Below the pieces are notes generated by a model. It was not told where the DNA came from, did no database searches, and worked only from the letters and a program-made list of their open reading frames with translations. DNA of 64,000 bases from positions 18,803 to 82,802 of the IMG/VR virus record IMGVR_UViG_3300045988_103544. One strand, given 5' to 3'. How positions within the stretch are numbered: position 1 is the first letter of the stretch; every line of letters begins with the position of its first letter. Position numbers and translations under genes: made by a program. This document shows positions 1-64,000 of the stretch, piece after piece. Source of the DNA: a virus.

Positions 1-1406
1 TGTGTAATCCAATCTACTGGGAAACAACATTTATTGGTATCAACATCAATATGGTCTTTATAATCAGACCAAGTATGCTGCCAATCTTGAATAATTCTAT
101 TTAAATCAAGAGTAATAACATTTTTACTACCAGTCATTATACCTATTTGACCATTAGTAGTATTAAATGTATTTTCTTGTACGGCATTCTGTAAACGACA
201 ACATGAACTTAAACTATCTACACTACGAGACAAATAAGTAAAGAAAGAATTTCCTTGAGCATATTCATTGCATATAAAATGGAAAGTATCTAAATCTTTA
301 AAATTACCTTCCTTATCTGTTAAGCAAGCATAACTACACACAGGAAATGTTAAGATACATTTTAATCTTTCTTGATTTAACCAATGTAAATAACGTCTTT
401 GTAACCAATTAGTAGAATTCCATTCTGGCTTTGTTCCATCTGGAAATACAAATTCTCCAAACATACCTTCAAAGAAATATTTATCGAAGAATGAAAAATT
501 TGTAAATGGGGACTGCATTCCTCTAGCTCCTGCTATTTGATTAATGGAATAAGTTACCTGTTGGAAATATTGATCAATTTGACTGCCAATAGTTTTCTGT
601 TTTATACAATAATCTGTAGTTATTTTTACACTTGGTTTGAGATAATAATTATTTCCCCATTCTTTTCTACAGAAATAATCCATGTACATCAGAAACTCAG
701 GAGTAGCTACTGCTCCTTTAATTTCAGAGGCTAATGCAAAGTTTAAATTTACATAAATACCACAGAATGAATCAAGGTTCTTTGGAACAGCTGATTTACC
801 TCCTAATTTCTCTAATCCAAACAACAAGAAAGGATACATAGAAGCTGCCATACAATATGGTTCCCCTACTTGAGAAGATGAGTCATGAGGATACAAAATA
901 GTTTTAAAGTCATTCCTCATAACTTTTATATTAAAGTTAGGGTCTCTCTTCCTTACAAAACTTTCCCACCATTCTGTATTAGTAAGTTTATTATCGACTT
1001 TATGTATTTCAGCGTTTAATACTCCAATACCTTTAGTTCCAACATTACTATTATCATCAATAGTAGCATTAGCAGTATTATCAGACTTTACAAAATTATG
1101 AATAAATTTAATATCCCTAGTAGCATGATTTCTAATATCTTCACGTTCTTTACGATATAGAATATATTTTTTAGCTACGTTGTAGTATCCTAAATCCATT
1201 AAGAGTTCTTCAATTTGGTCTTGAATATCCTCAATAGATTGATCTTCAGTCTCTACTACAGAATTAGTTATCTCAGTAACTGCTCTGTAAATATCTTCGT
1301 CCATTGTCTTACTAGAATTTTGGGTAATTCCAAAAGCCTTTAGTACAGCATCTCTAATTTTGTTTCTGTTAAATTCTTCTTTAGTTCCGTCTCTTTTTAT
1401 TACCAT
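1..1406 (-). CDS. nrdD: Anaerobic ribonucleoside-triphosphate reductase (class III, NrdD), partial; runs off the window start
   Basis: Open minus-strand frame from ATG 1406 to the window edge, which is why it is missing from the ORF track. N-terminal ATP-cone (MVIKRDGTKEEFNRNKIRDAVLKAF...IEELLMDLGYYNVAKKYILYRKERE) then NrdD-like core, close to E. coli NrdD MKRDGCKVPF...YIEYRHDRD. Confidence 0.7.
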   Translation of the reverse strand, partial: MVIKRDGTKEEFNRNKIRDAVLKAFGITQNSSKTMDEDIYRAVTEITNSVVETEDQSIEDIQDQIEELLMDLGYYNVAKKYILYRKEREDIRNHATRDIKFIHNFVKSDNTANATIDDNSNVGTKGIGVLNAEIHKVDNKLTNTEWWESFVRKRDPNFNIKVMRNDFKTILYPHDSSSQVGEPYCMAASMYPFLLFGLEKLGGKSAVPKNLDSFCGIYVNLNFALASEIKGAVATPEFLMYMDYFCRKEWGNNYYLKPSVKITTDYCIKQKTIGSQIDQYFQQVTYSINQIAGARGMQSPFTNFSFFDKYFFEGMFGEFVFPDGTKPEWNSTNWLQRRYLHWLNQERLKCILTFPVCSYACLTDKEGNFKDLDTFHFICNEYAQGNSFFTYLSRSVDSLSSCCRLQNAVQENTFNTTNGQIGIMTGSKNVITLDLNRIIQDWQHTWSDYKDHIDVDTNKCCFPVDWIT

Positions 1407-1512
1407 AAATAACATTTATAAATTAACATTTTAAATCATCTACGAAATAAGCACTATAATACTAGTACTGAACTAATAATATAGTGCTTATATAGTTATT
1501 TCAAAATATTAT

Positions 1513-2307
1513 TTACAAAGTTAAAATGCTATTTACTAATAAAGTTTTCTCAACTTGATTCATAATATCCTTTTTCATAGAATCAGTTATAATTTGAGTA
1601 AATGCATTATATACAGTAAACATATTTGCGTTATCATCTGATATAAGATATGGACTATCTTTTTTATCAAATAATAATTTATAAGCATCAATAGGAGTTG
1701 ATGTGGCTAATTTTACTTTACCAAAACCATTATCAATAGATTCAGACATACAGTTACGAATCCATCTACCCAAATGTTCATTTACAAAACTTTTATTAGT
1801 ATAGTCAAAATCTGTATCTGCAAAGCGTCTGAGGGTGACTCCTATCTCTGTAGTTTGCTCTACAAGTCTTGTAATTGGTTTAAAGTCAATGGGAGTCTCT
1901 GGTTCTATCTCATTAACTACTAAACTATCTGGATTAAACACACAAAGGTTAGTGCAAGCAGAATTTACGGCACCTGAGTATATTTTTACAACAGCTTTTC
2001 TAGTATCTAGACCATATACCATACCAATTACTTGCTGATGATTAGCATATTGATATTCATTTGGTAATACTGCTTCCAACCATACTCTATTAAAAGTTAA
2101 ATCAGCAGTATCTATGTCACCATTTTTATTATAAGTGATTTGATCAGGTAATTTTACATGTACTCTAATATCAGAAGTTAATTTTTGAACTCTTTCTAGG
2201 AAAGGCTCAATATATCCTCTAGTAGGAAGATAATCTTTACCTTTAATACTAGTAGCTTTTCCTTTTAATACTTCTTCTAAAGTAAATTCAGTTGGCATTC
2301 TCTCCAT
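1513..2307 (-). CDS. hypothetical protein (264 aa)
   Basis: Long minus ORF, standard code, tightly packed. Confidence 0.55.
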   Translation of the reverse strand: MERMPTEFTLEEVLKGKATSIKGKDYLPTRGYIEPFLERVQKLTSDIRVHVKLPDQITYNKNGDIDTADLTFNRVWLEAVLPNEYQYANHQQVIGMVYGLDTRKAVVKIYSGAVNSACTNLCVFNPDSLVVNEIEPETPIDFKPITRLVEQTTEIGVTLRRFADTDFDYTNKSFVNEHLGRWIRNCMSESIDNGFGKVKLATSTPIDAYKLLFDKKDSPYLISDDNANMFTVYNAFTQIITDSMKKDIMNQVEKTLLVNSILTL

Positions 2308-2517
2308 TATATGTGAAAAACATTATGTTATCAATAATTTCTTTATCTAATAATTTTTGTACTAAATTATGAGGAGTATCTTCCGCATAATTAACTTTAT
2401 TTATATCTACACTAGTAATATATATCCACTTACTCCCGTTGTATAATATTTGCCCACAGGGATATGAATTTTTATAGCAGATAAGTAGTGTCTTGTTATC
2501 TTTAGTAATTTCATTAG

Positions 2518-3138
2518 TTACCATCTTAATGTAGTGAGAAACTCTTCATCAGATACTTCTTCAAAGTCTCCGTCTCCGTAAATAACATCTGAGATATTAT
2601 ATTCTACTATTTTAAACTCTGGTTTGCCATGACTATGCCAATATTCTGTAACATGTTTTGCATTACAATTGGGACTAGGACCTAATGCAATACTACAAGA
2701 AAATTTATTAGTTTCATAGCAATGTCCTTTATAAAAGTTTTGACATTTCTTTATATAGTCAATAATAGTATTAACTTCTCCTGGGCAAGTAATAACTTCT
2801 TTTAGTGGGAGAACTTTTTTATAATCTCTATAAGCAGGTTTATCAGGAGTAGCTTCTTTATAATCATCTTCTATACCTCCTTCTAAGAGTTGCTTAATTA
2901 ATATTTCAAAAGTATCATCCCAAGTATCCTTAATACCATATGCATACATATAAGTGTCTCTTATATAATTAAAATTATCTTGAGATAAATAATGTCTAGC
3001 ATATAAAGGATCTTTTTCACTATCTTTAAATCCATTCTTAATAAGCTCATCCAAATCTATAGAAGGCTGAGCCCATCTATACATTTCTACAAAACACTTA
3101 TGTAAAGCTTCCTGTAAAATGTCTTCTCTGCTAATCAT
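2518..3138 (-). CDS. hypothetical protein (206 aa)
   Basis: Minus ORF overlapping its neighbours by a few nt. Confidence 0.5.
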   Translation of the reverse strand: MISREDILQEALHKCFVEMYRWAQPSIDLDELIKNGFKDSEKDPLYARHYLSQDNFNYIRDTYMYAYGIKDTWDDTFEILIKQLLEGGIEDDYKEATPDKPAYRDYKKVLPLKEVITCPGEVNTIIDYIKKCQNFYKGHCYETNKFSCSIALGPSPNCNAKHVTEYWHSHGKPEFKIVEYNISDVIYGDGDFEEVSDEEFLTTLRW

Positions 3139-3681
3139 CGTTGTTAGTATAAAATTCTAATAATCTAAAATTATCTGCTATATGTTTAGTATCTATTAAG
3201 TCATTGACTAATTCTAATAATGTACCTTTACATGTATCAAATTGATCATTATCTATATTGTCACAAAAATACCACAGATCGGTATCTGAACAATATGAAA
3301 TTCTTCCTACAGCCATACCTTCTTTGTAAACAATAATTATGCCTTTATAATTATTAGTAATAGCTGCTAAATCTATAGTAGTATCACTACTTTTAGGAAT
3401 AGTAATATATTTTATTGTTTAAAGTCAATTAATTTAAAACTATCGGCGTAATTATTTGACATTATAGCTTTTAGTAATGCTAGCAAATTTTCATTACATT
3501 TAAAACTACAATCTATAGTAATATCATCGAAATATTCCCATGTAATATCTTCATTGTTATAGCCAATGAATCCAACTGGTTTATTACATTTGTATGCTAA
3601 AATAATACCCCGAAGTATTCTCATTTATATCAGAAATATCTATAAATTTATCGGATATTTCTGGAAGTCTTATGTCTCTTA

Positions 3682-5208
3682 TTAATTATTTCCTTTAATA
3701 GTTCCCATCAAAATATCTTTATCTTTTACAATAGTATAATTAATACTCCATTTAGTATGTCCAAAATTAGCTGTAATATAATTACTACTACCATACATAC
3801 TACCTACTGATATATAATCAAACTGCTTACCAGTAGTATAAGCATAATTATGTAAATCACCTTTTACTACATAAATATGAGGACTACATATACCTTTTTC
3901 TGCTATATAATTAGCAAAGAATAATTCAGTCTGAGGATTTAAAGTAAGAGGAAATTGTCTAGTCTGAAAATTATTATCTTTACCATGAGCATATAGGAAC
4001 TGATGATCTCCAATGATAAAGTTATCAATAGGATAGTTACTAATATAACTCTTAATATTATATTTAGTTAAATATGCAGCTAAGAGTTTTTGATTTAACC
4101 ATTCAAAATCCCCACCATGATTAGATTCTCCTATAGAGAGATAATTAAAATCTTCACTTTTTACTTTTACTGTGAGAGTAGCAAAGAACTCCATCATACA
4201 CTCTATAAATGCTTCACTAATTTCTTTATTATCAAGAATCTCAGGAAGCTCATGACCTCCTCTAGTAGTTTCTTTATTGAATCCATCAATAGAATCTCCA
4301 AGATTAACTACATATACAGAATGATATTCTTGTCCCACAAAAGATTCCACAATTCTAGATAATCTAGATTTAATTTCTTGAACATCATAAGAAGGTAACT
4401 GTACAAAACTACTATATTTAGCATTATAAGCTCCGATATGTAAATCAGATAACCATATAATTAAATCAGGATATTTTGCTTCTTTATTATTAATATTTAC
4501 TGGAAGCTCTTTATAATCCTTTACTGTATTTTTAATAGTATCTTCTATAAGTTCCCTATTTAAAGACTTAGAGGTTTCCTTAGTTAACTTAGTAACTAAA
4601 GCTCTTAAATCCTTTACCTCATCTTTCTCTATTCTTTTTAAGAAATCATTCTCTTTTTCTCTAAGATGCATTTCTTTTAATTCATCTTCAGTATATTCTT
4701 CATACATATGAGGAGCAAATGGAGAGGATGCTTTAGTAATATTAAAAGCTCGTAAAATTCTTTTAAAGTCAATAAGAGAATAGTCTGGGAAATATCTGCT
4801 GACAATCTGCTGGGTTAAACCAGAACCGTAATAAGTATACATTCTATATACACTATTCATTTCGTTTCTAGTAAAGACTCCTGTGATTGCGGGCTTATTT
4901 CTTCTGAAAATCTCAAACTTATATTCAGTAATTTTACCAGTCTCCTCGTCTCTTATTTCCCAAGTATTAGAAGCATCATCTGTATCTCTCTTTACTTCTT
5001 TTTTCTTAGTATCCTTTAGTCTATCATATAATTCCAATATCTTCTTGTCATCTTCATCTTTATTTTCTTTCTTTCTAAGATTTCTCATTGTAATATATAC
5101 AGTATTTATATTTTTTCCTGATATAGTACACTGAGCTTTTAAAGAACGATTATTATTAATTGCATCATTAAAGAACTTAATATAAGAAGATTTTGTTGCT
5201 TGTTTCAT
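3682..5208 (-). CDS. Calcineurin-like metallophosphoesterase with ~250-aa N-terminal extension
   Basis: Motifs in order: DLHIG (D-x-H), LGDSIDG (GDxxD), ESNHGGD (GNH[DE]), YAHGK, GDLHN. Confidence 0.55.
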   Translation of the reverse strand: MKQATKSSYIKFFNDAINNNRSLKAQCTISGKNINTVYITMRNLRKKENKDEDDKKILELYDRLKDTKKKEVKRDTDDASNTWEIRDEETGKITEYKFEIFRRNKPAITGVFTRNEMNSVYRMYTYYGSGLTQQIVSRYFPDYSLIDFKRILRAFNITKASSPFAPHMYEEYTEDELKEMHLREKENDFLKRIEKDEVKDLRALVTKLTKETSKSLNRELIEDTIKNTVKDYKELPVNINNKEAKYPDLIIWLSDLHIGAYNAKYSSFVQLPSYDVQEIKSRLSRIVESFVGQEYHSVYVVNLGDSIDGFNKETTRGGHELPEILDNKEISEAFIECMMEFFATLTVKVKSEDFNYLSIGESNHGGDFEWLNQKLLAAYLTKYNIKSYISNYPIDNFIIGDHQFLYAHGKDNNFQTRQFPLTLNPQTELFFANYIAEKGICSPHIYVVKGDLHNYAYTTGKQFDYISVGSMYGSSNYITANFGHTKWSINYTIVKDKDILMGTIKGNN

Positions 5209-5280
5209 ACTTTTTTAAAAATTAGATAGCTGTTACGCCTTTATAAATAAAAGTATCTAGTAAAATAAAAGGTATCTAAA

Positions 5281-5316
5281 TTAAAAAAGGCAGATACTCT
5301 CGCGAGCACCTGCCTT
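5281..5316 (-). terminator. Rho-independent terminator downstream of CDS 5339-5983
   Basis: Minus-strand hairpin AAGGCAG...CTGCCTT (7 bp) followed by TTTTTTAATTT. Confidence 0.5.
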
Positions 5317-5338
5317 ACTTTAAAAATTATGAATAAAA

Positions 5339-5983
5339 TTAAAATTCCAAACCAAAGAACATATAGCGACCATTCTTAGTACTCTTAGATGGAGCATAAG
5401 TTACAGTAGCTACTACTGGGTCAGAGCCAATAGACTCCTTACCCTGAACGATATCGATCTGACCCTTAAAGCCCTTCTTAATAAGTTCCTTAGCCATTTC
5501 CTTAGCTGCGGTCTTAGTAGGACGAATAACCTTTGTATCTGGCTCAACACGACCAGTATCGTTACCATCCTTATCAAGAATTGCTTCACCAGCCTTTTCG
5601 TTCTTTACACGCTCAGACTTCAAAGTTTTCAGTACTTCCTTTGTATCGTGGTCTACCAAATCAAACTTCTTCTGAGTATCACGCTTACCCTCAGTCTTAA
5701 TATCAACAACCTTCCAAGGACGCTCACGTGTACTTACAACAGCACTAGAAAGAGTTACAATGAAACCACTACCAGGAGCATTCTTAGTCTTTTTCTTCAA
5801 ATACTCCAGCTTAAATTCCTTCTCATCATTAGAAGTTACTTTAGCATTCTTCTCATGGAACTTCTTCCATGCCTGTGTTGCATCACCATTAATATGAAAA
5901 TTCTCTTTCTCTACCTGTGCTACTGCTGCTTCCTTTGTTTCTGCACTTACTTCAAAACTCTTAAAATTAAAAATTTCACTCAT
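5339..5983 (-). CDS. hypothetical protein; GC-richer than flanks; likely start MSEIFNF
   Basis: 226-aa ORF with internal Met preceded by non-coding-looking codons; GC-rich codons (GCG, CCG) unlike neighbours. Confidence 0.5.
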   Translation of the reverse strand: MSEIFNFKSFEVSAETKEAAVAQVEKENFHINGDATQAWKKFHEKNAKVTSNDEKEFKLEYLKKKTKNAPGSGFIVTLSSAVVSTRERPWKVVDIKTEGKRDTQKKFDLVDHDTKEVLKTLKSERVKNEKAGEAILDKDGNDTGRVEPDTKVIRPTKTAAKEMAKELIKKGFKGQIDIVQGKESIGSDPVVATVTYAPSKSTKNGRYMFFGLEF

Positions 5984-6113
5984 TTTCAAAAATATATTAA
6001 CATTAATTCTTATTATCAAATCATCTGCGATGTTTTTTTCTTTATCTTTATAAGGCTAATATAATCTATATTTTTTGCCTCCAAAAAGAAAATTATAAAA
6101 AAATTAATTTTTT

Positions 6114-6473
6114 TTAGAATGGAAGAAATTTTCCCATTAATTCTCTTATTTTTGTTGGCATATCTTTTGGTTGCACGCCAAATGTTGGAAAATCGGTACA
6201 TCCATATGAAAAATCCTCAGTGATGATAGCAATAGCTTGTATTGTATCTTCATCAAGACCTGTTTTTTCTGCTAATTTAGCAGTTACTTCATAATAAGTA
6301 ACTCCAGGTTTTTTCTTCTTCATAGAATTTACCATATATCCAAGTAATGATATAAGTGCAAATTTTAAATTTATACTTTCCCCTAAAGACCCTAAACTAA
6401 AGTATTTACGATATAAATCGGAAAGTTTAGTATAATCAGGTCTCTTGAGTAATTCCGAATCCCTCATAACCAT
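6114..6473 (-). CDS. hypothetical protein (119 aa)
   Basis: Minus ORF. Confidence 0.4.
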   Translation of the reverse strand: MVMRDSELLKRPDYTKLSDLYRKYFSLGSLGESINLKFALISLLGYMVNSMKKKKPGVTYYEVTAKLAEKTGLDEDTIQAIAIITEDFSYGCTDFPTFGVQPKDMPTKIRELMGKFLPF

Positions 6474-7482
6474 GCATACAATAGAATGCTACTAATTTAA
6501 GAAGGTGAGTAAACTCTTTAAATCCTTTATTAAAAAGTTCTCTAGTCATAGGAACTACTTTAGTATTAAAATTTGGAATAGTTTCTACTACTAAGAAATT
6601 ACTTCTAATTTTAGGATTCTCAATGTTATAATTCTTCTTAGCAGCCATAGTTAATAACCAACTATATAAAGCCATCTCTCTATAATAGTGATATTTAATA
6701 AGAGCTCCTTTAGCAAAATTATTTATTAAATCTCCTGTGGTTTTTAAATCATTTACAGTGATTATTCCTTCTTCTTTATCTATACTATAATTATCAAGTT
6801 TAGACTTAATTTTTAGTATAAAAGGTTTATGCTCTGGAGCCTCTACTAAAACATCTATAAGGAAAGCTATCTCATTACCAATAATTGGTTGTTCTAGTGA
6901 CCCTTCAGGGTTTAGTAAAGATTGAATTTGTGTATCACTATCTAGAGACTCTAGACAGACTTTCAGTTTAGCATGATTTTTAGGATCTGTAAATATTGGT
7001 GTTCTAGCATCATTATTTTCTTTTTCAAAAGCTTTTCTATTACACCAGTATTGAGCGCAGTCTGCTAACACTTTTTCTATTTTTTTATCTGACATTTTAT
7101 CTTTATAATAATCACATTTATCAGATGCTTCTAATATAATATCATTAGTAACATTGATACCTTGTGTTTTCTTATAAATATAGTCTGCCATTGACCCCAT
7201 TTTAGCAGTAGGTCTGCTAACATCTGTTAGAAAGAAGTCATCAGGTTGTAAAACTAAAGTATGTAGCCAACTACCAAATTCCAAACTAGTTGTATTTAAC
7301 TTAGTCTTACCCCAATTATCAAAGAACTCTGTTGGAGAACCCTCTTGATCTGGATTTATCTTAGATAATCTAGAGTTTGAGATATAATTATTATACTTTT
7401 CTGAAAAATAAGTATTATCATCAATATCTTCAACTCTTAAAGTCTCTATCAGAGGTTTAATAGAAATTTGACTTAATTTCAC
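6436..7482 (-). CDS. Putative PD-(D/E)XK-type nuclease (348 aa)
   Basis: VNDLKTTG (D..K) and downstream YHYYREMALYS resemble the PD-(D/E)XK core; weak. Confidence 0.35.
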   Translation of the reverse strand: MKLSQISIKPLIETLRVEDIDDNTYFSEKYNNYISNSRLSKINPDQEGSPTEFFDNWGKTKLNTTSLEFGSWLHTLVLQPDDFFLTDVSRPTAKMGSMADYIYKKTQGINVTNDIILEASDKCDYYKDKMSDKKIEKVLADCAQYWCNRKAFEKENNDARTPIFTDPKNHAKLKVCLESLDSDTQIQSLLNPEGSLEQPIIGNEIAFLIDVLVEAPEHKPFILKIKSKLDNYSIDKEEGIITVNDLKTTGDLINNFAKGALIKYHYYREMALYSWLLTMAAKKNYNIENPKIRSNFLVVETIPNFNTKVVPMTRELFNKGFKEFTHLLKLVAFYCMHGYEGFGITQET

Positions 7483-7993
7483 GTAAGTAATTGTTAAAGT
7501 CTTCCGACTCTTTTATACATTCATACCCATATTCTATCTCTTCTTTATCTAAACTATAAATCTTACCATAAGGACCCCATTTTTCATTAGATTCAGAAGC
7601 TATTAATAAGCAAGGCAATCCTGCTAGATTCATCTGAATAAAATTATTAATAGAATCATCAATGAAAATATCAACTCTACCTTTTATATACCGAGCTTTA
7701 TTAGCACGCTGATATAAGACTTGATAAACAGGTTTATTAGGATAACCATTATTCTTTAGCCATGTTTTACTATAGTCTTTATTGCATACTCTTTTAGTAC
7801 AATATAATTCAGGTATAAAGTTTATTTTATTTTTTACTGGAAGATTTATCCACCATTCTCTGTCTTTTATTAAAACTTGTTGTACATTTTTTGTTATTTC
7901 TTCATCAGACTTAGGATATCCAAATCTTTTTAAATATGGATTCATAAACTCATTTAAGGTATCATCTAAATCTAAACCAATTCTTAATTTCAT
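7457..7993 (-). CDS. HAD-superfamily 5'(3')-deoxyribonucleotidase-like protein
   Basis: N-terminal HAD motif I, MKLRIGLDLDDTL (DxDxT). Confidence 0.55.
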   Translation of the reverse strand: MKLRIGLDLDDTLNEFMNPYLKRFGYPKSDEEITKNVQQVLIKDREWWINLPVKNKINFIPELYCTKRVCNKDYSKTWLKNNGYPNKPVYQVLYQRANKARYIKGRVDIFIDDSINNFIQMNLAGLPCLLIASESNEKWGPYGKIYSLDKEEIEYGYECIKESEDFNNYLREIKSNFY

Positions 7994-8416
7994 AGATTAA
8001 ATAATTCCTCAATATCTCTTATATATGTTACCCCAATACCTTTCTTAGCCAATTCAGCTCTGATATTTATCCAGCTATCATTGTTATCAAGAATAGCATA
8101 TGTATCATCGTCTAAATTTAAGTACTTATCAACTTCTTCTTTAGCCTTTTCAACAGCTTCCTCATATGAAGATGCTGTTAACTTATGAAGTTTATTTTTA
8201 TTACTCTGACAAATTGCAAAAATATAATTATTCATTTGGTATTGTTATATATAATTATCATTATAAAAATAAATAATATCATTACAGCGATTGGGAGTGA
8301 TAAAAATATCACCATTATTAATGTTACCCAACTCCATAACAATATTCCAAAAATCTTAAGTAAAATTAATATTATACTTATTATAAAATCTATTACTCCT
8401 AAGGCTAATAGTTCTC

Positions 8417-8926
8417 TCATATTAAATTATTACTTTTAGAATAACATTCTAATAAAGTATAAAAGAAATCCATAGGAACCATTGCTATTGCTCCTGGACT
8501 AACACTACCTTCTGTTGGAGCCTTCTTCCAGCATAGTACGAATGACTTGTCCTTATAAGGGCAAAAATTTTCTATCTTAAAATATGCTGGAGTATTAGCA
8601 GTATGTTTTGCTTGAATATTTATAGGTAATTTTCCAGACCTATCAATTATATCAACTTTATTATTATCTGTAAACTTACTCTCTCCTCTAGCACTTACAC
8701 ACTCAGTATACCCCATATCTCTGAGATGATGAATTATATCTGCTTCCCATGCACTTCCTTTATTTCTAGATTTTTTAGCTTGATAACTCTTCTTAGTATG
8801 GCTATCTATCCATTCATATAAAGTGCCATCAGCCATTTTTCCAGATTTATTACATCTAATTTTAAGAGCTGCTTGACTTATTTTAGTTTTCTCAGAGCAT
8901 TCCTCTATAGATGTATAATCGTGCAC
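8417..8926 (-). CDS. hypothetical protein (169 aa)
   Basis: Minus ORF. Confidence 0.45.
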   Translation of the reverse strand: MHDYTSIEECSEKTKISQAALKIRCNKSGKMADGTLYEWIDSHTKKSYQAKKSRNKGSAWEADIIHHLRDMGYTECVSARGESKFTDNNKVDIIDRSGKLPINIQAKHTANTPAYFKIENFCPYKDKSFVLCWKKAPTEGSVSPGAIAMVPMDFFYTLLECYSKSNNLI

Positions 8927-8972
8927 ATCGCCGTTTTTATATGTTATTCTAATAGCAGTATTCAGATTCTAA

Positions 8973-9983
8973 TTACTTTTTGACATAGTTACTTAATTTT
9001 TTTATATAATACTTTATAAACTTTAAAGTATTCTGTCGACCATATTTTTTATAAAAATCACTTATATCTTTTACTTTGAATTTATGAGGTATAAAGAAAT
9101 AAAGTAATTCTGGATGATTCCTTCTTATTTTAGCCATATTAAACATTCCAGGTCTATCATTATCATAAAAAGTTACTATATAAGTAAATCTTTCTTTTAG
9201 ATCATTTAACATATTTTCAGACAACCATTGTGTTTCACTATTTGGAGCACAGGCTGTTACACCTAAACTTCTTAAACACATAGTATCTTTCATACTTTTA
9301 GTTATAACTAATAAAGTACCTTTTTTAGGTAACTGACTATAACCCTGAACCTTTTTAGAGGGCCAATTTGTTAGAAATCTATATTCTTTACGTTTAGGAT
9401 AATAAATTCTCCACAATTCTTTACCTTGCATTGTTCCTCCATAATATCCGAAGATAAAGTTATCTTTGGTCTTTATAGTTTGAATATTACCATTTAAAAA
9501 TACAGTACGACAAGAATATACTTTATATTTATTTAGTAATTCTAAAGAAACTCCTTGTTTACCCCACCATTTTAATTCATCTTCTGAGAAATCTTTTATT
9601 TCTACTCGTATATCTGCTGGCTCATTTGTTTTAATAAAAGAAGTGCTTGATTGTATTACAGAATGATAATTATTTTGTCCTTTTAATAAGCCAAAATCTT
9701 TAGCTATAATGTCTAATGCTTGATGGTATTTACAAGCATACTTAGTCATAACTACTGATATAAAGTTTCCATAAAAGCTCCCATTAAAATCATGGAATAT
9801 AAGTTCTCCTTTAGAGTTACGAAAAAAGGAAGCCGTAGGATTTTTATCTTTACGTAAAGGATTACAAATTAATTTTTTTGAAACTTTTACGCCAAGATAA
9901 TACTCCATATAGGCTTCCTCTGTGTTATATTTAAGTAAGTAGTCCTTAGTAATATCTGGTTTATAGGAAAAATCTAATTCCAT
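8973..9983 (-). CDS. hypothetical protein (336 aa)
   Basis: Minus ORF. Confidence 0.5.
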   Translation of the reverse strand: MELDFSYKPDITKDYLLKYNTEEAYMEYYLGVKVSKKLICNPLRKDKNPTASFFRNSKGELIFHDFNGSFYGNFISVVMTKYACKYHQALDIIAKDFGLLKGQNNYHSVIQSSTSFIKTNEPADIRVEIKDFSEDELKWWGKQGVSLELLNKYKVYSCRTVFLNGNIQTIKTKDNFIFGYYGGTMQGKELWRIYYPKRKEYRFLTNWPSKKVQGYSQLPKKGTLLVITKSMKDTMCLRSLGVTACAPNSETQWLSENMLNDLKERFTYIVTFYDNDRPGMFNMAKIRRNHPELLYFFIPHKFKVKDISDFYKKYGRQNTLKFIKYYIKKLSNYVKK

Positions 9984-10006
9984 AAAAACTACTTACTTTA
10001 TAATTA

Positions 10007-10777
10007 CTACATATCTGCCAGCATAGCATCGAAGTCTTCATCTTGAGCCTCCTTGCCTTCAGTAGAGTCAATAGATTTAGCCTCTTCTGAATCAGCTGCT
10101 GGTACAGGAGCAGTAGGCTTACGCTTCTCCATATCTTCTTTCTGCTTAATCTCATAACTAGAGAATGACAATTTATCTTCCTCTAAGCTAGCAAAATTAT
10201 CACGGATATAGAACTGTCCATCACTATTAATAGCTCCAATATCAGGAATCTTAGCAAATACATTGCCAGTTTCCTTTGAGATTCCCTTTTCATCCTTTTT
10301 CTTTTCCTTACGACCGCTAAGCTTTAAATAAAAGTTTTTATTCATACAATGCTTAGTCAATACTGCCTGGAAAAGCTGCATGAATTGGTCAGTACTCTTA
10401 CAAGCAGGAGCTTTAGTTATAAACAATTCTTTAGCTTTATCACCACCTACTACTGTTATAATATGCAGCATAAAACCTTTAAGCTGTTCAAATGCTGAAG
10501 GAAGTACATATGGGAATTCTACACCCTTAGAATCCTTTCTCTTACCCTCATATCTTTTAGCAGAACTTTCATTAGGATAAAATAATGATTCTTGATAAGT
10601 TCCTTGTTCTCCTTCAAAATGAAGTACCAGAGATTTCCAAGTTGTACTAGGGTCTTGTTTACCTTGACCCTCCTTAGTTTCTACACTTTTTAACTGAACG
10701 AGATAAATTCCATAAGGACGAAGACCTTTCTTACTTGTAGGATTAATATCACCAAGACCCCCAAAATTCAAATTCAT
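10007..10777 (-). CDS. hypothetical protein with acidic C-terminal tail (possible SSB-like)
   Basis: 256 aa ending EAQDEDFDAMLADM, reminiscent of SSB acidic tails; speculative. Confidence 0.3.
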   Translation of the reverse strand: MNLNFGGLGDINPTSKKGLRPYGIYLVQLKSVETKEGQGKQDPSTTWKSLVLHFEGEQGTYQESLFYPNESSAKRYEGKRKDSKGVEFPYVLPSAFEQLKGFMLHIITVVGGDKAKELFITKAPACKSTDQFMQLFQAVLTKHCMNKNFYLKLSGRKEKKKDEKGISKETGNVFAKIPDIGAINSDGQFYIRDNFASLEEDKLSFSSYEIKQKEDMEKRKPTAPVPAADSEEAKSIDSTEGKEAQDEDFDAMLADM

Positions 10778-10789
10778 ATTGCTATATTA

Positions 10790-11395
10790 TTAAAGATTAT
10801 CGAAATTAAAATCATTATCTGAGATTTCTGTATCATCTGTGTTGCCGTCAATAAGACTAGCCATTTCGTCATCTAATTCATCTTCTGATGCAATATCTTC
10901 TGCTTCAGGAACTACATCTTCTTTAATCTCAGGCTCTCGATTACCTGTTAATATAAACAATCCATCAATTTTAGGATGTGGAGTAAAAGTAAACTCATTA
11001 CCATGCTCAGCAAGGTTCTGGTTATTCTTTCCTCTATATGAAACTGCATTCTTCTGAGTTAATTTATTACCTGACTGCGTACCAAATGTTTCAGCAGCTC
11101 CGATAACTAAGCACTCCTTCTTATTAAGCTTCTGCTGTTTAATATCTACTTTATCTCCTGGTTCTACACCAAGAGCTTCAACAGCAGCCTTATTAAGAGT
11201 ATACTTATTATCCTCAAGAATTAATAGTGGATTAGGATTTGTATCATCTACTTCTGAGTCTTTCTTTTTAGAAGAAGACTTACGAGTAGACGGCTTCTTT
11301 ACAGAATCATCCTTCAATTCACGTGTATCAGTAAAAATTTCACCAGTTTCTTCATTAAGCCACTCGGACTTAATTGTCATTTTAATTAGCTTCAT
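10790..11395 (-). CDS. acidic hypothetical protein (201 aa)
   Basis: Minus ORF, D/E-rich. Confidence 0.45.
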   Translation of the reverse strand: MKLIKMTIKSEWLNEETGEIFTDTRELKDDSVKKPSTRKSSSKKKDSEVDDTNPNPLLILEDNKYTLNKAAVEALGVEPGDKVDIKQQKLNKKECLVIGAAETFGTQSGNKLTQKNAVSYRGKNNQNLAEHGNEFTFTPHPKIDGLFILTGNREPEIKEDVVPEAEDIASEDELDDEMASLIDGNTDDTEISDNDFNFDNL

Positions 11396-12137
11396 TTAAA
11401 ATATTGTCATCATTATTGGTTTCATTATGGTCATCTGCGATTTCTTCTTCTTCCTCACCATATTCAAAGTTATGGATAGTATCTAAAACCTTCTGCATAT
11501 TAGGTTCAATCAGTTTATCTTTAAAACATCCATCAACACTACGACAAGTATCGTTACCATTGGTTTTGGTTCTAAAGAAATAACTAATATTGCCCTCATT
11601 ATCAACCTGACGTTCAGTATATAAAATATAAGAAAATAAACCATCAATATTTACAGTTCTATCCAACATTTTACCACTAGAATATAACTGCCAATGTTCA
11701 TCGAGGTCAGTACCAGCATTAATAATATGACTAATGAATACTACATTAAGATCTTCACGCAGTTCACTAGCTTCCATGATTAAATCATAGTAATTTTTAG
11801 CAAACACAACGTGCTTATCCCAACCTTTGTCAAGGGCAGAATCCATTATATTATTTGAAAGACAATAGTTAGCATCATCTACGACTACTGTCTTAATATC
11901 AGAACGTAATTTATCAATAATCTTTAACCACTTACCAATAGTAGTATAATCATTAGACACAAGCCAATTTCCAACTGGCTTCTTATTTACAACTTCAGCT
12001 TTCTTGTACTTACGTCTAAATCCAGGAATTTGAAGTTGCTTGTTAGTACAACTAATGATAAATGTTGATTTATAATCTAAATAACGCAAAGAAGTGCTTT
12101 TTCCGGTACCACTCAAACCTGCTAAACCAATAATCAT
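11382..12137 (-). CDS. P-loop NTPase (kinase-like)
   Basis: N-terminal Walker A, MIIGLAGLSGTGKST. Confidence 0.5.
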   Translation of the reverse strand: MIIGLAGLSGTGKSTSLRYLDYKSTFIISCTNKQLQIPGFRRKYKKAEVVNKKPVGNWLVSNDYTTIGKWLKIIDKLRSDIKTVVVDDANYCLSNNIMDSALDKGWDKHVVFAKNYYDLIMEASELREDLNVVFISHIINAGTDLDEHWQLYSSGKMLDRTVNIDGLFSYILYTERQVDNEGNISYFFRTKTNGNDTCRSVDGCFKDKLIEPNMQKVLDTIHNFEYGEEEEEIADDHNETNNDDNILNEAN

Positions 12138-13216
12138 AAACTATAGTCTAATTTACTTTTCACTTTTTCATCTTTATCTTCATTCTTTATTGTATTATCT
12201 GTTGAACTGTTATTTGTAGCTCGATATCTAGAATAATCAAAGATTTCTTCTGGCTTAGGCATTTCCATCCACTTATTTACTGCTCCGTCAAAGAAACAGC
12301 AATCAGCTACTTGGTTTTCTCCATATCTTGACTTTAGTACAAGAATACTTCGAAACCTATAACCCATTTCTTTAACTTGGTAACCTCTATAAGTTATTCT
12401 TTTATCAACTTGAGGATTATATACAGCTAAAATAATTTCAGAATTCTCTGAAACAGTGGATGTTTCCTTAATATCCTCCACCATTGGCTCCATGAAAGCT
12501 TCATTCTTTTTTCTTTCCATGTTAGCCACTGCTCTATTGGATTGCATAACAATAATTGGAGATAATCCTGTTTTATTTCTAATGATAACTAATTTATTAG
12601 TATAATCATCAATTTCTCCTTTTCTGTTCCTTCCATTGGATGGTTGGATCAATCCAACATGGTCAGTTACTGAAAGTATTACTTTTTCAGGGTCTTTCGG
12701 AATATATTTATTCTCTGTAAATTCTCCTTCTTTTTTAAGCTCTTCCATTGTAACTTTTATGAGCCTATCAGAATTAAAAGAGCCTTCGTATATAGTTAGT
12801 ACTTTATATACTTTTTCTAGCCAATCATATCCTAGTTGTACATACTCATATAAATCATCAGGTAAAATATAATCTTTACCTATAGATAATATTTGTTTAG
12901 CAGTCACAACAATATGATAGGTATCATATAAATAGGTACTTAATAATTTAGCTATAATAAAGTCTTCTTTCATTTCAAGAGCAAAGAAAATAATTTTTAA
13001 TTTATTATCTTCTAAATGTTCTTTTAAAGGAGCATATATGTAAGAATATAATACACATGAACTTTTACCTTGTCCTGAACTCGCAAATAAAAGAGTCATG
13101 GTACTTTTAGTAATACCTCCTATTAATTCTTCCAATTTAGGAAGACCCATACTAAATCCTTGATTAAGTCCTTGTCTACCAAGCTCTATCGAACGTTTAA
13201 AACTTTCTAAACTCAC
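12134..13216 (-). CDS. RecA-fold ATPase, DnaB/gp4-like helicase domain protein
   Basis: Walker A LLFASSGQGKSS, later VTDHVGLIQ. Confidence 0.45.
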   Translation of the reverse strand: MSLESFKRSIELGRQGLNQGFSMGLPKLEELIGGITKSTMTLLFASSGQGKSSCVLYSYIYAPLKEHLEDNKLKIIFFALEMKEDFIIAKLLSTYLYDTYHIVVTAKQILSIGKDYILPDDLYEYVQLGYDWLEKVYKVLTIYEGSFNSDRLIKVTMEELKKEGEFTENKYIPKDPEKVILSVTDHVGLIQPSNGRNRKGEIDDYTNKLVIIRNKTGLSPIIVMQSNRAVANMERKKNEAFMEPMVEDIKETSTVSENSEIILAVYNPQVDKRITYRGYQVKEMGYRFRSILVLKSRYGENQVADCCFFDGAVNKWMEMPKPEEIFDYSRYRATNNSSTDNTIKNEDKDEKVKSKLDYSL

Positions 13217-13824
13217 AGAGTGGTGATTGAATTATAATTCATACCTGAATCTCCATTCTTTAAAGCTTCAAGGTCTTCCCATTTTTCATCTACAATAAAT
13301 GTAGCTAAGCTATAATTAATAATACCATTATCAGTATTAGCTTCCCAATCTAGTAAATCAATAATCTTTTTATGAAGTTCTTCATTCCAATGGATTTTCT
13401 TTCCATAAGTTCTATAAGCATCTTCAAGACTATTAAACTTTTTAGAAACACCTAGCATACTAGTTAAGCATCCATTAATATTTCTAAATCTAGGATAATG
13501 TTCTCTAAGTTCTTTTCCCATTTCAAAGGAACTCTTAGCTAAACATTTTAGGAAGTTTTTATTAAATGGTATCTCTTCAGGAACTAATTTCATTCCTGGA
13601 ATAATTTTATAACTTTTAAGGATAAGACCTTTATCTTGTAAAGATTTAAGTATATCTATAAAACTTCCTACATACTTTTTATCAATAGCCAAATACCTAC
13701 GAAGATAATCTTCTGAATAATCTTCTATATAAGCATTAATAGCTTTAATAACAAATAATTCAGTAGGAGTAATATTATATTTTTCTAAAATTGTTATTTC
13801 TTCATCAATGTTTAAATCAAACAT
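13213..13824 (-). CDS. hypothetical protein (203 aa)
   Basis: Minus ORF. Confidence 0.45.
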   Translation of the reverse strand: MFDLNIDEEITILEKYNITPTELFVIKAINAYIEDYSEDYLRRYLAIDKKYVGSFIDILKSLQDKGLILKSYKIIPGMKLVPEEIPFNKNFLKCLAKSSFEMGKELREHYPRFRNINGCLTSMLGVSKKFNSLEDAYRTYGKKIHWNEELHKKIIDLLDWEANTDNGIINYSLATFIVDEKWEDLEALKNGDSGMNYNSITTL

Positions 13825-13902
13825 ACAGTAATTCGGATAATTAAAAGTCTTCCATACTGTAATTAAGTTAATCTCTTCTCAGAGCGATATTAATACATAG
13901 AT

Positions 13903-15192
13903 TCAGAATCTAAAATCAAATTTAGGAACTATCTTTTCACCTGGGGTAAAGTCTTTACCTTGTAATACTTTATCCAATTCTGATTCGTCTATAGTTATAA
14001 AAGAATCTCCCTTATGAGAATCATAAAACCACTTGGTCTCTTGAGTCCTATTTAATACTATATTGAATATCTCTGCTGTCTTACCTTTTTCAAAGCGGAT
14101 TGATCTTCCTCTCCGTTGACAAGCTCTAGTAGTTGAACTATCTAATCCAAATATAATAGCTACAGAAAGACCTTTTACATTAAGTCCTTCATCAGCTTTT
14201 TTTACTGTAGATAATAGAGTTACCTTTCCAGAGTTAAAATCTTCAATAGCTGTAGCACTTCTTTTCTTAGAAGTTCTACTAGAATATACAGTAGCATTAG
14301 GAATTTTTTCTGCCATTTTAATATTATTAGCAAAAGTTATTATTTTTTTATCCTTTCTAGCTTCTATAATTTTCTTTACTATTTCAATTTTCTTTGGATG
14401 ATTATTTATGAAAGCTTTTTTCTCATGCATAGTAGACCAAAATCTGATAGCATGATAATTTATACTTTGTAATACTTCAGACTTTTTATTAGGATCACTA
14501 CACATAGAATCTCTTAGGAGTAGCTTATTTCGCCAACCCATAGGACCAGCTAATTTATTAACTAACTCCCAAGAGAATCCGAAGAATTCAAAATGAGAAA
14601 TGAATTCTTTATTTATTTTTTCATATTCTTCTAAATCATCAACATTTACTAAGACTAGATATTCTTTATATGGGCTAACCCAACCATTTGCAAGACAAGT
14701 ATTAATATCAATAGTATCAATTACTGGGCAGTATTTTGCTAATATTTTATCTCTACCATCAAGACGCTCAAAAGTAGCTGTAAGACCTAAGATAAATTGG
14801 TATTTTACTACTTCAAATAATCTTACAAAAGTCTCAGCTGCATATCTATGCGTTTCATCCAGTACTAAAAGATCATATTTGGCAGGATGTTTTATTACAG
14901 TGTTTATTATTTGTACATCACAACTTAATCCTAGCCCATTAGAATCTATATGACCACACCATTGTTTTTGTAAAGTTTCTGTTGGCACAATTATTAGTAC
15001 TCGATATTGTGGAAAGTGTTTTAACACTGTTTTAATACAGTTTAGTCCTATTCTGCTCTTACCAAATCCAGTAGATGCGACTATTGTCCCTACACAACGA
15101 TTTTTTATCCATTTTCTACGACACTCTTCTTGTCGTTCATCTCTAGTGATTTTATGAAATAGTTCTCCTTCAATCAGAGAGTTTGTAGCCAT
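13903..15192 (-). CDS. Superfamily-2 DEAH-box helicase
   Basis: Motif I VASTGFGKS, motif II LVLDETH, motif VI QRRGRSIR. Confidence 0.65.
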   Translation of the reverse strand: MATNSLIEGELFHKITRDERQEECRRKWIKNRCVGTIVASTGFGKSRIGLNCIKTVLKHFPQYRVLIIVPTETLQKQWCGHIDSNGLGLSCDVQIINTVIKHPAKYDLLVLDETHRYAAETFVRLFEVVKYQFILGLTATFERLDGRDKILAKYCPVIDTIDINTCLANGWVSPYKEYLVLVNVDDLEEYEKINKEFISHFEFFGFSWELVNKLAGPMGWRNKLLLRDSMCSDPNKKSEVLQSINYHAIRFWSTMHEKKAFINNHPKKIEIVKKIIEARKDKKIITFANNIKMAEKIPNATVYSSRTSKKRSATAIEDFNSGKVTLLSTVKKADEGLNVKGLSVAIIFGLDSSTTRACQRRGRSIRFEKGKTAEIFNIVLNRTQETKWFYDSHKGDSFITIDESELDKVLQGKDFTPGEKIVPKFDFRF

Positions 15193-16156
15193 TGTAATCA
15201 GCTACTGCTTTGATTTGTTTAATACGCTTCTCCCACTCTGAAGCTTGCCATCTAACCTTATTTTCGAGATGCAGTAAAACTTTATCTCTTAAGGTTTCCA
15301 ATTGTACTTTAGTCAGATCATTATAACGCTTATCATATTTATCCTTACGGAAGGTAAGCATTGCGCTAAACTCTTTTAGAGTTAAGCCTTTTCTATCATC
15401 AATTTTTAAAACAAGACCTTTTCTATCTTCAGGATTCTTAGGGTCTCTCAATTTAATATTTAGAAGTTCAGCAACTTGCTTAATTCTATCTACTAAACGA
15501 CCATTCTCGTCTTTTTTATTTAATTCTAATAACTCAGAACGTGTAAACCACAATCCAAGCTCAGTAATAAATGTAAGAGTAATGTGTTTACGGGCACATT
15601 TACCTAAAGCAGATAAACAAGCTTCTCTAACGATATACAATGGTAATGAAGCAAACATGGTAAATGAATCTTCATCACTATTCATAATATCATTAAGAGT
15701 CCACTCTTTAAAGAGAGTCTCTGCAATAGCACTAACATTTGTCTCGCCCTCACCACTTTCTGCATTCTCTTTAGCAAACTGTTCTGCCTGAGCAGTAATC
15801 TGCTGATTGAGCATATTAAAGAAACTAGTTCTTACAATACCTTGTCTAGTACTACCTTCACCTGGGTACAATAGCCAAATTAAGAACAACTCAGCATTAC
15901 AGCGAGTTCTTTGATCTTCAATCTGTTCCAACAAAACTCGTCGTCCAGGATTTTCATAGTTGTCACTATAAAGCATTGATTCACAATGTTTATATGCTTT
16001 ATGTAATTCTTCTTCAGTCATATCTACCATTTTCATGGAAGATTGAATGCGTTCACCATCTACAATTTTTCTGGAACCTTTCCAGAGAAATGTTTCTACA
16101 TCATTATTCTTAGCTTCAAAAGCTTGATTGAGTTTATCACCTAAAACTGTTGTCAT
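15170..16156 (-). CDS. hypothetical protein (328 aa)
   Basis: Minus ORF. Confidence 0.5.
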   Translation of the reverse strand: MTTVLGDKLNQAFEAKNNDVETFLWKGSRKIVDGERIQSSMKMVDMTEEELHKAYKHCESMLYSDNYENPGRRVLLEQIEDQRTRCNAELFLIWLLYPGEGSTRQGIVRTSFFNMLNQQITAQAEQFAKENAESGEGETNVSAIAETLFKEWTLNDIMNSDEDSFTMFASLPLYIVREACLSALGKCARKHITLTFITELGLWFTRSELLELNKKDENGRLVDRIKQVAELLNIKLRDPKNPEDRKGLVLKIDDRKGLTLKEFSAMLTFRKDKYDKRYNDLTKVQLETLRDKVLLHLENKVRWQASEWEKRIKQIKAVADYNGYKLSD

Positions 16157-16172
16157 AAATCTTAAAGATTAT

Positions 16173-16511
16173 TTATTGTATTATTACATCATCTACGTTT
16201 TTAGGTCTCTGAGGGACAAACTTAATAAACCAGACATTATTATATCTGTATTTCTGTTGTGTGTCTCCATCGTACCATTCATCTATCCCTGCTATTACAG
16301 GCTTCACTTCAAGATAACCAATATCCCCATAATTTATAGTAGCAGCGCTCCAATTAGGAGGTTGAGTACACATAAGGTATTTAGTCTTTTCTCTAAGCTT
16401 ATCCTCATTATCTAACAATTCGAATACATATATCACATAGCCTAAGCTATCATTAAATTTCTCAAGTAATTTACTATAAACAACCATTAATTGATAAATA
16501 AATTTCCGCAA
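16173..16511 (-). CDS. hypothetical protein (112 aa)
   Basis: Minus ORF. Confidence 0.4.
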   Translation of the reverse strand: MRKFIYQLMVVYSKLLEKFNDSLGYVIYVFELLDNEDKLREKTKYLMCTQPPNWSAATINYGDIGYLEVKPVIAGIDEWYDGDTQQKYRYNNVWFIKFVPQRPKNVDDVIIQ

Positions 16512-16719
16512 TAATATGGTAATCCTTTTTCAAGGCGTAAATATTATTTATCAATTTTTAGTAATTTTAGTTATCTAGGATTATAATTTCTGCATCCATA
16601 CTTAGCAAAATTACATTTAAGCATGTCCATATTTACTAAGCATTTATATCTTTTACAATTCTTACAATCTCTATCTGGAAATTTAAATTTCTTACCGTCA
16701 GTATCCTTTATGTAAGTAT

Positions 16720-17085
16720 CTAATGTATTAGAGCACATATTATAGATAATATACTTATACCTCCAAATAAATAATTCAATTTTGATAATTTTTTATTTTG
16801 TATATACAATTCATTATTTTTATCAGATTGAATCTTTATTTGATAATTTTTATATGTTAGCGTACTATCCAGCGTATTTACTAAAGATTTGTAGTTATTT
16901 ATTTGAATTTTTTGTAGACTATCATTTACTAGTAAATATTTATGCTCATTAAAAATAAGATTAGTTATTTTTAATTGATACGGTGTCAATAAGAAGTTTT
17001 CTCCCGACTTCTTGAATGTAGTTTGTGAAAAACTGCATGTCGCTATCAGGAGACTGCTTAATAATATTGTCCTTCTCTTTAACAT
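16720..17085 (-). CDS. putative lipoprotein/secreted protein
   Basis: Internal start MLKRRTILLSSLLIATCSFSQ (signal peptide with Cys); overlaps the next ORF, so one of the two may be shorter. Confidence 0.3.
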   Translation of the reverse strand: MLKRRTILLSSLLIATCSFSQTTFKKSGENFLLTPYQLKITNLIFNEHKYLLVNDSLQKIQINNYKSLVNTLDSTLTYKNYQIKIQSDKNNELYIQNKKLSKLNYLFGGISILSIICALIH

Positions 17086-17293
17086 AGATAGTTTTATTAT
17101 AGTAGATAGCAGTATCACACTTATTGATATCAACTTTAATAGAATTTTTCTTACTATTTAATGAGTCTATTTTTCTTTCTAAGGTATCTGTAGGCATTAC
17201 AGTAGTAGATTTAAACCCTTTATATAAAAAGATAGTAGCTCCTATAATAGTAATAAAAATTAATATTAAAATTAATCTATCTAAAAGTTTCAT
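16961..17293 (-). CDS. membrane-anchored hypothetical protein (110 aa)
   Basis: N-terminal TM helix LILILIFITIIGATIFLY. Confidence 0.4.
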   Translation of the reverse strand: MKLLDRLILILIFITIIGATIFLYKGFKSTTVMPTDTLERKIDSLNSKKNSIKVDINKCDTAIYYNKTIYVKEKDNIIKQSPDSDMQFFTNYIQEVGRKLLIDTVSIKNN

Positions 17294-17715
17294 TAATCTG
17301 CTACTGCCTTATTATATAAAGCTGCTTTTTGAGCTAAAGCTTTAGCTTTTTCATATTTATCTTTAGCTTTAGCATATGCCACACTATACTGCTCAGGATA
17401 TTGTTTTACGTGATTAACTTCATTATCAAGTATATATTTTACAGTCTCAATATTAAGAAGTCCTGCTCTACCTAATAGTACGTTGGTACTTCTATCACTA
17501 ATACTTTTACCATAAGCAATTTTCTTACCAAGTTCGTTGTTGTGTTTATCTACCGGATTACAGAAAGATACTCCAAAACTAAGAATTCTAGTAGGATTTT
17601 CAAATACAGCACTTTCTCTAAGAACAGCGCATACTACAAAGTAATGATCTTTACCTTCAAAGTCTACAAAACTACCTTCTCTGTAATCTACGAGTTTCTG
17701 CTTAGTGTTTGTCAT
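17293..17715 (-). CDS. hypothetical protein (140 aa)
   Basis: Minus ORF. Confidence 0.45.
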   Translation of the reverse strand: MTNTKQKLVDYREGSFVDFEGKDHYFVVCAVLRESAVFENPTRILSFGVSFCNPVDKHNNELGKKIAYGKSISDRSTNVLLGRAGLLNIETVKYILDNEVNHVKQYPEQYSVAYAKAKDKYEKAKALAQKAALYNKAVAD

Positions 17716-17977
17716 AATTTTTTAAATTTGGAATTATTAATAATATAATCTAGAGGAGCTGATACTAAGTCAATGGATTTTATAATTCTGTATCCAATTT
17801 TTTTAGTAACTTGTATCCTCTCTTTAAGAGGTTTACTTGAAGATATAAACTTGCTACCTAGCAATTCCTCTCTATCTTTATAGTGAGCATATGCTGTAAG
17901 TTCATAGACGAACATCTTAGAAACTGTAATGTCTCTATGATGTTCGTCTCTCCAAGTAGTTATAGGAATGGACTTAA

Positions 17978-18295
17978 TCATTCCTCCATCAAAGTAGTAT
18001 TGTTAGGAGTTTCCCCCACAATATCATATAATCTATGAAGTTCTTTTGTATAGGAATCTAAATATTGTTGCATAGTAAAAGCCTTTTCAGAATTAGCTTT
18101 AGCTACTCTATATCTAGCAATTGATGCCATAGCTCCAGATAAGGTTAATCCATATCCTGCTAAAGTAAGTTCCTCTCTAGCCTCTCTAGTTTTAGATTTG
18201 GCATTAACGGTCTTCATAATATATAAATCCCAATGAGGACAACTTTCATCATTTGTTGAAGATCTTAATTCAAAATCAGACTCTTTAATTATCAT
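17978..18295 (-). CDS. hypothetical protein (105 aa)
   Basis: Minus ORF. Confidence 0.4.
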   Translation of the reverse strand: MIIKESDFELRSSTNDESCPHWDLYIMKTVNAKSKTREAREELTLAGYGLTLSGAMASIARYRVAKANSEKAFTMQQYLDSYTKELHRLYDIVGETPNNTTLMEE

Positions 18296-18969
18296 AGATT
18301 ACTTTGATCCAATACCACCAGGTCTTGTTGTTGCATTCTTTACTGTTTGAGGGAGCTTATCCCACCATACCTGCTTCTGACGAAGTCTTTCAAGCTTTGC
18401 CTTATACTTCATTTTAACTAGAATTGAAAATTAAAAGAAAATTAATCATCTGTGTAATATTAAAATTATCTAGGTAAAATACCATAATTTAGTCATAGAC
18501 ACATCTAGAATAGCCTACAAACTTCTAAATTTAGAATCATGAACAATTTATCACTCTAGAAATGAAAATGTCTTAGAGAGACTCTGAGACATTGCCTTCA
18601 AAGTGCTCATCAGCATACTTACGAGCATCTTTGATATCATCGAAATATCTACTTGGTTTTAATCGGTCACTACGTTTTACCGCAATTTTACCACCAGTAG
18701 TACGATAAATAGTAATAGTGTCCACTGTTGCTTTTACAATTTCTTTAGCCATAATTAATTATTTTTAAAAATTTTACTTAAAGTTTCTGTTAATTCAGGA
18801 TATAGGTAATACAGTGCTAATAACGTATTTATAATTGGACATACTAATATTAATATTGTTATTATATTAGTAGGAACATTAATTTCAGTCCATCTGTCTA
18901 TAACAGCAAATGCAGATCCAATATAAATAGTTATACCTGCAACAATTATTATTGATATAACTAAATACA

Positions 18970-19383
18970 TTATTCTAATAATTCTAAACTAGCATTACTA
19001 GCTAATTCATCCGCTAGATTATTACCAAAACAATCTTGATGTCCCCTAACATGGGTAAATTTAATATTTTTTATTAAAGATTTAACTCTTTCATATTCTT
19101 TATCTAAAATATTCCAGAGCTCTACATTCTTTTTTTTCTTCCATCCTTTAGTAAGACATCCTAATACATATTGACTGTCACTTATAAATTCTACTTCATC
19201 TATTGGAGTTTTAATGGACTTAAAAGCACATAGCATAGCAATTAATTCCATTTTATTATTAGTAGTATGTTTAAAGCCTTTAGAGTATTTTTTAAATACT
19301 TTATCATCCTTCATCCATACTATTCCAATACCTCCCTGGTCAATAGAAGATTTATAAGCACCATCAGTATAAATCTGTAACAT
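18970..19383 (-). CDS. rnhA: Ribonuclease H (RNase HI-like)
   Basis: MLQIYTDGAY...NNKMELIAML...FISDSQYV...THVRGHQD, the RNase H catalytic D/E/D/D pattern. Confidence 0.75.
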   Translation of the reverse strand: MLQIYTDGAYKSSIDQGGIGIVWMKDDKVFKKYSKGFKHTTNNKMELIAMLCAFKSIKTPIDEVEFISDSQYVLGCLTKGWKKKKNVELWNILDKEYERVKSLIKNIKFTHVRGHQDCFGNNLADELASNASLELLE

Positions 19384-19385
19384 AG

Positions 19386-19712
19386 TTATAAAGATATGTA
19401 ATCTGCATATTCAAATACTATTCCGTTCTTTTCAGGATCAAAATACGTTGTAGACATACAAAAAGTATCAAAACTATGATCTTTTCTATAACCATTTAAT
19501 AAATCCCTAACATACTTTTCAGTATCCTCTATTGTGGAAATATAACAGTGTCCCTCACCTTTAATAACAATTCGTACATCTGAAGCATCATCTAAATCTC
19601 CAGTACTAGAACTAATTTCCCAAGTTCTATTATCTGTAAATAATGCTTCTAACTCTAAATTAATGTCATGAATTAAGTTAGGGTCTAATTCATTTTTATT
19701 TATAATGATCAT
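19386..19712 (-). CDS. hypothetical protein (108 aa)
   Basis: Minus ORF. Confidence 0.4.
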   Translation of the reverse strand: MIIINKNELDPNLIHDINLELEALFTDNRTWEISSSTGDLDDASDVRIVIKGEGHCYISTIEDTEKYVRDLLNGYRKDHSFDTFCMSTTYFDPEKNGIVFEYADYISL

Positions 19713-19853
19713 TTTTATTCCAAAGTATTAAATAACAACGTTCTCCTTCTAAATTTGAATACCACAATATACATTGGTTATCTGTAATATCTAATCTTGG
19801 ATCAATTATGATTATTACCAAAATAATAGTTATAATAAGTCCCAAAATATACA

Positions 19854-20663
19854 TTAGATAACCTTAAACATTGTAACATTCTCAGGAAGATTGTCCCAGT
19901 CTTTATAAGAATTAGTAAACCATACGTGATTAAAGTTTTCTGATAGATTCTTTATACCCTTAGGATTTACCATATGAGTAATTGCGATATTCAAACGTTC
20001 CTTAGGAATACCTAAAGCATTAAATGCTTTAGTAATACCACAAAAAGTGCCTCCACCATCACATAAATCATCAAGAATTAATAATGGTTTATCACTAATT
20101 ATTTCAGGATTGTCTATTTTAATCTCTAAGATTCTTCCAGTAGTTAAATCTCGAACTTTACTACAAGTAATTGCTGTACGATTATATCTGAATTCATTTC
20201 TCTTTTCAGCTCCAGCATCTGGGAAAACTAATTGAAATTCTCTCCAAGTATTATTAGATGGATTCTTTTCAGCGTAAAGAGGCATGAATTTAACTCCGAA
20301 TCTAGGATCATAATAAACATCAGAATGAGGTTCTAAAATTTCAATAGTCTCTGCATTACAATTTTTTAATACATTTAAGACTATTTTTAAAGTGAATGGT
20401 CTATTGAAAACCATTACTCGATCCATTCTCATACTCATTAAGTAATAGATATTTATTTTATATAGAACTTCATGTCTATCAAGGATATCTAAAACTTGCA
20501 TAAGTATAAATAAGTCTTCAGCATTAGTAATTCTACATTGCACTAATACTTGCTCCTTATGGCTGAATTCTTCTAATGAAATTTGAACTTCCCCATCAGG
20601 GAATCTAGAGATAGAATACTTAATATCACTATCTTCTAAATGTACTAAATTTAATTGTTGCAT
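19854..20663 (-). CDS. Ribose-phosphate pyrophosphokinase homolog (PRPP synthetase / possible ADPR-PP synthetase)
   Basis: PRPP-binding motif LLILDDLCDGGGTFCGI; start overlaps the NAMPT gene. Confidence 0.65.
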   Translation of the reverse strand: MQQLNLVHLEDSDIKYSISRFPDGEVQISLEEFSHKEQVLVQCRITNAEDLFILMQVLDILDRHEVLYKINIYYLMSMRMDRVMVFNRPFTLKIVLNVLKNCNAETIEILEPHSDVYYDPRFGVKFMPLYAEKNPSNNTWREFQLVFPDAGAEKRNEFRYNRTAITCSKVRDLTTGRILEIKIDNPEIISDKPLLILDDLCDGGGTFCGITKAFNALGIPKERLNIAITHMVNPKGIKNLSENFNHVWFTNSYKDWDNLPENVTMFKVI

Positions 20664-22696
20664 AATTTATAAATATAAAGAGTTATTGTTGAATCATTAG
20701 CAAAAAGTTCTTGAAGCATAGGATAAACTACTCCATCCCAATCTCCTCCTGCTAATCCACATCCTAATTTATAAGGAATACCTACTTCTGTTACTTCTTC
20801 GTCCTCACAAAAAGCTTTTAAATTTAACAAAGCTTTTTTAAGAGCATTATAATCAGTATGTCTATTTTCAAAAGGAGCTATTGATTCAGTAAAAGAATAT
20901 TCTCCAAATAAATTAGCTACAAATTTAATAGGAAATTCTCCAGTTACACATATTTGACATTTACCTAATAAATTTTTAGAGTATTCAAAATTTTTACAAT
21001 AATTAGCATATTGTGTATATACGCTATTCCATTTATTTTTAATAGCTTTAGCTATACCTGCCCCCATTACTCCTAAACAATTAGTTTGATGGGCTATAAG
21101 AGGTAAATTTGACTGCAGTAAATCTCCATTAACAATTTCTATCATACTAATGTTGAATTTTACACGTTTACGAATTTCAGAAAGAGAATATTTTCTTACT
21201 AATTCTCCATCTACAAAGACTGTTTTAAGACAACCTTGCAGTTCTGCATTCTTAGTCTGCTGGTCATAAGCGACATACTTACCATTCTCTTCTTCAATTC
21301 TAATAAGACCTTTGAGAGAGTTCTTTGTTCCATCATCAGTCTTTGGATGCTTATAGATTTCTATAAGCTTTCCATTAATTATACAAGCAGTTGCTTTAAC
21401 TGCGAAACCCAAAGAATCTCTACTCTTAAATTGATAAGTATAAGATCCAATACCTAGAACAAGATTACAAGCTGCCATATGAGCGTTTTCCAATCTAGCA
21501 TAGATATCACGCTGACGCTCCAGAGTAATAGAATCTCCATAAAGTAATCCAACCTTGGTACTTGGATAACGATAGTCATTTACAGTAGTATTCCATCCAA
21601 AGATTTTTCCTAGCATATAATATGCTCCATAGTACTGACCTTCAGATACTTCTACATAATGATTTTCATCATCGTCCATAAATGGATTGAAATCACAGTA
21701 ATACTTACCTTCTTTCATAGCAGTATGATAGTGAGGATTTGTACGAAGACCACAAATAATGTCTACTGGATCACCACTATCAGGACGAATTACTACTCGA
21801 CCAACACGTTTCATAATATCTGCCTTAAGCTTAGGCAAGAATTTCTCAACTACCTGCCAAAAATCCCAAGTATCAGATACTATTGAGATAATACCTGTTG
21901 GATATAAGTCATTAATAAGACGGCAGTATGTTTCAATCTCACCATCCTCACCTCCTGCGCACATTACTGAATGTTCCGAAGCCGGAACAGTTGCAGCTAC
22001 AAGTTCTTCAGTAACATTTGCATTGTAATAATGTTCTACTGCTTCAATAGCAGGAATTGTTTCACTACCACAGAATGAAGTCATATGAGCCATACCAGAG
22101 ATAATAGCAGCATCAAGTCCTGCCATACCTCTCATTGAGAAATCGTGACAAGAGAAACCTAGATTTACTTCCTCTGGGAATCCAGTCTTTCTAGCATGTT
22201 CCATAAGTCTCTTTTTATAGAGACGAGCACTTGTTGCAGAAGTACAAGGAAGCCATAGAGTACAACTAATTAAAGTTTCCAAGTAATTAGTCAACCAAAA
22301 GAAGTCCGGAAGAGTGTTCTTAATAGTCATCATAGGTACTCTTATAGGACAGATAGAACCTTCAGGAAGAGCTTTAATTTCAATAGAAAGATATCCTAAA
22401 TCATAGAGTTCTTCAATATGCTTTGTCCCAACCTGGTTAAGGTCTACAAAGTTACCTACACGATAAGCAAATTGCTTAATAGCTTCTTCCTTAGGAAGAG
22501 CAAACCATTTGTTAAATTCCTCTATCAAATACTTCTTTACAAAGTACTGAATACCAAATACTACAGAACCTTCTGTAGCTTCTGGGAAGTAACGATTACT
22601 TCTAGGAGTCCAGTTACTATAGACCATTTGTGTACCCTCTGGGTACATACGATGATGACCAAGCTTGTAGCCATCAGTTGCATTAATAATTTCCAT
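20651..22696 (-). CDS. Nicotinamide phosphoribosyltransferase (NadV/NAMPT family) fused to a C-terminal macro domain
   Basis: 681 aa. The N-terminal ~480 aa is NAMPT-like. The C-terminus has the macro-domain signature IAHQTNCLGVMGAGIAKAIKNKW...GIPYKLGCGLAGGDW. Confidence 0.7.
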   Translation of the reverse strand: MEIINATDGYKLGHHRMYPEGTQMVYSNWTPRSNRYFPEATEGSVVFGIQYFVKKYLIEEFNKWFALPKEEAIKQFAYRVGNFVDLNQVGTKHIEELYDLGYLSIEIKALPEGSICPIRVPMMTIKNTLPDFFWLTNYLETLISCTLWLPCTSATSARLYKKRLMEHARKTGFPEEVNLGFSCHDFSMRGMAGLDAAIISGMAHMTSFCGSETIPAIEAVEHYYNANVTEELVAATVPASEHSVMCAGGEDGEIETYCRLINDLYPTGIISIVSDTWDFWQVVEKFLPKLKADIMKRVGRVVIRPDSGDPVDIICGLRTNPHYHTAMKEGKYYCDFNPFMDDDENHYVEVSEGQYYGAYYMLGKIFGWNTTVNDYRYPSTKVGLLYGDSITLERQRDIYARLENAHMAACNLVLGIGSYTYQFKSRDSLGFAVKATACIINGKLIEIYKHPKTDDGTKNSLKGLIRIEEENGKYVAYDQQTKNAELQGCLKTVFVDGELVRKYSLSEIRKRVKFNISMIEIVNGDLLQSNLPLIAHQTNCLGVMGAGIAKAIKNKWNSVYTQYANYCKNFEYSKNLLGKCQICVTGEFPIKFVANLFGEYSFTESIAPFENRHTDYNALKKALLNLKAFCEDEEVTEVGIPYKLGCGLAGGDWDGVVYPMLQELFANDSTITLYIYKLCNN

Positions 22697-23186
22697 TAAT
22701 TGATTCTTTTAATGTTAAACCTATACTATATTTATAAAACACTTCAGTTATATAACTCTTAGTTTTTTTGTGGATTTTCATATGAGGTTGTTGTTTAAGC
22801 CACCATGTATATTCTCTTCTAGGGTCAGCTCCATATGTTTTAGCTGCTGCTAAATAATCACATATAAGTTCTAGAACATATTTTTTAGGCATTTTAGCAG
22901 GAATTCCTCCATTATCTAAGGAATGTATCCAATATTCATAATGGTGAGGATTCCTCCCTCTATGATGAAGGAATGTTTGACTATATCCTAGTATTCTACA
23001 CTCATTCGCTAAAGAGCTCATTTTATCATCCCAATACTTAATAGCTCTTGAAAATTCTGTAAAACTAAATTTAGACAAATCATGAGTAATACCTTGCCAA
23101 TATAATCCTATTTGAAAGCAATATTTAGCAACATAATACTTATGAGTTAAGATTCGCTTTATTAATTTCAACCAAACTAAGTTCAT
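22683..23186 (-). CDS. hypothetical protein (possible HD-domain)
   Basis: 167 aa; an isolated H...HD(L)SK pattern; weak. Confidence 0.35.
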   Translation of the reverse strand: MNLVWLKLIKRILTHKYYVAKYCFQIGLYWQGITHDLSKFSFTEFSRAIKYWDDKMSSLANECRILGYSQTFLHHRGRNPHHYEYWIHSLDNGGIPAKMPKKYVLELICDYLAAAKTYGADPRREYTWWLKQQPHMKIHKKTKSYITEVFYKYSIGLTLKESINGNY

Positions 23187-24391
23187 AATGCTGATAATTT
23201 ATTTATATAAATATCTGAATATTTCTTTCCAAGTTTTTGCATTATACTATAGAAACTTCTTCTAAAACTGCTATCTTTCATACACAATATCTTTATATTA
23301 GAAATTAAATCTTCTGGTATATGTGCTTCAGAATATTCTTTAGACACTATTTCAGAAGATTTAATTAATTCTACTAATAAAGATACTTGATTAGCTTTTT
23401 GATAATTCATAAGTGAAAATCCCTAATTGCTGTATAATATCCTAGAATAAAAAGTCTTTACACTTTCCTAACTCTCTATTAAACATTAATAGATATATAG
23501 GAGACTCTGCAATTAATGTTTTCCAAGCTTTATTTACTTTTATTTCAAGAGTATCTGAATTCATAATCCTTCTTTTTCTAAGGAATTCCAATAGTCTGCT
23601 TCTAGATCATTCCAATAATCATCTAGATCACTTATAATATCTGTTAGATTTTCCATCAGGTATACAATATAAAATTAGCAATATAATACAGAGTATAATT
23701 ATAAGTCCTATTCCTATTAAGAATGGGCTAAAAACAACTAACCATGAAATATTTGAATGTAGAATAACTTTAGCAACTAATAAAATAATAAAAGTTACTG
23801 GAATAACCCATCCTCCACATCCTAAATTCACATTTACTTTATCACTTGACATTGTCTAATAGAGATTTTATATAATCAATAGATTCCTTCACAGAAAGAT
23901 AGTCACCACTCTTTAACATTACATAAGAGCTTTCTCCAGCTTTTTCTACTACGGAAATATCATCTACGGCTATTAAATATCTTCTATTAATATTGTCATT
24001 GTCTAATGTTAAATCAATAAACACATTTAATCATATTAATAATTTTCTATAATAATCATCTACGTTATGATAAGTAAGATACTATAATACTATAAAGATT
24101 TAATCCTAGTACAGATCGTTTCTACAGCATTATTAAACTCTTGCTTATTACTATCTAAAATAGTTTCTCTTAAAAACCCTAAATATGAAGTACTACGACT
24201 AGTAATAGATGGTAATTTAAGATTTACTACAATACATTTATTACCATCTATTCTAATTCGTAATGCTCCACACTTTTTATACTTAACCATTTAAATTAAT
24301 AAATATTAGTAATGCTAATACGAAAATAGGGACTAATAAGATAAACTTACTAGTCCCTTCTCCTTGCCATCAAAGGCTTCTACAATTTCTT

Positions 24392-24820
24392 TTAATGTCG
24401 TCTGTTCATCATATAATTAAAAAATTTATTTTTTGGAAGAGTTCTTAATAATTTTAAAGTATCACTTGCGTAGAAATATCCATCAGTATAATAGTGACTT
24501 CCTTCAGGAATTATAAATAAACCTATAGTATCAATAGATTCATCAATATCAAAACTATTATGTGTATCTCCACGACATTCATATCTTCCAGCATAAGGAC
24601 TTACTATCTTTATATTATATCCAAAAGAATGTAGTCCTATATCTACAGATACACTATTCTTATTTCTGTCTAAGTATGATGTATAAGTTTCTCCTATATT
24701 ATATCTATAATTAAATATTGGTGAATAATAACCTAACCTACCATAATTTATTAGAGCTTTCCATACATATATGTTAGAAGTAGCTACACATTCTTCTTTA
24801 TATCGCAAATATAAACACAT
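24392..24820 (-). CDS. hypothetical protein (142 aa)
   Basis: Minus ORF. Confidence 0.4.
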   Translation of the reverse strand: MCLYLRYKEECVATSNIYVWKALINYGRLGYYSPIFNYRYNIGETYTSYLDRNKNSVSVDIGLHSFGYNIKIVSPYAGRYECRGDTHNSFDIDESIDTIGLFIIPEGSHYYTDGYFYASDTLKLLRTLPKNKFFNYMMNRRH

Positions 24821-24851
24821 TATTTAGGAATTTTAACTTTACACATCTATA

Positions 24852-25163
24852 TTAATTATCACCCAATAAACCTAATTCTTCCAATTTAGAAGTATCATTG
24901 ATATGTATATCTAATGGGTACTCTACATTTTTAATATCCCTCATAAATTCCATATGTGTAGCTCCATAATAAGCATCTGAATAAGCTTTTCGTAAAAGCT
25001 TTAAAAATAGATCAGTAGATAAAGTAATAGTTCCATTAACTTCTTCTAACCCTTCTAAATACTTACGACACCATTCATATGATGCAACTTTGGCTGTAGG
25101 TTGTGAAGTGCACATAGCAAAGCCATCAAAATCAGGACATTCTGGACATTTTAACTTAGCCAT
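24852..25163 (-). CDS. hypothetical protein (103 aa)
   Basis: Minus ORF. Confidence 0.4.
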   Translation of the reverse strand: MAKLKCPECPDFDGFAMCTSQPTAKVASYEWCRKYLEGLEEVNGTITLSTDLFLKLLRKAYSDAYYGATHMEFMRDIKNVEYPLDIHINDTSKLEELGLLGDN

Positions 25164-25170
25164 AATTAAT

Positions 25171-25554
25171 TTATTTAAGAATTTTAACTTTTACATGTTT
25201 GATACTGATTCGTTTAGAATTTTTGGGGTGTATTAATATATCAATACGATGTTTAAATCGTTTATTAGTAATATCTCTAACTTCATATATCCCAAATCCT
25301 TCTATAAATACTTTTTTAGGTTTATTCTTTGGAAATAAATAAAGTAAATCACGAGATATAGCACACCACTTAATTTTATTATGTTTTAAATGGTGTAAAT
25401 TTATTTTAGAACCATCAGCTGTAACTAATGGTTTATTATCACACTGACTCTTTACTGGTTGATAACAAGTAAGAGTTACATGAGTTACAGTTTGAGCAAT
25501 ACTTTTAGTGCATAAGAAACATAATAATATTAATATAAATTTAAATCTTCTCAT
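25171..25554 (-). CDS. secreted hypothetical protein
   Basis: Signal peptide MRRFKFILILLCFLCTKSIAQ. Confidence 0.45.
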   Translation of the reverse strand: MRRFKFILILLCFLCTKSIAQTVTHVTLTCYQPVKSQCDNKPLVTADGSKINLHHLKHNKIKWCAISRDLLYLFPKNKPKKVFIEGFGIYEVRDITNKRFKHRIDILIHPKNSKRISIKHVKVKILK

Positions 25555-25569
25555 TATAAATAATCTTTA

Positions 25570-25971
25570 TTAGTTATGGTATATATTACCACTCATAGTA
25601 CTAACATTTCCACCAACATTACCACAAGTAACATCGCCACTCATTGTTAATACTCCACCTTTAACGTCTTTACAGGATACATCACCACTAGTTGTATTAA
25701 CAGTTGAAACATCCCCTGTAATTGAGACATCCCCACTATCAGTACGTACACTAGCTACATTACCTTCTATTTTTACTTCTATAGATGGACTTTTAAGATC
25801 TTCTCTTAAATTTCCATTTACATAAATTTTACCATTATTAATACTAATGGTTTGTGCTCCTTCTATTTTAACATTGTTAATCCAAGTAGCACCATTAACA
25901 CCATTTAATGTTGTTTTAATTGTGTTAATTATTCCCATAATATATAAAATTTTTAAAATGTATACAAACAA
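25570..25971 (-). CDS. repeat-containing beta-rich protein (SGDV repeats)
   Basis: Repeated SGDV(S/T) motifs typical of beta-helical fibrous proteins. Confidence 0.4.
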   Translation of the reverse strand: MFVYILKILYIMGIINTIKTTLNGVNGATWINNVKIEGAQTISINNGKIYVNGNLREDLKSPSIEVKIEGNVASVRTDSGDVSITGDVSTVNTTSGDVSCKDVKGGVLTMSGDVTCGNVGGNVSTMSGNIYHN

Positions 25972-25999
25972 AAAAAAAAGTCGAGCTTATTGCCCGACT
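25971..25999 (-). terminator. Rho-independent terminator
   Basis: Minus-strand hairpin AGTCG-11nt-CGACT followed by T9. Confidence 0.45.
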
Positions 26000-26406
26000 C
26001 AACATCAGTAAGTACCCCTTTGGTACTTACAAATTAAATAATAAGATTAAATAATTGGAGGCATGTATAATCTACAATACTGATTAGCATACCAAGTCCA
26101 ACCCTTCTTAAATGCTTTTAAAGTTCTTTTTAAAATTTTCATCATAATAAATCAAATTTAAAGTTTAACTTATAAAATATCTAGGAGGAGAGTTTAAAAA
26201 ATTAAGAATCCCAGGTAAATCACCCCTGTTAGAGACAATCTTATGGTCTCTATTTTTATTATTTAGGATTCTATAGGAATGCAAAAAACCATCGAATCAT
26301 TCCAGTTCGTAGGTTCTACGACACCTAATAGGCGAGTATGCATCGTTGAGAGGCACCCTATAAGTTACGTTGCTCCTGTAACTAGTATTCTAGAGCTTTA
26401 TCATAG

Positions 26407-26484
26407 TGCAAGATGTGGGAATCAAACCCACGCAAGCCTTCTGGTTGGAAGCCAGATATGCGCCTTCAGCTACACTAATCTTGC
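26407..26484 (-). tRNA. tRNA-Gly (anticodon TCC)
   Basis: Cloverleaf folded by hand: acceptor GCAAGAT/ATCTTGC, anticodon stem TCTGG/CCAGA, loop CTTCCAA, T-arm GTGGG-TTTGATT-CCCAC. Confidence 0.65.
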
Positions 26485-26486
26485 AT

Positions 26487-26825
26487 TTATTTATAAGATA
26501 TCTTTCCAACGCATGAAGAATAAGAAATTTTTTTATTATTATCTTCTAATATATAATAATAATCCTCAAATGTTTCTTGAATACCTTTAAAGACATATTC
26601 TTTATTCATATGCCCATCCATATAACAGGTTTTTCCTACATTAAGTAGTTCTTCTTTTACCCATTTTGGAGCATCTTCAGGAACATTGTCTACAGAATAA
26701 TAATTCCCTATTACTTCATACATTAATTTATTTATTAATTGTTGGAAAGTCTTCATTAAAATAGGAACATCTTCAGTTTTATACTTTAATGTTTCTAAAT
26801 TGTCTGTATCAATAGTTATTTCCAT
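26487..26825 (-). CDS. hypothetical protein (112 aa)
   Basis: Minus ORF. Confidence 0.4.
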   Translation of the reverse strand: MEITIDTDNLETLKYKTEDVPILMKTFQQLINKLMYEVIGNYYSVDNVPEDAPKWVKEELLNVGKTCYMDGHMNKEYVFKGIQETFEDYYYILEDNNKKISYSSCVGKISYK

Positions 26826-26843
26826 AAATATTTAATTTAATAG

Positions 26844-26917
26844 TGGAGCGTAGGAGATTCGAACTCCTAAGAATGCCTGCGTGCAAAGCAGGTGCTGACC
26901 ATTTGAGCCGACGCCCC
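26844..26917 (-). tRNA. tRNA-Ala (anticodon TGC) with G3-U70
   Basis: Acceptor GGGGCGT/ACGCTCC (G3.U70), anticodon loop TTTGCAC, T-arm GGAGTTCGAATCTCC. Confidence 0.75.
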
Positions 26918-26927
26918 AAATTGGAGA

Positions 26928-27404
26928 TTACTCTCCAGTTAATTGTTTTATTTTAAGTTTAGCTTGTGTTAATTCATATACTAAATCAGATATAGTTTTT
27001 TTATTATCTTTAAGATGTTTTTTGAGAGCTTTAATAGCTAATTTCATGCTATTAAAGTCTTTCAAATTATTTGCTATAGATTCTAATTCTCTAAAAGACT
27101 TAGTATTATCAAATAAAGATATATTAACTTTAGCTCTTAACTCTCTAATTTTAAGATTCTGTTTCTCAATCTCATTTTCTAAAGACTGAATCTTATTATT
27201 TAAAGATTCTATACCAAGTCCATTTTCTAATTCATCTATATAGGATTCTAATTCTCCGATTTTTTGTTCTAATCCAGCATAATGCTTTTTTCTTTCAGCA
27301 TCATACTCTTTAAACCTATTTATTTTGCTTTTTAAAACAGCTATAATAAAATCCTTTTTATCATAAAAGTTTGCGTCAGATTGATAATTAAAAGTTTTTT
27401 TCAT
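26928..27404 (-). CDS. coiled-coil hypothetical protein (158 aa)
   Basis: Minus ORF rich in heptad-like K/E/L. Confidence 0.45.
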   Translation of the reverse strand: MKKTFNYQSDANFYDKKDFIIAVLKSKINRFKEYDAERKKHYAGLEQKIGELESYIDELENGLGIESLNNKIQSLENEIEKQNLKIRELRAKVNISLFDNTKSFRELESIANNLKDFNSMKLAIKALKKHLKDNKKTISDLVYELTQAKLKIKQLTGE

Positions 27405-27427
27405 ATTATTTATTTTTTTTAATTAGT

Positions 27428-27497
27428 TGTGGGTATTGGACTCGAACCAATGACCGTTTGCTTATGAGACAAACAAGCTACCACTGCTACAACCCAC
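27428..27497 (-). tRNA. tRNA-Met/Ile2 (anticodon CAT), copy 1
   Basis: Anticodon stem TTTGT/GCAAA, loop CTCATAA, T-arm ATTGG-TTCGAGT-CCAAT. Confidence 0.6.
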
Positions 27498-27507
27498 GAT
27501 ATTAAAG

Positions 27508-27579
27508 AGCTTCAAGTAGGATTTGAACCTACGACCCGCACTTTACAAGAGTGCTGCACTACCACTGTGCTATTGAAGC
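27508..27579 (-). tRNA. tRNA-Thr (anticodon TGT)
   Basis: Acceptor GCTTCAA/TTGAAGC, anticodon stem GCACT/AGTGC, loop CTTGTAA, T-arm GTAGG-TTCAAAT-CCTAC. Confidence 0.75.
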
Positions 27580-27593
27580 TTAAATAAAGGCGA

Positions 27594-27641
27594 ATATGGC
27601 ATTAGACGGGCGAACTATCGTGACCATATTCTAATAATACA
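27594..27641. other. 8-bp perfect hairpin (GAATATGG...CCATATTC) with 24-nt loop in the unassigned 130-nt spacer between tRNA-Thr and tRNA-Asp
   Basis: Perfect inverted repeat; the spacer could not be folded into a tRNA. Confidence 0.3.
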
Positions 27642-27724
27642 TTGAGCTATCAGGCATACTCGTGGATCGCCACCGCTACCTCTAACAACCGCCTAGTTAA
27701 ATGCTAGGTCCTCTCCATTATTTG

Positions 27725-27801
27725 CGGAATATAAGGGACTCGAACCCTTAGTTTTACTAGAGTGACAGTCTAGTTCCCTTACCAACAGGGCTTAATACTC
27801 C
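27725..27801 (-). tRNA. tRNA-Asp (anticodon GTC)
   Basis: Acceptor GGAGTAT/ATATTCC, anticodon stem CTAGA/TCTAG, loop CTGTCAC, T-arm AAGGG-TTCGAGT-CCCTT. Confidence 0.7.
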
Positions 27802-27812
27802 ATGTGTCTTTG

Positions 27813-27883
27813 CGCCTAGACTAGGATTCGAACCTAGGAACCTTTCGGGGCAAGTTAACAGCTTGCTGCCGTTGACCACTTGG
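27813..27883 (-). tRNA. tRNA-Asn (anticodon GTT), unusual 12-nt variable region
   Basis: Acceptor GTCTAGG/TCTAGGC with two G.U pairs, anticodon stem GCAAG/CTTGC, loop CTGTTAA, T-arm CTAGG-TTCGAAT-CCTAG. Confidence 0.45.
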
Positions 27884-27904
27884 CTACCTAGACGAAAGTC
27901 CTGA

Positions 27905-28060
27905 TTAATCAGGACATACAGTTGAATCAATAGCAGTAGTATCAACTACTGTAGTATCAACATTAATAGAATCATTTGAAGTTGAATTTACTGAATTATT
28001 TGAACCAGTAGAACAACTCAAGAGTGTAAATAACACACTAAATACAAGTAATTTCTTCAT
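27905..28060 (-). CDS. small putative lipoprotein (51 aa)
   Basis: MKKLLVFSVLFTLLSCSTG lipobox-like signal; not in the track because <60 aa. Confidence 0.35.
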   Translation of the reverse strand: MKKLLVFSVLFTLLSCSTGSNNSVNSTSNDSINVDTTVVDTTAIDSTVCPD

Positions 28061-28134
28061 TTTTTATTCTTTTTTATCGTATTGACTATTATAAATCTAA
28101 ATTTTATTATTCAAAATATAATTTTAATAAAATT

Positions 28135-28175
28135 TAAAAATGAACCGAGAACTTCCCAATTCTCGGTTCTGTGTA
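28135..28175 (-). terminator. Rho-independent terminator
   Basis: Minus-strand hairpin ACCGAGAA-8nt-TTCTCGGT followed by a T-run. Confidence 0.4.
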
Positions 28176-28727
28176 CTAAGGTAAGTACGACCCTTCCAAT
28201 TTCATGTTGAAATCTTCAAAAAAGTCAGTATATTTATAGATATATACATCTGGGAATCAGGTTAATCGTGAAATTCGTAACTATAACAGTCCTAACCCGT
28301 TTGTGATATAAATATAATTTAACTATAAAAATTATAAAAGTTAATTTTTGTTTACTTTATTATTTTTAATTAAATTATTTATTTCTGTCTCTGTGAGTTC
28401 TATCTTGTAATCCCCATAACTTAAAGAATAATTAAAATCAAATAAATAGACAAATTTATTATCTATATATTGAGCACATTGTGGAATTACACTAATATTA
28501 ATAACTGTAAATTTAATATTGTCTAAGACAATACTTTCATACAATTTAAATTTGCTAGTCATAATAAACCAAAAGAGGGAACTCTAAATAGAGTCCCCTC
28601 AAAAGATTGAGTTTCCTTTTAATTATCACGACTATAATTCACGTTTCACAACGTTCAATAAGTATTCCTTATTACTGATGCTATTATAGTTGTGAATTTT
28701 TTTTCTAAAAATAAAATCTTAAAAATT

Positions 28728-29096
28728 TTAATTCTGAATCATAGCACGAAGCTCTTCAATAGATTTATTCTCAAGAGCTTCGTCCTCTTTCTTTGCGATA
28801 AGCTCAGCAATACGTTTGTTACGAGCATCAATCTGTGCTCTATTAATATTGTCTTTACGAGCCTTTAATTTAATATTAATTACATCTTTTACGATGCTGA
28901 AACGAAGTTCATCATCATTTTCTTCAGCTGGAAGCTCTTCAATGAAAGACTTCTTAGGAGCCTCACTAATTTTCTTATCCAGCATAATAGCTAAAGTGTT
29001 AAGATTCTGCAGAGATAAGTCGAACAAATCTTCTGTAGTAATCATACCCTTGTTTGTCTTAAAACGTAATTTCTTTTGTAATGCTTCTTTGTACAT
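28728..29096 (-). CDS. hypothetical protein (122 aa)
   Basis: Minus ORF. Confidence 0.45.
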   Translation of the reverse strand: MYKEALQKKLRFKTNKGMITTEDLFDLSLQNLNTLAIMLDKKISEAPKKSFIEELPAEENDDELRFSIVKDVINIKLKARKDNINRAQIDARNKRIAELIAKKEDEALENKSIEELRAMIQN

Positions 29097-29108
29097 TGTT
29101 GTTAATTA

Positions 29109-31094
29109 TTAAATGTTTACTTTATAAATTTTACCTGAGTCTACTCTAACCATAAGTGAATTACGAGAAGTAGCTATAAATCCTAAACCACTCATCTGAT
29201 TATCATCATAAGGAGTCAAAGCTTTAGATGCTAATACTTCAAATACTCTCTTATGATTTTTAGTGAGTTCGTCTTTAAGATATTCATTAAAATATCCACG
29301 AACAGCATCTGGATTCTTACAATCCTTCAGCATAAAGAAATAGTGCTTAGCACCTACCTTATTATTTCCCCAGTAATTTGGAGATAAACATATAGCAGAC
29401 ACTTCAACAAAGTTTTGAGTCTTTACTCCCCAAATTTCTTTAGATGCTGTAGTACTACTCAAATGTTCCTTAGTAAAGATAACTTCATGTCCATTAGAAG
29501 TAAAGTCTAATACTAAAACATCGCTTTTATGAGGGACGTCTTTATCATACACATAAGTATGAATAACTCCATTGAGCTCTACTTCTACTTCAAATCCTAA
29601 ATCAATATTTTCAACTTTAGCAAAGTTGTTAACAAATACTTTATAAGTACCTGCTTTAGGAATTCCTGAGAAAATGATATTTTCTACAGCATTGCGAGAG
29701 AATTTCTTAGGATTATTACGTTCTTCAAAAGCACTACCTCCACAGGCATTCATATCTACATCAAGAAGGTCTGCTTTATTACCATAATAAATGTGTCCAT
29801 AAGGACTATCCATATGTAAATCTAAATCATCGTAATTATACCAATGAAGAGAGATTCTCATATAGCCATCTACCTTACCTCCTACTTCTTTAACACGTTG
29901 TTTAATAGCATCAGAGATATTACCATTATATGCCCAAGCAAACCCATTATTCCATTTAAACATAGAAGGAGCTTCTTTATTAACTGGGGCAGTAAGAGTT
30001 ACTAAATTATTATTTAACTTATTGTCAAAGAATAATTCAAGCTTACTAGCCTTAGAAACAATATTATTAAGGAACTCTTCCATAGTTGTTGGAATCGCAG
30101 TCTTCTCAAAGTCTGTAGCAGTTTTGCTAGTATTAGAAGTTTCATTCATAAGAGAATCAAATCCTCCTAACATTCTCTTACGAGTTTCTCTATTTACAAA
30201 GATAACATCTTCAATAGATATATCTTCTACTTTAGCATGACGACGCTCTAAAGAATCTTCATAGCCAAGTTCTACTACAGTTTTATAAGCATTTTCTACC
30301 TGAGTTTTAGTGATAATACCCTTAGGTCTCTTATAATTATAAGGAGCAACCATAGCTTCAAACTTCTTAACTGAACTTTCAACATTGTTAGTATCAGTTA
30401 TGTCTTTAAGAAGCTGACCTATAGCACTATTAAGTATATGTGTTACAGCATCAGGAAGTACACAAGAAGATATCCAAGTATAATTATCTAACTCAAAACC
30501 TTCCAAGTGCTTATTCTCTATTGTATCAAGAGCAGTCTTTAAAGCACTCACTTGACGTAGATAAGTGTCACCTCTATAGAGGTTATCATCTGCAATTAAG
30601 TTTAATACTGTTTGTACAGAATTATAGTTAATTTCAGATAAAGTTCTTATCCATACATCATGTGAAGATTTAGCACCTGCACGGAATGTTGGAGTCTGAG
30701 ACTTATCCATAATTAAATTACTTGTAGGAGTAGCATAAAAATGATTCCAAGTAATTATTTCTTTAGAAGGTAATATCTGCTGATTACATTTACAACCCAT
30801 TGTAGTCTCTTCTGTAACAAATGCATTTCTAATTTTAGTATTTTTAAGCACTTGTAACATATTGTCTACAACTTTAGCAAACATTCCTTCAGCGTGAACA
30901 TCCTCCCAGTAAGAATGTATTTTATAGTTCTCATCTACAGAGACTAATGCTCCATAGCGAGTAATGAAATGTTTACAATTTACACAGTTAAATTCTTGAC
31001 GTACGGCTCCTTCAGGGAAAGATTCCATATAAGCCATCCATAAAAACTCTTTTTGAGTGTCAAGAATAAAGAGATGTTTGTTCTCTTTAATCAT
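29109..31094 (-). CDS. large hypothetical protein (661 aa)
   Basis: Long minus ORF; contains GKVDGYMR (KxDG-like), not enough to call a ligase. Confidence 0.55.
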   Translation of the reverse strand: MIKENKHLFILDTQKEFLWMAYMESFPEGAVRQEFNCVNCKHFITRYGALVSVDENYKIHSYWEDVHAEGMFAKVVDNMLQVLKNTKIRNAFVTEETTMGCKCNQQILPSKEIITWNHFYATPTSNLIMDKSQTPTFRAGAKSSHDVWIRTLSEINYNSVQTVLNLIADDNLYRGDTYLRQVSALKTALDTIENKHLEGFELDNYTWISSCVLPDAVTHILNSAIGQLLKDITDTNNVESSVKKFEAMVAPYNYKRPKGIITKTQVENAYKTVVELGYEDSLERRHAKVEDISIEDVIFVNRETRKRMLGGFDSLMNETSNTSKTATDFEKTAIPTTMEEFLNNIVSKASKLELFFDNKLNNNLVTLTAPVNKEAPSMFKWNNGFAWAYNGNISDAIKQRVKEVGGKVDGYMRISLHWYNYDDLDLHMDSPYGHIYYGNKADLLDVDMNACGGSAFEERNNPKKFSRNAVENIIFSGIPKAGTYKVFVNNFAKVENIDLGFEVEVELNGVIHTYVYDKDVPHKSDVLVLDFTSNGHEVIFTKEHLSSTTASKEIWGVKTQNFVEVSAICLSPNYWGNNKVGAKHYFFMLKDCKNPDAVRGYFNEYLKDELTKNHKRVFEVLASKALTPYDDNQMSGLGFIATSRNSLMVRVDSGKIYKVNI

Positions 31095-31204
31095 CTTATT
31101 ACATGCTTCTGTAACAAGATTTCTAAAATCTAAGTATTCAATAAAATTTTTAAAAGTTAGAAAAAGAGGAAGAGAATAATCTCTTCCTCTGTGATACTTA
31201 ATGT

Positions 31205-32758
31205 TTATACATTTACATTGGTGTTTTCTACATCGCCATTAACGTTAACATTCTTGTTAACCTTAGCATCAATGGTGTTAGCCTTCATAATGTCTGCCAT
31301 ATCTACACCTGTGGCATCTTTTACAATGTCACGAGTCTGCTTAATAATAGCAGGCACATTACCAGAAATACCAGAAGCCTCAGAGCCATTAGTTCCATAA
31401 ACTGTCATATTACCAATCTTACTCATAGGTTCAGCAATATACTTAGCCATATCAGGAAGAACTTTCTCATTAAGTTTAGAAAGCATGTCAATTACAGCAA
31501 TAGAACCATACTTACTATATGCTTCAGCCTTCTTCTGCATAGCCTCAGCTTCTGCAAGACCCTTAGCCTTCACACCTTCAGCTTCTGCCAAAAGTTTAGC
31601 TTTAGTACCTTCAGCTTCTGCAGTCAAGGTCTGCTGAGTAGCATATGCTTCAGCTTCACCCTTAGCACGAATACCTGCTGCCTCCTGCTCCTGAGAATAA
31701 CGATTAGCTTCAGCCTTAGCTTTTACAGCCTTAGCAGTTTGCTCTGCTTTATAAGCTTCAGCCTCAGCCTCACGCTTCTGCTTCTCCAAAGCAGCCTGAG
31801 CATCAATTTCTGTCTGATACTTGTCAGCATCAGCCTTAGCATTTACATCTGCAAGATACTCATTCTGCTTAATCTTAATCTTCTCCTCAGACAAGGTCTG
31901 TTCCTTACGAGTCTTCTCAATATCAGCATCTACAGTCTTGATATTAATAGTTTTCTGCTGCTCTTGCTGCTGAATTTCATATGCGGCATCAGATTCAGCC
32001 TTCTTAATATCAGATAATCTCTTCAGTTCAGCTCTCTTAATAGCTAATTCATTATTACGTTCAGCAATAATGGTGTCAGCTTTTACTCGTGCTTCATTAG
32101 CCTCATTGTCAGCCTCAGCCTGAGCCTTAGCTACATCTCTATCAGCATTAGCACGGGTAATCTTAGCATTCTTCTGAATAGCTGCTGTATTATCAGCTCC
32201 CAAATCACGGATCAAGCCTTTCTCATCAGTAATATTCTGAATATTGCAAGACAAAATCTCAAGACCTAACTTAGCCATATCAGGAGCTGCCTTCTTCTGA
32301 ATTTCATCAGAGAATGCATCTCTATCAGTGTTAATCCTAATCAAGTCAAGAGAACCTACTACTTCACGCATATTACCTTCCAAGGAATCTTTCACCTGAG
32401 CAGCAATCTGAACAGAATTCATATTCAAGAAGTTCTTAGCTGCAAGTCTAGTGCCTTCTGTATCAGGTTTTACCCTAACTTTACATACGGCATCTACCAT
32501 TACATCCAAGAAATCATGAGTAGGAACTGGTTGTGAAGTCTTAACATCAACTGTTACTTGACCAAGATATACTTTATCTAATCGTTCAAGTACAGGAATT
32601 TTTACTCCACCACCACCGATAAGTACTCGTGGCTCCTTACGAAAACCTGAAAGAATATACGCCATCGAAGGAGGAGCTTTAACATACATTGTAGCAATAA
32701 TAACAAGCAGTACAATAATAACGACTGCGATAACACCAATAAAAACTAAATGTTCCAT
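31205..32758 (-). CDS. SPFH/band-7 flotillin-like membrane protein
   Basis: N-terminal TM helix, SPFH-like core, then a long Ala/Glu/Lys coiled-coil (AEAEAYKAEQTAKAVKAKAEA...) typical of flotillins. Confidence 0.6.
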   Translation of the reverse strand: MEHLVFIGVIAVVIIVLLVIIATMYVKAPPSMAYILSGFRKEPRVLIGGGGVKIPVLERLDKVYLGQVTVDVKTSQPVPTHDFLDVMVDAVCKVRVKPDTEGTRLAAKNFLNMNSVQIAAQVKDSLEGNMREVVGSLDLIRINTDRDAFSDEIQKKAAPDMAKLGLEILSCNIQNITDEKGLIRDLGADNTAAIQKNAKITRANADRDVAKAQAEADNEANEARVKADTIIAERNNELAIKRAELKRLSDIKKAESDAAYEIQQQEQQKTINIKTVDADIEKTRKEQTLSEEKIKIKQNEYLADVNAKADADKYQTEIDAQAALEKQKREAEAEAYKAEQTAKAVKAKAEANRYSQEQEAAGIRAKGEAEAYATQQTLTAEAEGTKAKLLAEAEGVKAKGLAEAEAMQKKAEAYSKYGSIAVIDMLSKLNEKVLPDMAKYIAEPMSKIGNMTVYGTNGSEASGISGNVPAIIKQTRDIVKDATGVDMADIMKANTIDAKVNKNVNVNGDVENTNVNV

Positions 32759-32837
32759 AAATTTGTAAATGTTTAAATAATAAAAATTAAATATCTAAGA
32801 ATTAACTGATGTTAATTCCAAGGGGGCATTTATTTTT

Positions 32838-33992
32838 TTATAATTCGTAATTTACAAGACCTGTAGCTTTACTTGTAGAATAGCAACTATTAATTATATG
32901 TATTCTAATATTCCCATAATCAGTCATAGTTACTACATATTTTTCTTTAATACTTACCATCAATATACGACCATCCTCAAAATAATCTCCAGGTTCCAGA
33001 TATTTTAACTCTTTATCCTCAGTAGTGGAACCATAATCCTCATTGAACTTAATAGACCATTCATTATAGAATTTTCTTTCTTCACTAGTATATTTCTCCC
33101 AATCTTTCTTTTTAATTTCTTTAAACTTATAAAAAGCTTTTAATATATTCTTTATATTTTCAGGAGTAAATTTTAAGTCACAATGTCTGATTTGTACTTC
33201 TCTATACAAATAAGTAAACCTAGAGAACTCAATATTAAAGGTTTCTTTAATATTAGGAAGAGCTTCTACTCCATGAATATTAATTTCAGTTGCTATAGCT
33301 TTAATTAAGTCTATAGTAATAATATTCATAGAATGAGTTAACTCTATAACCTTCTCTATAGCAGTTTTATCTTCCAAAATATCGTTAAGAATTTCTCTAG
33401 TAACTTCCTCGGAAAGATTACTAAAAGACTTTTTATATCTTATTCTAGAAGGTCTACCAAGAAGATTTGGGTCTACATTTAACTCATTAGTAGTAAGTAA
33501 AAATACCTTACGATAAATAGAGTTATAAGTACCATCCATGAAAGAAAGAACATCAGAAGAATTTTTAAATTCTTTCTCATATTCATCAAAGAAGAAGATA
33601 CAGTCAAAATCAATAGATGTAGATAAATATTTTATTAATTTACTATTAGTATCAACACCCATTGATTGCACTAAGATTACAGGAAGCTGTAAACGATTAC
33701 AAAGTTCCTTTGCAACGACCGTCTTACCAGTTCCTTTGATTCCATCTAACAGAACACCTAAATTTCCTGTAGTGTTCTCATATGTCTTTAAGACATAATC
33801 AATAAATTTTTGGTTTAGACCATACAGTTTGTAGTCAAACGTAAAAGACTCAGCGATTTTACTTAAGTAAAATCCAGTCATTGAGACTTTTACTTCATAA
33901 ATACCTTTCGGTAATCCTTCAGGATGAGATACTGTTGTCGCACTACCCTGACTAAAAACGTTGCCATCTTGCAACCAAATTTGTTTACCCAT
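32838..33992 (-). CDS. AAA+ ATPase
   Basis: Walker A LLDGIKGTGKTVVAKEL, Walker B CIFFFDEYEK. Confidence 0.6.
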   Translation of the reverse strand: MGKQIWLQDGNVFSQGSATTVSHPEGLPKGIYEVKVSMTGFYLSKIAESFTFDYKLYGLNQKFIDYVLKTYENTTGNLGVLLDGIKGTGKTVVAKELCNRLQLPVILVQSMGVDTNSKLIKYLSTSIDFDCIFFFDEYEKEFKNSSDVLSFMDGTYNSIYRKVFLLTTNELNVDPNLLGRPSRIRYKKSFSNLSEEVTREILNDILEDKTAIEKVIELTHSMNIITIDLIKAIATEINIHGVEALPNIKETFNIEFSRFTYLYREVQIRHCDLKFTPENIKNILKAFYKFKEIKKKDWEKYTSEERKFYNEWSIKFNEDYGSTTEDKELKYLEPGDYFEDGRILMVSIKEKYVVTMTDYGNIRIHIINSCYSTSKATGLVNYEL

Positions 33993-34110
33993 TTTGATAA
34001 ATGTTTAATAATTATTTTAATAAATTTATAAGAATATCTATGTTATATAACATATTATCAATTATTTTAATAGAGTTATTAATATGTTCTTCCATAATTA
34101 ACAGTTAAAA

Positions 34111-34150
34111 TTAAACAAAAATCCCTGAACTATAATAATAGCCCAGGGAT
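34111..34150 (-). terminator. Rho-independent terminator
   Basis: Minus-strand hairpin ATCCCTG...CAGGGAT (7 bp) followed by TTTTTGTTT. Confidence 0.45.
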
Positions 34151-34185
34151 TAAAAACAAATAATAAAAAACAGTTCTATGAACTA

Positions 34186-34515
34186 GTGGAGCATTGGAGA
34201 GTCGAACTCCAGTCACTCCGATTTGCATCAAAACGTTCTTACAGCATAGGTTTTAAAGACTATCCTTGTCTGTTAGGGTTGACAAGATTAATATTGTCAA
34301 CTTCCACCACTCTGTTCCTAAAGTATACAGAGAACTAATAAAGAAATGAAAAATAGTGCACCTTTCTGTTCCTAAGCAAGTGCTGCTCGACTTATTAGGC
34401 AGCAGCCTGATAAGCAGGAGTCATATTGATAACTCTAGCGATTATTGTTTTGTTGTCTCTCCAACTGTCTTGCTGTGTTTCTTATCTCCTCGAAGTTCAA
34501 AACCACGAATGCCCC
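34186..34515 (-). ncRNA. ssrA: tmRNA (SsrA-like), ~330 nt
   Basis: 5' end GGGGCAT pairs with 3' ATGCTCC-A, including the G3.U70 alanine identity pair. T-arm GGAGTTCGACTCTCC. Internal tag-like frame ...ARVINMTPAYQAAA followed by TAA TAA. Confidence 0.6.
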
Positions 34516-34646
34516 ATACTTAAAAGAGTCCTAAATTAGAACTCTTTAATATCTTCTGATTCTTCGGCTATATGGAAAACCCATATTATACCAATCATCT
34601 GGATCTATTTTATCTTCATTACCCATAATTTAAAACTTAATTAATG

Positions 34647-34976
34647 TTAAAAACTAAATTGAATATCTCTATTAACATCTAATAATCCTCCTTGCCAATT
34701 AGATTGAATATCCATACTAAACCATGTACCATATTTAGTTCTTGCAAACCAAATAAGATGATCGTCGTACTCAGGAATATAACAACCTATAAAATAGTCA
34801 GTATCTCCATTCCATATCCAACTACAGTTAAGAGCACTATTTACTAAATGTATCTTTAGATGTATATTAGCCTTATTAAAAGGAATTACTTTCTTTATAT
34901 AAGCTTTATATAATCTACCTGGTGAACATTTACCGTCGTCAAAGAAATTATAAATCTGTTTCTTTTTTGGAATCAT
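34647..34976 (-). CDS. hypothetical protein (109 aa)
   Basis: Minus ORF. Confidence 0.4.
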   Translation of the reverse strand: MIPKKKQIYNFFDDGKCSPGRLYKAYIKKVIPFNKANIHLKIHLVNSALNCSWIWNGDTDYFIGCYIPEYDDHLIWFARTKYGTWFSMDIQSNWQGGLLDVNRDIQFSF

Positions 34977-35574
34977 TTATTATACACTGTCTTAATATAT
35001 TTTCATTAACTATGTTATCATTTGCTCTTGCGAGTTTATCTAATAACTCTAGATTAAATTCTTCCTTTTGAAACTTGAATTGAATCCAGTTAGGTTCAAA
35101 TTCTCTATAATCTAGATGAGACAGAGGTTCATCTGTGTTAAGTACATATTTAACTAATCTAGTTAAACGTTCTCCAGCTAATTTAGATACTACAAAACCA
35201 GATAAATCATAACCTACACCTCTACTTCTCCAATATTCACCTACTTCAGGTTTAGAATCCGGAGCAACATAGAACATTTTACAATAATCTGAAGACTCTA
35301 AAGTTACATAAGTACCTAACTGACTACTACAACATATACCTAAACCAATATTAGAATACAAATTATTATCACGCTTTAATGTAAGAAATACTGGAACTTT
35401 ATCAGGGTCTAAATTATTAATCTCACAATTACGTAGTGCAGTGTGAGCATACTCAAGTAATTTAGATACTGATATAGTACTTAGTTTAGTATCTTCTTCA
35501 CTTTTGTTCTCTTTAATGGCAGCATCAGAACATCTAGTGTGCCAATTTTTCCATTTATCTCCTTCTAAATACAT
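34948..35574 (-). CDS. hypothetical protein (208 aa)
   Basis: Minus ORF. Confidence 0.45.
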   Translation of the reverse strand: MYLEGDKWKNWHTRCSDAAIKENKSEEDTKLSTISVSKLLEYAHTALRNCEINNLDPDKVPVFLTLKRDNNLYSNIGLGICCSSQLGTYVTLESSDYCKMFYVAPDSKPEVGEYWRSRGVGYDLSGFVVSKLAGERLTRLVKYVLNTDEPLSHLDYREFEPNWIQFKFQKEEFNLELLDKLARANDNIVNENILRQCIINDSKKETDL

Positions 35575-36047
35575 ATTTTTAAATATTTAATTAATCACCA
35601 CCAGGCAGGCTATCCAAATATTGAGGAATAGTTACTTCCGTATTATTCTTCTCTTTTTCAAGTTGCTGAATAGCATTTGACTGTCTATCTACAATTATTT
35701 GCAATTCCAGAATTTTTACTTTCTGATAATAGTAGCTAGGAACTGACCAAGCTAAAACAATTATAAAACAAATTGTTGGTAATATCCAAAGTTTATTCAT
35801 ATTTTTTATTTTTAACACCAAACTACATAAACTCCATGTTCACCCTTATAACGAAAGCTAATCTCAAATCCTAACTCTTTAAGGTAATTATAATATTTGT
35901 CAACATTAGTTGTCGGAAGTATAGAACCAATCCAAGCTGCATAATTACCTTTACTAGCTTCTTTAATTATAGCAAAGTTTATTTGATCTAATATATGCGG
36001 GTCTAATACAGCAGACCTAGATATAGTCTTTGCTTCTGTTGCTTTAA

Positions 36048-36452
36048 TCATAACTTTTTAATTTTTAAACTAGCATCTTTAAACCATATATTAAGTCTAT
36101 CTATGGCACTTTCCCACTCAGATTGAGAGCAGATTTTATAATATTTTAAAAAGTTAGTATTATCTGCACTAAATTGGTATATACCTATACATTTACCACC
36201 AGGAGTGATTTTAGTTACAGTATATCCAGTACCATCATTGATAACTACTTTTAGATAAGATGTGTTATCTTTATAGTAGGGATGTTCTCTAAGAGCGCAA
36301 TTATTAACTTTCAGTTTTTTAGCTCTTATATTATTTATTATTTCTCCTATAGTATTCTCTAAATTATCTCTTTGACTTAAAAACTTTATTTTGAGTTTTT
36401 CCAAGTCCTCAATAGACATTTCCGAATAGTTATTTATATTTTCTGTTTTCAT
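36048..36452 (-). CDS. hypothetical protein (134 aa)
   Basis: Minus ORF. Confidence 0.4.
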   Translation of the reverse strand: MKTENINNYSEMSIEDLEKLKIKFLSQRDNLENTIGEIINNIRAKKLKVNNCALREHPYYKDNTSYLKVVINDGTGYTVTKITPGGKCIGIYQFSADNTNFLKYYKICSQSEWESAIDRLNIWFKDASLKIKKL

Positions 36453-36901
36453 AACTATAATTTCTTTAATATTTTTACATTCTTAATTAATGGTTCACCA
36501 TCAGTACCAGTTTCATTTAACAAATCACCTGTTACTAGATATTTATTGCCAGTAAAGTATGCTACATTTATTATAAAACTATTAAGTGCTATTTCACTTG
36601 TTGGAAATGGAAGAACAGGAGAGTATGTTCCATTTATGTTTTTATGAGCTTCATAAACAGACACACCTTTTTCTTTACCTATTACTTCATTATTATTGTT
36701 CCATATAGATGAACATTCATCTTCTGGAATTTCACCAAATCTATAGAATATCATTTATTTTTTTTAAGTTCTATACTACTAAATGCCAAAAATATCCATC
36801 TACTAGTTGAGATATACCTGGTTCTAAACTTTTTAGGTCTTTGAGAATGGAGTATGTAAATTCTTCTAAGATTTCTAAGTTATTATCGTTATTATTCATG
36901 T

Positions 36902-37252
36902 TCATTTTTCTTTAATACCTAGAATATCGTTGATTTTCCTTTCAATAAACTCATCAGAAGTATTTTCTTTTATTAGAGCATCAATGTCAGGCAACTCTAC
37001 ATCAACTTTATCTTCTTGTACTTTTGAAGTGAACATACCAATTACTAATTTCGCCCAAGGACTATTAGCCATATTTGTTAATGAATCCTTTTGGATTTCA
37101 TAAGCTTTCTTTAATTCTTCATTATCACGGAAATATCTGAGAACATCTGTTAATGCAGCAACAAAGTTTTTGTCAGACATTGAATTGCTTTTAGCCTCTT
37201 CCAGTTTAATCATTAGAAAAAGCAATGATGAATGTAAATCTGTTTTGCTCAT
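36902..37252 (-). CDS. hypothetical protein (116 aa)
   Basis: Minus ORF. Confidence 0.4.
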   Translation of the reverse strand: MSKTDLHSSLLFLMIKLEEAKSNSMSDKNFVAALTDVLRYFRDNEELKKAYEIQKDSLTNMANSPWAKLVIGMFTSKVQEDKVDVELPDIDALIKENTSDEFIERKINDILGIKEK

Positions 37253-37634
37253 AACTATTCTTCTCTTATACCAAATGGAGTCCCATCTGCAAATGTATAT
37301 TCTTTAATAGCACCTGAATAATTAGTATTATCATCAACATCTGTTATAAAACTATATTCGATTGCTCCTATTAGTTTAGTCCACCCAAACGGCTGGTGCT
37401 TTTGCATTTCTGCCCAGCACTCTTTTGCATCCTTGAATGGACGATACTTTGGTTCTGGCTTAACACGGTACTCTGTATTATTTCAAAACTCAATCTCTTT
37501 TATTTCCGTCCAATCATTCGGAACACTTGTGCCTTTTACGGCACTCAGCTTTGTCCTACACTCAATTGCCTCTCCTTCTGCAAAAGCTTGCAGAATAGGA
37601 TAAAATTTTTTAGCTTGATTTCTGTTCATATTAA

Positions 37635-37979
37635 TTATAATTTGATTGGAAAACCATGAACATAAACTTCACGATTGTCATAAGTACCATCTTTTTTCTC
37701 CATATGGAAGAAAAGGGTCAAACTCAATGTCGCACACATAAACCTTTCCGATGGTGAACGATATGGAACTATTCTGGAAAGCTGACCTACACGTCCATCC
37801 TCATCCATAATCTTATCTCCAATTTTAACAGGCAAGGCTTTAATATAGTCTTCTTGAAATTGTTTCATTTCTTGAAGTAGCTTATCGCGTCTTACATTTA
37901 ATTTGTCCCTTTTATCTATAAAAGATCTAATAATTTCTAGCCATCTTTCTGCATTCCTTTCTACTTCTTCTTTAGTCAT
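37635..37979 (-). CDS. hypothetical protein (114 aa)
   Basis: Minus ORF. Confidence 0.4.
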   Translation of the reverse strand: MTKEEVERNAERWLEIIRSFIDKRDKLNVRRDKLLQEMKQFQEDYIKALPVKIGDKIMDEDGRVGQLSRIVPYRSPSERFMCATLSLTLFFHMEKKDGTYDNREVYVHGFPIKL

Positions 37980-38085
37980 ATTCTATTTATTTCTTTTATA
38001 GTAATATTAACACGAATTGAGAATCCATTACCTATTTTATACACTCTATGACCAACATAGACAGTTTTAATTTCGTAGGAGTGCT

Positions 38086-38427
38086 TCATTCTTTAGTTTT
38101 AGATTGATTTTTGTAAAACTCTGGAACTCTATTTACTTTCCACCAAGAACCTCCTTCATCGCCACGAGATTCTATCCATACAGGTTCTTTAGTATCTTTA
38201 TCTTGACAGTATACAGTACCTAAAACGTCATCATGCCAAAAGACAGAATCTACTTCAAAGTCTAAGTCCTCTAAAGTGATATAGACTTTACAGGAAAATA
38301 TATTTCTATCTTCATTATAGCGTCTAGCAAAAGCTTCATCACTATTTACTAAGTCTATTTTAAGTATTTCTAGATTATTCTTTTCGACAATCTCTAGAAT
38401 TGACTTTTTAACATTTATTTTACCCAT
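38086..38427 (-). CDS. hypothetical protein (113 aa)
   Basis: Minus ORF. Confidence 0.4.
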   Translation of the reverse strand: MGKINVKKSILEIVEKNNLEILKIDLVNSDEAFARRYNEDRNIFSCKVYITLEDLDFEVDSVFWHDDVLGTVYCQDKDTKEPVWIESRGDEGGSWWKVNRVPEFYKNQSKTKE

Positions 38428-39098
38428 TATTCATCCTCCAACTCTTTAAGTGCATCCTCAATATTACCCATAGCCTTCCAAAGAAGATTATGCTGAGTAG
38501 CACCGCCTTTATTGTATTCATCAAGCTGACTGAATGCTTGACTTAATAATTCCTTAATTTTGCTCATTATTTTCTCTCCTTTGTATTACATGTTGCTTGG
38601 TCTCCTTCATAGTAAGGAGCACCAACTTTAGGTAATACTTGAGTATCCATATTACAGGAACATTGCATCACCCAAGGTGCGTTTACCTTTCCACATCTAG
38701 GGCATATCCATCCTTCTTGTGCCATATTATTTTATTTTTTAAAAACTACCGCAGAATCTACTGGTGTATTTCCTTCATACGTGATACGTAATTCAGTTTT
38801 ACCTTTATATACATCGATTGCTCGTGGTCTACTATTTATGTATCCAATAATAAGTAATAAACCAGTTATAAATCCGACATAAGATATTATAATACCTATT
38901 TTTTCATCAGATTCATGTATGATTGCTATTCCTAAACAGATAGCAAGAATCACAAGAAGAATTCCTAATATTAACCAAATTACCATATTCTTTTATTTTA
39001 TCTTTTTCCTTTTATAGGAAAGAGTAGTTAATTACTCAACTATAACTTTCCAATCTTCTGCTAAGATATCACACTGAGTTGGAGTATAGAATCCAACA

Positions 39099-39545
39099 TC
39101 ACCAGTTTGGCTTCCAATCCCCATTATAATATTTAGCAATATTCATTAGTCTACTTAAATTAACTAACTTAGAGGCATTGCTTTCATTGATAATTATACT
39201 CTTACAATTCTTGCCTAGCTTTAAGGTATCTTCAACATCTTCATAAGTAATAGTACTCTGCTTAAATCTAACTATACCTTTAGCTAAATCACTATTTTCT
39301 AAATCTATCTCCATTCCTTCAGGAATATTAATAGTTAATTGATTATTTTTTATTTCCATATTATTTATTTCTTTAAATATTACATTAGTTTTATCAAATC
39401 TTATACTAGAGACGCATAGACCTATACGTGATCTAATAATACTACAATCGTTCTCTCTAAATGCACAATTCGCACATATATCAGATTTTACTACCTGATA
39501 AATTTTACCATTATAAGTAAATATTTCACCTATTTTTCTTTCCAT
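39099..39545 (-). CDS. hypothetical protein (148 aa)
   Basis: Minus ORF. Confidence 0.4.
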   Translation of the reverse strand: MERKIGEIFTYNGKIYQVVKSDICANCAFRENDCSIIRSRIGLCVSSIRFDKTNVIFKEINNMEIKNNQLTINIPEGMEIDLENSDLAKGIVRFKQSTITYEDVEDTLKLGKNCKSIIINESNASKLVNLSRLMNIAKYYNGDWKPNW

Positions 39546-39565
39546 AATCCTTTTGTATCATATGC

Positions 39566-39913
39566 TTAACTTTTAAAATGTTTAACTATATAATCTAGAG
39601 CTTTGTCATACTCTTCTCTAGTGCACTCTCTACAATATGCATTACTAAAGGCTCTATAATAAGGATGAACTTCCATGGTAGCATACAGCTCAGATGTATT
39701 AACTTCATATACAAATATAACATCTTCTTTAATATCATAGACTTTACAGTATAAACCATTATTATCAGTATAATAGCCCTTCTTGATATTCTTTAATGCT
39801 ATTTTATCTCTTAGCTCATTAATCTTATTTACTAAAGCTGTATCTTGCGCACTTAATAGAGTTCGTTGCTTTTGCAATTCTCTAATTTGATTAAAAATTT
39901 CTTGATTGTCCAT
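39566..39913 (-). CDS. hypothetical protein (115 aa)
   Basis: Minus ORF. Confidence 0.4.
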   Translation of the reverse strand: MDNQEIFNQIRELQKQRTLLSAQDTALVNKINELRDKIALKNIKKGYYTDNNGLYCKVYDIKEDVIFVYEVNTSELYATMEVHPYYRAFSNAYCRECTREEYDKALDYIVKHFKS

Positions 39914-39940
39914 AATTTATTTGTTAATGTGTTAAATATA

Positions 39941-39978
39941 AAAAGGAGTATATTAACTTTTAGTTAGTATACTCCTAT
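39941..39978 (-). terminator. hairpin terminator
   Basis: Minus-strand stem GGAGTATA...TATACTCC (8-9 bp) followed by TTTTT. Confidence 0.4.
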
Positions 39979-39979
39979 G

Positions 39980-40290
39980 AAACCTGGCATTTCAGTCTAT
40001 CAAAGACTTTGGAGAAGTAATACGAATCGAACGTACTTCGACTACTTAGATAATAATCATGTTTCGCCTTATCACCTGTCCTACATACTCCGGATTATGT
40101 AGGTAACTTCTCTTTTCCCTAATTAGGTACAACGATTGAAACTTCGCAGTGGAGGACTTACGAATCTAACGTACTTTGAAACTTTCGTTTACAAATTCCT
40201 GGGGGTTACTAGAATTACCTATTCATTGTTTCCGTTTCTTATCAATCTGCCCTATAATATTCACGACTATATAGGTATCCCCCAAATTGG
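39980..40290 (-). ncRNA. candidate structured non-coding RNA (~300 nt)
   Basis: No minus-strand ORF. GC-richer than flanks. Two similar segments (TACGAATCGAACGTACTTCGAC / TACGAATCTAACGTACTTTGAAAC) and several hairpins such as CCTACAT-ACTCCGGATT-ATGTAGG. Bounded downstream by the terminator at 39941-39978. Confidence 0.3.
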
Positions 40291-40668
40291 TTATTCTTCT
40301 AATAATCCTAAATATTTAATATCAGTACTAACTACTTCTCTATATGCATAGTTGATATATACAGTAGCACCTACTGGAATTTCAAATATTTCTATTTCAG
40401 CACTATACATTCTACCCTTAGCCATTTCTTCAGTTAAGTATGAATGATAACCTTCATGTATATAAAAACGATCATAATTCCAAAGTTCTCCCACACATCC
40501 CATAACAGATATACACCTTTCAAATTTAGGTCCTATCTTTACTGTAGGCATAGTCTGAGATTTATAGTATCTAAAATTTTGATATAAACTTATAAAGATA
40601 CCTAAAGTTTTTGCCGTGCCTACTTTATAAACTTTCAAAGGCTTCTTCAATACAATTGGAGTTGCCAT
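40291..40668 (-). CDS. hypothetical protein, member of local paralog family
   Basis: Shares EGYHSY...IPxGxxYxxxxxxEIVS...Y(L/T)G motifs with 41151-41588 and 41593-41959. Confidence 0.45.
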   Translation of the reverse strand: MATPIVLKKPLKVYKVGTAKTLGIFISLYQNFRYYKSQTMPTVKIGPKFERCISVMGCVGELWNYDRFYIHEGYHSYLTEEMAKGRMYSAEIEIFEIPVGATVYINYAYREVVSTDIKYLGLLEE

Positions 40669-41150
40669 ATAATTTGACTAACACATAATTTAATTATAAA
40701 TTGTTTTACTTTATTTAAATAATTCTATAATTCTCCAATAGATGATTGTATGATGAATACTATATTGTAATATCCAAAATAACAATAGAAGTGTACTATA
40801 CGTTCCTATTCCAAAACTATAAAATATTCGCTTATCTGAATAACTGGAACTAGTATACATTCCCATAAATATAGCAATATAAAGTATTATCATAAATATA
40901 GCCATTATTAATTGAATAAACCAAGGCATAATTATTTATATGTATTGGCATCCAAATCAATAGCCGCCATACCTACTCTCCGCCTACTATAGATAACTAT
41001 CTTATGAGGGCGTTTCTTAGAATCATACATTATTTCTAATGTTTTATACTCATAAGCCCAGCTTCTCTTACCTGTCCACGTGTCAGGATAGTTATAACTA
41101 TTAACTAAAACAACAATTAATAATAATCCTATAATTAATAATACTTTTTT

Positions 41151-41588
41151 TCATAATTTTATATATTTACCTGTGTAGCGAATTTTATTAGAAACAATTT
41201 CACCTTCTTCGTTTGTAAAATATACATAACCTGAGGGAATTATAAAGGTAGCTAAATATAAAGAATTGTCTACTTTAAATATTCTATCACGATTTCCACA
41301 CTGTATAGTTTTTACACAACCTCCAAAGATGCTTGGCACTATTGAATCACATACGAAATTTACAGAAGAGTAACTATGATAACCTTCTGTAATCTTTGCA
41401 AAAATTGAACGAGGTTCAATCATTACTCCTAAAGTTAAAGAAGGCTGTATATTTTTTGAATAGTAGGTATAATCCATAAATGGAGATATACAATATTTCT
41501 TAGTAGCTTTCTTAACTATTTTATATACATTAATATCTTCTTTAGCTATTTGAGCTTTTAATTTATTAATATTACAAGTCCAATACAT
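41151..41588 (-). CDS. hypothetical protein, paralog family member (145 aa)
   Basis: See paralog motif above. Confidence 0.45.
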   Translation of the reverse strand: MYWTCNINKLKAQIAKEDINVYKIVKKATKKYCISPFMDYTYYSKNIQPSLTLGVMIEPRSIFAKITEGYHSYSSVNFVCDSIVPSIFGGCVKTIQCGNRDRIFKVDNSLYLATFIIPSGYVYFTNEEGEIVSNKIRYTGKYIKL

Positions 41589-41592
41589 AATT

Positions 41593-42040
41593 TTACAGTT
41601 TTAAATATCTACCAGTATACATAATTTTATTAGACACAATTTCCCCACAACTATTAATAGTATAGACAGCGCCTTTAGGAATTATAAAAGTTGCTATATA
41701 ACTATCATTTTCAAAAGGTATAAACATTCTTCTATTTCCGAATATCATACGTTTGCATCTATATATCCCCTTAACTATGTGAAAAGGCAGAATTACATAC
41801 AAATTGTACTCCAGTATAACTATGATAAGCTTTTTCTATCTTAAGCGTCCCATACCTTCTAGCTATCTCATTACATTCAAGGGTTGGTATTTTATATAAT
41901 ATATTTGCAGCATAATTAAAGTTTTTAATGATAGATACACACGATTGCTTATTAGCCAATGTAACTATTTTATAAACTTCAATATCTTTATCTGCAACTT
42001 GATATTTTACATTTCTTAAAATTTCTATCCAACATATAAT
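41593..42040 (-). pseudogene. frameshifted paralog of 41151-41588
   Basis: Homologous N- and C-terminal halves lie in different frames (ORFs 41771-41959 and 41593-41802). The N-terminal segment is also out of frame with the ATG at 42040. Confidence 0.4.
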
Positions 42041-42181
42041 TATTTAATTAATTTATAATCACCAATTTCAAATCCTAGTTCTGTGGTATCTAAAGACCAA
42101 ACTTCAGGAAATATTATGAAACCATCAAATGAATGACACTCTATTTCTACGCTTGAGAAAAAATACCATTTACCTGTAATA

Positions 42182-42499
42182 CTACTTTGCCCACTCTGAA
42201 TCAATATTAAGAAGTCTGAACACGTATTTAATATTATCTATTATATCTGTGAAACTATCCTGAGTATTTAAATAAATAACATAAGCTAAACGAGCCATTT
42301 CAGGAGTTTCAAAAGCAAGATTACATATAGTTCCATGATCGCCATTCTCATATTTATCACTTGGTTTAATAGAATATCCAAGTTCATTCTTCTTAATAGT
42401 GTACTCGGGACCTTTATTAAGTCTCTTTTGTAATGCATTATACATTACATTTTGTTCTCCTGGACTTAGTGAATCAATAATTTTATTTATATCCTTCAT
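42182..42499 (-). CDS. hypothetical protein (105 aa)
   Basis: Minus ORF. Confidence 0.4.
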   Translation of the reverse strand: MKDINKIIDSLSPGEQNVMYNALQKRLNKGPEYTIKKNELGYSIKPSDKYENGDHGTICNLAFETPEMARLAYVIYLNTQDSFTDIIDNIKYVFRLLNIDSEWAK

Positions 42500-42590
42500 A
42501 TGTTAATGTGTTATTTAATTAAACAAAAAGAGCCTAATTAGATTAACTAATTAGACTCTTTAAAATAGAATAATATAATAAAAGAAATAG

Positions 42591-42663
42591 TGGGCTCGCC
42601 CGGGATTGAACCGAGAATAAGAGATTATGAGTCTCCCGTTTTAACCGATTGAACTACAAGCCC
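42591..42663 (-). tRNA. tRNA-Met/Ile2 (anticodon CAT), copy 2
   Basis: Acceptor GGGCTTG/CGAGCCC, anticodon stem GGAGA/TCTCT, loop CTCATAA, T-arm CTCGG-TTCAATC-CCGGG. Confidence 0.6.
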
Positions 42664-42667
42664 GAAG

Positions 42668-42738
42668 ATGTGTCTGAGGGTCGTTAATCCTCCCCTTTCT
42701 CAGTCAAGAGAACGTTGCAACTTGCCACTAAGACACAC
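42668..42738 (-). ncRNA. tRNA-like element, non-canonical (6-nt anticodon-type loop TTGACT)
   Basis: 7-bp acceptor-like pairing TGTGTCT/AGACACA and stem TTCTC/GAGAA, but aberrant D and T arms. Confidence 0.25.
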
Positions 42739-42866
42739 TGTTTTTGAGTTTTTGTAAGTCCTCCGACTTATTAAAGTTTTCGCATAATTTTGATAAGAGC
42801 TCTACTTTCACAAGCAAAGCTCTTTTATTTTTAATAAATTAAAAGTTAAGATAATGATAGAAAAAG

Positions 42867-42944
42867 GAAATGTGGACAGATTTGAACTGTCAACCTTTGA
42901 GCTTTAACCCAACGCTCTACCCACTGGACTTGAGCTACACATTT
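42867..42944 (-). ncRNA. tRNA-like element with 6-nt anticodon loop (TTAAAG) and 14-nt D-loop
   Basis: Acceptor AAATGTG/CACATTT, D-stem GCTC/GAGC, T-arm GACAG-TTCAAAT-CTGTC; anticodon arm non-canonical. Confidence 0.3.
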
Positions 42945-43149
42945 CTATTTATACTAGTATTGCTATATAGCCTTATTTAAAAACTCATACTACTTTCGCA
43001 AGCAGTTTGAGTTTAAAAAAAAGATAAAATCTTTTACAAAACGAAAATTTTACATTACTTATAAATTTTCACAAATTCACAGTAATTATGAATGATTTTA
43101 ATTTTTCAAAACATAATAAATAATCAATTATGTAGCTCAGACAAGCTAA

Positions 43150-43254
43150 CTTAAACAAAAGGATTCGAACCTTTAATCCTCAAGAAATATTTAACGACGA
43201 CTTTAGAGGCGCTTCCGTCAATCTACTGCCGTATACCAATTCCGCCATATTTAA
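43150..43254 (-). ncRNA. 104-nt tRNA-like element carrying a CCTCTAAAG (CUCUAAA) loop motif
   Basis: Canonical T-arm AAAGG-TTCGAAT-CCTTT and 7-bp terminal pairing TTAAATA/TGTTTAA, but too long and no canonical anticodon stem. TTAAATA occurs twice, suggesting insertion/duplication. Confidence 0.25.
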
Positions 43255-43339
43255 TTAGCTTATAATCTGAACTATATTAATTTTATGAGAATTAGCATTA
43301 CCCGAATAGCACCACGTGGAGGTTTCTCATTTGCTATTC

Positions 43340-43423
43340 TAGCTCAGACGGGACTCGAACCCGTACGGACACATGTCCAATGGTGTTTAAGACCATCTCC
43401 TATACCAATTCGGATACTGAGCC
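43340..43423 (-). tRNA. tRNA-Leu (anticodon TAA), class II
   Basis: Acceptor GGCTCAG/CTGAGCT, anticodon stem ATGGT/ACCAT, loop CTTAAAC, long variable arm GGACA..TGTCC, T-arm ACGGG-TTCGAGT-CCCGT. Confidence 0.75.
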
Positions 43424-43428
43424 AAAGA

Positions 43429-43460
43429 GCAACTAATTATCTGCTAGTTGCCAACAATAT
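43429..43460. repeat. 32-nt repeated hairpin element (copy 1) immediately 5' of tRNA-Leu
   Basis: GCAACTAATTATCTGCTAGTTGCCAACAATAT, identical at 46626-46657; 7-bp stem GCAACTA/TAGTTGC. Confidence 0.6.
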
Positions 43461-43490
43461 TTATTTTATAAACCTTAAACTATTATGGTA

Positions 43491-43850
43491 CTACAATTGT
43501 TTTAACATGTTTGTAGCTATATGTAATGAAATATCCACAGTTGTATGAATATCATCATTTAATTTTAAGATATATGTATTGTTTTCATCATTCTTTCTAG
43601 TTATTTCAGATATGTATTTATGATTTATCAAAAATCCTTGTGTTGCAAGAATAAAATCAATACATAAAACATGTGTAATATCTTTTAATGAACAACACAC
43701 ATCAGTTTTATAGCCATGAACATCTATTATAGTACTATATTTACCAGATGTTTTTATACATACAATGTCATTTATGTTTATCTGTCTGTACTCTCGTCCC
43801 TTAAACACTAAAAATGTATCAGAGTCAATCTGTATTGTTTTTATTTCCAT
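43491..43850 (-). CDS. hypothetical protein (119 aa)
   Basis: Minus ORF. Confidence 0.4.
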   Translation of the reverse strand: MEIKTIQIDSDTFLVFKGREYRQININDIVCIKTSGKYSTIIDVHGYKTDVCCSLKDITHVLCIDFILATQGFLINHKYISEITRKNDENNTYILKLNDDIHTTVDISLHIATNMLKQL

Positions 43851-43855
43851 ATCTC

Positions 43856-44245
43856 TTAACCCATAATAAAACGAGCATCTACAATATTTTCAGGATGATA
43901 AATAGTCTTAATTAATCCTTCCATTACCCATTTTACAACATCAGAATGTTTAACTCCACTTTTAAGTTCATGGTAAAACATTAAATCATAAGCTTCTCCA
44001 CTTTTAAAAGTTACTTTGATTTTAAATGTAGGTTTTTCATCATTTCTAATAAGTTCGTCCATTTCTTCATCAGTTACCATGTAACTGAACAGGGAATTAG
44101 AAAGATGTTCTTTTTCGTACTTCTTTTCAAGTTCAGTTAAGTTTAACTTTGCACACTTGAGTACATGTTTACAATCAAATTTCTTAGCATTTTCTATTTG
44201 TGCTATTAAATTGGTTTTACTAATAAAATAATCTTGTCTTGTCAT
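43856..44245 (-). CDS. hypothetical protein (129 aa)
   Basis: Minus ORF. Confidence 0.4.
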   Translation of the reverse strand: MTRQDYFISKTNLIAQIENAKKFDCKHVLKCAKLNLTELEKKYEKEHLSNSLFSYMVTDEEMDELIRNDEKPTFKIKVTFKSGEAYDLMFYHELKSGVKHSDVVKWVMEGLIKTIYHPENIVDARFIMG

Positions 44246-44436
44246 AATTTATCTATAATTAATGTGTTAATAATCTATTTAAATAATAGGCGATTTTCAC
44301 TGGTTATATTTAAACTATTCCATTGTCCTCAGCTATCTAACGTTCTTTCTCTTTTTAACCCAAATGATTAATTTTAAGGTAATTACGCTATTTAATAGAG
44401 TTACTGAGAGTTGTTTAGTACCTATTTATTAATTAG

Positions 44437-44509
44437 TAGAGGATGGCAGAGTCGGACTGCCTATTAGGAATCCAAAGTTCCTCGTGTGAAGCCGTTACAC
44501 TAATCCTCC
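44437..44509 (-). tRNA. tRNA-Gln (anticodon TTG)
   Basis: Acceptor GGAGGAT/ATCCTCT, D-stem GTGT/ACAC, anticodon stem AGGAA/TTCCT, loop CTTTGGA, T-arm GGCAG-TCCGACT-CTGCC. Confidence 0.7.
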
Positions 44510-44563
44510 GAATAAAATACTATTCTCACGAACCATATTTTATAATTACAAGTATGAATAAAG

Positions 44564-44644
44564 CGGAGAAAGAAGGATTCGAACCTCCGAGCCATGACTA
44601 ACACCTTAGCAGGGTGCCACTTTCGACCACTCAGTCATTTCTCC
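44564..44644 (-). tRNA. tRNA-Ser (anticodon GCT), class II
   Basis: Acceptor GGAGAAA/TTTCTCC, anticodon loop CTGCTAA, long variable arm, T-arm GGAGG-TTCGAAT-CCTTC. Confidence 0.7.
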
Positions 44645-44757
44645 AATAAAGCTTCCTATCTTCACAGACAAGAAGCCTAACAACTCTTTAACGTTATAAA
44701 GTCCGCTGACTTTATATTTTAAACATTAATCGTATTAGTTTTTTAAATATGGAAGAG

Positions 44758-44791
44758 TAGCACTAGCGATGCTTGAAATCGCCTTTCCACT
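44758..44791 (-). tRNA. 3' half (anticodon-stem 3' strand, T-arm, acceptor 3' strand) of a tRNA gene split by the HNH insertion
   Basis: AGTGG-AAAG-GCGAT-TTCAAGC-ATCGC-TAGTGCT-A; pairs with the 5' half at 45542-45575. Confidence 0.45.
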
Positions 44792-45498
44792 TATTTATTT
44801 TCTAATATTAATTCTCTTAATTCTTTTTTAGTATGGGGTATACCATAATTTTTACACCATTTTCCAATGGTATTATCAGTAACTCCATACATTTCCCCTA
44901 TTTTAGTGAAAGGGTATTCTTTTATTAAACTTAATAGTTTTTCTTTATCAGGTCTATCTTTAGGATCTACTTTAAATTGGTTTCTGTGTTTTACAGCACA
45001 TTTTATACAGTATGTAGAACCTCTAGATATTTCTTTTCCACAATCTTTACAATAGTTTATATTTTTTAATTTTTTAGTACCCCAATTATCAGTTTGAGAA
45101 TGACAATTTGGACATAATATCTATAAGTTCTCTAATCTATTATCATCATGTTTACCATTAATATGATGTAATTGATAAGAGATAGGATTATCTAACCAAT
45201 ATCCATTCTTACAAGGACATTTAGGATTTTCACATTCATTCTTTTTAAGACCTTCTTTAATTAGTCTCTTTAAAAGATTGCTAGATTTATAATTACATCC
45301 ATCTACTAAAATATCTTCTAAGCTTTTAGCTTTTACTATATCTCTTTTATTTAGAAAGTGATATTGTATTCCGTAACTATTTAAAGTTTCTTCTAAAACT
45401 TTTATAGCTGAACCGGAAACTGATTTACCTAGATGCCTTAATACATCACTTAAACTTGTAGATTTATTTACAATTTCCTATAATTCTTCTTTACTCAA
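44791..45498 (-). CDS. HNH homing endonuclease, paralog of 54798-55616; uses TAG as a sense codon (2 in-frame TAG); probable TTG start
   Basis: Continuous frame ...KLSKEEL(TAG)EIVNKSTSLSDVL...SYQLHHINGKHDDNRLENL(TAG)ILCPNCHSQTDNWGTKK... ending TAA. The second TAG sits where the paralog has ENLRFLCPNCH and many HNH proteins have ENLQ. No long ORF in the track here. Confidence 0.6.
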
Positions 45499-45541
45499 TT
45501 TATTATTAATTTAATTATTGTTTAATATAATATCTTTTAAA

Positions 45542-45575
45542 TAAGTGGCGTCCTAACCAGCTAGACGATAGTGCC
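45542..45575 (-). tRNA. 5' half (acceptor, D-arm, anticodon-stem 5' strand) of the split tRNA gene
   Basis: GGCACTA-TC-GTCT-AGCTGGTTA-GGAC-G-CCACT. Acceptor GGCACTA pairs with TAGTGCT and anticodon stem CCACT with AGTGG in the 3' half ~770 nt away. Confidence 0.45.
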
Positions 45576-45640
45576 AAGTAGATTCTCTATCTTCACAGAC
45601 TGAAAATCTCGTGTATTACAAATGAATACTTTTAATAAAT

Positions 45641-45714
45641 TAAAAATTAATGGTGCTCTCTGACAGTACTGACCTGTCTTCCCGAAATTAAAAGTTTCGT
45701 GCTTCACCTTAAAG
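45641..45714 (-). tRNA. tRNA-Lys (anticodon TTT), CCA encoded
   Basis: Acceptor GCTCTCT/AGAGAGC-A-CCA, anticodon stem CGAAA/TTTCG, loop CTTTTAA, T-arm GACAG-GTCAGTA-CTGTC. Confidence 0.65.
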
Positions 45715-45770
45715 CTTAGAGAGCTAATTTATAATCTTATTTTGCATAAGAATTTTATTCTTGTATATAG

Positions 45771-45840
45771 TGGAGATACGTGGAATCGAACCACAATCTC
45801 AGGATTTTCATCGTGCTCTAACCTTTTGAGCTATATCTCC
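45771..45840 (-). ncRNA. tRNA-like element (70 nt) with canonical acceptor, D and T arms but no foldable anticodon arm
   Basis: GGAGATA/TATCTCC acceptor, GCTC/GAGC D-stem, T-arm TGTGG-TTCGATT-CCACG; middle ACGATGAAAATCCTGAGAT does not form a 5-bp stem/7-nt loop. Confidence 0.3.
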
Positions 45841-45948
45841 ATAGCCCACATTTCTATAAAGGAGAATAGTGGTAACACCTACCTATACTAATAAATTTAT
45901 TAGTCAGGATTTATCTAAACACACTAACAATATATCAAATTAAATTTG

Positions 45949-46032
45949 TACGGTAGAAAGGATTCGAACCAATGACCTTCTCGAAATGACCTATTATAAA
46001 AAGAGATGCTCTAACCACTGAGCTACTACCGT
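45949..46032 (-). ncRNA. tRNA-like element (84 nt) with enlarged 20-nt anticodon-region loop
   Basis: ACGGTAG/CTACCGT acceptor, GCTC-AGTGGTTA-GAGC D-arm, T-arm ATTGG-TTCGAAT-CCTTT; central stem TCTC/GAGA encloses TTTTTATAATAGGTCATTTC. Confidence 0.35.
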
Positions 46033-46087
46033 AAGTACTAGTTTATATCGGAAAACTAGTAAAACGTTAACACATTATTATGGAAAC

Positions 46088-46486
46088 TTAAAAGCCGAAT
46101 GAAAACATGGTATCTGCGGAAGTACTAAGAGTTACGTAAGGAATTTTATTTCTTACTGTAATAAAGACAATAAAGCGTCTTCCTGTATTAACCTCTCCGC
46201 AATTATGGATTTCTACTCCATCCTTCATTTCAGAAGAGTATATTTTTAATACCATTTTACCAAACTTACTATTACTAAAAGTAATAGTTTTTCTAGCTTC
46301 ATTATATACTACTGAAGTTTTAATATATAATGGGTCACTCCATTCACCATCTTGATAAACAGTGATAGAACCATAATTAAACGCATGAGCTATTGTAGTT
46401 AATACAATAAAACTCATTAATAAAATAATCTTTTTCATATTACTCAATCTTTTTAATGTTAGTACGGAGTAAAGGATTCGAACCAA
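46088..46486 (-). CDS. secreted hypothetical protein (132 aa)
   Basis: Signal peptide MKKIILLMSFIVLTTIAHA. Confidence 0.45.
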   Translation of the reverse strand: MVRILYSVLTLKRLSNMKKIILLMSFIVLTTIAHAFNYGSITVYQDGEWSDPLYIKTSVVYNEARKTITFSNSKFGKMVLKIYSSEMKDGVEIHNCGEVNTGRRFIVFITVRNKIPYVTLSTSADTMFSFGF

Positions 46487-46543
46487 TATAACCTCTCTAT
46501 GAATTGTGGAAATGAGGCGCTCTAGCCATTAAGCTAACTCCGC
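46463..46543 (-). ncRNA. tRNA-like element (81 nt) with enlarged 20-nt anticodon-region loop
   Basis: GCGGAGT/ACTCCGT acceptor, D-stem GCTT/GAGC, same unusual T-arm ATTGG-TTCGAAT-CCTTT; stem GCCTC/GAGGT encloses ATTTCCACAATTCATAGAGA. Confidence 0.35.
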
Positions 46544-46548
46544 ATGTG

Positions 46549-46621
46549 TGGTCCTGGTGAGAATCTAACTCACGACCCGGAATTTAGAAGATTCCTGCTC
46601 TATACACTGAGCTACAGGACC
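46549..46621 (-). tRNA. tRNA-Arg (anticodon TCT)
   Basis: Acceptor GGTCCTG/CAGGACC, D-arm GCTC-AGTGTATA-GAGC, anticodon stem GGAAT/ATTCC, loop CTTCTAA, T-arm GTGAG-TTAGATT-CTCAC. Confidence 0.75.
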
Positions 46622-46625
46622 AAGT

Positions 46626-46657
46626 GCAACTAATTATCTGCTAGTTGCCAACAATAT
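46626..46657. repeat. 32-nt repeated hairpin element (copy 2) immediately 5' of tRNA-Arg
   Basis: Identical to 43429-43460. Confidence 0.6.
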
Positions 46658-47053
46658 ATATGAACTTTACAGAATTACTCTATTATTTCAGTTTCAGATA
46701 TACACCATTTACCATTAATTTTAACGGCTTCTACCTGTTTATTATTTACTGTCTCAAGAGATACTTTATTTTCTAAAGTTCTATTGAGAGAAATAATGTA
46801 TTTGTTAGCCTCTTCTTTAGAATTGACTACACGAGACTGAATGCTATTGTTAATAACATTATATATCTTTCTTAAAACTTTCATAATTATAATTTTTATA
46901 AAGTTAATAGCATATAGAGCATTGTTTCTCAACAACACTCTACTATAGTTTCAAATATCCATTGTAAAAGTAAAAATTTGTTAATTTCAAATTTTATAGT
47001 TTAAATCATCATATTTTGCAAATTTTAAACTTTAATACAATACATAGACAATT

Positions 47054-47569
47054 TTATAGTATGTCTGCAATATCCACATCATCATCTCCTGGATCTGGAT
47101 AATCTTCAATATCACATGTTGTATCATCCTCATTATATTTTGAATGATAAGCAATGTGCTCTAACTTATTAATAATATTGTTTACTTTAGCTAATCTATT
47201 ATAAGTAGAATCCAAAGCCTGATTTAAAGCATTTGCAATAACTTTACACATAGTATGCATAGCTTTATCTCTTACAATTCGATTAGCTACTACCTGGTCG
47301 TCCTTATCATTTTTACTTAAAGTAATTTTAGAAACGACTGTTACAGTAGAATTATCAACAGTAAGTCCCCAAGAAGCAAGATTTTTAATGAAAATCTTTC
47401 TTTCTTTAGAAGTCGCAATTTTAAGGAATATAGAAGTATCAGCACTTGAAACTTTTATATTAGCTCCTTCTAAGTAATCCATTATATACTCTAAATCACA
47501 AGACATAGTACAAAACGTACTGTTACCAACTCTTTCAATGCTGTACTTTACTTTCTTAATTGTCTGCAT
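47054..47569 (-). CDS. hypothetical protein (171 aa)
   Basis: Minus ORF. Confidence 0.45.
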   Translation of the reverse strand: MQTIKKVKYSIERVGNSTFCTMSCDLEYIMDYLEGANIKVSSADTSIFLKIATSKERKIFIKNLASWGLTVDNSTVTVVSKITLSKNDKDDQVVANRIVRDKAMHTMCKVIANALNQALDSTYNRLAKVNNIINKLEHIAYHSKYNEDDTTCDIEDYPDPGDDDVDIADIL

Positions 47570-47951
47570 TTTCTTTCGTTTTAGATTGTTTGAACAATTT
47601 AATGATGCCTTTTAAAGCATATTCTGGAACATTTCCACAAAGGCATCCACCATTTACATACAGTTTAATATTACCATAAGTAAATTTAGTAATCTCAAGA
47701 TTTCCTTCAGCGCCATTAGATTCATTCTCTAACCATACTGGAAAATCTTTCCACTCATCTACAGTTAATGACTCATCAATAACTGAATGTTCTTCAATAG
47801 TTGGTTTCAGAGCTTTAAAATGCTTTAAGACTAAAGTCTTATGCACTGAATCAGCAAACTCTAGTTTCTTTGGGTTCTTGCTAAGAAAGAAGTAATCTTC
47901 ACCAATCTTAGCCACAACATTTTTCTGTTTAACATTAAATAATAATTCCAT
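47556..47951 (-). CDS. hypothetical protein (131 aa)
   Basis: Minus ORF. Confidence 0.4.
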   Translation of the reverse strand: MELLFNVKQKNVVAKIGEDYFFLSKNPKKLEFADSVHKTLVLKHFKALKPTIEEHSVIDESLTVDEWKDFPVWLENESNGAEGNLEITKFTYGNIKLYVNGGCLCGNVPEYALKGIIKLFKQSKTKENADN

Positions 47952-47962
47952 AATTTTTAAAA

Positions 47963-48361
47963 TTAATAGTTATATCTATCTAGTTCAAGATTAACTTCAG
48001 AAATTAATCTAGATTTATATGTAGCTAATGCTGTTTTATAAGTTTCAGAGTCAGCTTCATAATGACCTTCGATATATTCTAAAGTTTCCTCTTTGAACAT
48101 TACAGTTTTAGATGATAAGTTATCTGATAGAAATACTATTCCATCAGATGTCAAAGATTTACTCCTAGTAAATCCTTTATTATACATATTAATATGTATA
48201 TACAAACAATCGTAGAGACTTAAAGCATTGTTTATATTGCTTCTTATATCTCTTAGCTGATTAAGTTTTACTTGTTTTATTACTTTATTATGACTGGCAA
48301 TAATCCAAATCACACATAGAATAAAAGCAAGTATAACAATTCCTAGCAAACCTTTATCCAT
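47963..48361 (-). CDS. membrane-anchored hypothetical protein (132 aa)
   Basis: N-terminal TM helix LLGIVILAFILCVIWIIA. Confidence 0.4.
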   Translation of the reverse strand: MDKGLLGIVILAFILCVIWIIASHNKVIKQVKLNQLRDIRSNINNALSLYDCLYIHINMYNKGFTRSKSLTSDGIVFLSDNLSSKTVMFKEETLEYIEGHYEADSETYKTALATYKSRLISEVNLELDRYNY

Positions 48362-48713
48362 ATATTCTTGGTTCTGTATTAATGTTTTTAGAACTCATAT
48401 ATTGGTAAAGCCATTTAACATTATTTACAACAAAAGTGTTACCTTTTATATCTGTAAATAATATTTTCTTGTACTTATCCATAATCAGTCCCGATAATAC
48501 TAACAAAGGATTTCTAATATATGCTGCAAATGTTCCTCCCTTTATACTTTCTCCAGAAATAATTCTTAATGTATTATTAAGATATTGATATTTCTTATTG
48601 AAAGCATTAGCATAGTTAGCATGTGTAGTCTTAGAAATATTGTACTCTGCATCAATCTGTGCTGAGAGCATTATTACTAATTCTCCCAGAGTATTGTGAT
48701 TCATTGTCACCAT
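48354..48713 (-). CDS. hypothetical protein (119 aa)
   Basis: Minus ORF. Confidence 0.4.
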   Translation of the reverse strand: MVTMNHNTLGELVIMLSAQIDAEYNISKTTHANYANAFNKKYQYLNNTLRIISGESIKGGTFAAYIRNPLLVLSGLIMDKYKKILFTDIKGNTFVVNNVKWLYQYMSSKNINTEPRIYG

Positions 48714-49149
48714 TGATAAATTCCTCCCAAAGATAATTGTGCTTGTAATGTTTCTAAGTCACTCTTGATTGGAAGTTCTTTACCATGAATAGCTTTGTAC
48801 TCCTTACTTACTTGTGCAATAGTTTTCTTTTTAGAAAAGACTAATGCTGTAATCTTAATAATGTCTTTTGTCTCCATTTTTTTTTAAACTATTTAATTAT
48901 TAATAATGTGCCATCACCTTTCTCATTAAGAGTCTGCTACTTTGGATATGCAGGATGTAGGTTTACACTAGAGCTCTATCTATCACAGACCGAACTAGCG
49001 AAAATGATCTAAACTGTATATTGTTGATAACTATTTTATTTTAAAAATACATAAGTCTTGTCTTATGATTAACCAATTTTCTTTCCAAGATGTCAACTAT
49101 TTATTATACTCTATAGTACTAGAGTGCAGAGATTATCTTCATCTTTTAC

Positions 49150-49524
49150 TTAATAAACTTCACTTCTTAAAGATTCGTAACCTTCATACATTGGAAATTC
49201 TGAATTAAGAGTAATCTTAATAAAGACTTTGTCGTCGATAGTTACAAGTCCTACAGTTTTAATATTGCGATTACAATTATCAAAACTAGTACAAATAACT
49301 GTATTAGAGGTAAAATCTGCTACGCCTTTAAAACCCATATCAACAAGAACTTTACACATTGGTGTTAAGTAATAAATTTTACCTTCTTTAATAACACAAG
49401 AAGAAAATGGAATTACTCTATCACCAATGTGATAAGTTCTAGCATCATGATCTATTGTGAGAGCTTTACCGGCAAGACTCTCACAACCTGATACAATTTT
49501 TTTATTTAAGTTCCCTGTATTCAT
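49150..49524 (-). CDS. hypothetical protein (124 aa)
   Basis: Minus ORF. Confidence 0.4.
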   Translation of the reverse strand: MNTGNLNKKIVSGCESLAGKALTIDHDARTYHIGDRVIPFSSCVIKEGKIYYLTPMCKVLVDMGFKGVADFTSNTVICTSFDNCNRNIKTVGLVTIDDKVFIKITLNSEFPMYEGYESLRSEVY

Positions 49525-49963
49525 CTATTACATCAATTAAGTCTTGGAATGTATATTTTCCAATATCTGATTTATCTTCAACCCAATAAAGAGCTTTAGC
49601 AATCTGTTTGAGTTCAGACTTAGTTAATTCACCCAACTTATATTGCTGAATTTTTTTAACTAATCTTTGCATAGTACCATAAGCATTATAAGAGAAAGTA
49701 TGTTCTCCACCAGATTTTCTAGTGTATGTAATATATTTACTATCACAATACTTTACATCATCTGAATGTTTAATAAGACCATTAACACAAGCATTCATTT
49801 GAGCTTCCAAAGCTTCTACTATAATATTAGTATAAGCCTCAAATACTTCTTCTGCAAACTTCTTGAAATCTCTTTTTGATGGAGTTTCAGAGAAATTTAC
49901 TTTTTTAATAGGAATAGTCACAGAAATTGTATATTCCTTCTCATTTTGAAATACATTTATCAT
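49502..49963 (-). CDS. hypothetical protein (153 aa)
   Basis: Minus ORF. Confidence 0.4.
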   Translation of the reverse strand: MINVFQNEKEYTISVTIPIKKVNFSETPSKRDFKKFAEEVFEAYTNIIVEALEAQMNACVNGLIKHSDDVKYCDSKYITYTRKSGGEHTFSYNAYGTMQRLVKKIQQYKLGELTKSELKQIAKALYWVEDKSDIGKYTFQDLIDVIDEYRELK

Positions 49964-50045
49964 AAATTCATTTCTTTAAAATCATCGTATGCTATTTTAC
50001 TCATTCCTATAAGTAGAATAATTAAAATAATATTTTGTAAGAATA

Positions 50046-50510
50046 TCATAACTTATAATTATTTTGTTGGTATTCTGCTACTAATAACTTAGCATTATCT
50101 GCAAGTGCTATAATATTAGATTTTAACAATCTTTTATAAGCACATAAGACAATGTCATAGCATGTCTGTGTAGAATCATATGATTCTTCTTTACGATCTT
50201 CCCATTGTGCAATGGTTAAAGTATTAAGACCATAGATTCCTCCAATATAAACCTCATTTATTGTCATAAGGTTTATATCTTTAGTTCTAAACATTCCATA
50301 TTTATCTGGACCAAGGTTAGCATTACGAAACCCTTTACGCCAAATTCTTTTATGGAGTATCATACACTCAGATAGAGTATTGGCATTACCAATTTTAGTA
50401 AGCCAACACTCATAACTATTAACAAGACCTTGTTGAAGTTTATAATCTGCAACATTCTTGTTTAATTCCCTTTTATGAAAAATTTTATTCCAAATGTTGT
50501 ATTTCTTCAT
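50046..50510 (-). CDS. hypothetical protein (154 aa)
   Basis: Minus ORF. Confidence 0.4.
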   Translation of the reverse strand: MKKYNIWNKIFHKRELNKNVADYKLQQGLVNSYECWLTKIGNANTLSECMILHKRIWRKGFRNANLGPDKYGMFRTKDINLMTINEVYIGGIYGLNTLTIAQWEDRKEESYDSTQTCYDIVLCAYKRLLKSNIIALADNAKLLVAEYQQNNYKL

Positions 50511-51118
50511 TTTATTTAAATAGTTAAATTGTTTATAAGTTTAAATATCGCAGTATCAATAGATACATAATACATTTTTCGTTGGGTAAATTTCCCATTA
50601 ATTATAAGATTCATCAACTTAGCTAATTCTACTGAATATGGAATATTAGTAGCTTTTACCAAGAGTTGGACTGCATAATTATGAGATTTACGATTGGCTA
50701 CAGCTATGTTACGTGTCTTAATGACTTGTTTACGCCAATGTAAATGTTCCTTAGTTTTTATCTCTCGCAGATACAATTGATGTACCTGCAAGAGACTTGA
50801 TCGACCTGTTAACATATTATATGGAATTATTTATTTACGTCCGTCTAATGCTTTATATGCTGCAGCATTCATACCTCTAGCTATAACATTATTATAGTAT
50901 CTGTCCATTTCACTAGTTTGAATAGCTTGATTACGTACTACATTATGTAAGTCAGAATTTTCTGACTGAAGAGTAGCTATTGTAAATAACAATGCTACAA
51001 CTACTATTCCTAAAAGAATAGTAGAGATTACAAAGATATTCTTTTTCATTTCTGTAAAGTTTATTTGTTTAACTAAAAAGTAAGCAGTTTATAGTCTTAC
51101 TCAGGACTAAAACAATCA

Positions 51119-51493
51119 TCAAATGATATCCCACTCTCTGAGAGCTTCTAGTGGTGTAGCACCATTATTAAGCTCTCTTTGTACCTCTTCCTCAAGGTTA
51201 AATTTAGCTGAAATACGAAGTGCATCTTCAGCAGTTTTAACCATTGAAGATTTAGCAGTTTTTACAACCACTTCTGTTTTAGTAGTAACTTTAATTTGTT
51301 TAGCTACTACATATTTACTCGAAAGAATGAGTATAATCAACATCATAACGCTCATTGCTTCCTCACTACTTTTTGGAGTAAGTTCATTGAGATACTTTAC
51401 TGCGGAATTTCTTCCAGTGTTTCCGTACACTACTTTACTTTCAGAGTCCGCTGCTATGAGCAACTCCTCTGATTTAAACAATACTTTTATCAT
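51119..51493 (-). CDS. hypothetical protein (124 aa)
   Basis: Minus ORF. Confidence 0.4.
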   Translation of the reverse strand: MIKVLFKSEELLIAADSESKVVYGNTGRNSAVKYLNELTPKSSEEAMSVMMLIILILSSKYVVAKQIKVTTKTEVVVKTAKSSMVKTAEDALRISAKFNLEEEVQRELNNGATPLEALREWDII

Positions 51494-51583
51494 TTTTTAT
51501 GTGTTAATGTATTAAACAATAGAACTCCAGTCAGGTTACAACCCTGATACAATGCTTTTATTTACTGGAGTTATAATGAATAA

Positions 51584-52077
51584 TTATCTTACGAATCCTG
51601 GAACGGATACGATAAATCCGTTTTCTCTAACGCAATCAGGATGACCTGTTGCAGGAGCAACTACATCCGTTCTACCTTTCTCTTTTGCTGCTGCTAGTAC
51701 CATTGCTGATACTATATAGATTGTACCTTCTTCAGGCTCTGGGAGATTCTCAATCTCACCATAGAACACTGTGGAAATACCACAGCAAAAGTTGCTAAAC
51801 TTATTAGCAACACGAGCAACTTTACCTGATGGATGGTATTCTGTACCATTATTGAGTGTGTGGTGTTAAGTTGGTGAACTTATTAGGAACAACCTCAAAG
51901 TCTTTTCTCATAAGATTGTCCAAATCACCCTCAGTGCCATCAAGTTCTTTATAATGGCACTCGTACATGAGTTTACCATCCATAGTTGACCAATGACCCA
52001 CCAGCCACACTTGTATCCTCTGTATCTAATGCAAAGAGGATAACCTTTGTCCCGTCTTTTACGATTTTTTCTTCCAT
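51584..52077 (-). pseudogene. disrupted GC-rich gene (~165 codons) broken by one frameshift and one in-frame TAA
   Basis: ATG 52077 gives MEEKIVKDGTKV...NYGW then TAA. The +1 frame continues MDGKLMYECHYKELDG...PHTQ, then an in-frame TAA, then WYRIPSGKV...GFVR (ORF 51584-51769). Coding-like composition throughout. Confidence 0.4.
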
Positions 52078-53450
52078 TGTTAATGTGTTAAATTTAATTA
52101 TGTGATATAGTTATTTTATTTCCATTCTTTACATATGAGATGAATCTAATGATTTAGCAAATTTATCTGCCAAGTCATTATTATGAAATATTATTTCAAT
52201 TCCACATTCTGATATAAAGCAGCTTTGAATACTATTATCTGCTTTTCCTTTTTCGATTATCGCTTTCATATTTAATGTTATTATTGTTCATTACCGATAA
52301 TAGTTATGGATTTAATATCTTTATATTCAAGAATAATATTATTCATGTATTCATTACTAAATACTATTCTATCAAGATACTCATATTTATTCATTTCATA
52401 AGCATTAGTTATAACACCACCATTAGTAATAATAACTCCATGTACTTTCTCAATATTTGCATATAAGATATTTACTATATCATTTAATACATTTCTATCC
52501 ATAATTTTAATGTTAAAGAGTTAATAATCTAGTTAAGAGCAGTTTATACACATGCTCAGGTGTTTGTGGTTATCTACAAATATCAATATCCATATCAGCC
52601 CCTCGATTTGCTTCAAACGCGTCCCAATCAAAACCTTCTTTTGCAACTTTTAAACTATGCTCTACTTCAGTTGCATATGATTTAAGTTGTTTATAGAATG
52701 TAATTTTACCAGTATGTGTTATAGACTGTCTGTACAGTTTATAACTACGTTCAGGATATTTTGTAACCTCTCTTCTTCCCCATTTAGTTAGTTGATGAGG
52801 ATTGAGTCCTATTTTACACATTGTCAAATCATCACCAACAATTGTGTATACTATCGCGAGGATTAAGCACTTTAGTTTTAAGACCTATAAACCACGTTGA
52901 GGTATGCTCTATGATATAGGATTTCGTCTAAAGTAAACTTTAGACAGGGATTTCAACCTTAAAGTCATTAAACAAAACATTTGTTTATTTTTTATTTGTG
53001 TTGTTTTGATTTTAGTTTAACTCAATATTTAAAATAAAATAATAAAGTGTTGTATTTTGTGATAAATATTGAATTTGTAATATGGTTTAAAAGTGATTTT
53101 AGGTATGAATTTGTAGTGAATATTTGAGATTTGTTGTAAATTGGAGATTGAGTTTTGGGGAGTCGTATATGCTCCCTACTTTATCTCTTTAGATTCCTCA
53201 ACATCGGAAATTAATCCAATAAGATAGTTTTTATATCTTATTTTCAAGATTCCACTACTAACATGTTTCACTTCTTCCCATGTAGCTCCTCCATCAACCG
53301 AGACAATTAAAAACCAACCATAAACAATATTTGAAATATATTTATTACGATAAAGTTCTAATGTTTCAGAGTTAATGAAATAATGTTTAAATGCTAATCC
53401 ATAAAATGTCTTAAACATACAAACACTACAAAAAAATAAATAGAAACAGT

Positions 53451-53475
53451 AAAAAAAGGGGACAAAGTCCCCTTT
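53451..53475 (-). terminator. Rho-independent terminator after CDS 53478-53948
   Basis: Minus-strand hairpin GGGGAC-TTT-GTCCCC followed by T7. Confidence 0.55.
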
Positions 53476-53477
53476 AA

Positions 53478-53948
53478 TTACTTCTTGATACTAAACTCCG
53501 ACCAAATCTTACCTCTAGCGGACTTAGTAGCTTTCATTACTACTTTCTTGTTGTTCTTAACGGCTTTATCATAAGCCTCCGCGCACTCTTTGCAAGTCTT
53601 ACCGGCGAAAACTGTTGCAAAGTTGCCGGCAATCATTACGTGGTTACCGCCGCCGAAGACTACGTTACCGTCATCGTCCTTAGTGAAACCTACCCCCACT
53701 AAGATTGGGGCTTCACCATTTGGAACACGCCCGTCAGGTGTCAACTCTATTCCTAACTGATGAGTGCGTTGCAAGAGCTGCTCATCAGCAGTGAGTTCAC
53801 GGGACATCTGACGTGTCGTGAGCTCTACACTGTCAGGGAAGCTGACAGCAAACTCAGTGTTTTCTACTAAGGCTTCACCTAAGTCAGCCTTGTACATTTT
53901 CTCCAAGCCTAAAAGGCTGAGACTGATTTCATTGTTTGAACCTTTCAT
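53478..53948 (-). CDS. hypothetical protein, GC-rich compositional outlier (156 aa)
   Basis: Minus ORF with GC-rich codons (CCG, GCG, GGC) unlike the rest of the window. Confidence 0.5.
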   Translation of the reverse strand: MKGSNNEISLSLLGLEKMYKADLGEALVENTEFAVSFPDSVELTTRQMSRELTADEQLLQRTHQLGIELTPDGRVPNGEAPILVGVGFTKDDDGNVVFGGGNHVMIAGNFATVFAGKTCKECAEAYDKAVKNNKKVVMKATKSARGKIWSEFSIKK

Positions 53949-54341
53949 AATCTTAATGTTTAATTGTTATTAATTTTTTGTTTTGTTTTTTGACTAAATA
54001 TGGTGGGGGGACTAAGGAGGTAGTCTACTCCCTCCCACATAATAAAAATTAATTTTTAAATTTTAACCTCATCCTACTTACTTACAAAAATTCCTATTTT
54101 TTAAACCCCAGGGGGCTATATAAAATCTTCTCTAAAAAAATTTTAAAATTTTTATTTTAATTTCTTAGAATATTAACTTTTACAAAAATTAACTTTTAAT
54201 ATTCTCTACCTCGACTATATTACTCGTGTAATCAAAAAGAAATATTAAATGAATAAAGAACAACTAATACAAAGTATTAAAGACCTTCCTGATTAGTATA
54301 ATATAAATTTATAGGTTATTGATAATGTAATTCATATAACC

Positions 54342-54551
54342 ATGACTAAAAAGGTAGATGAATTTGAAGAATATTGTAGTAAATTAGATGATGAAACATT
54401 TAACAATGCTTGTCTAATATTTGGAATTATCTCAGATATATCTTTAGAAGATTTTTCTTCTAATTTAGATAATTCTAAATATAAAAAATATAAACAAGAA
54501 TTTAAACACATAGTGGATTTTTTAAATGATAGAAACATTACAAAAAATTAA
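54342..54551 (+). CDS. hypothetical protein (69 aa)
   Basis: Plus ORF at the start of a plus-strand unit. Confidence 0.4.
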   Translation: MTKKVDEFEEYCSKLDDETFNNACLIFGIISDISLEDFSSNLDNSKYKKYKQEFKHIVDFLNDRNITKN

Positions 54552-54738
54552 TAAGATAGTTCCTAATCTTACAGTATCTCAATTAATAGAACTAGTAAAT
54601 ATTATTAATGGACCTAAATTAACTATAGATAATATGGTTTTAAAAGATATACCACATAACGGGTTTATTTCAATAGACACTAGTGATAATAAAACTACTT
54701 CTACTGAAAATCCTTTTAGTGTTAGTAGTTATCTATAA
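54526..54738 (+). CDS. hypothetical protein (70 aa)
   Basis: Plus ORF overlapping the previous one by a few codons. Confidence 0.4.
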   Translation: MIETLQKINKIVPNLTVSQLIELVNIINGPKLTIDNMVLKDIPHNGFISIDTSDNKTTSTENPFSVSSYL

Positions 54739-54747
54739 AGATAATAC

Positions 54748-54782
54748 TCTCCTATGGTGTAATGGTTAGCACAGAAGACTCT
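54748..54782 (+). tRNA. 5' exon of intron-containing suppressor tRNA (predicted anticodon CUA after splicing; Gln-type U1-A72)
   Basis: TCTCCTA-TG-GTGT-AATGGTTA-GCAC-A-GAAGA-CTCT, ending on U (a group I 5' splice site follows a U). Confidence 0.6.
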
Positions 54783-55785
54783 TAAAAATTTTAAAGTATG
54801 GAAAATAAAATTTATAAACTTACGGATAAAGAGTTTTCAGACTTAGTTAAGTCAAGTCTGAATATCTCAGAAGTTTTATTTAAACTTGGATATACTACTG
54901 TTGGAAACAGTTGGGGATATTCACAAGTTAAACAAAGAATGCAAGATTTAAATTTATCAGGTAAAGATTTTAGAGGCAAATCAGCTATAGTCGACTGTAA
55001 TGAAAAGAAAGAAATAGATGCTTCTAAATTATTATGTGAAAATTCAAAACACGCACGTAATATATTAAGAAGCTATATATTAAGAAACAAATTACTTCCT
55101 TATACATGTGCAATATGTGGAATTACAGAATGGCAGGGTAAGACTTTATCTCTAGAATTAGACCATATTAATGGTGTAAATAATGATAATAGAATAGAAA
55201 ATCTAAGATTTTTGTGCCCTAATTGTCATAGTCAAACCACTACTTATGGTGCTAAAAATAAACAAAAAGTAGAATCTAAATACGAACTTTCTGATGAATT
55301 AAAGAATTTAATTATTAGTTCTTATATAGAATTAAAAAATCAAAAGAAAGTTGCTGATAGATATAATTTAAATCCTAAAGCAGTAAAACAAGTTTTATCA
55401 GAAGCTGGATTAACTAAACAAAATCAAAAGTATGTTATACAATATGACTCTTCTCATAATGAAATAAGAAGATTTGGGTGTATAGCAGAATGTTGTCAAT
55501 GGTTAATGGATAATAATTTAGTAACTACTAAATTAATGAAAACTTGTAGAGCAACTCTAAATAGAAATGTTGGCATTCTTTGGAAAAACTATTACTTTGA
55601 AATATTGGATGCTTAAAGGATAATCCATAATCTTTAAGTAGAATCTCTTTTAATCGACTTGGAAGCGTATATACTTAGTATAAAGTGACAGGGCGCAAGT
55701 TTAAATACAGCGTGAACGACTAAATAAAGAGACTGGTCCTAGGACTGGATGTGATAGTCTAATCCTCTACAGAGGTGTTAAAATG
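54783..55785 (+). mobile_element. Group-I-like self-splicing intron (~1003 nt) in the tRNA anticodon loop, carrying an HNH homing endonuclease ORF
   Basis: Starts 15 nt before the HNH ORF. The 3' 170 nt are GC-richer and structured, with R-like (AACGACTAAATA) and S-like (GATAGTCTAATCC) group I core elements. The last nucleotide is G (55785), as expected for omega-G. Confidence 0.5.
54798..55616 (+). CDS. HNH homing endonuclease (intron-encoded)
   Basis: 272 aa, standard code; HNH motif LELDHINGVNNDNRIENLRFLCPNCHSQ; paralog of 44791-45498. Confidence 0.7.
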   Translation: MENKIYKLTDKEFSDLVKSSLNISEVLFKLGYTTVGNSWGYSQVKQRMQDLNLSGKDFRGKSAIVDCNEKKEIDASKLLCENSKHARNILRSYILRNKLLPYTCAICGITEWQGKTLSLELDHINGVNNDNRIENLRFLCPNCHSQTTTYGAKNKQKVESKYELSDELKNLIISSYIELKNQKKVADRYNLNPKAVKQVLSEAGLTKQNQKYVIQYDSSHNEIRRFGCIAECCQWLMDNNLVTTKLMKTCRATLNRNVGILWKNYYFEILDA

Positions 55786-55822
55786 AAATCTTTTAGCCAG
55801 GGTTCGAATCCTTGTGGGAGAA
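55786..55822 (+). tRNA. 3' exon of the suppressor tRNA
   Basis: AAA-TCTTT-TAGC-CAGGG-TTCGAAT-CCTTG-TGGGAGA-A. Pairs with the 5' exon (acceptor TCTCCTA/TGGGAGA, anticodon stem GAAGA/TCTTT). Spliced loop is CTCT+AAA = CUCUAAA. Confidence 0.6.
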
Positions 55823-55823
55823 C

Positions 55824-56105
55824 ATGATAGCAGCAATTTATGAATTAAATGGTAAGATTTTAAAAACAACTAATCTTACTAAAAAATTAAAACGATTAAA
55901 ATCAGAACCTAAGATTCTATTTCAATTAGAGAATGGAACAGAAGCTGATTTAGACCAATGGATTAAAGACAACCAAAATATAAATTCTAATTCAGAAGAA
56001 GATATAGAAATTAAAAAATATCATTATAGAAATCCAATTACAGGATATACAATGACTTCTATATATGATAATCTAGATGTTAATGGTTATATAAAAATTG
56101 ATTAA
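55824..56105 (+). CDS. hypothetical protein (93 aa)
   Basis: ATG right after the tRNA 3' end; the track entry 55812-56105 uses an upstream TTG inside the tRNA exon. Confidence 0.45.
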   Translation: MIAAIYELNGKILKTTNLTKKLKRLKSEPKILFQLENGTEADLDQWIKDNQNINSNSEEDIEIKKYHYRNPITGYTMTSIYDNLDVNGYIKID

Positions 56106-56263
56106 TGACTAACAAAGAATTAAAAGACTTAAAGTCTAAAATGAACAAAGTACTTAATGAAGTACAGTAGATTATTGATACTATAGGAGATAATGATTTA
56201 CAAGATAATCAATTAACTCTTGATTTTTGCGATAAGTTAAATGAATTATCTGTTACTTATTAA
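56105..56263 (+). CDS. small hypothetical protein with one in-frame TAG (recoded)
   Basis: MTNKELKDLKSKMNKVLNEVQ(TAG)IIDTIGDNDLQDNQLTLDFCDKLNELSVTY then TAA. Confidence 0.4.
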
Positions 56264-56294
56264 TAAATATTTGGGGATGGATATTTATTAATTT

Positions 56295-56336
56295 TAAAAA
56301 AAATAGCCGAGGCTTCTCATTTGAGAAACTTCGGCT
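56295..56336 (-). terminator. Rho-independent terminator at the end of the minus-strand late operon
   Basis: Minus-strand hairpin AGCCGAAG...CCTCGGCT followed by T8. Confidence 0.55.
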
Positions 56337-56345
56337 ATTGTGGTA

Positions 56346-57485
56346 TTATTGCTTTATATATAAAAAATTTCCTCCACCAGTATTCTAAGCATCATATTTT
56401 AATAAATCATCTCTGGTAAATATTTTATCAAAGGTTCTTAATCCTGAATGATAAGTTCCATTATCTAGAGTATATAAATCTACTGTTTTAACATTATTTC
56501 TAGATTTCATAGCTTCTATCTCATCTCTAATATTATCTATACTTCCGGAAACTAAACGAATTTCTTTACCAGCCTATATAATTATTCTTCCTCCAGCTAT
56601 AGAACCATATTCATCAGTTCTATTATTATTAGCTAAAAAATTTAGTCTGTTATTTACAGATTTACCATTTACTATAGCATTTAATATAGGACTTTTTCTA
56701 GAACCATTAGAATTACTTTCCATGAATAATACATTACCTTTAGAATCTGTTTTAAAACCAGTAACAGTATTTTTATATATTGGAGAAATCATACTTCCAT
56801 TAGGAATATCTGAATATTTACCAAAAACAAATTTACCAATAGAATCTATACCTATATAATTCTAATTATTAGGAGATATACTTTCTTTAGATTTGAAATT
56901 AGAAAAAGCAGTAATAGGAGCTGCTATACTATTTATAGGAGTATAATCACCTCTATTTCTATAACCAAAAGTATGCTTTGTTAAATTTATGGATTCTGGT
57001 ATACGATATCTTCTAGAGTTTATTTTAGTAGTATCATTTATAGTATAACTATTTGGAGATATTTCTATTTCTAAATTTTCTCTCCCCTTATTTTTAGTTA
57101 CTTTTTTATTAGGAATTTTAATTCTTTTACTAGTATGCTCAGGTTCTGAATCAAAAAATAACTATAGTTTTCTACTTAATCCATTTCCTACTAAATTAAT
57201 CAACTATTTACCACGTTCCCACATTGTTTCTTCTTTCTATTTAGAAGTAGATATTTTTTTAGCAGTGGGCATTTCTTTATATTTTGCCGGGTGGTATACT
57301 AAAGTAGATGTTGGTTTATAGGGATCTACTCCTTTAGCCTAAACCTATGGAAATATTATACTATTAGCTTTATCAGAATTAATTTTAAAAGGAATCTTAT
57401 TTGATTTTCTTCTACCATACAACTACCCATCTTCATACCAGTAATCATATATTGAATCATTATCAGTAATTACCTATACAGCCAT
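56346..57485 (-). CDS. late protein L8 (~379 aa), TAG-recoded (~11 in-frame TAG)
   Basis: Continuous frame from ATG 57485 (MAVQVITDNDSIYDYWYEDGQ...) through ORF 56574-56792 to ...KYDAQNTGGGNFLYIKQ then TAA at 56346. Only TAG interrupts it. Confidence 0.55.
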
Positions 57486-58606
57486 GGTGTTATTATTATT
57501 ACTGGAGTTCCTAATTTATCTAATATTTTTAATCCTAACACAGCTTTACTGTCTAAATCATATGAACTCCATTTCTACTTATATTCATTAGGATTAAACT
57601 TCCAAATATCTTGTGCCCTATACACTTTCTTACCATTAGATGTTCCTTCCTAAACTAAATGTCCAGCAGCATCAACTCCATTATCTCCAAAGTCTAGATT
57701 ATTATTAGCACCTTTCCAAGGAGTTTTATTAGTTATATTAGAAGCTTTCTGCATAGGTTTCTTAGTAAAGAAATCTAAAGTTTCAGTATTTTCATATACA
57801 GGAATATCTTTATATGGATATATCTTTCTTATATAGTTCTCATGTGGACCATAATCTACATTTATTTTCTTTACTCCATAAGAAGGATTTATAGTTTTAT
57901 TATATAAATAAGCATCAATCATATCATTACCTTTAGCTGCTTTCTAAAATCCAGTATATGCTTCAGGAGCATAGGTATTGTAACCTACACCAGTTGATAT
58001 ATAAGACAATACTCCAGCATGCTTTTTAGGACTTGCTTTATGCATATTATATACTATGTCTTCTATAGGATTAGCATTATTAGAAGTTCTCATAGCTACT
58101 TCTACTCCACGTTTTAAAGGAGCTTTTACAGCATATCCTATTGCAGGAAGCATTACTAAATAATTACTAGCTTTAGTTGGATTCTTAGATATATCTAAAG
58201 CACCTTTAGTATAATCATATACTGCCTAAGCAGCTGGAGCTAAAGCATAACCTATTCCTGAATTAACTAATGCTTTAATAGGACTAGTATTATTATTCCA
58301 ACTATCTACTTCTCTAGCATAAGCTCCTTTTATAGGATGGGTTCTATTCTTATTACTATAATTATATAATTTAGAATGAGTATGTCCTCCCTATTTTATA
58401 GTCCCTCTATTATCTACAAATACATCTTGTACCCCATTTAAAGTTCTAACTGGAATAACTCTCTACTAATATTTAGCACCAAGATATGGAGATTTAAATC
58501 TAAGATGATTTAGTCTATTATAATATTCCATATCTATAGCCATCTATTTATTCCGAGTATTATTATTTACTCCTTTATTTTGTTTACTTTCATCTACTAT
58601 TGGCAT
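57470..58606 (-). CDS. late protein L7 (~378 aa), TAG-recoded
   Basis: ATG 58606 (MPIVDESKQNKG...) runs continuously through track ORFs 57944-58153 and 57650-57922, joined by TAGs, to TAA at 57470. Confidence 0.5.
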
Positions 58607-58608
58607 AT

Positions 58609-58824
58609 TTATACTTTATTTTTCCATATACTAGTTATACTATCTATACCTAGTAATCCCATACAACAATATAAAACTGTATCTATCATATCAGGAGCTT
58701 GTATCTAACTAATAGAACAGTATATTAGAATAATTAAACTTACTATCCATCCTAATATTCCACATACTCTTTTACTACTTATTCCAGTATGTGCTGTTAT
58801 TAATTTAATTAAAAACTATTTCAT
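58609..58824 (-). CDS. small 2-TM membrane protein (holin-like, 71 aa), TAG-recoded
   Basis: MK(TAG)FLIKLITAHTGISSKRVCGILGWIVSLIILIYCSIS(TAG)IQAPDMIDTVLYCCMGLLGIDSITSIWKNKV; its ATG overlaps the upstream TGA stop (ATGA). Confidence 0.4.
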
Positions 58825-59959
58825 TTCTAAGAATTATTTAAGAACGGTAAACTCATACCTATAGGTGCTGCTATTTTGAATACATTAGGATCTAACTTAG
58901 GAATAGTTAATCTAGAATCTCGTAATATATTTCCAGTTATTCCTTTAAGAGGTATTCTATTCCTTTTCATATTAAGTGGAATTAAAAAATCCTCATTTAT
59001 TTCATACTCAATATTAGGATAATTACCTATTATATTAGAAGCTTTATACTAGTTAAGCTACGTTTTTGGTATATCTATATACTATAATTCTATAGGATTG
59101 TCAACTCCTTCTTTTATAGCTTTTCTTCGAGTATTAGAAGCATATATTAATGTTTTTCTTGGGTTATCAGTAAACCACATTCCTGTATATTTAGCTGTCC
59201 CATCCGGAGATGGAGTAAATTTACCATTAGTACCAGAAGCTCTATATAATCTCACCATACCCTAATCTAATTTAGGTTTCTAAAATATTCCTACTTCAAT
59301 AGGTTCTTTAGTTCCTTTCATAGTAAGTTGTCTAGTTTCATTCTAGATAAATCCAAAGTCTTTACCAAATCTATTTATACCATGAATACCTCCTTTAGAT
59401 ACAGAACCCCAAGTAGAGAGATTAGCACCTTCAGGTACTTCATCTGCAACCTTAGCAAATAGCTACATTTTATTACCATAGCTTAAACCATTTCTATCTG
59501 TTTTAAAATGAACTGAATAATTATTAGGTTCAGCATCCTTTACTAGTCCAAATCTTTGATTAGGCTATTGTTTAAAGAAATAAGAAGTAGCTTCATTTCC
59601 TTCAGCTTTTCTAGTACTCCAAGCTTTTCTAGTAGGTCTGTAATAAGATAACTGCATAATAGGATTATCTCCTGTTGTGTATTCTTTAGCAGCTAAGTTA
59701 TTAGTAATTCCTTGAGATACATTTCTAGTTAAATTTCCAGCAGTCTCATTAAGTAAACTATTTCTTGCCCAATGTGAAACTGTATTCTAACCCATCTTAG
59801 AGAGTGCTATTTTACCTAAACCTAATCCTAAATTTCCTGCAGCAATTCCTACTACAAATTCTCCTACTGGATCTGCTCCTGACATAGCTCCTGCTTGAGG
59901 ATTAGTACTAGTTTTAGTATTTCCATACTAATCTTTTACTGTAACTATCTCACTATGAG
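58821..59959 (-). CDS. late protein L5 (~379 aa), TAG-recoded (~13 in-frame TAG)
   Basis: ATG 59959 MPHSEIVTVKDQYGNTK...GGIHGINRFGKDFGFIQNE...LPFLNNSQK ending TGA 58821; possible longer N-terminus upstream. Confidence 0.45.
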
Positions 59960-60262
59960 GCATACTCCTCTTAGCTAAAGCTAATCTTTCTTTAATTGGT
60001 AGATTATTATATTTAGCTTTTAAATTTTTAGCGGCAGGCTATAATCTATTTTTTAAATTAGTAGGATTAAGAATTCCTCTAGATTGAGTATTTCTAGTTA
60101 TTTCTTAATCCTACTTAGATTGTTGCCACGGTAATCCAGTGGTTTTAAAATTTAATTTACCTGTTTTCTAATATTTAGATATCCATTTCATATCTCTTTA
60201 AATATTTATCCCATAACTATTTATCTCTCTCACTTACAAAATCTAAAAATCTTTGTAATTCC

Positions 60263-60778
60263 TCAATCTTTTCTGTCAAAATATATGTATCCATTATTAT
60301 TTTTATTGGGTTTTAAATTAAATCCACTACCTTTAGTTTTAGTAACATACAATGTTGGGAGAACATTAGCTCCATCATAAACTACTTTAGTTCCGCCATT
60401 ATTATAGTCATAATCGGAACCTAGATAGTCCATAGTATAATCTAAAGGCTAACCACTATTAGGTTTTATATATTGATCTTTACTTAAATAATATATCTTA
60501 TTATCTTTACTCCAAGATTTATCTCCTAAATCTGGATAAGTCGGATGAGTTTTAGTTTTATAAGTCCCTGAAGCTCCTTCATCAGGAAAATGCCCAGTAG
60601 GAATATACCTATTCCAATTATGTGCTAGAATACTGTTTAACTATAACCAAGCTACTATAGGTTGGTCATTATAGTATTTTCTATAATCGTAATGGTCTTT
60701 AGATAAATCCTAATTACCCCATGCTTGAGATAACTATTTACTCCAAATATTATAATTATTATTATTTATTTCTGGCAT
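60263..60778 (-). CDS. late protein L4b (~171 aa), TAG-recoded
   Basis: MPEINNNNYNIWSK(TAG)LSQAWGN(TAG)DLSKDHYDY...YFDRKD ending TGA; start overlaps the upstream gene end. Confidence 0.45.
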
Positions 60779-61406
60779 GTATATCAATAATATTAGGTAT
60801 AATCTAAATAGGTAACTATATCTTAGGACTTAATTTAATAACATCATTTGCTATTATAGTATTCCTTTTAGCTACCTATTCTAAATAAGATCTATTTAAT
60901 TCCTAGTTCAACTTAGATGTGAAGTATGAACCTTGACTTGGTCGAACTCCTTTTTTAGCTAATTTTTTAGTAGTTTCTTTTTTCTACTAATTTAATACTA
61001 CGTCGACTTGTCTCTTCCGCATAGCATTAACTCTTGGAGAATGATGTTTAGGGTAATAACCAGGTTTGTGTACGCTAGATCTAAGAAAATTAGAACCTCC
61101 CTTAGCTAAAGCTGATGCAAATTTAGCTCCTAATATATCTGCCCCAGTTTCCAAAGTATTTCATACGGCATTTCCAAAATTACTTGGGGATTCTTTAAAA
61201 GTCTTGTACCATCCTCTACCAGCTTGATAACCATCTATAACTAAAGAAGGCAACTAACCTACTCCAGCAATAATTCCTCCTATAGGAGCACCTACAGCGG
61301 TAGTACTTATACCTGCACCTAGTCCTAAACTACCTAAAGATATAGCTGCCGCGGTAGGTTCCCATTTATCTACTTGACGATCCAATTCTTCAAAAATTTT
61401 AGGCAT
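60762..61406 (-). CDS. late protein L4, Gly-rich membrane-like segment; TAG-recoded, plus one in-frame TGA
   Basis: MPKIFEELDRQVDKWEPTAAAISLGSLGLGAGISTTAVGAPIGGIIAGVG(TAG)LPS...FGNAV(TGA)NTLETGADILGAKF...; ATG overlaps the TAA of the upstream gene (ATGCCTAA). Confidence 0.4.
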
Positions 61407-62201
61407 TTCTAAATTTATTTATATATTTTGCAACACTAGTACCATTGGCATCAGACCCTCCTGCAATACCATACTTATAATAATTTTTAGTCCATTTTGG
61501 ATTTAACCATGATGCTGCTATAGCTTCTCCAGTAGCTGCTATACCATTATTTCTTAAAAATCTTGCATTATCATCATATAATTGTGATGCGGCTAATACT
61601 TGTGCATCAGGACTATTTTTAAACTGTTCTCTAGATAAATTAGAATATTTATTTCTAGTACTATCTATAAACTAGAACCATCCAGCAGCAGAACTATTTT
61701 TAGACTAAGCTTTAGGATTAAATCCTGATTCTAGAGAAGCTATTTTCATTAAAGTAGTTTTCTTGTTTCCAGTGATACCATATTTATCTAAAGTTTGTTC
61801 TAGTATCTTTTTACTTTTACTAGGGTTAGACTAAGCTTTAGGATTAAATCCTGATTCTAGAGAAGCTATTTTCATTAAAGTAGTTTTCTTGTTTCCAGTG
61901 ATACCATATTTATCTAAAGTTTGTTCTAGTATCTTTTTACTTTTACTAGGGGTATTATGATTTAATTTAAGCTGAGTATATTTATATTGTACAGGTTCTT
62001 TAGCTTTATTAATAGAAAAATATCCATCTAAATTTAAACCATTAATATGAAAATCTCCAGTATTTAATTCAGGAATATACTAATATTGTTTAGGAGTAAA
62101 ATCTAAATCTAAACCTTTACTTTTTAGTACTTCTGTAGCAGGCTTATCAGGAATATCTAAAGCTTCATATTTAAAATATTCACTCATAATTTTATCAAAC
62201 C
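61399..62201 (-). CDS. Lytic transglycosylase (SLT domain) protein, TAG-recoded (5 in-frame TAG), with a 42-aa tandem duplication
   Basis: MSEYFKYEALDIP...KIASLESGFNPKA(TAG)S...SSAAGWF(TAG)FIDSTRNKY... TAG falls on the conserved Q of the SLT GLMQ motif. ES catalytic motif present. Confidence 0.6.
61702..61953. repeat. Perfect 126-bp tandem duplication (2 copies) inside the SLT gene
   Basis: AGACTAAGCTTTAGGATTAAATCCTGATTCTAGAGAAGC...TTACTTTTACTAGGG occurs twice back to back with period 126; duplicates 42 aa including the ES catalytic motif. Confidence 0.8.
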
Positions 62202-62429
62202 ATTATGTATTTTAGAATGACAATTTTTACAAACACAAACTGTTTGAGATAATTCTTTAATAAATAAATCTGTAGGTATATGACTTACAGCTTGTGATAT
62301 ATTAAATAATTTTTCTCCAGTATGATGAAATTCTAAACAACATTTAGCTGATTCACCACATATTATACATTGTGTTTTATGTTCATTTAAAATCTTTTTA
62401 TTTTCTTTATAATATTTATTCTTACGCAT
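62184..62429 (-). CDS. Small HNH endonuclease (81 aa), standard code, inserted between recoded late genes
   Basis: CIICGESAKCCLEFHHTGEK...CVCKNCHSKIH zinc-finger/HNH motif; no in-frame TAG; overlaps both flanking recoded genes. Confidence 0.6.
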   Translation of the reverse strand: MRKNKYYKENKKILNEHKTQCIICGESAKCCLEFHHTGEKLFNISQAVSHIPTDLFIKELSQTVCVCKNCHSKIHNGLIKL

Positions 62430-63186
62430 AACTAGAATAATTACCAGGCTAATTAAAATTAACTAAAGCTAATGGTCCTAATCCTTTAGTAGCTCTATAA
62501 TAATTAATTCTTTTCTTTACCCCAGGTCTTGTAAGTAATAAATCTTTTCTGTAACCATTATAGCCTTTTTCAGAGTTATACATGTACTTAGCATTTTTTT
62601 GTATTCCATCATAGTACTACTAAAAATTCTAGGCTTTAAGTGAGTCTGGATACATTCTACTATGCCAATTAATTAGATGGTCTGCAAAAGATTGTGCATT
62701 AGGATATTTTTTATCATCTCCAGTAGCGAATCCAGTCCAACCTTTTTCTGCAACCTTTTGGTTAGTTAAATCTAAAGCTGCCTGTGGGGTAACTCCTTTA
62801 TCTACTAAAGCTTGATATATCTAAGTCACATTATTATATTGACTCCTAGTTCCAGGCATCTTACCTGCTAACTACATTTTAAGAATAGTGCCTCCATTAG
62901 CATGTTTCCATTTAGCAGCATTTCTAGCAAAATTAGCTCGACGTTTTTGTAAAGGAGTAGCATTAGGATTATTTAATACAGATTTAGCATGCTCCTGTAC
63001 AGATTCTCCAGCTGCTTTAGCTGAGGCAGTAAACTTACCCTTATTTTTATCTTTTATATGAATAGTATCTTTTCTATCTTTTATCTATCCGCCTTTCTTT
63101 AGTTTATTTATAAAACTATACTGATTTTTAATCTTAAAATCCTAATAGGCAGAACAAATTCTTTCTTGTAATTCAGAATTAGTCAT
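62422..63186 (-). CDS. late protein L1 (~254 aa), TAG-recoded (6 in-frame TAG)
   Basis: ATG 63186 MTNSELQERICSAY(TAG)DFKIK...KGG(TAG)IKDRK...ILKM(TAG)LAGKMPG... ending TAA 62422. Confidence 0.5.
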
Positions 63187-63189
63187 AAT

Positions 63190-63332
63190 GTAATAAATAA
63201 GATTAAAATACTTTTGAATATAAATAACCTATATATATACTTAAATAGTACAAAATAATAATAACTTTACCTATTAAATATAGTAATAATGTTATTATAG
63301 ATAACATATATATAAATATTACTTATAGTAAT
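63190..63332. promoter_or_regulatory. AT-rich divergent intergenic region between minus- and plus-strand recoded late genes (probable bidirectional late promoters)
   Basis: ~140 nt of >85% AT between divergent ATGs at 63186 and 63333. Confidence 0.3.
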
Positions 63333-64000
63333 ATGAAAAAAATTGTAATGGTTATTTTAGATTATTTAAAAAAATTATGGAATTTTATTTCCAACTTAAC
63401 TTCAGAAACTAAAACTATAATTATTTTTGTATTATTAATATTTATACTAAATCCAATTCCTAGAAGTTATTATGAAGAAACTCTTTCTAGTGCTTTAAAA
63501 AAATAGAAAGAAGAATTACGTAAAAAAGAAGATAATGGATTTAAACAAGCTCCTTATATAGCTTAGTGTATTGATAATATAAAAATAAAAGATCCTGATT
63601 GTAGTAATGTTTTGCTATTAAGTTATCATAATACTAAGCATAGCTTACAGGGTTTTAGTTATATTTATTTAGATTGTATAAGAGAAAGTGTAAAATCATA
63701 TTCTGATGAATATGTCGGAGATTATTGGCAGACTTTATAGTATACTAATTACCAAGAAGAATTAAGTAAAATTGATGATACTGCTTATTTAAGAGTTGAT
63801 AGTCTTCCTCAAATTAAAAACACTTTCCCTAGATTATATAAAAAGTTAGAATAGAGTGGGGCATACTCAGCTGCTTTATATCCTATAGAAGGAGTTAGAA
63901 ATCCTATAGGAATAATAGTAGTTTTGTATAAATAGCCTAAACAATATGAGTTAGGTTATTATAATACAGTTATTTCTCCACAAATTCAACGATTATCTAC
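63333..64000 (+). CDS. plus-strand late membrane-anchored protein, TAG-recoded, partial (runs off window end)
   Basis: MKKIVMVILDYLKKLWNFISNLTSETKTIIIFVLLIFILNPIP...ALKK(TAG)KEELRKK... at least 7 in-frame TAG and no other stops to the window end. Confidence 0.45.

Follow-up and report, generated by a model that had tools for sequence, protein, structure and literature searches.

The DNA analysed here, a 64,000-nucleotide stretch of IMG/VR virus record IMGVR_UViG_3300045988_103544 (positions 18,803 to 82,802; hereafter the window), belongs to a ~175-kb uncultivated human-gut phage. Its replication/nucleotide-metabolism module contains a block of tightly overlapping genes on the minus strand, including the two open reading frames reported in an earlier note on this DNA: one of 681 aa at 20651..22696, carrying NAMPT_N, NAPRTase and Macro domains, and one of 269 aa at 19854..20663, encoding a Prs-like protein. 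Both frames were confirmed at these coordinates. The Prs-like gene had been placed over the start of the longer frame; instead, it is the 3' end of that frame (20651) that the start of the Prs-like gene (20663) overlaps, by 13 nt, and the order is namat::macro followed by the Prs-like gene. The proposed division of the 681-aa protein into two parts holds, but not at the suggested boundary (~480 plus ~180 aa): the NAMPT-like part comprises aa 1-517 (21146..22696) and the macro protein the 164 aa from M518 (20651..21145), within which the motifs quoted earlier were located, AHQTNCLGVMGAGIA at aa 535-549 and GCGLAGGDW at aa 645-653. Anticipating the assignments argued below, these genes are referred to as namat (putative nicotinamide ADP-ribose transferase), adpp (macro-domain ADPR-1''-phosphate phosphatase homologue) and adps (Prs-like, putative ADP-ribose pyrophosphate synthetase). 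Upstream of them, a gene for a 167-aa DUF5662 protein (22683..23186) overlaps the start of namat by 14 nt, completing the order DUF5662, namat, adpp, adps. A tmRNA predicted by ARAGORN elsewhere in the window (34186-34515) lacked Rfam support and was discarded.

The single fused frame exists only through one extra A in a run of four at 21158..21161, identified by junction alignment with relatives and by pattern scans. The insertion precedes the ancestral ATGA, in which the adpp ATG overlaps the namat TGA stop, by 13-16 nt and moves the final five codons of namat into the reading frame of adpp; Namat thus ends in KFNIS (21146-21160), where the relatives end in ...RVNSTLV and a stop. When the junction was aligned with those of the relatives L001, L004-L007 and L019, A4 was present in the window alone, the relatives having A3 or TAA. 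The same three genes occur unfused in L004-L007, in L019 and in the Thalassavirus phages, and in every relative examined separate namat and adpp genes are joined by the ATGA overlap. None of the best 120 Namat matches carries a Macro domain and all of the best 120 macro matches are standalone proteins. Likewise, pattern scans of IMG/VR and metagenome contigs recovered the ancestral junction (12 + 14) and no A4 among the 26 junction-bearing contigs. The earlier note had seen in the fusion a non-standard architecture linking ADP-ribose recognition to the transferase reaction. With adpp a separate gene in every relative examined, the 681-aa protein is not an evolved architecture; on the junction sequences it is a 1-nt frameshift private to the strain. 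Programmed frameshifting at the A-run was considered and rejected: the site was not judged to have the X XXY YYZ form of a canonical slippery heptamer, and in the relatives there is no need for such a mechanism. Stop-codon recoding is irrelevant to the junction, because the codon that follows the namat TGA in the relatives is an in-frame TAG.

The extra A could itself be a sequencing or assembly error, in which case the real genome would carry separate namat and adpp genes. A single-base difference in homopolymer length is the classic error type, A4 is confined to contigs that match the window at 100% identity and may all derive from one sample, and repairing the junction restores exactly the C-terminus of the relatives together with the ATGA overlap. 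On the other hand, the exact 681-aa protein and its A4 run are also present in an ENA scaffold and in a Logan contig, the products of two different pipelines, and the run is just 4 nt long. Moreover, the extra A is the sole uncompensated private coding 1-nt indel in the ~13 kb compared, so that nothing suggests an error-prone read technology. An artefact is accordingly unlikely, and A4 most likely represents a genuine allele of very recent origin, private to the strain. Since both enzyme sequences are complete apart from the last five residues of Namat, the fusion is probably neutral or tolerated.

The macro part was examined with regard to 'NAD+ reconstitution pathway 1 with associated phosphatase' (NARP1-AP), published in January 2026 (bioRxiv 10.64898/2026.01.28.702374). 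There, Adpp is defined as a macro-domain protein (PF01661, PF14519 or PF20016) encoded no more than two genes from the NARP1 pair, and Adpp of Vibrio phage Gary converts ADPR-1P to ADPR and is required against aRES. In the window, the macro domain predicted in the earlier note is borne out by Pfam (PF01661, aa 536-656 of the 681-aa protein, E=1.6e-9, 38 bits against a cutoff of 22), and the gene lies between namat and adps. PHROGs places aa 509-677 in phrog_335, annotated 'phosphatase' (4e-37), the same family into which Gary Adpp falls. Direct comparison with Gary Adpp (KNV71_gp137) yields 86.7 bits and 36% identity (aa 1-161 versus 1-158, E=5e-27), and the blocks AHQxNC..MGxGIA and GCGLAGGDW..VV.PM..ELF are common to both. 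The best 120 macro homologues measure 134-165 aa, mostly 160-165, and the macro fold was confirmed in a structure model of the window protein, whose substrate loops are of low confidence.

The solved structures closest to the macro protein, in both sequence and fold, are the de-ADP-ribosylases DarG and TARG1 (40 bits; Foldseek ranks 1-9), which remove ADP-ribose from DNA or protein. This raises the alternative that the macro protein is a hydrolase of that kind, which might for instance counter DarT-type or other ADP-ribosylating defences and in doing so release ADPR for NARP1; phage-encoded DarG-like antitoxins are described in two reports (PMC13309987, PMC11481870). Poa1p, an ADPR-1''-P phosphatase cited as a homologue of Adpp (bioRxiv 10.64898/2026.01.28.702374), was not among the top 50 Foldseek matches of the model. 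However, sequence searches of the PDB do return Poa1p, and these macro-fold proteins match at 30-40 bits; because Poa1p, TARG1 and DarG all belong to the same match set, structural proximity does not discriminate between their activities. Against this alternative, the macro protein is twice as similar to Gary Adpp (87 bits over the full length) as to DarG, and far more similar to phage Adpp than to Poa1p or TARG1; its gene occupies the operon slot of Adpp, between or beside adps and namat, and the Gary enzyme has the phosphatase activity described above. The alternative thus appears quite improbable. The macro protein is better regarded as a putative Adpp, the ADPR-1''-P phosphatase of NARP1-AP, which would feed substrate into the pathway; nothing points to a role of the domain in the Namat reaction.

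For the remaining two proteins, the earlier note had favoured the NARP1 pair, Adps plus Namat, over a canonical NadV-Prs pair. Pfam assigns NAMPT_N to aa 3-58 (E=1.4e-8) and NAPRTase to aa 181-497 (E=1.4e-33) of the 681-aa protein, and PHROGs assigns aa 3-516 to phrog_448 ('NAMPT', 3e-174). The Namat part scores 469 bits against the Namat of Bacillus phage SPbetaL1 (PDB 9W5X) versus ~205 against human and rodent NAMPT and 191 against Xanthomonas Nampt, in pairwise comparisons whose Nampt side consists of solved NAMPT structures. It has been reported that Namat enzymes carry a selectivity clamp of consensus GS-X-Phi-X-Phi-X-Phi-TRD, the aromatics of which confer preference for ADPR-PP (PMC12774641). 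The window protein has the helix GSYTYQFKSRD (21416..21448, minus strand; aa 417-427), which fits this consensus: its third and seventh residues are aromatic, the adenine-stacking Y419 and F423, and position 9 has S in place of T. The corresponding segment is GSFTYQYNTRD in SPbetaL1 Namat, whereas the aromatic clamp is missing from true Nampts, exemplified here by Xanthomonas Nampt (GGALLQKVDRD). A NAMPT domain with NMN-forming residues only, named in the earlier note as an argument against NARP1, is therefore not what the window encodes.

The remainder of the protein agrees with this picture. Window Namat is 45% identical to that of SPbetaL1 (structures 9W5X/9W5W, the identity of which was confirmed), with clamp and catalytic residues kept, and all 20 of the 20 NAD+-contact positions are identical or conservatively substituted. 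The catalytic-His motif EHSVMC (21959..21976, minus strand; aa 241-246) aligns with PATEHSVMC of the Bacillus phage enzyme. Further equivalents, window versus SPbetaL1, are R35 = R40 in the clamp loop, F186 = F189, R189 = R192, R304 = R306 and D306 = D308; the nicotinamide-binding D215 is represented by E212, a conservative exchange common to the relatives. These relatives are 516-517 aa long, and the best 120 Namat matches are mostly of 514-520 aa. The NAMPT-like part is thus probably a Namat, which would prefer ADPR-PP over PRPP and form NAD+ directly. With NARP2 (NadV/Nampt plus NMNAT, as in Vibrio phage KVP40) and with cellular NAMPT it has in common the NAMPT fold and nicotinamide/ribose-phosphate chemistry; NARP2 phages have no Adps partner (Osterman et al.).

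The 269-aa protein falls in phrog_619 (5e-59) and matches Pfam Pribosyltran and Pribosyltran_N below threshold only. Membership of phrog_619 was rejected as a discriminator between Adps and Prs, the model giving 201 bits to the window protein and 193 to E. coli Prs. A housekeeping PRPP synthetase, another outcome that the earlier note regarded as adverse to NARP1, is not indicated either. TIGR01251, with its cutoff of 113 bits, gives the protein 60.3 bits, validated Adps 98-119 and E. coli Prs 423. The protein also stays far below every cutoff of the NCBIfam Prs equivalog models; across the Prs models E. coli Prs reaches 423-533 bits. In BLASTP the window protein scores 87 bits against Adps of Bas60, 70 against that of phage Cody, 69 against Gary, 67 against ICP1 and 62 against SPbetaL1, versus 41 against E. 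coli Prs and 25-40 against solved Prs, the assignment here being one of pairwise scores with few bona fide Prs sequences in the comparison. The protein is divergent, with 24-29% identity to validated Adps. The gut-phage Adps of the window, of L013 and of cr111_1 form a subgroup of their own, with 40-43% identity to one another.

Further evidence comes from the comparison with ICP1 Adps (NrsA), a PRPS-like ADPR pyrophosphokinase of known structure (PMC13586617) to which the window protein is 27% identical. Of the ICP1 residues, F18, R87, H121, D161, K185, D212, D213, C215, D216 and F221 are kept. The catalytic lysine, K169 within SKVRDLTTGRI (20130-20162, minus strand), is equivalent to ICP1 K185 and SPbetaL1 K162, and the histidine aligned with H121 lies in PHSDV (20316-20330, minus strand). 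As this lysine, R87, H121, D161, D212 and D213 are also found in Prs, they indicate competence and not specificity. In ICP1 the PP loop is remodelled into C215-D-G-A-A-S220 with F221 as a lid, an arrangement conserved among Adps (PMC13586617), and the window loop DDLCDGGGTF (20043-20072, minus strand) is of the Adps type, conforming like that of ICP1 to C-D-G-x-x-[ST]-F. The loops read CDGGGTF in the window, CDGGRTF in Bas60 and SDGGASF in Gary, versus IDTGGTL in E. coli Prs. Two ICP1 residues that contact ADPR/ATP differ in the window protein. F223 is replaced by G in the window, by K in SPbetaL1 and by E in Bas60. The adenine anchors F18' and R87 are kept, whereas at the third, F92, the window has M, SPbetaL1 has E and Bas60 has C, a position that is not diagnostic since it varies among validated Adps. 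In addition, Adps are reported to have lost the alpha11-alpha12 module found at the C-terminus of PRPS, a 'defining evolutionary signature' (PMC13586617). The window protein, like ICP1 Adps, is devoid of this module, ending ...VTMFKVI after the last strand, whereas E. coli Prs runs ~22 residues further; the N-terminal helix of Prs is missing as well. Operationally, Adps are defined by being encoded beside a Namat gene, which holds for 97% of the Adps clade (Osterman et al.); window adps adjoins adpp and is one gene away from namat. Taken together, the protein is probably an Adps, which would form ADPR-PP.

The reading that we favour, at a probability of roughly 0.85, is that the locus is a NARP1-AP operon in a large gut phage, its apparent fusion being the strain-private frameshift. 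The pathway itself has already been described, and the locus is an ordinary further instance of it. Judging from the tested homologues, which underlie the whole mechanism proposed here, the pathway would rebuild NAD+ destroyed by bacterial defences. RES-type effectors (aRES) produce ADPR-1''-phosphate, from which Adpp would strip the 1''-phosphate to yield ADPR; Adps would then form ADPR-PP by transferring the beta,gamma-pyrophosphate from ATP to ADPR, at the 1''-OH, and Namat would combine ADPR-PP with nicotinamide into NAD+ and PPi. In the window strain, Namat would be made with a complete Adpp on its C-terminus, and the ATG of adpp (M518) is still present.

The closest known counterpart is NARP1-AP of phage Gary (Adps-Adpp-Namat; Osterman et al.), in which members of all three enzyme families are likewise encoded by one compact operon, with a macro protein of ~160 aa and identities of 36% for Adpp over the full length, 41% for Namat and 27% for Adps. 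The Gary (NC_055913) and Cody (NC_055849) Adpp proteins are 98.1% identical. The predicted role, to counter both ADPR- and ADPR-1''-P-producing NADases, would be common to the two systems. They differ in gene order, namat-adpp-adps in the window and adps-adpp-namat in Thalassavirus, and the window phage is a human-gut phage related to Bacteroides and Prevotella phages, with a DUF5662 gene upstream and the namat-adpp frameshift fusion. The NARP1 of SPbetaL1 and of E. coli phage Bas63 (Osterman et al. 2024), in contrast, consists of two genes without a phosphatase, and systems of this type cannot use ADPR-1''-P (bioRxiv 10.64898/2026.01.28.702374). As proposed for the window, an accessory feeder enzyme that turns an alternative NAD+ product into ADPR is found in the RyDEP-extended NARP1 of mycobacteriophage DyoEdafos (bioRxiv 10.64898/2026.05.28.727677); that enzyme, an RyR-domain glycosidase acting on 2'/3'-cADPR, is absent here.

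The fusion might alternatively be adaptive, yielding a bifunctional enzyme in which the macro domain captures ADPR derivatives or channels them to the transferase. Genes for enzymes that act consecutively in a pathway commonly fuse in the course of evolution; the fused frame occurs in two assemblies with both parts complete, and Namat is sporadically fused to its downstream gene in a sister lineage (P0022, P0030). Nevertheless, the pathway order is Adpp, Adps, Namat, which means that the fused enzymes do not catalyse consecutive steps and that channelling makes no sense. As the fused architecture is missing from all relatives and from the public junctions scanned, and can be traced to one base in an A-run immediately ahead of the ATGA overlap, an adaptive fusion is very improbable. 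Canonical salvage, in which the Prs-like protein makes PRPP, NadV makes NMN from it with nicotinamide and a host or phage NMNAT completes NAD+, is likewise very improbable: Namat enzymes do retain a core resembling that of Nampt and are able to form NMN from PRPP in vitro (PMC12774641), all catalytic residues common to Nampt are present in the window protein, and phrog_619 scores E. coli Prs about equally, but the failed Prs models, the Adps-type PP loop and missing Prs elements, the adenine clamp, a Namat score more than twice the NAMPT score, an ADPR-1''-P phosphatase homologue within the operon and the lack of an NMNAT-like gene among the neighbouring ORFs checked all speak against it.

As a NARP1-AP operon, the locus would extend this counter-defence pathway to large uncultivated human-gut phages. 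Among the genomes listed with aRES homologues are those of Bacteroides and Prevotella, which suggests that NAD+-centred warfare, including its ADPR-1''-phosphate branch, probably also takes place in the gut microbiome. Regarding annotation, 'Prs' would become Adps, 'NAMPT/NadV' Namat and the macro gene adpp. For the mining of domain architectures, the case calls for caution, given that 'novel fusions' in metagenomic phages can stem from single-base frameshifts at ATGA-type junctions.

The HD-like DUF5662 gene is co-linear with the NARP1-AP genes, and its product is tentatively a small HD-superfamily phosphohydrolase; a sequence search of the PDB returned no match. A general role as a NARP1 accessory was rejected, the family being found in only 11 phage records and not lying beside NARP1 genes in Moorella phage MTATph1 or a Manatee Spring podovirus. 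The middle gene of the block is exchangeable: where the lineage of the window has the Macro protein, its sister lineage and crAss-like Steigviridae encode a small HAD-like protein unrelated to it. A speculative and rather doubtful extension would be that the four genes DUF5662-namat-X-adps, a block conserved in this gut-phage group, represent an expanded NAD+ reconstitution module with two accessory feeder hydrolases, the exchangeable phosphatase X and an HD-type DUF5662 protein that opens another dead end. One candidate substrate would be ADPR-1'',2''-cyclic phosphate, converted to ADPR-1''-P for Adpp; ADPR-cP was detected alongside ADPR-PP in the NARP1 preprint and, by analogy with PRPP, may form spontaneously from it. 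Were this extension true, the frameshift fusion would illustrate a way in which NARP enzymes with several domains could arise at overlapping junctions. In the insert of P0003, a search for an intein or Hint domain gave no Pfam match. Single-base frameshift fusions at ATGA-type junctions were observed as three independent cases in this gene family.

The locus is very probably an NARP1-AP operon, encoding a pathway already described for Vibrio phage Gary. It occupies a tightly overlapping block of ORFs on the minus strand of the window (19854-23186), in which a DUF5662 gene (22683-23186, minus strand, 167 aa) comes first, followed by a 681-aa ORF (namat::adpp; 20651-22696, minus strand) with NAMPT_N, NAPRTase and Macro domains, each above its Pfam cutoff, and by a Prs-like ORF (adps; 19854-20663, minus strand, 269 aa). 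The two latter ORFs are present as the earlier note described them, except that the Prs-like gene, said there to overlap the start of the long ORF, overlaps its 3' end. The overlaps measure 14 nt (DUF5662 and the 681-aa ORF) and 13 nt (the 681-aa and 269-aa ORFs); stop and start codons arranged like this point to translational coupling across the four genes. Downstream of adps lie small ORFs and an RNase H gene. Among the PHROGs, the 681-aa protein matches phrog_448 ('NAMPT') over aa 3-516 and phrog_335 ('phosphatase') over aa 509-677; for the 269-aa protein the match is to phrog_619 ('Prs', 5e-59), and the Pfam Pribosyltran models give sub-threshold scores only.

NARP1 has two enzymes, the Prs-like ADPR pyrophosphokinase Adps and the NAMPT-like nicotinamide ADPR-transferase Namat (bioRxiv 10.1101/2024.02.11.579819). 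In January 2026 the same laboratory added, in a preprint, that aRES (RES-domain defence proteins) split NAD+ into nicotinamide and ADPR-1''-phosphate, a product that Adps does not accept as a substrate, and that the macro-domain protein Adpp, encoded in about 15% of NARP1 operons, strips the phosphate from this product, NARP1-AP having been demonstrated with the three separate genes of Gary (10.64898/2026.01.28.702374). By analogy with these homologues, NADase effectors would generate nicotinamide together with ADPR, or with ADPR-1''-phosphate in the case of aRES; Adpp would then remove the 1''-phosphate, Adps would make ADPR-PP from ATP using K169 as the catalytic Lys, and Namat, with R35, Y419 and F423 clamping the adenine, would join nicotinamide to yield NAD+.

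The NARP1 reading proposed in the earlier note is borne out by residue and score comparisons of both Namat and Adps. The features that separate Namat from Nampt have been defined structurally (PMC12774641). The window protein carries the selectivity-clamp motif GSYTYQFKSRD at aa 417-427, resembling GSFTYQYNTRD of the Namat of phage SPbetaL1 and differing from GGALLQKVDRD at this position in a Xanthomonas Nampt, and its R35 aligns with the SPbetaL1 clamp residue R40. The catalytic His motif EHSVMC is present, R304 corresponds to SPbetaL1 R306, and the remaining NAD+ contacts are identical or conservative relative to SPbetaL1 (substitutions D215->E212, A362->S389 and T398->S425). Against solved structures, the window Namat scores 469 bits with 9W5X/9W5W, confirmed as SPbetaL1 Namat, versus about 205 bits with mammalian NAMPT; it is also 61% identical to the Namat of crAss-like Bacteroides phages.

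The Prs homologue is likewise unlike housekeeping Prs and, by pairwise scores, closer to validated Adps. With the NCBIfam Prs model TIGR01251 (cutoff 113 bits) it scores 60 bits and E. coli Prs 423; among the Adps, that of SPbetaL1 reaches 106, that of Bas60 (sibling to the tested Bas63) 119 and that of Cody (same genus as Gary) 98.5. BLASTP gives 87 bits to Bas60, 70 to Cody, 69 to Gary, 67 to ICP1 and 62 to SPbetaL1, against 41 to E. coli Prs and 40 to the best solved Prs; PHROG 619 fails to separate Adps from Prs. Residue criteria were taken from the September 2026 structure paper on ICP1 Adps (PMC13586617) and mapped through the ICP1 ORF228 sequence, with which the residue numbering of that paper agreed throughout. 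The window protein keeps F18, R87, H121 (part of a shared PHSDV motif), D161, K185 (window K169), D212, D213, the F221 lid and the PP loop, which is CDGGGTF here, CDGAASF in the ICP1 protein and IDTGGTL in that of E. coli. F92 and F223 differ, both positions being variable among validated Adps too. The Prs N-terminal helix is absent, as is the C-terminal alpha11-alpha12 module, a loss regarded in that paper as 'defining' for the family (PMC13586617). An Adps of Prevotella phage Lak-A1 is 41% identical.

It is the macro part that sharpens the assignment from NARP1 to NARP1-AP. Taken alone (aa 518-681), it aligns along its full length with KNV71_gp137, the Gary Adpp that was tested, at 36% identity (86.7 bits, E=5e-27), shares phrog_335 with it, and also matches Poa1p, a yeast ADPR-1''-P phosphatase cited as a homologue of Adpp (10.64898/2026.01.28.702374). 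Modelled with AlphaFold2 at medium quality (pLDDT 70.7), the macro part adopts a macro fold, and its closest solved neighbours are DarG macrodomains and TARG1, which lends some weight to the minor alternative that this part is a DarG-like de-ADP-ribosylase. The aRES-carrying genomes tabulated in the preprint include B. thetaiotaomicron and several Prevotella species (10.64898/2026.01.28.702374), so that selection pressure for Adpp is plausibly present in the presumed host range.

The fused architecture, which the earlier note singled out as non-standard, is a one-base frameshift private to the strain, as judged from alignments in which the relatives' namat and adpp are separate; neither 'fused' nor 'fusion' appears in the text of the NARP1-AP preprint (10.64898/2026.01.28.702374). 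None of the best 120 database matches to the 681-aa protein has a Macro domain; all carry NAMPT_N and NAPRTase only, most are 514-520 aa long, including those at 92-96% identity, and one cluster holds 1,719 members; the C-terminus of these Namat homologues reads EIR(E/K)RVNSTLV. Conversely, the best 120 homologues of the macro part are all standalone (134-165 aa). Five related contigs encode, in order, DUF5662, Namat (517 aa), Macro (161-164 aa) and Adps (269 aa), with the macro ATG and the namat TGA overlapping as ATGA. At the junction every relative reads ...CGTGT(A/T)AATTCAACATTAGTATGATA..., versus ...CGTGTAAAATTCAACATTAGTATGATA... in the window, where one extra A (21158-21161) converts NSTLV* into KFNIS and reads through into M518, the adpp start codon. 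This is the sole uncompensated single-base indel within the operon coding sequence. The ancestral junction occurs 12 times in IMG/VR and 14 times in a metagenome contig collection, and the A4 junction has no match in either.

The extra A is most probably a real, very recent allele (probability about 0.85), whose carriers possibly all derive from one sample. The exact 681-aa protein is recorded on four to five contigs, two of which match the window at 100% identity across 8,046 nt: a 173-kb ENA scaffold (sample SAMEA3449271) and a contig from Logan's assembly of ERR912076. Both carry the base, which has therefore been reproduced by two assemblers. This, together with the lack of any further private coding frameshift in the ~13 kb of the window comparable with relatives, makes an error improbable. 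The functional effect of a real fusion would probably be small, given that both sequences are complete but for the last five residues of Namat and the adpp ATG is retained. Since Adpp acts at the first step of the pathway and Namat at the last, with no direct succession between them, the fusion could not plausibly bring an advantage through substrate channeling.

Fusion accidents at such junctions evidently recur: in a sister lineage whose common form is unfused, namat overlaps the next gene by 26 nt, and two singleton proteins (P0022 and P0030) have Namat fused to the product of that gene, each at a different position within the overlap. In these independent frameshift fusions the partner (C-terminus, L013:4001-5962) is a phrog_1238 protein. 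A 143-146-aa protein of this family, unrelated to macro, is the middle gene between namat and adps in three sister-lineage contigs (L013, L048 and L047:4538-4978) and in the crAss-like Steigviridae phage cr111_1 (gp074, L014:4481-4912), which indicates that different genes can occupy the middle position of the operon. The protein has an FDFDNT (DxDxT) motif, its match to HAD (Hydrolase_3) stays below threshold, and it may be a phosphatase playing an analogous part in NARP1; no reference to it was found in the NARP1-AP and RyDEP (bioRxiv 10.64898/2026.05.28.727677) preprints.

The namat gene of this phage group is also a host of selfish elements. In a 97% identical relative (L019:2519-2733, Logan ERR3986744) it is interrupted by a group I catalytic intron of Rfam family RF00028 (52.4 bits, E=2e-12) at a site equivalent to window ~21405-21414, just past the clamp motif, and the 280-aa 'NAMPT' fragments found in its protein cluster could be gene calls split in this way. 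An 840-aa homologue (P0003, Namat 96% identical) has a 323-aa in-frame insert directly before the catalytic His, whose boundaries look intein-like (VPA/C...VCGN/TEHSV, slashes at the boundaries); it has no Pfam match to a Hint, intein or homing-endonuclease domain. Window 21240-23090 is missing from MT835492.1, the closest relative in GenBank (96-97% identity), through a 1.85-kb deletion whose junction shows 7 nt of microhomology. The deletion takes out Namat aa 1-485 together with most of DUF5662 but leaves adpp and adps in place; unless a second Namat is encoded elsewhere in that genome, its NARP1 pathway would be broken.

The window covers the region for replication and nucleotide metabolism in a large human-gut-metagenome phage (related contigs, 170-190 kb). 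Its genes include those for a primase, exonucleases, DnaB-type and other helicases, and 14 tRNAs (ARAGORN and Rfam combined), the tRNA genes lying in two minus-strand arrays (26406-27893 and 42590-46621). Such arrays are typical of large phages. A tmRNA predicted by ARAGORN at 34186-34515 was rejected for lack of Rfam support. A 661-aa protein (29109-31094, minus strand) matches phrog_1735, a phage family of unknown function, very strongly (5e-197). One tRNA (45948-46032, minus strand; Rfam 53 bits) has a UUA anticodon according to ARAGORN and is a predicted suppressor of the TAA stop. Yet on the coding strand 33 of 48 long open frames end in TAA, every operon gene among them; the UUA assignment could be a mis-assigned anticodon (the gene, at 85 nt, may carry an insert) or could reflect late-gene recoding.

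Follow-up and report, generated by a model that had tools for sequence, protein, structure and literature searches.

The 64,000-nucleotide stretch of viral DNA analyzed here (positions 18,803 to 82,802 of the IMG/VR record IMGVR_UViG_3300045988_103544, referred to below as the window) carries on its minus strand a one-piece tmRNA gene that is very probably genuine and the phage's own. Both its anatomy and its homology support the identification of this gene as a member of the one-piece tmRNA family, and comparison with related viral contigs indicates that it has been conserved in a group of large human-gut phages that recode TAG.

The tmRNA gene is called by ARAGORN at positions 34186 to 34515 of the minus strand (330 nt), with the tag ARVINMTPAYQAAA and the stop codons TAA TAA, a span identical to the one proposed in the preliminary description of this DNA. 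In a permissive Rfam search of 901 nt, the RF00023 model aligns to the gene from end to end (model positions 1 to 374) with a score of 44.4 bits and an E value of 3.1e-16, a match that is far beyond chance. The gathering score of RF00023 is 47 bits, however, and the copy in the window lies below it, so that a default Rfam scan misses this gene; a scan of the whole window with the curated thresholds returned twelve tRNAs and no tmRNA. The Rfam comparison that had been suggested as a check therefore produces a full-length match (E value of 3e-16) in one mode and a false negative (44.4 against 47 bits) in the default one. Two relatives score above the gathering threshold: L003, with 91.5% identity to the window copy, reaches 49.1 bits, and the more distant L023 reaches 65.1 bits. 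The E-value mode of Rfam gave no output for three other relatives (L001, L011, and L015), where it also missed a tRNA-Tyr found by ARAGORN. The Rfam score of the window copy is one of two formal tests of family membership with a negative outcome, the other being the presence of a true PK1 (see below).

The mature RNA is predicted from the ARAGORN call and the RF00023 alignment to be ∼329 nt long, extending from G1 to the discriminator A (34187 to 34515, minus strand), and its elements follow each other in the standard order: 5' acceptor strand, D-loop analogue, helix P2a-d, hairpin, leader, tag with helix 5, core, 3' strand of P2, T arm, and 3' acceptor strand. The tRNA-Ala-like domain recognized in the preliminary description is present in all its parts. 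On the minus strand, GGGGCAT (34515 to 34509) pairs with ATGCTCC (34194 to 34188), the discriminator A occupies position 34187, and the third acceptor pair is the expected G.U, that is, the G3.U70 identity pair. The T arm reads TGGAG-TTCGACT-CTCCA (34211 to 34195), so that the T arm, the 3' acceptor strand AUGCUCC, and the discriminator A together span positions 34187 to 34211. The 5' half of the domain (34497 to 34515) consists of the acceptor strand GGGGCAU and the D-loop analogue UCGUGGUUUUGA. The GGUUUUGA D-loop analogue is accompanied by neither a D stem nor an anticodon arm; both it and the T arm align to RF00023 with posterior probabilities near 1. The CCA end is not encoded in the window copy, where the discriminator A is followed by C-T-A, but it is encoded in some of the relatives.

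The long helix P2 was delineated from an RNAalifold consensus and, for its 3' strand, also from the family alignment. Its 5' strand (34467 to 34496, minus strand) comprises P2a (ACUUCGA), P2b (GAAAC), P2c (ACAGCA), and P2d (AGAC), and its 3' strand (34215 to 34260) comprises the segments GUCU, UGCUGU, GUUUU, and UCGGAGU. The position of PK1 is taken by the hairpin GUUG-GAGAGA-CAAC (34452 to 34465), which is evident both by direct reading and in the RNAalifold consensus and has the form ACUUG-GAUAGA-CAAGU in the other tag group. This hairpin has only 4 to 5 bp, and a downstream segment complementary to its loop was not found. In E. coli tmRNA, PK1 can be replaced by a hairpin, and the missing PK1 therefore does not exclude function. 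The hairpin is followed by the A-rich single-stranded leader AAAACAAUAAUC (34440 to 34451), which aligns to the Rfam consensus AAAAAAUAAuU that precedes GCa, and the context of the resume codon is conserved.

The tag reading frame, with its Ala-Ala end and double stop, had likewise been noticed earlier and occupies positions 34439 to 34392 of the minus strand (ARAGORN coding part 77 to 124). It starts at the resume codon GCU and runs through 14 codons, which encode ARVINMTPAYQAAA, to UAA UAA (GCT AGA GTT ATC AAT ATG ACT CCT GCT TAT CAG GCT GCT GCC TAA TAA). The end of the frame overlaps helix 5 (34381 to 34404), a perfect 6-bp stem UGCUGC/GCAGCA that holds both stop codons in its loop. The stop codons of the E. 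coli tag are placed in the loop of helix 5 in the same way. This stem is weaker in the alleles whose tags end in ...YAIAA, with 78.8% of the cells paired.

Downstream of helix 5 lies a candidate PK2-PK4 core of ∼120 nt (34261 to 34380), whose sequence is better conserved than that of any other part of the RNA. It allows three H-type pseudoknots to be drawn, but the Rfam posterior probability is low there, in L023 as well as in the window copy, and the stems are invariant in 26 distinct sequences; because these candidate stems never vary, covariation speaks neither for nor against them. The check for conserved pseudoknots that the preliminary description had proposed yielded a plain hairpin at the PK1 position and candidate PK2-PK4 stems devoid of variation.

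The 3' end of the gene is followed directly by a small hairpin with a U run (AGUUC-AUA-GAACU, 34165 to 34184, minus strand), identified by direct reading, which is likely to be a first, weak terminator and is retained, though with other bases, in relatives such as L017 (UGGUU-CAUAA-AACCA). It is succeeded by a strong intrinsic terminator with a 14-bp stem and a U tail (34110 to 34151). Three terminator-like sites were found, versus 0.3 expected in shuffled sequences. On the promoter side, matches to the sigma-70 consensus are no more frequent than in shuffled sequences, and inspection by eye of the region upstream of the tmRNA revealed no Bacteroidetes-type TAnnTTTG motif.

Exact-pattern scans detected the same gene in 36 IMG/VR viral contigs of 94 to 225 kb, almost all of which come from a single human-associated data set. 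It is also present in the GenBank entry MT835492, an unannotated “Bacteriophage sp.” from human faeces that is the closest, and the only matching, phage record in GenBank. The 35 complete copies that were extracted are 84.4 to 99.7% identical to the window copy (median, 88%). A further scan with a degenerate pattern added a single family member, and the family appears to be exhausted at this level of similarity. The gene thus resides on phage genomes, inside syntenic viral contigs. The order small ORF-tmRNA-AAA ATPase is kept even in contigs whose ATPases share only ∼53% protein identity, at ∼85% DNA identity of the tmRNA; it follows from this conservation of gene order despite the divergence of the ATPase that the tmRNA is an old, vertically inherited core gene of the clade that evolves more slowly than its protein-coding neighbors.

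Selection on the RNA structure is evident from the comparison of the family members. The three types of the tRNA-like domain (TLD) were not aligned correctly by MAFFT at their 5' ends, and the acceptor stem, P2a, and the T arm were therefore compared by anchored extraction. For the tRNA-like domain and P2a combined, eight haplotypes can be distinguished among the 36 copies, and all of them have a 7-bp acceptor stem, a 7-bp P2a, and a 5-bp T stem, fully paired in every case, and G3.U70 is unchanged in 36 of the 36 copies. The acceptor stem occurs in three variants (GGGGCAU/AUGCUCC, GGGGCUA/UAGCUCC, and GGGGAUG/CAUCUCC), all of them complementary; P2a occurs in five (such as ACUUCGA/UCGGAGU and UUGUAUA/UAUGCAA), and the T stem in four (UGGAG/CUCCA, AGGGG/CCCCU, GACGG/CCGUC, and GAGGG/CCCUC). 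In the MAFFT alignment, 96.9% of the cells of the structure model are paired, as opposed to 37 to 43% when the partners are slid by 1 to 3 columns, and helix P2 reaches 99 to 100%. Changes on both sides of a pair were seen at five of the seven pairs of P2a, four of the five pairs of the T arm, and one of the five pairs of P2b. This pattern indicates that the RNA structure is maintained by selection.

The tag frames are open in all 36 copies and encode three types of tag, ARVINMTPAYQAAA (10 copies, including the one in the window), ARVINMTPVSYAIAA (8 copies), and GEVNNTS[V/A]SYAIAA (18 copies). Within the types, the differences amount to five synonymous third-position substitutions, one A/V replacement, and two stop-to-stop changes (TAA/TGA, in two of the three types); the frames end in TAA in 26 copies, in TGA in 10, and in TAG in none. 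Such drift points to coding constraint on the tag. Taken together, the compensatory pairing and the within-type drift of the tags argue for a functional, translated tmRNA rather than a relic or an att fragment.

Several relatives show departures from this common plan. Fourteen contigs carry a tRNA-like domain in which the T loop is the noncanonical GGCAGUA and the D-loop analogue has changed to AACUAGUAUUUGA; this form escapes recognition by ARAGORN. In L035 and L018, a group I intron (RF00028, 86 to 87 bits) is located inside the T loop of the tmRNA. This intron carries, on the opposite strand, a 209-aa ORF, and a Pfam search of the L035 version revealed no recognizable homing-endonuclease domain. 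L023 is longer than the other copies by ∼130 nt, located in a U-rich loop of the core. The TLD, P2a, and tag modules are distributed among the contigs as a mosaic, which suggests recombination, and co-conversion around the intron site is a possible cause of it.

The genomic setting is that of a large phage with a mixed genetic code. The window has a G+C content of ∼30%, and nearly all of its long ORFs are on the minus strand. Its standard-code ORFs include a DNA helicase, a primase, a DnaB-like helicase, and a nicotinamide phosphoribosyltransferase-phosphatase fusion, and the PHROG matches are to a phage helicase, a primase, and a tail/transglycosylase protein. The preliminary description had assumed a genome in which TAG is read as sense. 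Such reading is real, but only in one late/structural block (56346 to 63186), where six ORFs, one of which encodes a transglycosylase or tail-type protein, hold 45 in-frame TAGs and where the reading of TAG as a sense codon lifts the ORF coverage from 0.2-0.3 to ∼0.8; elsewhere, just three in-frame TAGs are found across 30 ORFs (of at least 150 codons, counted from stop to stop). The dependence on a suppressor tRNA, also assumed at that stage, is not secured in the window, since the sole “tRNA-Stop” reported by ARAGORN has the anticodon TTA, not CTA; its gene, which is tRNA-like, departs from the tRNA model by 15 inserted nucleotides in the anticodon loop, and its T stem is defective. Gut phages that combine standard-code early genes with recoded late genes have been described previously (Borges et al. 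preprint), and the recoded block of the window matches this early/late pattern.

The tmRNA itself sits in the standard-code (early/middle) part, among tRNA genes, with the two tandem terminators closing it off. It is preceded by a 109-aa ORF of unassigned function (34647 to 34976) and followed by genes for an AAA ATPase (32838 to 33992) and an SPFH/flotillin protein. A tblastn search, with a working positive control, detected no SmpB in the window. In a scan of the viral collection that confirmed 451 SmpB relatives, most of them at the ends of short prophage-like contigs, the tmRNA-phage clade was absent from the best 80 of them. With SmpB absent from the window, the tmRNA presumably uses the SmpB of the host. 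That host is likely a member of Bacteroidales, possibly Prevotella, judging by the Bacteroidales affinity of the tmRNA (see below) and by a 314-bp segment (∼36458 to 36771) that is 86% identical to Prevotella Lak phages and is the sole stretch that the window has in common with them.

By analogy with bacterial trans-translation, we infer the following course of events. The transcript would be trimmed by the host RNase P and 3' exonucleases and supplied with CCA by the host CCA-adding enzyme, and the host alanyl-tRNA synthetase (AlaRS) would charge it with alanine through G3.U70. The host SmpB and EF-Tu would then deliver the RNA to ribosomes that have stalled on reaching the 3' end of a message with no stop codon. 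Translation would resume on GCU and append (A)-ARVINMTPAYQAAA, and termination at UAA UAA would free the ribosome and leave the product marked for proteolysis. For the phage, the most likely gain would be additional capacity for ribosome rescue during infection, a time when many non-stop complexes could arise from mRNA decay and, later, from TAG suppression. Such complexes are known to result from the read-through of stop codons and are acted on by tmRNA, which in recoded E. coli is the main system that resolves stalls at unassigned UAG codons (Ma et al. 2018).

A functional link between the tmRNA and recoding is plausible, and in one reading the gene would serve the code switch specifically. 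According to this more specific reading, which sharpens an idea of the preliminary description and would refine the preferred explanation of general ribosome rescue and not exclude it, the tmRNA clears ribosomes that read through TAG-terminated messages of the host or of the early phage genes and destroys the extended products. We consider this possible but on balance improbable. The TAG-recoded block is in the same genome, the tmRNA gene belongs to the standard-code part, to which Borges et al. assign code-switch functions, the recoded E. coli data assign to tmRNA the leading role in resolving altered UAG decoding (Ma et al. 2018), and none of the 36 tag frames ends in TAG, with TAA/TGA switches occurring in both directions. 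The absence of TAG is weak evidence, however, because most bacterial tmRNA tags end in TAA; moreover, phage G, the huge phages of Al-Shayeb et al. (2020), and other large phages for which recoding has not been reported also have tmRNAs, and no clear suppressor tRNA or release factor adjoins the gene in the window. The still stronger proposition that the tmRNA is an integral component of the code switch, so that stop-codon reassignment in gut phages would require trans-translation as a partner, is rather doubtful. A corollary of this proposition is that the TLD variants, including the one with a noncanonical T loop and D loop, would track the AlaRS/SmpB specificity of the hosts or else represent escape alleles from the group I intron that homes into the T loop.

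General ribosome rescue should also be weighed against the idea that the phage hijacks host quality control by replacing the tag. In that case, the phage tag of 14 to 15 residues would displace the 9-residue host tag and alter the fate of the rescued proteins, through recognition by a different protease or adaptor, slower or faster degradation, or the blinding of a host response that monitors trans-translation. The tags ARVINMTPAYQAAA, ARVINMTPVSYAIAA, and GEVNNTS[VA]SYAIAA are indeed longer than, and different from, the Bacteroidales tags GENNYALAA and GANNYALAA. Their C-terminal part is what changes fastest between the alleles (6 substitutions and a 3-nt deletion in 21 nt), and two stable C-terminal motifs coexist across the TLD types. 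All of the tags, however, keep the C-terminal Ala-Ala of the canonical degron, and neither an adaptor nor a protease encoded by the phage was found next to the tmRNA gene, which makes tag replacement an unlikely purpose of the gene.

Another alternative is that the gene is a passive passenger, such as a recently captured host ssrA or an ssrA-derived attP, that has no function in the phage. tmRNA genes are classic integration targets, prophage ends often carry 3' fragments of ssrA, and many of the SmpB-adjacent viral contigs look like prophage ends of this kind. The gene in the window, by contrast, is full length, including its 5' half, and none of the ten ORFs searched around it (29109 to 37252) encodes an integrase. 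Its 3'-terminal 21-mer has no match in 185,579 bacterial genomes that represent one species each, the 3' ends of types C and D being common to the tmRNAs of many phyla, and among 120 fetched bacterial loci there was no tmRNA that resembled the phage RNA beyond 28 nt. The lack of a bacterial near-match argues against both a recent capture and an attP fragment, and throughout a deep phage clade the gene keeps its synteny and shows purifying as well as compensatory selection. An integration remnant derived from ssrA is thus largely refuted by the full length of the gene, the ten integrase-free ORFs, and the missing 21-mer, and the passenger explanation as a whole is very improbable. Least credible is the view that the tRNA-like match arose by chance or that the gene is a pseudogene in decay. 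The score below the Rfam gathering threshold and the only modest advantage of the single-sequence fold over shuffled sequences (z = -2.2) could be adduced in its favor, but it is refuted by the comparative data, that is, by 36 intact copies with compensatory changes and synonymous-only tag drift, in addition to the E value of 3e-16 over the full model and the independent ARAGORN call.

A tmRNA in a large phage is, by itself, no surprise. The interest of this one lies in its presence in a clade of abundant, large, TAG-recoded human-gut phages, where a conserved and evidently functional tmRNA is missed by default Rfam. The type B variants, which account for ∼40% of the family copies, are missed by ARAGORN as well, and phage tmRNAs are therefore probably undercounted. 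A compact natural tmRNA of 329 nt that has a hairpin for PK1, swappable TLD and tag modules, and intron alleles could be useful in work on minimal tmRNAs. Should the gene prove to be tied to the code switch, ribosome rescue would join the functions needed for stop-codon reassignment.

The phage RNA shares with RF00023 and the bacterial one-piece tmRNAs the tRNA-Ala-like domain with G3.U70, the discriminator A, and the GUUCGA T loop, the GGUUUUGA D-loop analogue, the long helix P2, the A-rich leader, the GCN/GGC resume codon, the Ala-Ala end of the tag, and the stop codon in the loop of helix 5. It differs from them in that its PK2-PK4 region does not align to the RF00023 consensus and in that the window tag has 14 residues and ends in ...YQAAA instead of the canonical ...YA(L/I)AA. 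The two Bacteroidales tmRNAs that were fetched are 400 and 410 nt long, compared with 329 nt for the phage RNA, which is ∼70 nt shorter, and one of them (L089, with the tag GENNYALAA) forms an H-type PK1 (CGAGC/GCUCG with GCAGU/ACUGC) where the phage RNA has a plain hairpin. The same Bacteroidales tmRNA has before its resume codon a leader that provides the same kind of context as in the window. It further shares with the phage GEVNN... alleles the resume context AAAAA(U/G)UAAUU-GGC-GAA and the ending ...UAC GCU.U. GC. GCC UGA, and its tag fits the pattern GE.NN..YA.AA that is common to relatives of the window copy. The deeper affinity of the phage tmRNA is with Bacteroidales, with only the resume context and the tag pattern pointing there. 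An interruption of the kind seen in L035 and L018 also has a bacterial counterpart, a tmRNA gene of Clostridium botulinum that is said to carry a group I intron in its T loop (an observation attributed to K. P. Williams); the window copy, by contrast, is intronless.

Among phages, tmRNAs are present in mycobacteriophages of cluster C and in phiCbK-like phages, and phage annotation pipelines routinely call them. A tmRNA has been reported in phage G (PMC12484599), and for huge phages both tmRNAs and SmpB are on record (Al-Shayeb et al. 2020, PMC7162821). Since phage tmRNAs are documented, the kind of gene is already known, and the statement in the preliminary description that such genes are uncommon in phages was overstated. 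Targeted literature searches retrieved no description of a tmRNA in alternatively coded gut phages or in this clade, and neither the Borges et al. preprint nor the phAss-1 paper mentions one. The gene in the window resembles the tmRNAs of large and huge phages in being a full gene on a large, tRNA-rich genome, detectable by ARAGORN and located among translation-related RNA genes, and in its presumed role, which is to sustain or manipulate translation during infection. Some of the huge phages carry SmpB, in contrast to the window, where none was found, and the phages of the present clade are set apart from the huge phages by their size of 94 to 225 kb, their origin in the human gut, their Bacteroidales-like character, and their recoding of TAG.

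In two of the phage contigs that carry a homologous tmRNA gene (loci L035 and L018), a group I intron, scoring 85.9 and 87.3 bits, respectively, against the Rfam group I intron model RF00028, splits the gene within its T loop (GGAGUU/.../CGACUCUCC). The intron core occupies positions 9861-10117 of L035 (entire insertion, ~9877-10743) and positions 397-648 of L018. The L035 intron carries, on the opposite strand, an ORF of 209 aa (10044-10673) in which no homing-endonuclease domain was recognized.

A different departure from the window-type tmRNA is found in 14 members of the family (L001, L019, L021, L025-L033, L036, and L038; for example, L001 3084-3416), whose tRNA-like domains have the acceptor stem GGGGCUA/UAGCUCC, a T arm (GACGG-GGCAGUA-CCGUC) in which the UUCGA motif is missing, and a D-loop analogue (AACUAGUAUUUGA) that lacks the GG. 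The stems are all intact in these copies, yet none of them is called by ARAGORN. The variant domain could represent either a coordinated change of the contact between the T loop and the D loop or an allele that is immune to the T-loop intron.

The top score of the family against the Rfam tmRNA model RF00023 (65.1 bits) belongs to the L023 copy (6900-7359, minus strand), which, at 460 nt, exceeds the other copies by ~130 nt; its insert has a higher G+C content, stands in for the U-rich variable loop after GGUG, and matches no Rfam family. Two short, G+C-rich viral contigs each encode a 75-nt tRNA-like gene (L011 4401-4475 and L015 2996-3070) with an acceptor stem and T arm exactly as in the window tmRNA (GGGGCAU...UGGAGUUCGACUCUCCAAUGCUCCA), no tag region, and a tRNA-Tyr gene directly downstream. 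These 75-nt genes are named by neither ARAGORN nor Rfam.

Downstream of the window tmRNA, the AAA ATPase gene (32838-33992) is uninterrupted. In several relatives, its halves are set apart past approximately codon 90 by 1.2 to 1.3 kb (L003 3867-5174, L010 8517-9824, and L001 3883-5039) or, in the otherwise near-identical L014, by ~330 nt (9363-9691), and Rfam detects no group I intron in these insertions. Auxiliary genes of the window, both on the minus strand, encode a 517-aa SPFH/flotillin-family protein (31205-32758, two genes downstream of the tmRNA) and a 681-aa fusion protein that combines a nicotinamide phosphoribosyltransferase with a phosphatase domain (20651-22696).

Six minus-strand ORFs at 56346-63186, one of them coding for a transglycosylase or tail-type protein, contain 4 to 11 in-frame TAG codons each (45 altogether), and such codons are nearly absent from the rest of the window; this region is a TAG-recoded late module that adjoins standard-code replication genes. 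No suppressor tRNA with a CTA anticodon was called within the window. Its minus strand also encodes three odd tRNA-like genes (45949-46032, 46463-46543, and 45771-45840; 46 to 53 bits against the Rfam tRNA model), the first of which is reported by ARAGORN as "tRNA-Stop (tta)," with the other two uncalled. Compared with the tRNA model, two of the three carry extra nucleotides in the anticodon loop (15 and 11 nt), and their T stems each contain two mismatches; in the third, the anticodon arm is shortened. In the relatives L004 and L010, ARAGORN reports "tRNA-???" with an anticodon of 2 nt.

A 99-aa ORF at 36455-36754, which has no Pfam or PHROG matches, may represent a mobile or exchanged gene. 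It coincides with 314 bp (~36458-36771) that are 86% identical to six genomes of Prevotella Lak megaphages, with no Lak match over the remainder of the 20-kb query. This likeness to the Lak phages hints at a Prevotella host.

Follow-up and report, generated by a model that had tools for sequence, protein, structure and literature searches.

Composition of the tRNA cluster

The window, the whole 64,000-nt stretch of viral DNA analysed here, comes from a Lak-like Prevotella megaphage that has recoded TAG and uses TAA as a stop codon; its sequence is 93% identical to MT835539.1, and short segments match Lak-A and Lak-C at 96%. Positions 42590-46621 hold six intact canonical tRNA genes (Met, Leu, Gln, Ser, Lys and Arg), rather than the roughly ten counted in a first-pass annotation, together with five elements, E1 to E5, whose aberrant anticodon regions that annotation had placed correctly and which all lie on the minus strand (Table 1). 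None of the five has a 5-bp stem with a 7-nt anticodon loop. E4 lies 4 nt past tRNA-Arg and 24 nt ahead of the start of a small ORF, and E3 follows that ORF after 55 nt; other Lak-like contigs lacked this module in its entirety. With default settings tRNA-Lys was found by Rfam only, and ARAGORN needed a lowered threshold.

Table 1. Features of the tRNA cluster, with the TAG suppressor tRNA found elsewhere in the window
Feature	Position	Strand	Description	Basis
tRNA-Met(CAU)	42590..42663	-	canonical; last gene of Leu..Met operon	ARAGORN/Rfam
E1	42668..42738	-	cloverleaf-like RNA	ortholog pairing
E2	42867..42944	-	tRNA-like RNA	Rfam 26.2 bits (sub-threshold)
E6	43150..43254	-	105-nt class-II-like tRNA-like gene	Rfam tRNA 32.5 bits, with insertion
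Ribozyme candidate	43285..43339	-	HDV-like (theta-type); abuts tRNA-Leu 3' end	Rfam
tRNA-Leu(UAA)	43339..43424	-	canonical	ARAGORN/Rfam
Split tRNA	44758..45575	-	ortholog of tRNA-Glu UUC, split by HNH ORF	comparison with orthologs
tRNA-Lys(UUU)	45654..45724	-	canonical	Rfam 43.3 bits
E5	45771..45840	-	tRNA-Phe(GAA) allele	Rfam 48.5 bits
E3	45949..46032	-	tRNA body, paralog of E4	Rfam 53.2 bits
ORF	46088..46438	-	116 aa, bracketed by E4 and E3	N-terminal signal-peptide-like segment
E4	46463..46543	-	tRNA body	Rfam 46.3 bits
tRNA-Arg(UCU)	46548..46621	-	canonical; first gene of Arg..Gln operon	ARAGORN/Rfam
tRNA-Sup(CUA)	54748-55822		TAG suppressor, split by insert with HNH ORF	

Two further aberrant genes, E6 and the split tRNA-Glu ortholog, had been missed. 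E6 combines a long variable arm with an 'anticodon' loop of 14 nt, was called Leu(taa) with a 25-nt intron by ARAGORN -i, and is conserved in about 12 related contigs, with deletions in some. The tRNA-Glu ortholog carries a stem CCACU/AGUGG in place of its anticodon arm and a 752-nt insert (44792-45543) that consists almost wholly of an ORF for an HNH endonuclease, in which TAG occurs twice in frame; the ORF therefore leaves no room for a ribozyme core, and Rfam gave no group I match to the insert at E ≤ 10. L028 has the same allele with the ORF deleted and a 26-nt insert left, showing that internal deletion of such an insert leaves a short one behind. The suppressor tRNA is interrupted after U35; its insert of 1003 nt has G as the last nucleotide and is a group-I-like intron with HNH. 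The tRNA-Leu of L075 has an Rfam group I match with HNH. The anticodon loop is thus an insertion hot spot in this cluster and clade, which would make the anticodon arm the site of lesions.

The ribozyme candidate matched the Rfam HDV-F-prausnitzii family (26 bits, E = 0.098). A homolog follows tRNA-Sup(CUA) in L009, and its P2 stem differs from that of the window by compensatory change (GAGAA/UUCUC versus UAGAA/UUCUA). A candidate cis ribozyme for tRNA 3'-trailer cleavage within the operon suggests that processing is under selection here (PMC10879173).

Structure and conservation of E1 to E5

E3, E4 and E5 scored above the gathering score of the Rfam tRNA model (29 bits), but the anticodon arm of each aligned with a large insertion or deletion. 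The score was 26 bits for E2 and 48-52 bits for its orthologs, while E1 gave no ARAGORN call and no Rfam match at E ≤ 10. Helix pairing across orthologs was 98% in E1 and E2, compared to 21-71% in slid controls. Given these scores and this pairing, the five elements are not chance matches but real tRNA-shaped genes, which we take to be derived from tRNAs and which are spread over two tRNA operons.

E1 has a 7-bp closing stem, a 'D' arm prone to indels, a middle arm of 5 bp (UUCUC/GAGAA) and a 4-bp 'T' stem whose loop (AUUAACGAC) lacks the UUCRA signature. Across 11 ortholog variants, 98.3% of positions in three helices were paired, with compensatory changes at five pairs and four D-arm length variants. 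A canonical tRNA always lay 4-8 nt downstream (tRNA-Met at 4 nt in the window). E1 is a cloverleaf-like RNA without tRNA loop signatures. In E2 the acceptor, D and T arms are normal and the 'anticodon' stem has 5 bp (UUGGG/CUCAA); the 6-nt loops reported for E1 and E2 were both present (UUGACU and UUAAAG). In 14 E2 orthologs, 98% of cells were paired and all five anticodon-stem pairs had changed on both sides, while the loops ranged from 4 to 8 nt with unrelated sequences: UAGC (4 nt), UUCAA, UAUAA and UGUAA (5 nt), CAUUAA, CGUAGA and UUAAAG (6 nt), CACCUAA (7 nt), and UAUAUGAA and CUAGGUAA (8 nt). Lineages with at least four different stem sequences share a non-7-nt loop, which means that the loop became aberrant before the stems diverged. 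These results show that E2 is a conserved tRNA-like RNA with an unconserved loop.

The paralogs E3 and E4 share the odd T arm noted earlier (AUUGG-UUCGAAU-CCUUU, with two U.U mismatches flagged by cmscan). Both had been assigned 20-nt loops, which holds for E3 (stem UCUC/GAGA around UUUUUAUAAUAGGUCAUUUC) and not for E4 (stem CCUC/GAGG around 18 nt, or an alternative five-position stem with an A.A mismatch around 16 nt). In the Rfam alignment, E3 has 15 nt where 4 are expected and E4 has 11 nt where 2 are expected. E3 orthologs differed by 0-3 substitutions per 84 nt compared to 6-24 per 351 nt in the ORF, and the count remained 0-3 when the 55-nt upstream spacer was included; variants comprised U-runs of 3, 4 or 5, changes breaking the D-stem and one 13-nt deletion. 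E4 evolved at about or above the rate of the ORF. Disabling deletions were found in relatives, affecting E3 in L009 and the D arm of E4 in L028. By these rates, E3 is strongly conserved and E4 is not.

E5 lacks 3 nt (GAC) from the 5' strand of its anticodon stem. As the first-pass annotation had recognised, its anticodon arm is aberrant: 10 nt align where the Rfam model expects 13, and the minimum-energy fold forms only a 3-bp GAU/AUC hairpin. Nine ortholog variants are canonical, including the tRNA-Phe of L001 (66.9 bits), and five others share the deletion, two of them also with G34>A. E5 diverged by 3-13% compared to 2-7% for the neighbouring ORF. Because intact orthologs exist and evolution is fast, E5 looks like a pseudogene.

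Interpretation of the aberrant anticodon arms

The anticodon arms of the five elements are too short, too long or broken for codon reading, and as encoded none of the elements would be able to read codons. The best explanation, which we hold with no more than middling confidence, is that they are non-decoding tRNA relics and tRNA-like RNAs, possibly serving as RNase P/Z processing marks. E2, E1 and probably E3 would be structurally maintained RNAs, in which purifying selection and compensatory changes keep the acceptor and T arms and the hairpin that replaces the anticodon arm, with loops free to vary in both length and sequence. E5 and E4 would be decaying copies, the former a tRNA-Phe disabled by its 3-nt deletion and the latter marked by a fast-evolving loop and disabling deletions in relatives. 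We infer that the elements share transcripts with the neighbouring tRNAs and the small ORF; they would fold into tRNA shapes and be cut by RNase P and 3'-processing enzymes. Much as t-elements do in plant mitochondria, they would at most punctuate processing, and they would deliver no amino acid on the ribosome.

Several observations sit uneasily with punctuation. For RNase P and RNase Z the acceptor/T domain is sufficient, so punctuation would not require covariation as strong as that seen in the 'anticodon' stems of E2 and E1. A canonical tRNA would be an equally good processing mark, and the conservation of E3, including its 20-nt loop, hints at a sequence-specific function that punctuation does not explain. 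In addition, the 5' part of the E3 and E4 loops keeps the canonical Y32-U33-NNN-A37 (UAU; UCC/GCC), with the extra nucleotides after position 37/38, an arrangement that would look intron-like.

Of the three readings first proposed for the elements (pseudogenes, small insertions or introns, and altered decoders), the first two held in part and the third was not supported. The pseudogene reading fits E5, where the deletion was followed by decay, and is plausible for E4; the inserts of E3 and E4 are real as sequence.

An unlikely explanation, though the best placed of the alternatives, is that E3 (Ile-UAU) and E4 (Gly-UCC) are functional tRNAs whose 9-11-nt introns just 3' of the anticodon are excised from the RNA, for example by an endonuclease acting with the Rnl2-type ligase of Lak phages, the inserts being miniatures of the 79-141-nt Lak 'enigmatic introns' at the same insertion place. 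In the Rfam alignment the extra nucleotides fall at positions 35-38, and the insert is fixed throughout the orthologs. UUNCCA is kept in seven of eight E4 variants, with the sole change at wobble position 34 (UCC>GCC) in L039, where most of the remaining loop has diverged and the insert contains a UGG able to pair with CCA. UUUAUA occurs in all variants of E3, itself under purifying selection, a Lak tRNA-Gly(TCC) carries an 87-nt intron directly after UUCCA, and Lak genomes encode T4 RNA ligase 2 (Rnl2-type) and a CCA-adding enzyme. However, no bulge-helix-bulge could be drawn and no ribozyme core was found in the inserts, which at 9-11 nt are too short for one, and the 20 largest ORFs in the window include no splicing endonuclease or ligase. 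Protein-dependent tRNA splicing is not known in bacteria. The register shifts with the poly-U that immediately precedes the E3 'anticodon', which is 3, 4 or 5 nt long, and an alternative register, no less regular, would place CAU equally far from the 3' stem in the two paralogs. The ORF-like rate of E4 and the deletions in L009 and L028 also argue against splicing.

Less probable still, the E2, E1 and E3 bodies could be decoys or competitive inhibitors of host enzymes that attack or sense tRNA (for example anticodon nucleases, acceptor-end toxins or Cas13 collateral cleavage), or charged non-decoding tRNAs acting outside translation. Structural selection on the whole cloverleaf, anticodon stem included, with a shortened or altered loop (the usual nuclease target), is consistent with this, as are the unusually fast turnover of canonical anticodon stems in the cluster (e.g., Glu), the RNA-repair genes of Lak phages, which imply host attack on tRNA, and the presence, in unrelated phage contigs, of similar tRNA-like genes whose covarying stems enclose loops of 2-13 nt. 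This support is comparative; no defence system or target was found, a decoy for an anticodon nuclease normally requires the anticodon loop, and E5 and E4 look decayed.

We doubt further that all five are neutral pseudogenes, functionless dead copies not yet decayed in a fast-turnover cluster. E5 and E4 behave as expected of pseudogenes, lineage-specific disabling deletions extend to E1 (D arm) and E6, and every Lak genome contains several 'Pseudo' or 'Undet' tRNAs (Devoto et al. 2019, PMC6784885). However, neutrality is argued against by compensatory double substitutions in E2 and E1 stems even between close relatives (U27-A43 in the window versus C27-G43 in L001), by the persistence of non-7-nt E2 loops across diverged stems and by the far greater conservation of E3 and its spacer than of adjacent coding sequence.

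Decoders altered for termination recoding, with E3 as an ochre suppressor (UUA) or 6- and 8-nt loops in doublet, quadruplet or frameshifting tRNAs, are very improbable and largely refuted by the comparative data: ARAGORN calls E3 tRNA-Stop(tta), TAG is recoded and normal-size Sup(TTA) tRNAs are reported elsewhere in Lak genomes, but that call rests on a different fold (mismatched stem, unpaired 16-nt variable region) and switches to Tyr(AUA) or '??' in orthologs differing by one or two U, TAA is a stop codon here, E1 and E2 loops are not conserved as anticodons (several lack U33), and the real suppressor is tRNA-Sup(CUA).

Comparison with known systems

Archaeal and eukaryal tRNA introns lie at position 37/38, and the extra nucleotides of E3 and E4 likewise stand directly 3' of a plausible anticodon; unlike those introns, they show no bulge-helix-bulge, and the alternative register puts the insert 5' of a CAU anticodon. 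We know of no tRNA splicing endonuclease in bacteria. Group I intron tRNA genes with homing endonuclease ORFs occur in the cluster and clade (tRNA-Sup(CUA); tRNA-Leu of L075), whereas no ribozyme could fit into the inserts of E3 and E4, which are much too short, and the HNH insert of the tRNA-Glu ortholog lacks room for a core and has no Rfam match. Theta (minimal HDV-like) ribozymes adjoin tRNAs in TAG-recoding gut phages (Kienbeck et al. 2024, PMC10879173), and the candidate at 43285-43339 is likewise a cis RNA element at a tRNA end; the five elements, in contrast, are tRNA-shaped rather than double pseudoknots and would need host RNase P/Z instead of self-cleavage.

In plant mitochondria, tRNA-like t-elements mark mRNA ends for processing by RNase P and RNase Z (PMC1920247). 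Both they and the phage elements are degenerate tRNA-like folds adjoining mRNA or tRNA ends in polycistronic transcripts, and in the putative phage role, too, the acceptor/T domain would suffice without decoding. The phage elements differ in keeping a full cloverleaf with a covarying anticodon stem, in that their cleavage is presumed, and in being bacterial/viral rather than organellar.

The closest comparison is with the Lak megaphages, for which 'Pseudo', 'Undet' and 'Sup' tRNAs and 'enigmatic' tRNA introns have already been reported (Devoto et al. 2019, PMC6784885). The window shares their phage group and code-15 recoding, several predicted tRNAs that are over-long, unclassifiable or interrupted right after the anticodon, and a Gly(TCC) tRNA in which UUCCA is followed by an insert. 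The published introns (79-141 nt, starting with (U)ACA and containing a tRNA-like minihelix) have no similarity to the 9-11-nt inserts of E3 and E4, and blastn found no homologs of E1-E4 in the deposited Lak-A/B/C genomes. That report describes neither the E2 family with its 4-8-nt loops nor the E1 cloverleaf, nor the tRNA-Phe allele with the deletion. These results indicate that the five elements extend the 'pseudo-tRNAs' and 'enigmatic introns' known from Lak phages and point to no new decoders.

A code-15 phage and its tRNA cluster

The window has a G+C content of 30%. Its nearest database relative was MT835539.1 (L001 below), a 55-kb unverified 'Bacteriophage sp.' scaffold from human faeces with 93% identity across 71% of the region, and the Prevotella megaphages Lak-A and Lak-C gave short matches at 96% identity. 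The HNH endonuclease ORF of the cluster carries two in-frame TAG codons at positions occupied by Gln in motif relatives and terminates in TAA. Genes at 56–63 kb contain 4–11 in-frame TAGs each, and such codons are nearly absent elsewhere in the window, the same block-wise recoding pattern that is known from Lak phages. The recoded HNH ORF, the TAG-rich genes and the Lak matches together identify the window as a fragment of a code-15, Lak-like megaphage. Relatives with the same cluster, L001 and about 25 IMG/VR contigs (also given L numbers), mostly from sample 3300045988, were retrieved by exact patterns.

Features of the window discussed in the text, with positions and strands
Feature	Position	Strand	Description
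NAMPT/NAPRTase module	19854-22696	-	fusion ORF and adjoining ORF
Second tRNA cluster	26406-27893	-	Gly, Ala, Met, Thr, Asp, Asn
tmRNA	34186-34515	-	phage-encoded
tRNA cluster	42590-46621	-	all tRNA genes on this strand
E1	42668-42738	-	tRNA-like element
Four hairpins	42802-42813, 42990-43001, 44656-44667, 45587-45598	-	conserved loop
E2	42867-42944	-	tRNA-like element
E6	43150-43254	-	tRNA-like element
Theta-type candidate	43285-43339	-	HDV-like ribozyme candidate
31-nt repeat	43430-43460, 46627-46657	+	two identical copies (sequence in text read on + strand)
Split tRNA	44758-45575	-	ortholog of tRNA-Glu(UUC), 752-nt insert
tRNA-Lys	45654-45724	-	canonical
E5	45771-45840	-	tRNA-like element
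E3	45949-46032	-	tRNA-like element
ORF-E3 spacer	46033-46087	-	55 nt
Small ORF	46088-46438	-	116 aa
E4	46463-46543	-	tRNA-like element
tRNA(CUA), split	54748-55822	+	TAG suppressor
Insert in tRNA(CUA)	54783-55785	+	1003 nt, after U35
HNH ORF in that insert	54798-55616	+	Pfam HNH
TAG-rich genes	56346-63186		4-11 in-frame TAGs per gene

With default settings, ARAGORN called Met, Leu, Gln, Ser and Arg tRNAs in the cluster and an odd 'tRNA-Stop(tta)' at 45948–46032. The Rfam tRNA model (RF00005, gathering threshold 29 bits) added tRNA-Lys and the tRNA-like elements E3 (53.2 bits), E5 (48.5 bits), E4 (46.3 bits) and E6 (32.5 bits), so that the roughly ten canonical tRNAs counted in the first-pass annotation come down to six intact ones. 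E2 scored 26.2 bits in the window, below threshold, and its orthologs 48–52 bits; E1 gave no RF00005 match at E ≤ 10, because its T loop, AUUAACGAC, lacks the UUCRA signature. When intron options were enabled, ARAGORN reported E4 as Stop(tta), its anticodon interrupted by an 11-nt intron, and E6 as Leu(taa) with a 25-nt intron, both of which we regard as forced fits, and at lowered thresholds it produced about 70 spurious tRNA calls in the AT-rich window. Single-sequence folding z-scores (E3 -0.6, E4 -1.5, E6 +1.2) were uninformative for these three elements.

The first-pass annotation had folded E1–E5 by hand as tRNA-like genes with aberrant anticodon regions. These folds were essentially correct. 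In the Rfam alignments, the anomalies of E3–E5 fall in the anticodon arm (nucleotides seen vs model: E3 15 vs 4, E4 11 vs 2, E5 10 vs 13). E2–E5 each have a 7-bp acceptor stem, a D arm and a T arm whose loop fits UUCRANY; in E3 and E4 the T stem contains two non-canonical pairs (U·U mismatches). E1 has the closing stem and an indel-prone D arm. Reading of the sequence confirmed the 6-nt loops of E1 (UUGACU) and E2 (UUAAAG). The loop of E3 has 20 nt, the 20 nt claimed for E4 became 18, enclosed by CCUC/GAGG, and the anticodon stem of E5 is missing. None of the five has a 5-bp stem with a 7-nt loop carrying U33, a purine at 37 and a conserved anticodon, and loop length and sequence differ between orthologs. 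We infer that, as encoded, none of E1–E5 can decode.

Several further features were recorded. E6, 105 nt long, resembles a class-II tRNA: its variable arm is long and its 14-nt loop (UUGACGGAAGCGCC) is conserved. About 12 contigs retain it, some with deletions, and L001 lacks it. The four hairpins, with flanking covarying stems, share the loop YUGYGAA(A/G)(G/A)UAG (for example CUUGUGAAAGUAG and GUCUGUGAAGAUAG), are confined to this cluster, and each lie 12–62 nt upstream of E1, E2, Ser or Glu; the family had no Rfam match. The 31-nt repeat (CAACTAATTATCTGCTAGTTGCCAACAATAT as read on the + strand) directly precedes both tRNA-Leu and tRNA-Arg and probably serves the two tRNA operons as promoter. 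The tRNAs of the second cluster are interleaved with small ORFs; several are 77–82 nt long with low Rfam scores (Gly 30.9 bits), and by these measures non-standard features may exist there too. The tmRNA encodes the tag peptide ARVINMTPAYQAAA, which differs slightly in the L054 ortholog. A 681-aa NAMPT/NAPRTase-macro domain fusion adjoins a weak ribose-phosphate pyrophosphokinase-like ORF, a module that looks like NAD salvage of the kind phages use against NAD-depleting defences.

Maintained and decaying tRNA-like elements

Fourteen E2 orthologs were aligned to the cloverleaf, and 98% of cells were paired, compared with 21–48% in slid controls. Every pair of the anticodon stem (5/5) had changed on both sides, and the closely related copies of the window and L001 differ there by a U-A to C-G switch. 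The loop measured 6 nt in 11/14 orthologs, 7 nt in L076 (CACCUAA, with A33) and 8 nt in L005; more relatives had 5-nt loops (UGUAA, UAUAA, UUCAA), and a 4-nt loop (UAGC) occurred in L160, a contig that is unrelated apart from its shared T-arm pattern and cloverleaf layout. ARAGORN labelled E2 orthologs '2-base anticodon', Tyr(gta) or Arg(cct). A paired, covarying stem below a variable loop indicates that the E2 hairpin is kept by selection and that its loop does not serve as an anticodon loop.

The three helices of E1 were 98.3% paired across 11 variants, with compensatory changes at five pairs, of which one belongs to the T-like stem and another to the closing stem. The D-like region occurred in four length variants, and L001 and L070 carry a wholly different anticodon arm, CCCUG-CUAGCAAU/G-UAGGG. 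The 3' end of E1, or of a partial second copy, always lies 4–8 nt before a canonical tRNA (Met or Ile). A hammerhead or other self-cleaving ribozyme was considered for E1 and rejected, since its CUGA..GAAA string mismatches the core and is not conserved in L001.

Unrelated phage contigs (T-arm pattern matches L002, L012, L015, L041 and L048, also L160 and L003/L004/L008/L023/L033) contain other tRNA-like families whose anticodon stems covary and whose loops deviate from 7 nt. In one family the loops measure 2–5 or 11–13 nt; in another, of class II, an 8-nt loop is labelled by ARAGORN as the 4-base anticodon 'ctta'. Such genes are thus not confined to Lak-like phages.

The L001 ortholog of E5 is a canonical tRNA-Phe(GAA) scoring 66.9 bits, and in nine E5 ortholog variants, L001 included, the arm is canonical (CGGGA-CUGAAAA-UCCCG or closely similar). 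The GAC of the 5' anticodon-stem strand is missing from the window copy and five other variants; two of the deletion variants additionally carry G34>A, and the window copy and L030 have additional stem changes. Deletion alleles differ from the window copy at 2–9/70 positions and the neighbouring small ORF at 6–24/351 (2–7%), so that E5 changes at a pace equal to or greater than that of the ORF. With a disabling lesion relative to an intact ortholog and relaxed constraint, E5 is a tRNA-Phe allele that has been crippled, has persisted and is decaying.

E3 and E4 are paralogs: their 17-nt T arms are identical, their acceptor and D arms are similar, and they bracket the small ORF, whose product has a signal-peptide-like N-terminus. 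This block is missing from other Lak-like contigs, which have unrelated sequence between tRNA-Arg and tRNA-Phe. Nine comparisons, in which the ORF differs at 6–24/351, gave 0–3/84 differences in E3; those in E4 were 1–11/81. The 55-nt spacer between the ORF and E3, upstream of E3, contains a hairpin (ACUAGUUU..AAACUAGU) and had no substitution (0/55) in the same comparisons. E3 variants include three D-stem-breaking substitutions and, in L009, a 13-nt deletion between 8-nt direct repeats; E4 of L028 has a deletion in the D arm. The suggestion that the aberrant genes are pseudogenes holds for E5 and partly for E4, which is probably a decaying copy too, and fails for E1 and E2, with their compensatory changes, and for E3, with its 0–3/84 differences. 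Taken together, the comparisons indicate that selection preserves E2, E1 and E3 as RNAs of tRNA shape.

A further suggestion, that the elements are altered decoders in a recoded genome, did not survive comparison of the orthologs, as their loops vary. E3 variants have a poly-U of 3, 4 or 5 directly before the putative anticodon, and ARAGORN calls Stop(tta), Tyr(ata) or '??(ta)' according to the length of this run, which marks the suppressor reading as an artefact. The E3 anticodon is neither in a standard loop nor stable across orthologs, and the true TAG suppressor is the split tRNA(CUA).

Inserts in anticodon arms

The long loops of E3 and E4 can be read in two registers. In the first, a canonical 5' half-loop (E4 Y-U-UCC-A, in L039 U-U-GCC-A; E3 U-U-UAU-A) is followed by 9–11 extra nt at position 37/38, a position compatible with the Rfam alignments; in the second, U-CAU is equidistant from the 3' stem in both paralogs and the extra nucleotides are on the 5' side. 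The first register is favoured because UUNCCA is retained in L039, where CAU and most other loop positions are altered. No E3 or E4 ortholog lacking the insert was found among the relatives, and no antisense target of either loop was present in the window within 3 mismatches. No bulge-helix-bulge (BHB) could be drawn by inspection in E3 or E4; folds leave the loop open, and L039 alone has a 3-bp CCA/UGG pairing. Group I introns were recognised by a core of >150 nt, a U before the 5' splice site and a G at the intron 3' end; the 9–11-nt inserts have no such core, and 42000–47500 gave no Intron_gpI match at E ≤ 10.

Larger inserts occupy other tRNAs of this phage and its relatives. The insert of the split Glu ortholog consists almost wholly of an HNH ORF containing two in-frame TAGs and is flanked by a new stem, CCACU/AGUGG; the UUC anticodon is gone. 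A ribozyme core would not fit into this insert, the Rfam group I model did not match it, and the 64-kb window showed no intact tRNA-Glu. In L028 (5261–5399), the same allele has lost the ORF and an insert of 26 nt is left in the loop, a direct example of a mobile insertion leaving a short insert behind. Among canonical tRNA-Glu orthologs, the anticodon stems differ wholesale and the remainder is nearly invariant. The tRNA(CUA), intact in L009 and L042, has an insert with an HNH ORF at its start, then about 170 nt and a final G. This insert matched neither Rfam Intron_gpI nor the group I core of L075, and looks like a group I intron by its boundaries (preceding U, final G) and ORF-then-170-nt layout only; with up to 11 TAGs per late gene, it must presumably be spliced. 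The tRNA-Leu of L075 contains an HNH ORF and a Rfam-significant group I intron. The cluster illustrates concretely how a homing endonuclease or intron that enters an anticodon loop can end up as a short leftover insert.

Possible roles and comparison with known systems

The spacing of the elements is tight (Arg, 4 nt, E4, 24 nt, ORF, 55 nt, E3; and E1, 4 nt, Met), with tRNA-like folds adjoining tRNA or mRNA ends as in t-elements, the processing marks of plant mitochondria (PMC1920247). This arrangement suggests that the elements may act by analogy as RNase P/RNase Z processing marks between neighbouring genes, at which 3' ends would be formed. For such phages, cleavage of the 3' trailers of tRNAs by theta ribozymes has been proposed (PMC10879173), and the presence of a theta-type candidate in the same operon, beginning at the nucleotide after tRNA-Leu, supports processing being under selection here. 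Nearly identical copies of the candidate occur in L070, L031, L076 and L055. In L009, a diverged copy with a compensatory P2 stem follows tRNA-Sup(CUA); the element is missing after the window's own Sup tRNA. A processing role leaves unexplained, however, the strong covariation of the E2 and E1 anticodon stems and the conservation of the E3 loop. A decoy or other non-translational role, and genuine removal of the E3/E4 inserts, are less likely alternatives; an Rnl2-type RNA ligase and a CCA-adding enzyme are encoded by Lak genomes. It appears to us very unlikely that the inserts of E3, E4 and the Glu allele of L028 are real introns, excised in a phage–bacterium system by protein-dependent cutting and ligation, perhaps with the phage Rnl2-type ligase; a Pfam scan of the 20 largest ORFs in the 64-kb window (of a roughly 0.5-Mb genome) detected no RNA ligase, kinase or splicing endonuclease. 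If true, this would place non-self-splicing tRNA introns outside archaea and eukaryotes for the first time, and the pathway would also explain the 'enigmatic' Lak introns.

That E2, E1 and E3 are under selection although they have no anticodon points to a use of the tRNA shape outside translation in megaphages, as processing marks or decoys. Automated callers mislabel such elements (E3 as 'tRNA-Stop(UUA)', E2 orthologs as '2-base anticodon', Tyr or Arg), and in stop-codon-reassigned phages these labels are easily over-read as recoding machinery; the comparative data here argue that they are not decoders.

A blastn search of E1–E4 against GenBank phages matched MT835539.1 only, with no homologs in Lak-A/B/C, and the scanned tRNA cluster of Lak-A1 held canonical tRNAs, none orthologous to E1–E4. 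A pattern specific to the acceptor and T arm of E3/E4 had 0 matches in a metagenome scan, and two IMG/VR scans with 5'-half patterns yielded no additional E3/E4 orthologs. The insert position in E3/E4 is compatible with archaeal and eukaryal intron-containing tRNAs, but the BHB (or anticodon-intron helix) motif of such tRNAs was not seen on inspection. Devoto et al. 2019 (PMC6784885) described 'Pseudo', 'Undet' and several 'Sup' tRNAs in Lak phages, as well as 'enigmatic introns' of 79–141 nt directly after the anticodon, one of them in tRNA-Gly(TCC), which follow position 36/37, start with (U)ACA and contain an acceptor/T-arm-like minihelix (PMC6784885). Compared with the Table S6 sequences of that study, the E3/E4 inserts share the insertion site but differ in being 9–11 nt long and having no minihelix. 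The elements described here come from another Lak-like subclade and comprise short inserts, 4–8-nt loops and a deletion allele; they extend the unexplained Lak observations of 'pseudo-tRNAs' and 'enigmatic introns' and open no new category.

Follow-up and report, generated by a model that had tools for sequence, protein, structure and literature searches.

The interrupted tRNA-Glu gene

The window, by which we mean the whole stretch of 64,000 nucleotides that was analysed (positions 18,803 to 82,802 of IMG/VR record IMGVR_UViG_3300045988_103544), has a G+C content of 30% and, on its sequence matches, is assigned to a Lak-like gut megaphage: the closest public record is MT835539.1, an unannotated human-faecal phage scaffold that matched half of a 20-kb query at 94% identity, and a more distant match, at 86%, is to the Prevotella Lak megaphages. 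The phage is uncultured. Within a minus-strand tRNA cluster of the window a tRNA-Glu(UUC) gene lies in two halves (45575-45544 and 44791-44758), between which stand 752 nt made up of a 45-nt A/T leader and a 235-codon open reading frame (ORF) for an HNH endonuclease. The features of the locus are the following:

45544-45575, minus strand: 5' half of the tRNA-Glu gene, positions 1-31 (acceptor strand, D-arm and anticodon-stem 5' strand CCACT), identical to the intact alleles
45538-45548, minus strand: 5' strand (CCACTTATTTA) of an 11-bp closing helix, kept in the minimum-free-energy (MFE) and centroid folds
45499-45543, minus strand: leader of 45 nt, A and T only, whose first 6 nt are the 5' strand of the helix extension
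44791-45498, minus strand: HNH homing-endonuclease ORF, TTG to TAA, 235 codons, matching phrog_10822
45478-45480, minus strand: in-frame TAG at codon 7, kept in 16 of 16 alleles and aligned with CAA (Gln) in the relative L254
45121-45123, minus strand: in-frame TAG at codon 126, in the window only; CAG in the 13 other intact alleles
44787-44797, minus strand: 3' strand (TAAATAAGTGG) of the 11-bp helix, including the ORF's final two codons and its stop
44758-44791, minus strand: 3' half of the tRNA-Glu gene, positions 39-73 (AGTGG, variable loop, T-arm, acceptor strand and discriminator A)

The minus-strand sequences are GGCACTATCGTCTAGCTGGTTAGGACG-CCACT for the 5' half (45575-45544), or by its parts GGCACTA-TC-GTCT-AGCTGGTTA-GGAC-G-CCACT, and for the 3' half AGTGG-AAAG-GCGAT-TTCAAGC-ATCGC-TAGTGCT-A (44791-44758), which departs from the intact alleles in G39>A alone. 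An earlier reading of the locus, made from the bare sequence and hereafter called the sequence-only reading, had described two halves that pair perfectly with each other, and we indeed found all four stems fully paired (acceptor 7/7, D 4/4, anticodon 5/5, T 5/5). That reading had also proposed to fold the joined halves, and when these were concatenated with a 7-nt loop (CTTTCAA) ARAGORN called tRNA-Glu. At the interrupted locus as it stands no tRNA was called by ARAGORN, with or without its intron mode, or by Rfam; nor did the intron mode, allowing introns of up to 1500 nt, find either of the two split tRNAs of the window. The body of the tRNA is intact, and the 7-nt loop with U33 and anticodon UUC of a functional tRNA-Glu(UUC) is absent. 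Close relatives have an intact gene to which these halves are identical, and the split tRNA is therefore real, and no chance resemblance.

Empty, filled and decaying sites

The scaffold MT835539.1 carries an intact 73-nt tRNA-Glu(UUC) gene at the site where the window has its 752 extra bases, with flanks that are 94-97% identical to those of the window (96.5% and 94.5% on the two sides), and the same intact gene was present in 20 IMG/VR contigs, so that the uninterrupted version which the sequence-only reading had suggested seeking in related genomes was found at the same locus in both sources. About 10 further contigs had an intact gene with the stem strand CCACT, the loop CTTTCAA, and the 3' strand GGTGG; in all, the body was invariant among the intact copies in Lak-like contigs (n of about 30). 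The site is thus polymorphic for the presence of the insertion, with at least 30 intact versus 19 interrupted contigs. The latter, which we recovered through junction patterns and exact-protein look-ups, come from independent metagenomes and represent 16 distinct alleles, 14 of them with identical junctions and an intact ORF. Three contigs (L246-248) belong to one decaying lineage: the reading frame shifts at codon 38, 12 nt have been deleted, and G26A is present.

The sequences around the cassette vary from contig to contig. The D-loop has either G15 or C15 and, at 20-21, either T or C, and these variants are shuffled with three T-arms (GCGAT/ATCGC, ACGAG/CTCGT, ACAAG/CTTGT), the tRNA body around the cassette varying just as it does among intact alleles, while the upstream neighbour gene is either tRNA-Lys or tRNA-Asn. 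The anticodon-stem strands CCACT/AGTGG, by contrast, always accompany the cassette, even on bodies that when intact bear TAACT/GGTTA or GGATT/GATCC; those nucleotides therefore travel with the cassette across tRNA bodies, which association is a signature of co-conversion. Intact alleles have four variants of the anticodon arm: TAACT/GGTTA, TAACT/AGTTA, GGATT/GATCC, and CCACT/GGTGG. Moreover, MT835539.1, the closest relative, has no cassette in its tRNA-Glu gene yet shares at 98% identity the other HNH insertion of the window, at 54.8 kb, from which we conclude that the tRNA-Glu cassette is the polymorphic element. A polymorphic site, varied flanks with co-conversion, and a selected ORF accompanied by degenerate copies were all found here, which combination, as far as sequence comparison can tell, identifies a mobile element that is spreading among related phages.

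The inserted sequence and its closing helix

The leader begins with TATTTAA, seven nucleotides resembling a mutated anticodon loop (CTTTCAA in the intact alleles), and among 14 alleles varies at only 3 of 45 sites versus 64 of 236 third codon positions of the ORF (Fisher p=0.002), being accordingly the more conserved of the two. The ORF itself follows directly and leaves nothing behind it: the stop codon TAA occupies 44793-44791 and its last A is at the same time position 39 of the tRNA. The space around the ORF had been put at about 60 nt upstream and 4 nt downstream in the sequence-only reading, which figures must now be replaced by 45 and 0 nt. Its account of the flanks as a 7-bp helix likewise fell short, the actual length being the 11 bp of CCACTTATTTA and TAAATAAGTGG; the chance of the six extra Watson-Crick pairs, given the local composition, is about 0.002. 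When the complete 818-nt RNA was folded, both the MFE and the centroid structures retained the acceptor, D, and T arms together with the 11-bp helix (z = -4.8). For the ORF itself, signals resembling a promoter or a terminator did not rise above background.

A start at TTG with two in-frame TAG codons had been read from the bare sequence, and the TTG at 45498 and TAG codons at 45480-45478 and 45123-45121 are as described. An alternative start, ATT at 45510-45508, lies four codons upstream of the TTG; the latter aligns with the ATG of L254, a 61%-identical relative, and the former with the ATG of L022, from a group of 47%-identical relatives, so that on these alignments the start is non-canonical whichever of the two is used. 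As to the TAG codons, the genes at 56.3-63.2 kb on the minus strand contain 4-12 of them in frame each, and many other genes of the window contain none, which pattern agrees with the TAG-to-Gln recoding described for Lak phages (PMC6784885). Both in-frame TAG codons of the ORF would accordingly be read as Gln, giving a predicted protein of 235 residues.

That protein matches phrog_10822 (HNH endonuclease) with an E-value of 4.2e-37, residues 3-221 being aligned to profile positions 6-244 of 245. The Pfam HNH family (PF01844) is matched at 19.3 bits, slightly below the cut-off of 21.4, the paralog at 54.8 kb scoring 26 bits. Besides the profile match, the catalytic His/Asn/His residues and the zinc-binding Cys pairs are conserved: H116, N124, N128, H137, C98, C100, C133, and C136 are invariant in A1 and likewise in 58 homologues. 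The model of P0001, which is the closest database homologue and 96% identical to the window protein, has a mean pLDDT of 85.5; a fold search with this model gave weak domain-level matches only, to HNH nucleases and HTH domains (E of at least 0.2), and a sequence search of the PDB with the endonuclease returned nothing. The ORF, intact in 14 of the 16 cassette alleles and with pairwise dN/dS of 0.08-0.11 at dS of 0.13-0.19, is by these measures under purifying selection.

A family of endonucleases associated with tRNA genes

The sequence-only reading had seen here a second split tRNA gene, interrupted by an HNH gene that contains TAG codons and is paralogous to the ORF at 54798-55616; both the intact relatives described above and the homology of the two proteins (27% identity, E 1e-19, both matching phrog_10822) bear this out. 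The insertion at 54.8 kb maps exactly between U35 and A36 of a tRNA-Sup(CUA) whose loop is CTCTAAA in intact relatives, so that, as proposed, both paralogs have entered the anticodon region of a tRNA. The boundaries of that insertion are intron-like, in that it follows a U and ends in a G, and we considered whether its 169-nt non-coding tail could belong to a group I intron, which candidate found no support: Rfam recognised no ribozyme in the insertion, and the tail folded no better than shuffled sequences (z = 0.14).

Relatives of the endonuclease are encoded in at least 580 IMG/VR stretches, and 76 of the best 80 have tRNA genes within 1.2 kb, the usual context being a same-strand tRNA that ends 30-180 nt upstream. 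A custom scan for split tRNAs over the loci of 84 relatives retrieved both loci of the window and one more convincing case (L161), with the HNH gene inside a tRNA anticodon loop. Outside the start-codon region, the leader and trailer of the cassette aligned with no leader or trailer of free-standing relatives.

Some relatives form sibling cassettes of the same family with the same insertion zone: L249 and L254 in tRNA-Glu (61%), and L022 and L023 in tRNA-Gln (47%). In L249 and eight similar places, the 5' half of a tRNA-Glu(A) is followed by the HNH gene, by a complete tRNA-Glu(B) that overlaps the end of the HNH ORF, and last by tRNA-Glu(A) again, with its T-arm and acceptor; L254 shares the 5' half of L249, the loop being mutated to TTTTTGA. 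In the 47% relatives, tRNA-Gln(B) and the HNH gene lie between decaying remnants of tRNA-Gln(A), with breaks at about positions 35 and 40. In-frame TAG codons occur in L254 and in the L022-L024 group and are absent from L249. Two contigs (L236 and L237) hold both cassettes in tandem, and L233 looks like either a crossover between the two or an assembly chimera. Whereas the siblings bring along a full second tRNA with the same specificity, their old halves decaying, the cassette of the window has no tRNA and its halves are perfect. Judged by these comparisons, the protein family is specialised on tRNA genes, with the anticodon loop as its zone of insertion, and the cassette of the window is its stripped-down form, without a replacement tRNA.

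A probable homing cassette in place of the anticodon loop

We regard it as probable that an HNH homing-endonuclease cassette of the free-standing type stands where a phage tRNA-Glu(UUC) gene had its anticodon loop. With that loop the UUC anticodon is gone as well, and the interrupted gene would consequently give no decoding tRNA; most likely, then, the cassette destroys the tRNA and is not a removable intron. Of the two possibilities that the sequence-only reading had left side by side, the compact intron thus appears to fall, there being no ribozyme and no loop left to restore, and the inactivating homing-endonuclease insertion to stand. The enzyme would cut the intact tRNA-Glu alleles of co-infecting relatives in or beside the anticodon arm, and repair of the double-strand break would copy the cassette in along with the adjoining CCACT/AGTGG stem nucleotides, by co-conversion; the tRNA halves would persist as homology arms, every round of homing renewing them. 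The enzyme is probably expressed weakly and late, in view of the non-ATG start and the conserved TAG at codon 7, for that codon requires amber suppression and the enzyme would therefore be made only once the suppressor tRNA of the phage is active.

The spare tRNA that accompanies the enzyme in its close relatives implies a cost to the loss of the tRNA, and yet neither the window nor the retrieved parts of the cassette contigs contained a spare tRNA-Glu. A candidate for that role, the tRNA at 46463-46543, reads better as a tRNA-Gly(UCC) with a short insertion; ARAGORN assigns to it the anticodon UUA with an 11-nt intron, and it is also present in genomes whose tRNA-Glu is intact.

A counterpoint to homing as the whole explanation is that all 14 ORF-intact alleles keep the full pairing of the cloverleaf and the 6-bp extension of the helix, which extension is lost only in the two ORF-dead alleles, and that pairing-preserving variants occur in cassette alleles only, namely C27>T (giving U-G) and the double compensatory change ACAAG/CTTGT, a T-stem for which we found no intact allele in IMG/VR. 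Repeated homing into fresh alleles can account for the intact halves, but does not obviously account for the conservation of the helix and the leader; the retention of cloverleaf and helix, the pairing-preserving variants, and the conserved leader could therefore reflect selection at the level of the RNA beyond renewal by homing. The 11-bp helix can give no covariation signal in this respect, its strands being invariant in 14 alleles and deleted in 2.

Alternative explanations

Such selection is the substance of a reading that we consider unlikely, albeit deserving of attention, in which the cloverleaf frame and the 11-bp helix are maintained because they serve the endonuclease gene, as an exaptation on top of a homing cassette. 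Cleavage of the tRNA-cluster transcript at the ends of the tRNA, by RNase P and RNase Z, would free an RNA of about 820 nt with both ends protected, whose HNH message would be the giant "anticodon loop" of a tRNA-shaped molecule. The folding of the 818-nt RNA, the pairing kept in 14 of 14 ORF-intact alleles as against the extension lost in the 2 dead ones, the restriction of the pairing-preserving variants to cassette alleles, and the constraint on the leader all suit this proposal, as does the ORF's location within a tRNA cluster on the same strand, together with its lack of promoter or terminator signals above background. On the other hand, no selection is needed to explain intact halves if the cassette homes repeatedly into fresh alleles; the strands of the helix are constant, which leaves no variation for a test by covariation; the two dead alleles are a single lineage; and the relatives with a replacement tRNA let their old halves decay, so that the frame is not generally needed for expression. 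Were the proposal true, nature would here have its own version of the engineered tRNA scaffold used to stabilise RNA, and the locus would provide the first known mRNA delivered inside a tRNA.

The remaining readings fare worse. That a protein-dependent or otherwise novel Lak system of tRNA splicing removes the insertion and ligates the halves into a functional tRNA seems to us improbable, even though Lak phages are known for insertions in anticodon loops (PMC6784885), of which the window has one at 46463-46543, and even though no spare tRNA-Glu was seen. If TATTTAA were the remnant of the loop, the insertion would follow position 38 and thus adjoin the canonical 37/38 intron site, and the 3' end of the cassette pairs with that loop in the manner of an anticodon-intron helix; excision at that point, however, would leave UAUUUAA, with A33 and the anticodon UUU on a Glu body, and no other excision yields a UUC anticodon either. 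The flanks, furthermore, form an uninterrupted 11-bp helix: neither the bulge-helix-bulge motif nor the loop-restoring excision of an archaeal- or eukaryal-type tRNA intron was found, and the decaying copy and the presence/absence polymorphism suit a selfish insertion. Still more improbable is a compact self-splicing group I intron with its core overlapping the ORF, as the sequence-only reading had allowed, whatever the position in the anticodon region, the homing endonuclease that many group I introns likewise encode, and the clean intron-like boundaries (U|...G|) of the 54.8 kb paralog may say for it. The covariance-model search that had been recommended for a core at the ORF, carried out with Rfam, gave no match at the gathering threshold or even at E<=10, the only hits being neighbouring tRNAs and noise. 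Non-coding space amounts to 45 nt of A and T 5' of the ORF and 0 nt 3' of it, and third-position variation (64/236 in the 14 intact alleles) is even along the ORF, its 3' end included, which evenness argues that no RNA core is hidden inside. As to the boundaries, the last inserted base is A and not G, an insertion ending at the nearest G upstream would leave 10 nt as the 3' part of the loop, and the exons cannot re-form CTTTCAA. All the ways in which the flanks could share a 7-nt loop were tried, with a prefix of TATTTAAAAG... and a suffix of ...AAATAAATA: no combination restored UUC, and the loops that kept U33 did so only with the anticodon AAA. Finally, an assembly artefact or a chance likeness of two tRNA-like fragments is hardly credible. 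All the comparative sequences are metagenome assemblies, to be sure, and contig L233 could be a chimera, but the same junctions recur in 19 contigs from independent samples and assemblers, and the halves have the sequence of a real tRNA gene.

Implications and comparison with known systems

The tRNA clusters of phages are mosaic and turn over rapidly, for reasons poorly understood, and the present locus points to one driver of that turnover. The HNH family, a widespread one, appears to home into tRNA anticodon regions, sometimes with a replacement tRNA, the function being here simply deleted; homing by such a family would explain the gain, loss, and duplication of phage tRNA genes, and might also explain the discrete "swaps" of anticodon stems on tRNA bodies that are invariant in all else. 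Through its TAG at codon 7 the endonuclease is linked to stop-codon recoding. Split genes of this type are missed by tRNA finders, and gene callers that use the standard code fragment the ORF. Full-text searches of the literature turned up no earlier description of a homing endonuclease interrupting a tRNA gene of a phage; neither HNH nor homing is mentioned in the papers on Lak phages, PMC6784885 among them.

The insertions closest by lineage are the "enigmatic" short introns that Devoto et al. (2019, PMC6784885) described with the eukaryote settings of tRNAscan in the Lak tRNA-Phe, Gly, Thr, and Tyr genes. They share with the present case the phage lineage, the position in the anticodon loop, the presence/absence polymorphism, and a high conservation between cohorts; no endonuclease has been reported in them, however, whereas the insertion of the window is 752 nt long, protein-coding, and situated in tRNA-Glu.

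Group I introns with homing endonucleases occupy the anticodon loops of the cyanobacterial tRNA-fMet and tRNA-Leu genes. Introns of that class, with endonucleases, have been described in tRNA anticodon loops of Patescibacteria as well (PMC13011429). An endonuclease ORF in the anticodon region and the coexistence of alleles with and without the insertion are common to these introns and to the cassette of the window, which unlike them has no ribozyme core, no terminal G, and no exons able to restore the loop. The boundaries of the 54.8 kb paralog fit this class better, although Rfam does not recognise that insertion either.

The MobE protein of T4 is a free-standing HNH homing endonuclease active in intron-less homing (PMC2790892). 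The likeness to systems of that type resides in the HNH enzyme, the homing without an intron, the intact adjacent pieces of the gene, and the co-converted flanking markers. In the Aeromonas phage Aeh1, mobE reportedly splits nrdA into "genes in pieces"; a protein gene so divided still works, for the polypeptides assemble, whereas the target in the window is an RNA gene, and a tRNA lacking its loop would be unable to decode.

The nearest characterised system is SegB of T4, a free-standing GIY-YIG homing endonuclease encoded in the T4 tRNA cluster, whose site includes the T-psi-C motif and which in mixed infections secures the preferential inheritance of itself and of the adjoining tRNA DNA (PMC2330249). 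In both instances a homing-endonuclease gene resides in a phage tRNA cluster, with a target (for the enzyme of the window a predicted one) within the sequence of a tRNA gene; but SegB lies between tRNA genes and is of the GIY-YIG class, whereas the enzyme of the window is an HNH protein (phrog_10822) lodged inside a tRNA gene, at the anticodon loop, where it would destroy the tRNA. The proposed mechanism is ordinary, and it is the target and the architecture that are unusual.

Split amber-suppressor tRNA gene

54749-55823 (+): tRNA(CUA), a split amber suppressor with exons at 54749-54784 and 55791-55823 and an HNH ORF at 54798-55616

The insertion in this gene, of 1,006 nt, lies precisely between U35 and A36, the uninterrupted tRNA(CUA) of the relatives reading ...GAAGA-CTCTAAA-TCTTT..., and its edges (U|...G|) resemble those of an intron. 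An Rfam search of the insertion returned no ribozyme, and its 169-nt tail folded no better than did shuffled sequences. The HNH ORF contains no TAG codons, and the insertion is shared at 98% identity with MT835539.1, the human-faecal phage scaffold most closely related to the window. If this gene is the only CUA suppressor, translation of the late genes, which are rich in TAG, requires that its tRNA be spliced.

HNH arrangements in related loci

L161, 890-1947 (IMGVR_UViG_3300029120_000014): split tRNA gene with a 991-nt insertion in the anticodon loop
L233, 1-1166 (ERZ943876 k127_945901; also the cluster of P0002): chimeric arrangement

The L161 insertion holds a small ORF and a 40%-identical HNH, whose frame, with TAG as sense, stops at a TGA that lies in the 3' strand of this tRNA's anticodon stem; the packing is as tight as in the cassette that splits the tRNA-Glu gene of the window. 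In L233, tRNA-Gln(B) is followed by a hybrid HNH and then by an orphan tRNA-Glu 3' half, the N-terminal half of the HNH being of the type found in L022 (a locus pairing a 47%-identical HNH with tRNA-Gln(B)) and the C-terminal half of the cassette type; this order results either from an unequal crossover between the two cassettes that occur in tandem or from chimeric assembly. In the free-standing relative L025 (1447-1761), a TAA stands in place of the TAG/CAA codon that immediately precedes HH in the HNH motif; either this gene is dead or the UUA suppressor tRNA occasionally reads through the TAA.

Anticodon-stem variants and an upstream hairpin

45584-45600 and 44653-44669 (-): conserved hairpin, preceding each of tRNA-Glu and tRNA-Ser by about 10 nt
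45771-45840 (-): tRNA-Phe-like gene (Rfam, 48.5 bits; no ARAGORN call)

Throughout the Lak-like loci L001-L021 and L031-L146 and the window tRNAs at 45771-45840 and 27812-27893, the bodies of tRNA-Glu, tRNA-Phe, and tRNA-Asn are almost invariant and their anticodon stems occur as discrete variants with full covariation: CAAGT/ACTTG or CGGGA/TCCCG in tRNA-Phe, and CAAAA/TTTTG or TCTGA/TCAGA in tRNA-Asn. The same comparison revealed no such variants in tRNA-Ser. These variants could reflect an arms race with endonucleases that target the anticodon arm or with host anticodon nucleases. The tRNA-Phe-like gene is itself probably a damaged tRNA, because the 5' strand of its anticodon stem has lost 3 nt relative to intact relatives.

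The hairpin has the loop GTCTGTGAAGATA and a covarying 7-bp stem (GATTTTC/GAGAATC versus GCTTCTT/AGGAAGC); two matches were observed against 0.06 expected, and the element is also kept in L055, L099, and L233. It may constitute a processing or promoter-associated signal.

Other unusual tRNA and tmRNA genes

34186-34515 (-): tmRNA gene predicted by ARAGORN, with tag peptide ARVINMTPAYQAAA
45948-46032 (-): 85-nt tRNA with anticodon UUA, conserved in relatives
46463-46543 (-): tRNA-like gene with an 18-nt anticodon loop (ARAGORN: anticodon UUA plus an 11-nt intron)

Rfam at the gathering threshold reported no tmRNA at 34186-34515. The 85-nt UUA tRNA is of the ochre-suppressor type and could also decode UAG by wobble; it is present beside the CUA suppressor in a genome whose main stop codon is TAA. 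The gene at 46463-46543, which is kept in relatives, reads better as a tRNA-Gly(UCC) with a short insertion than under the ARAGORN call, and fits the class described in Lak phages as "enigmatic" tRNA introns (PMC6784885).
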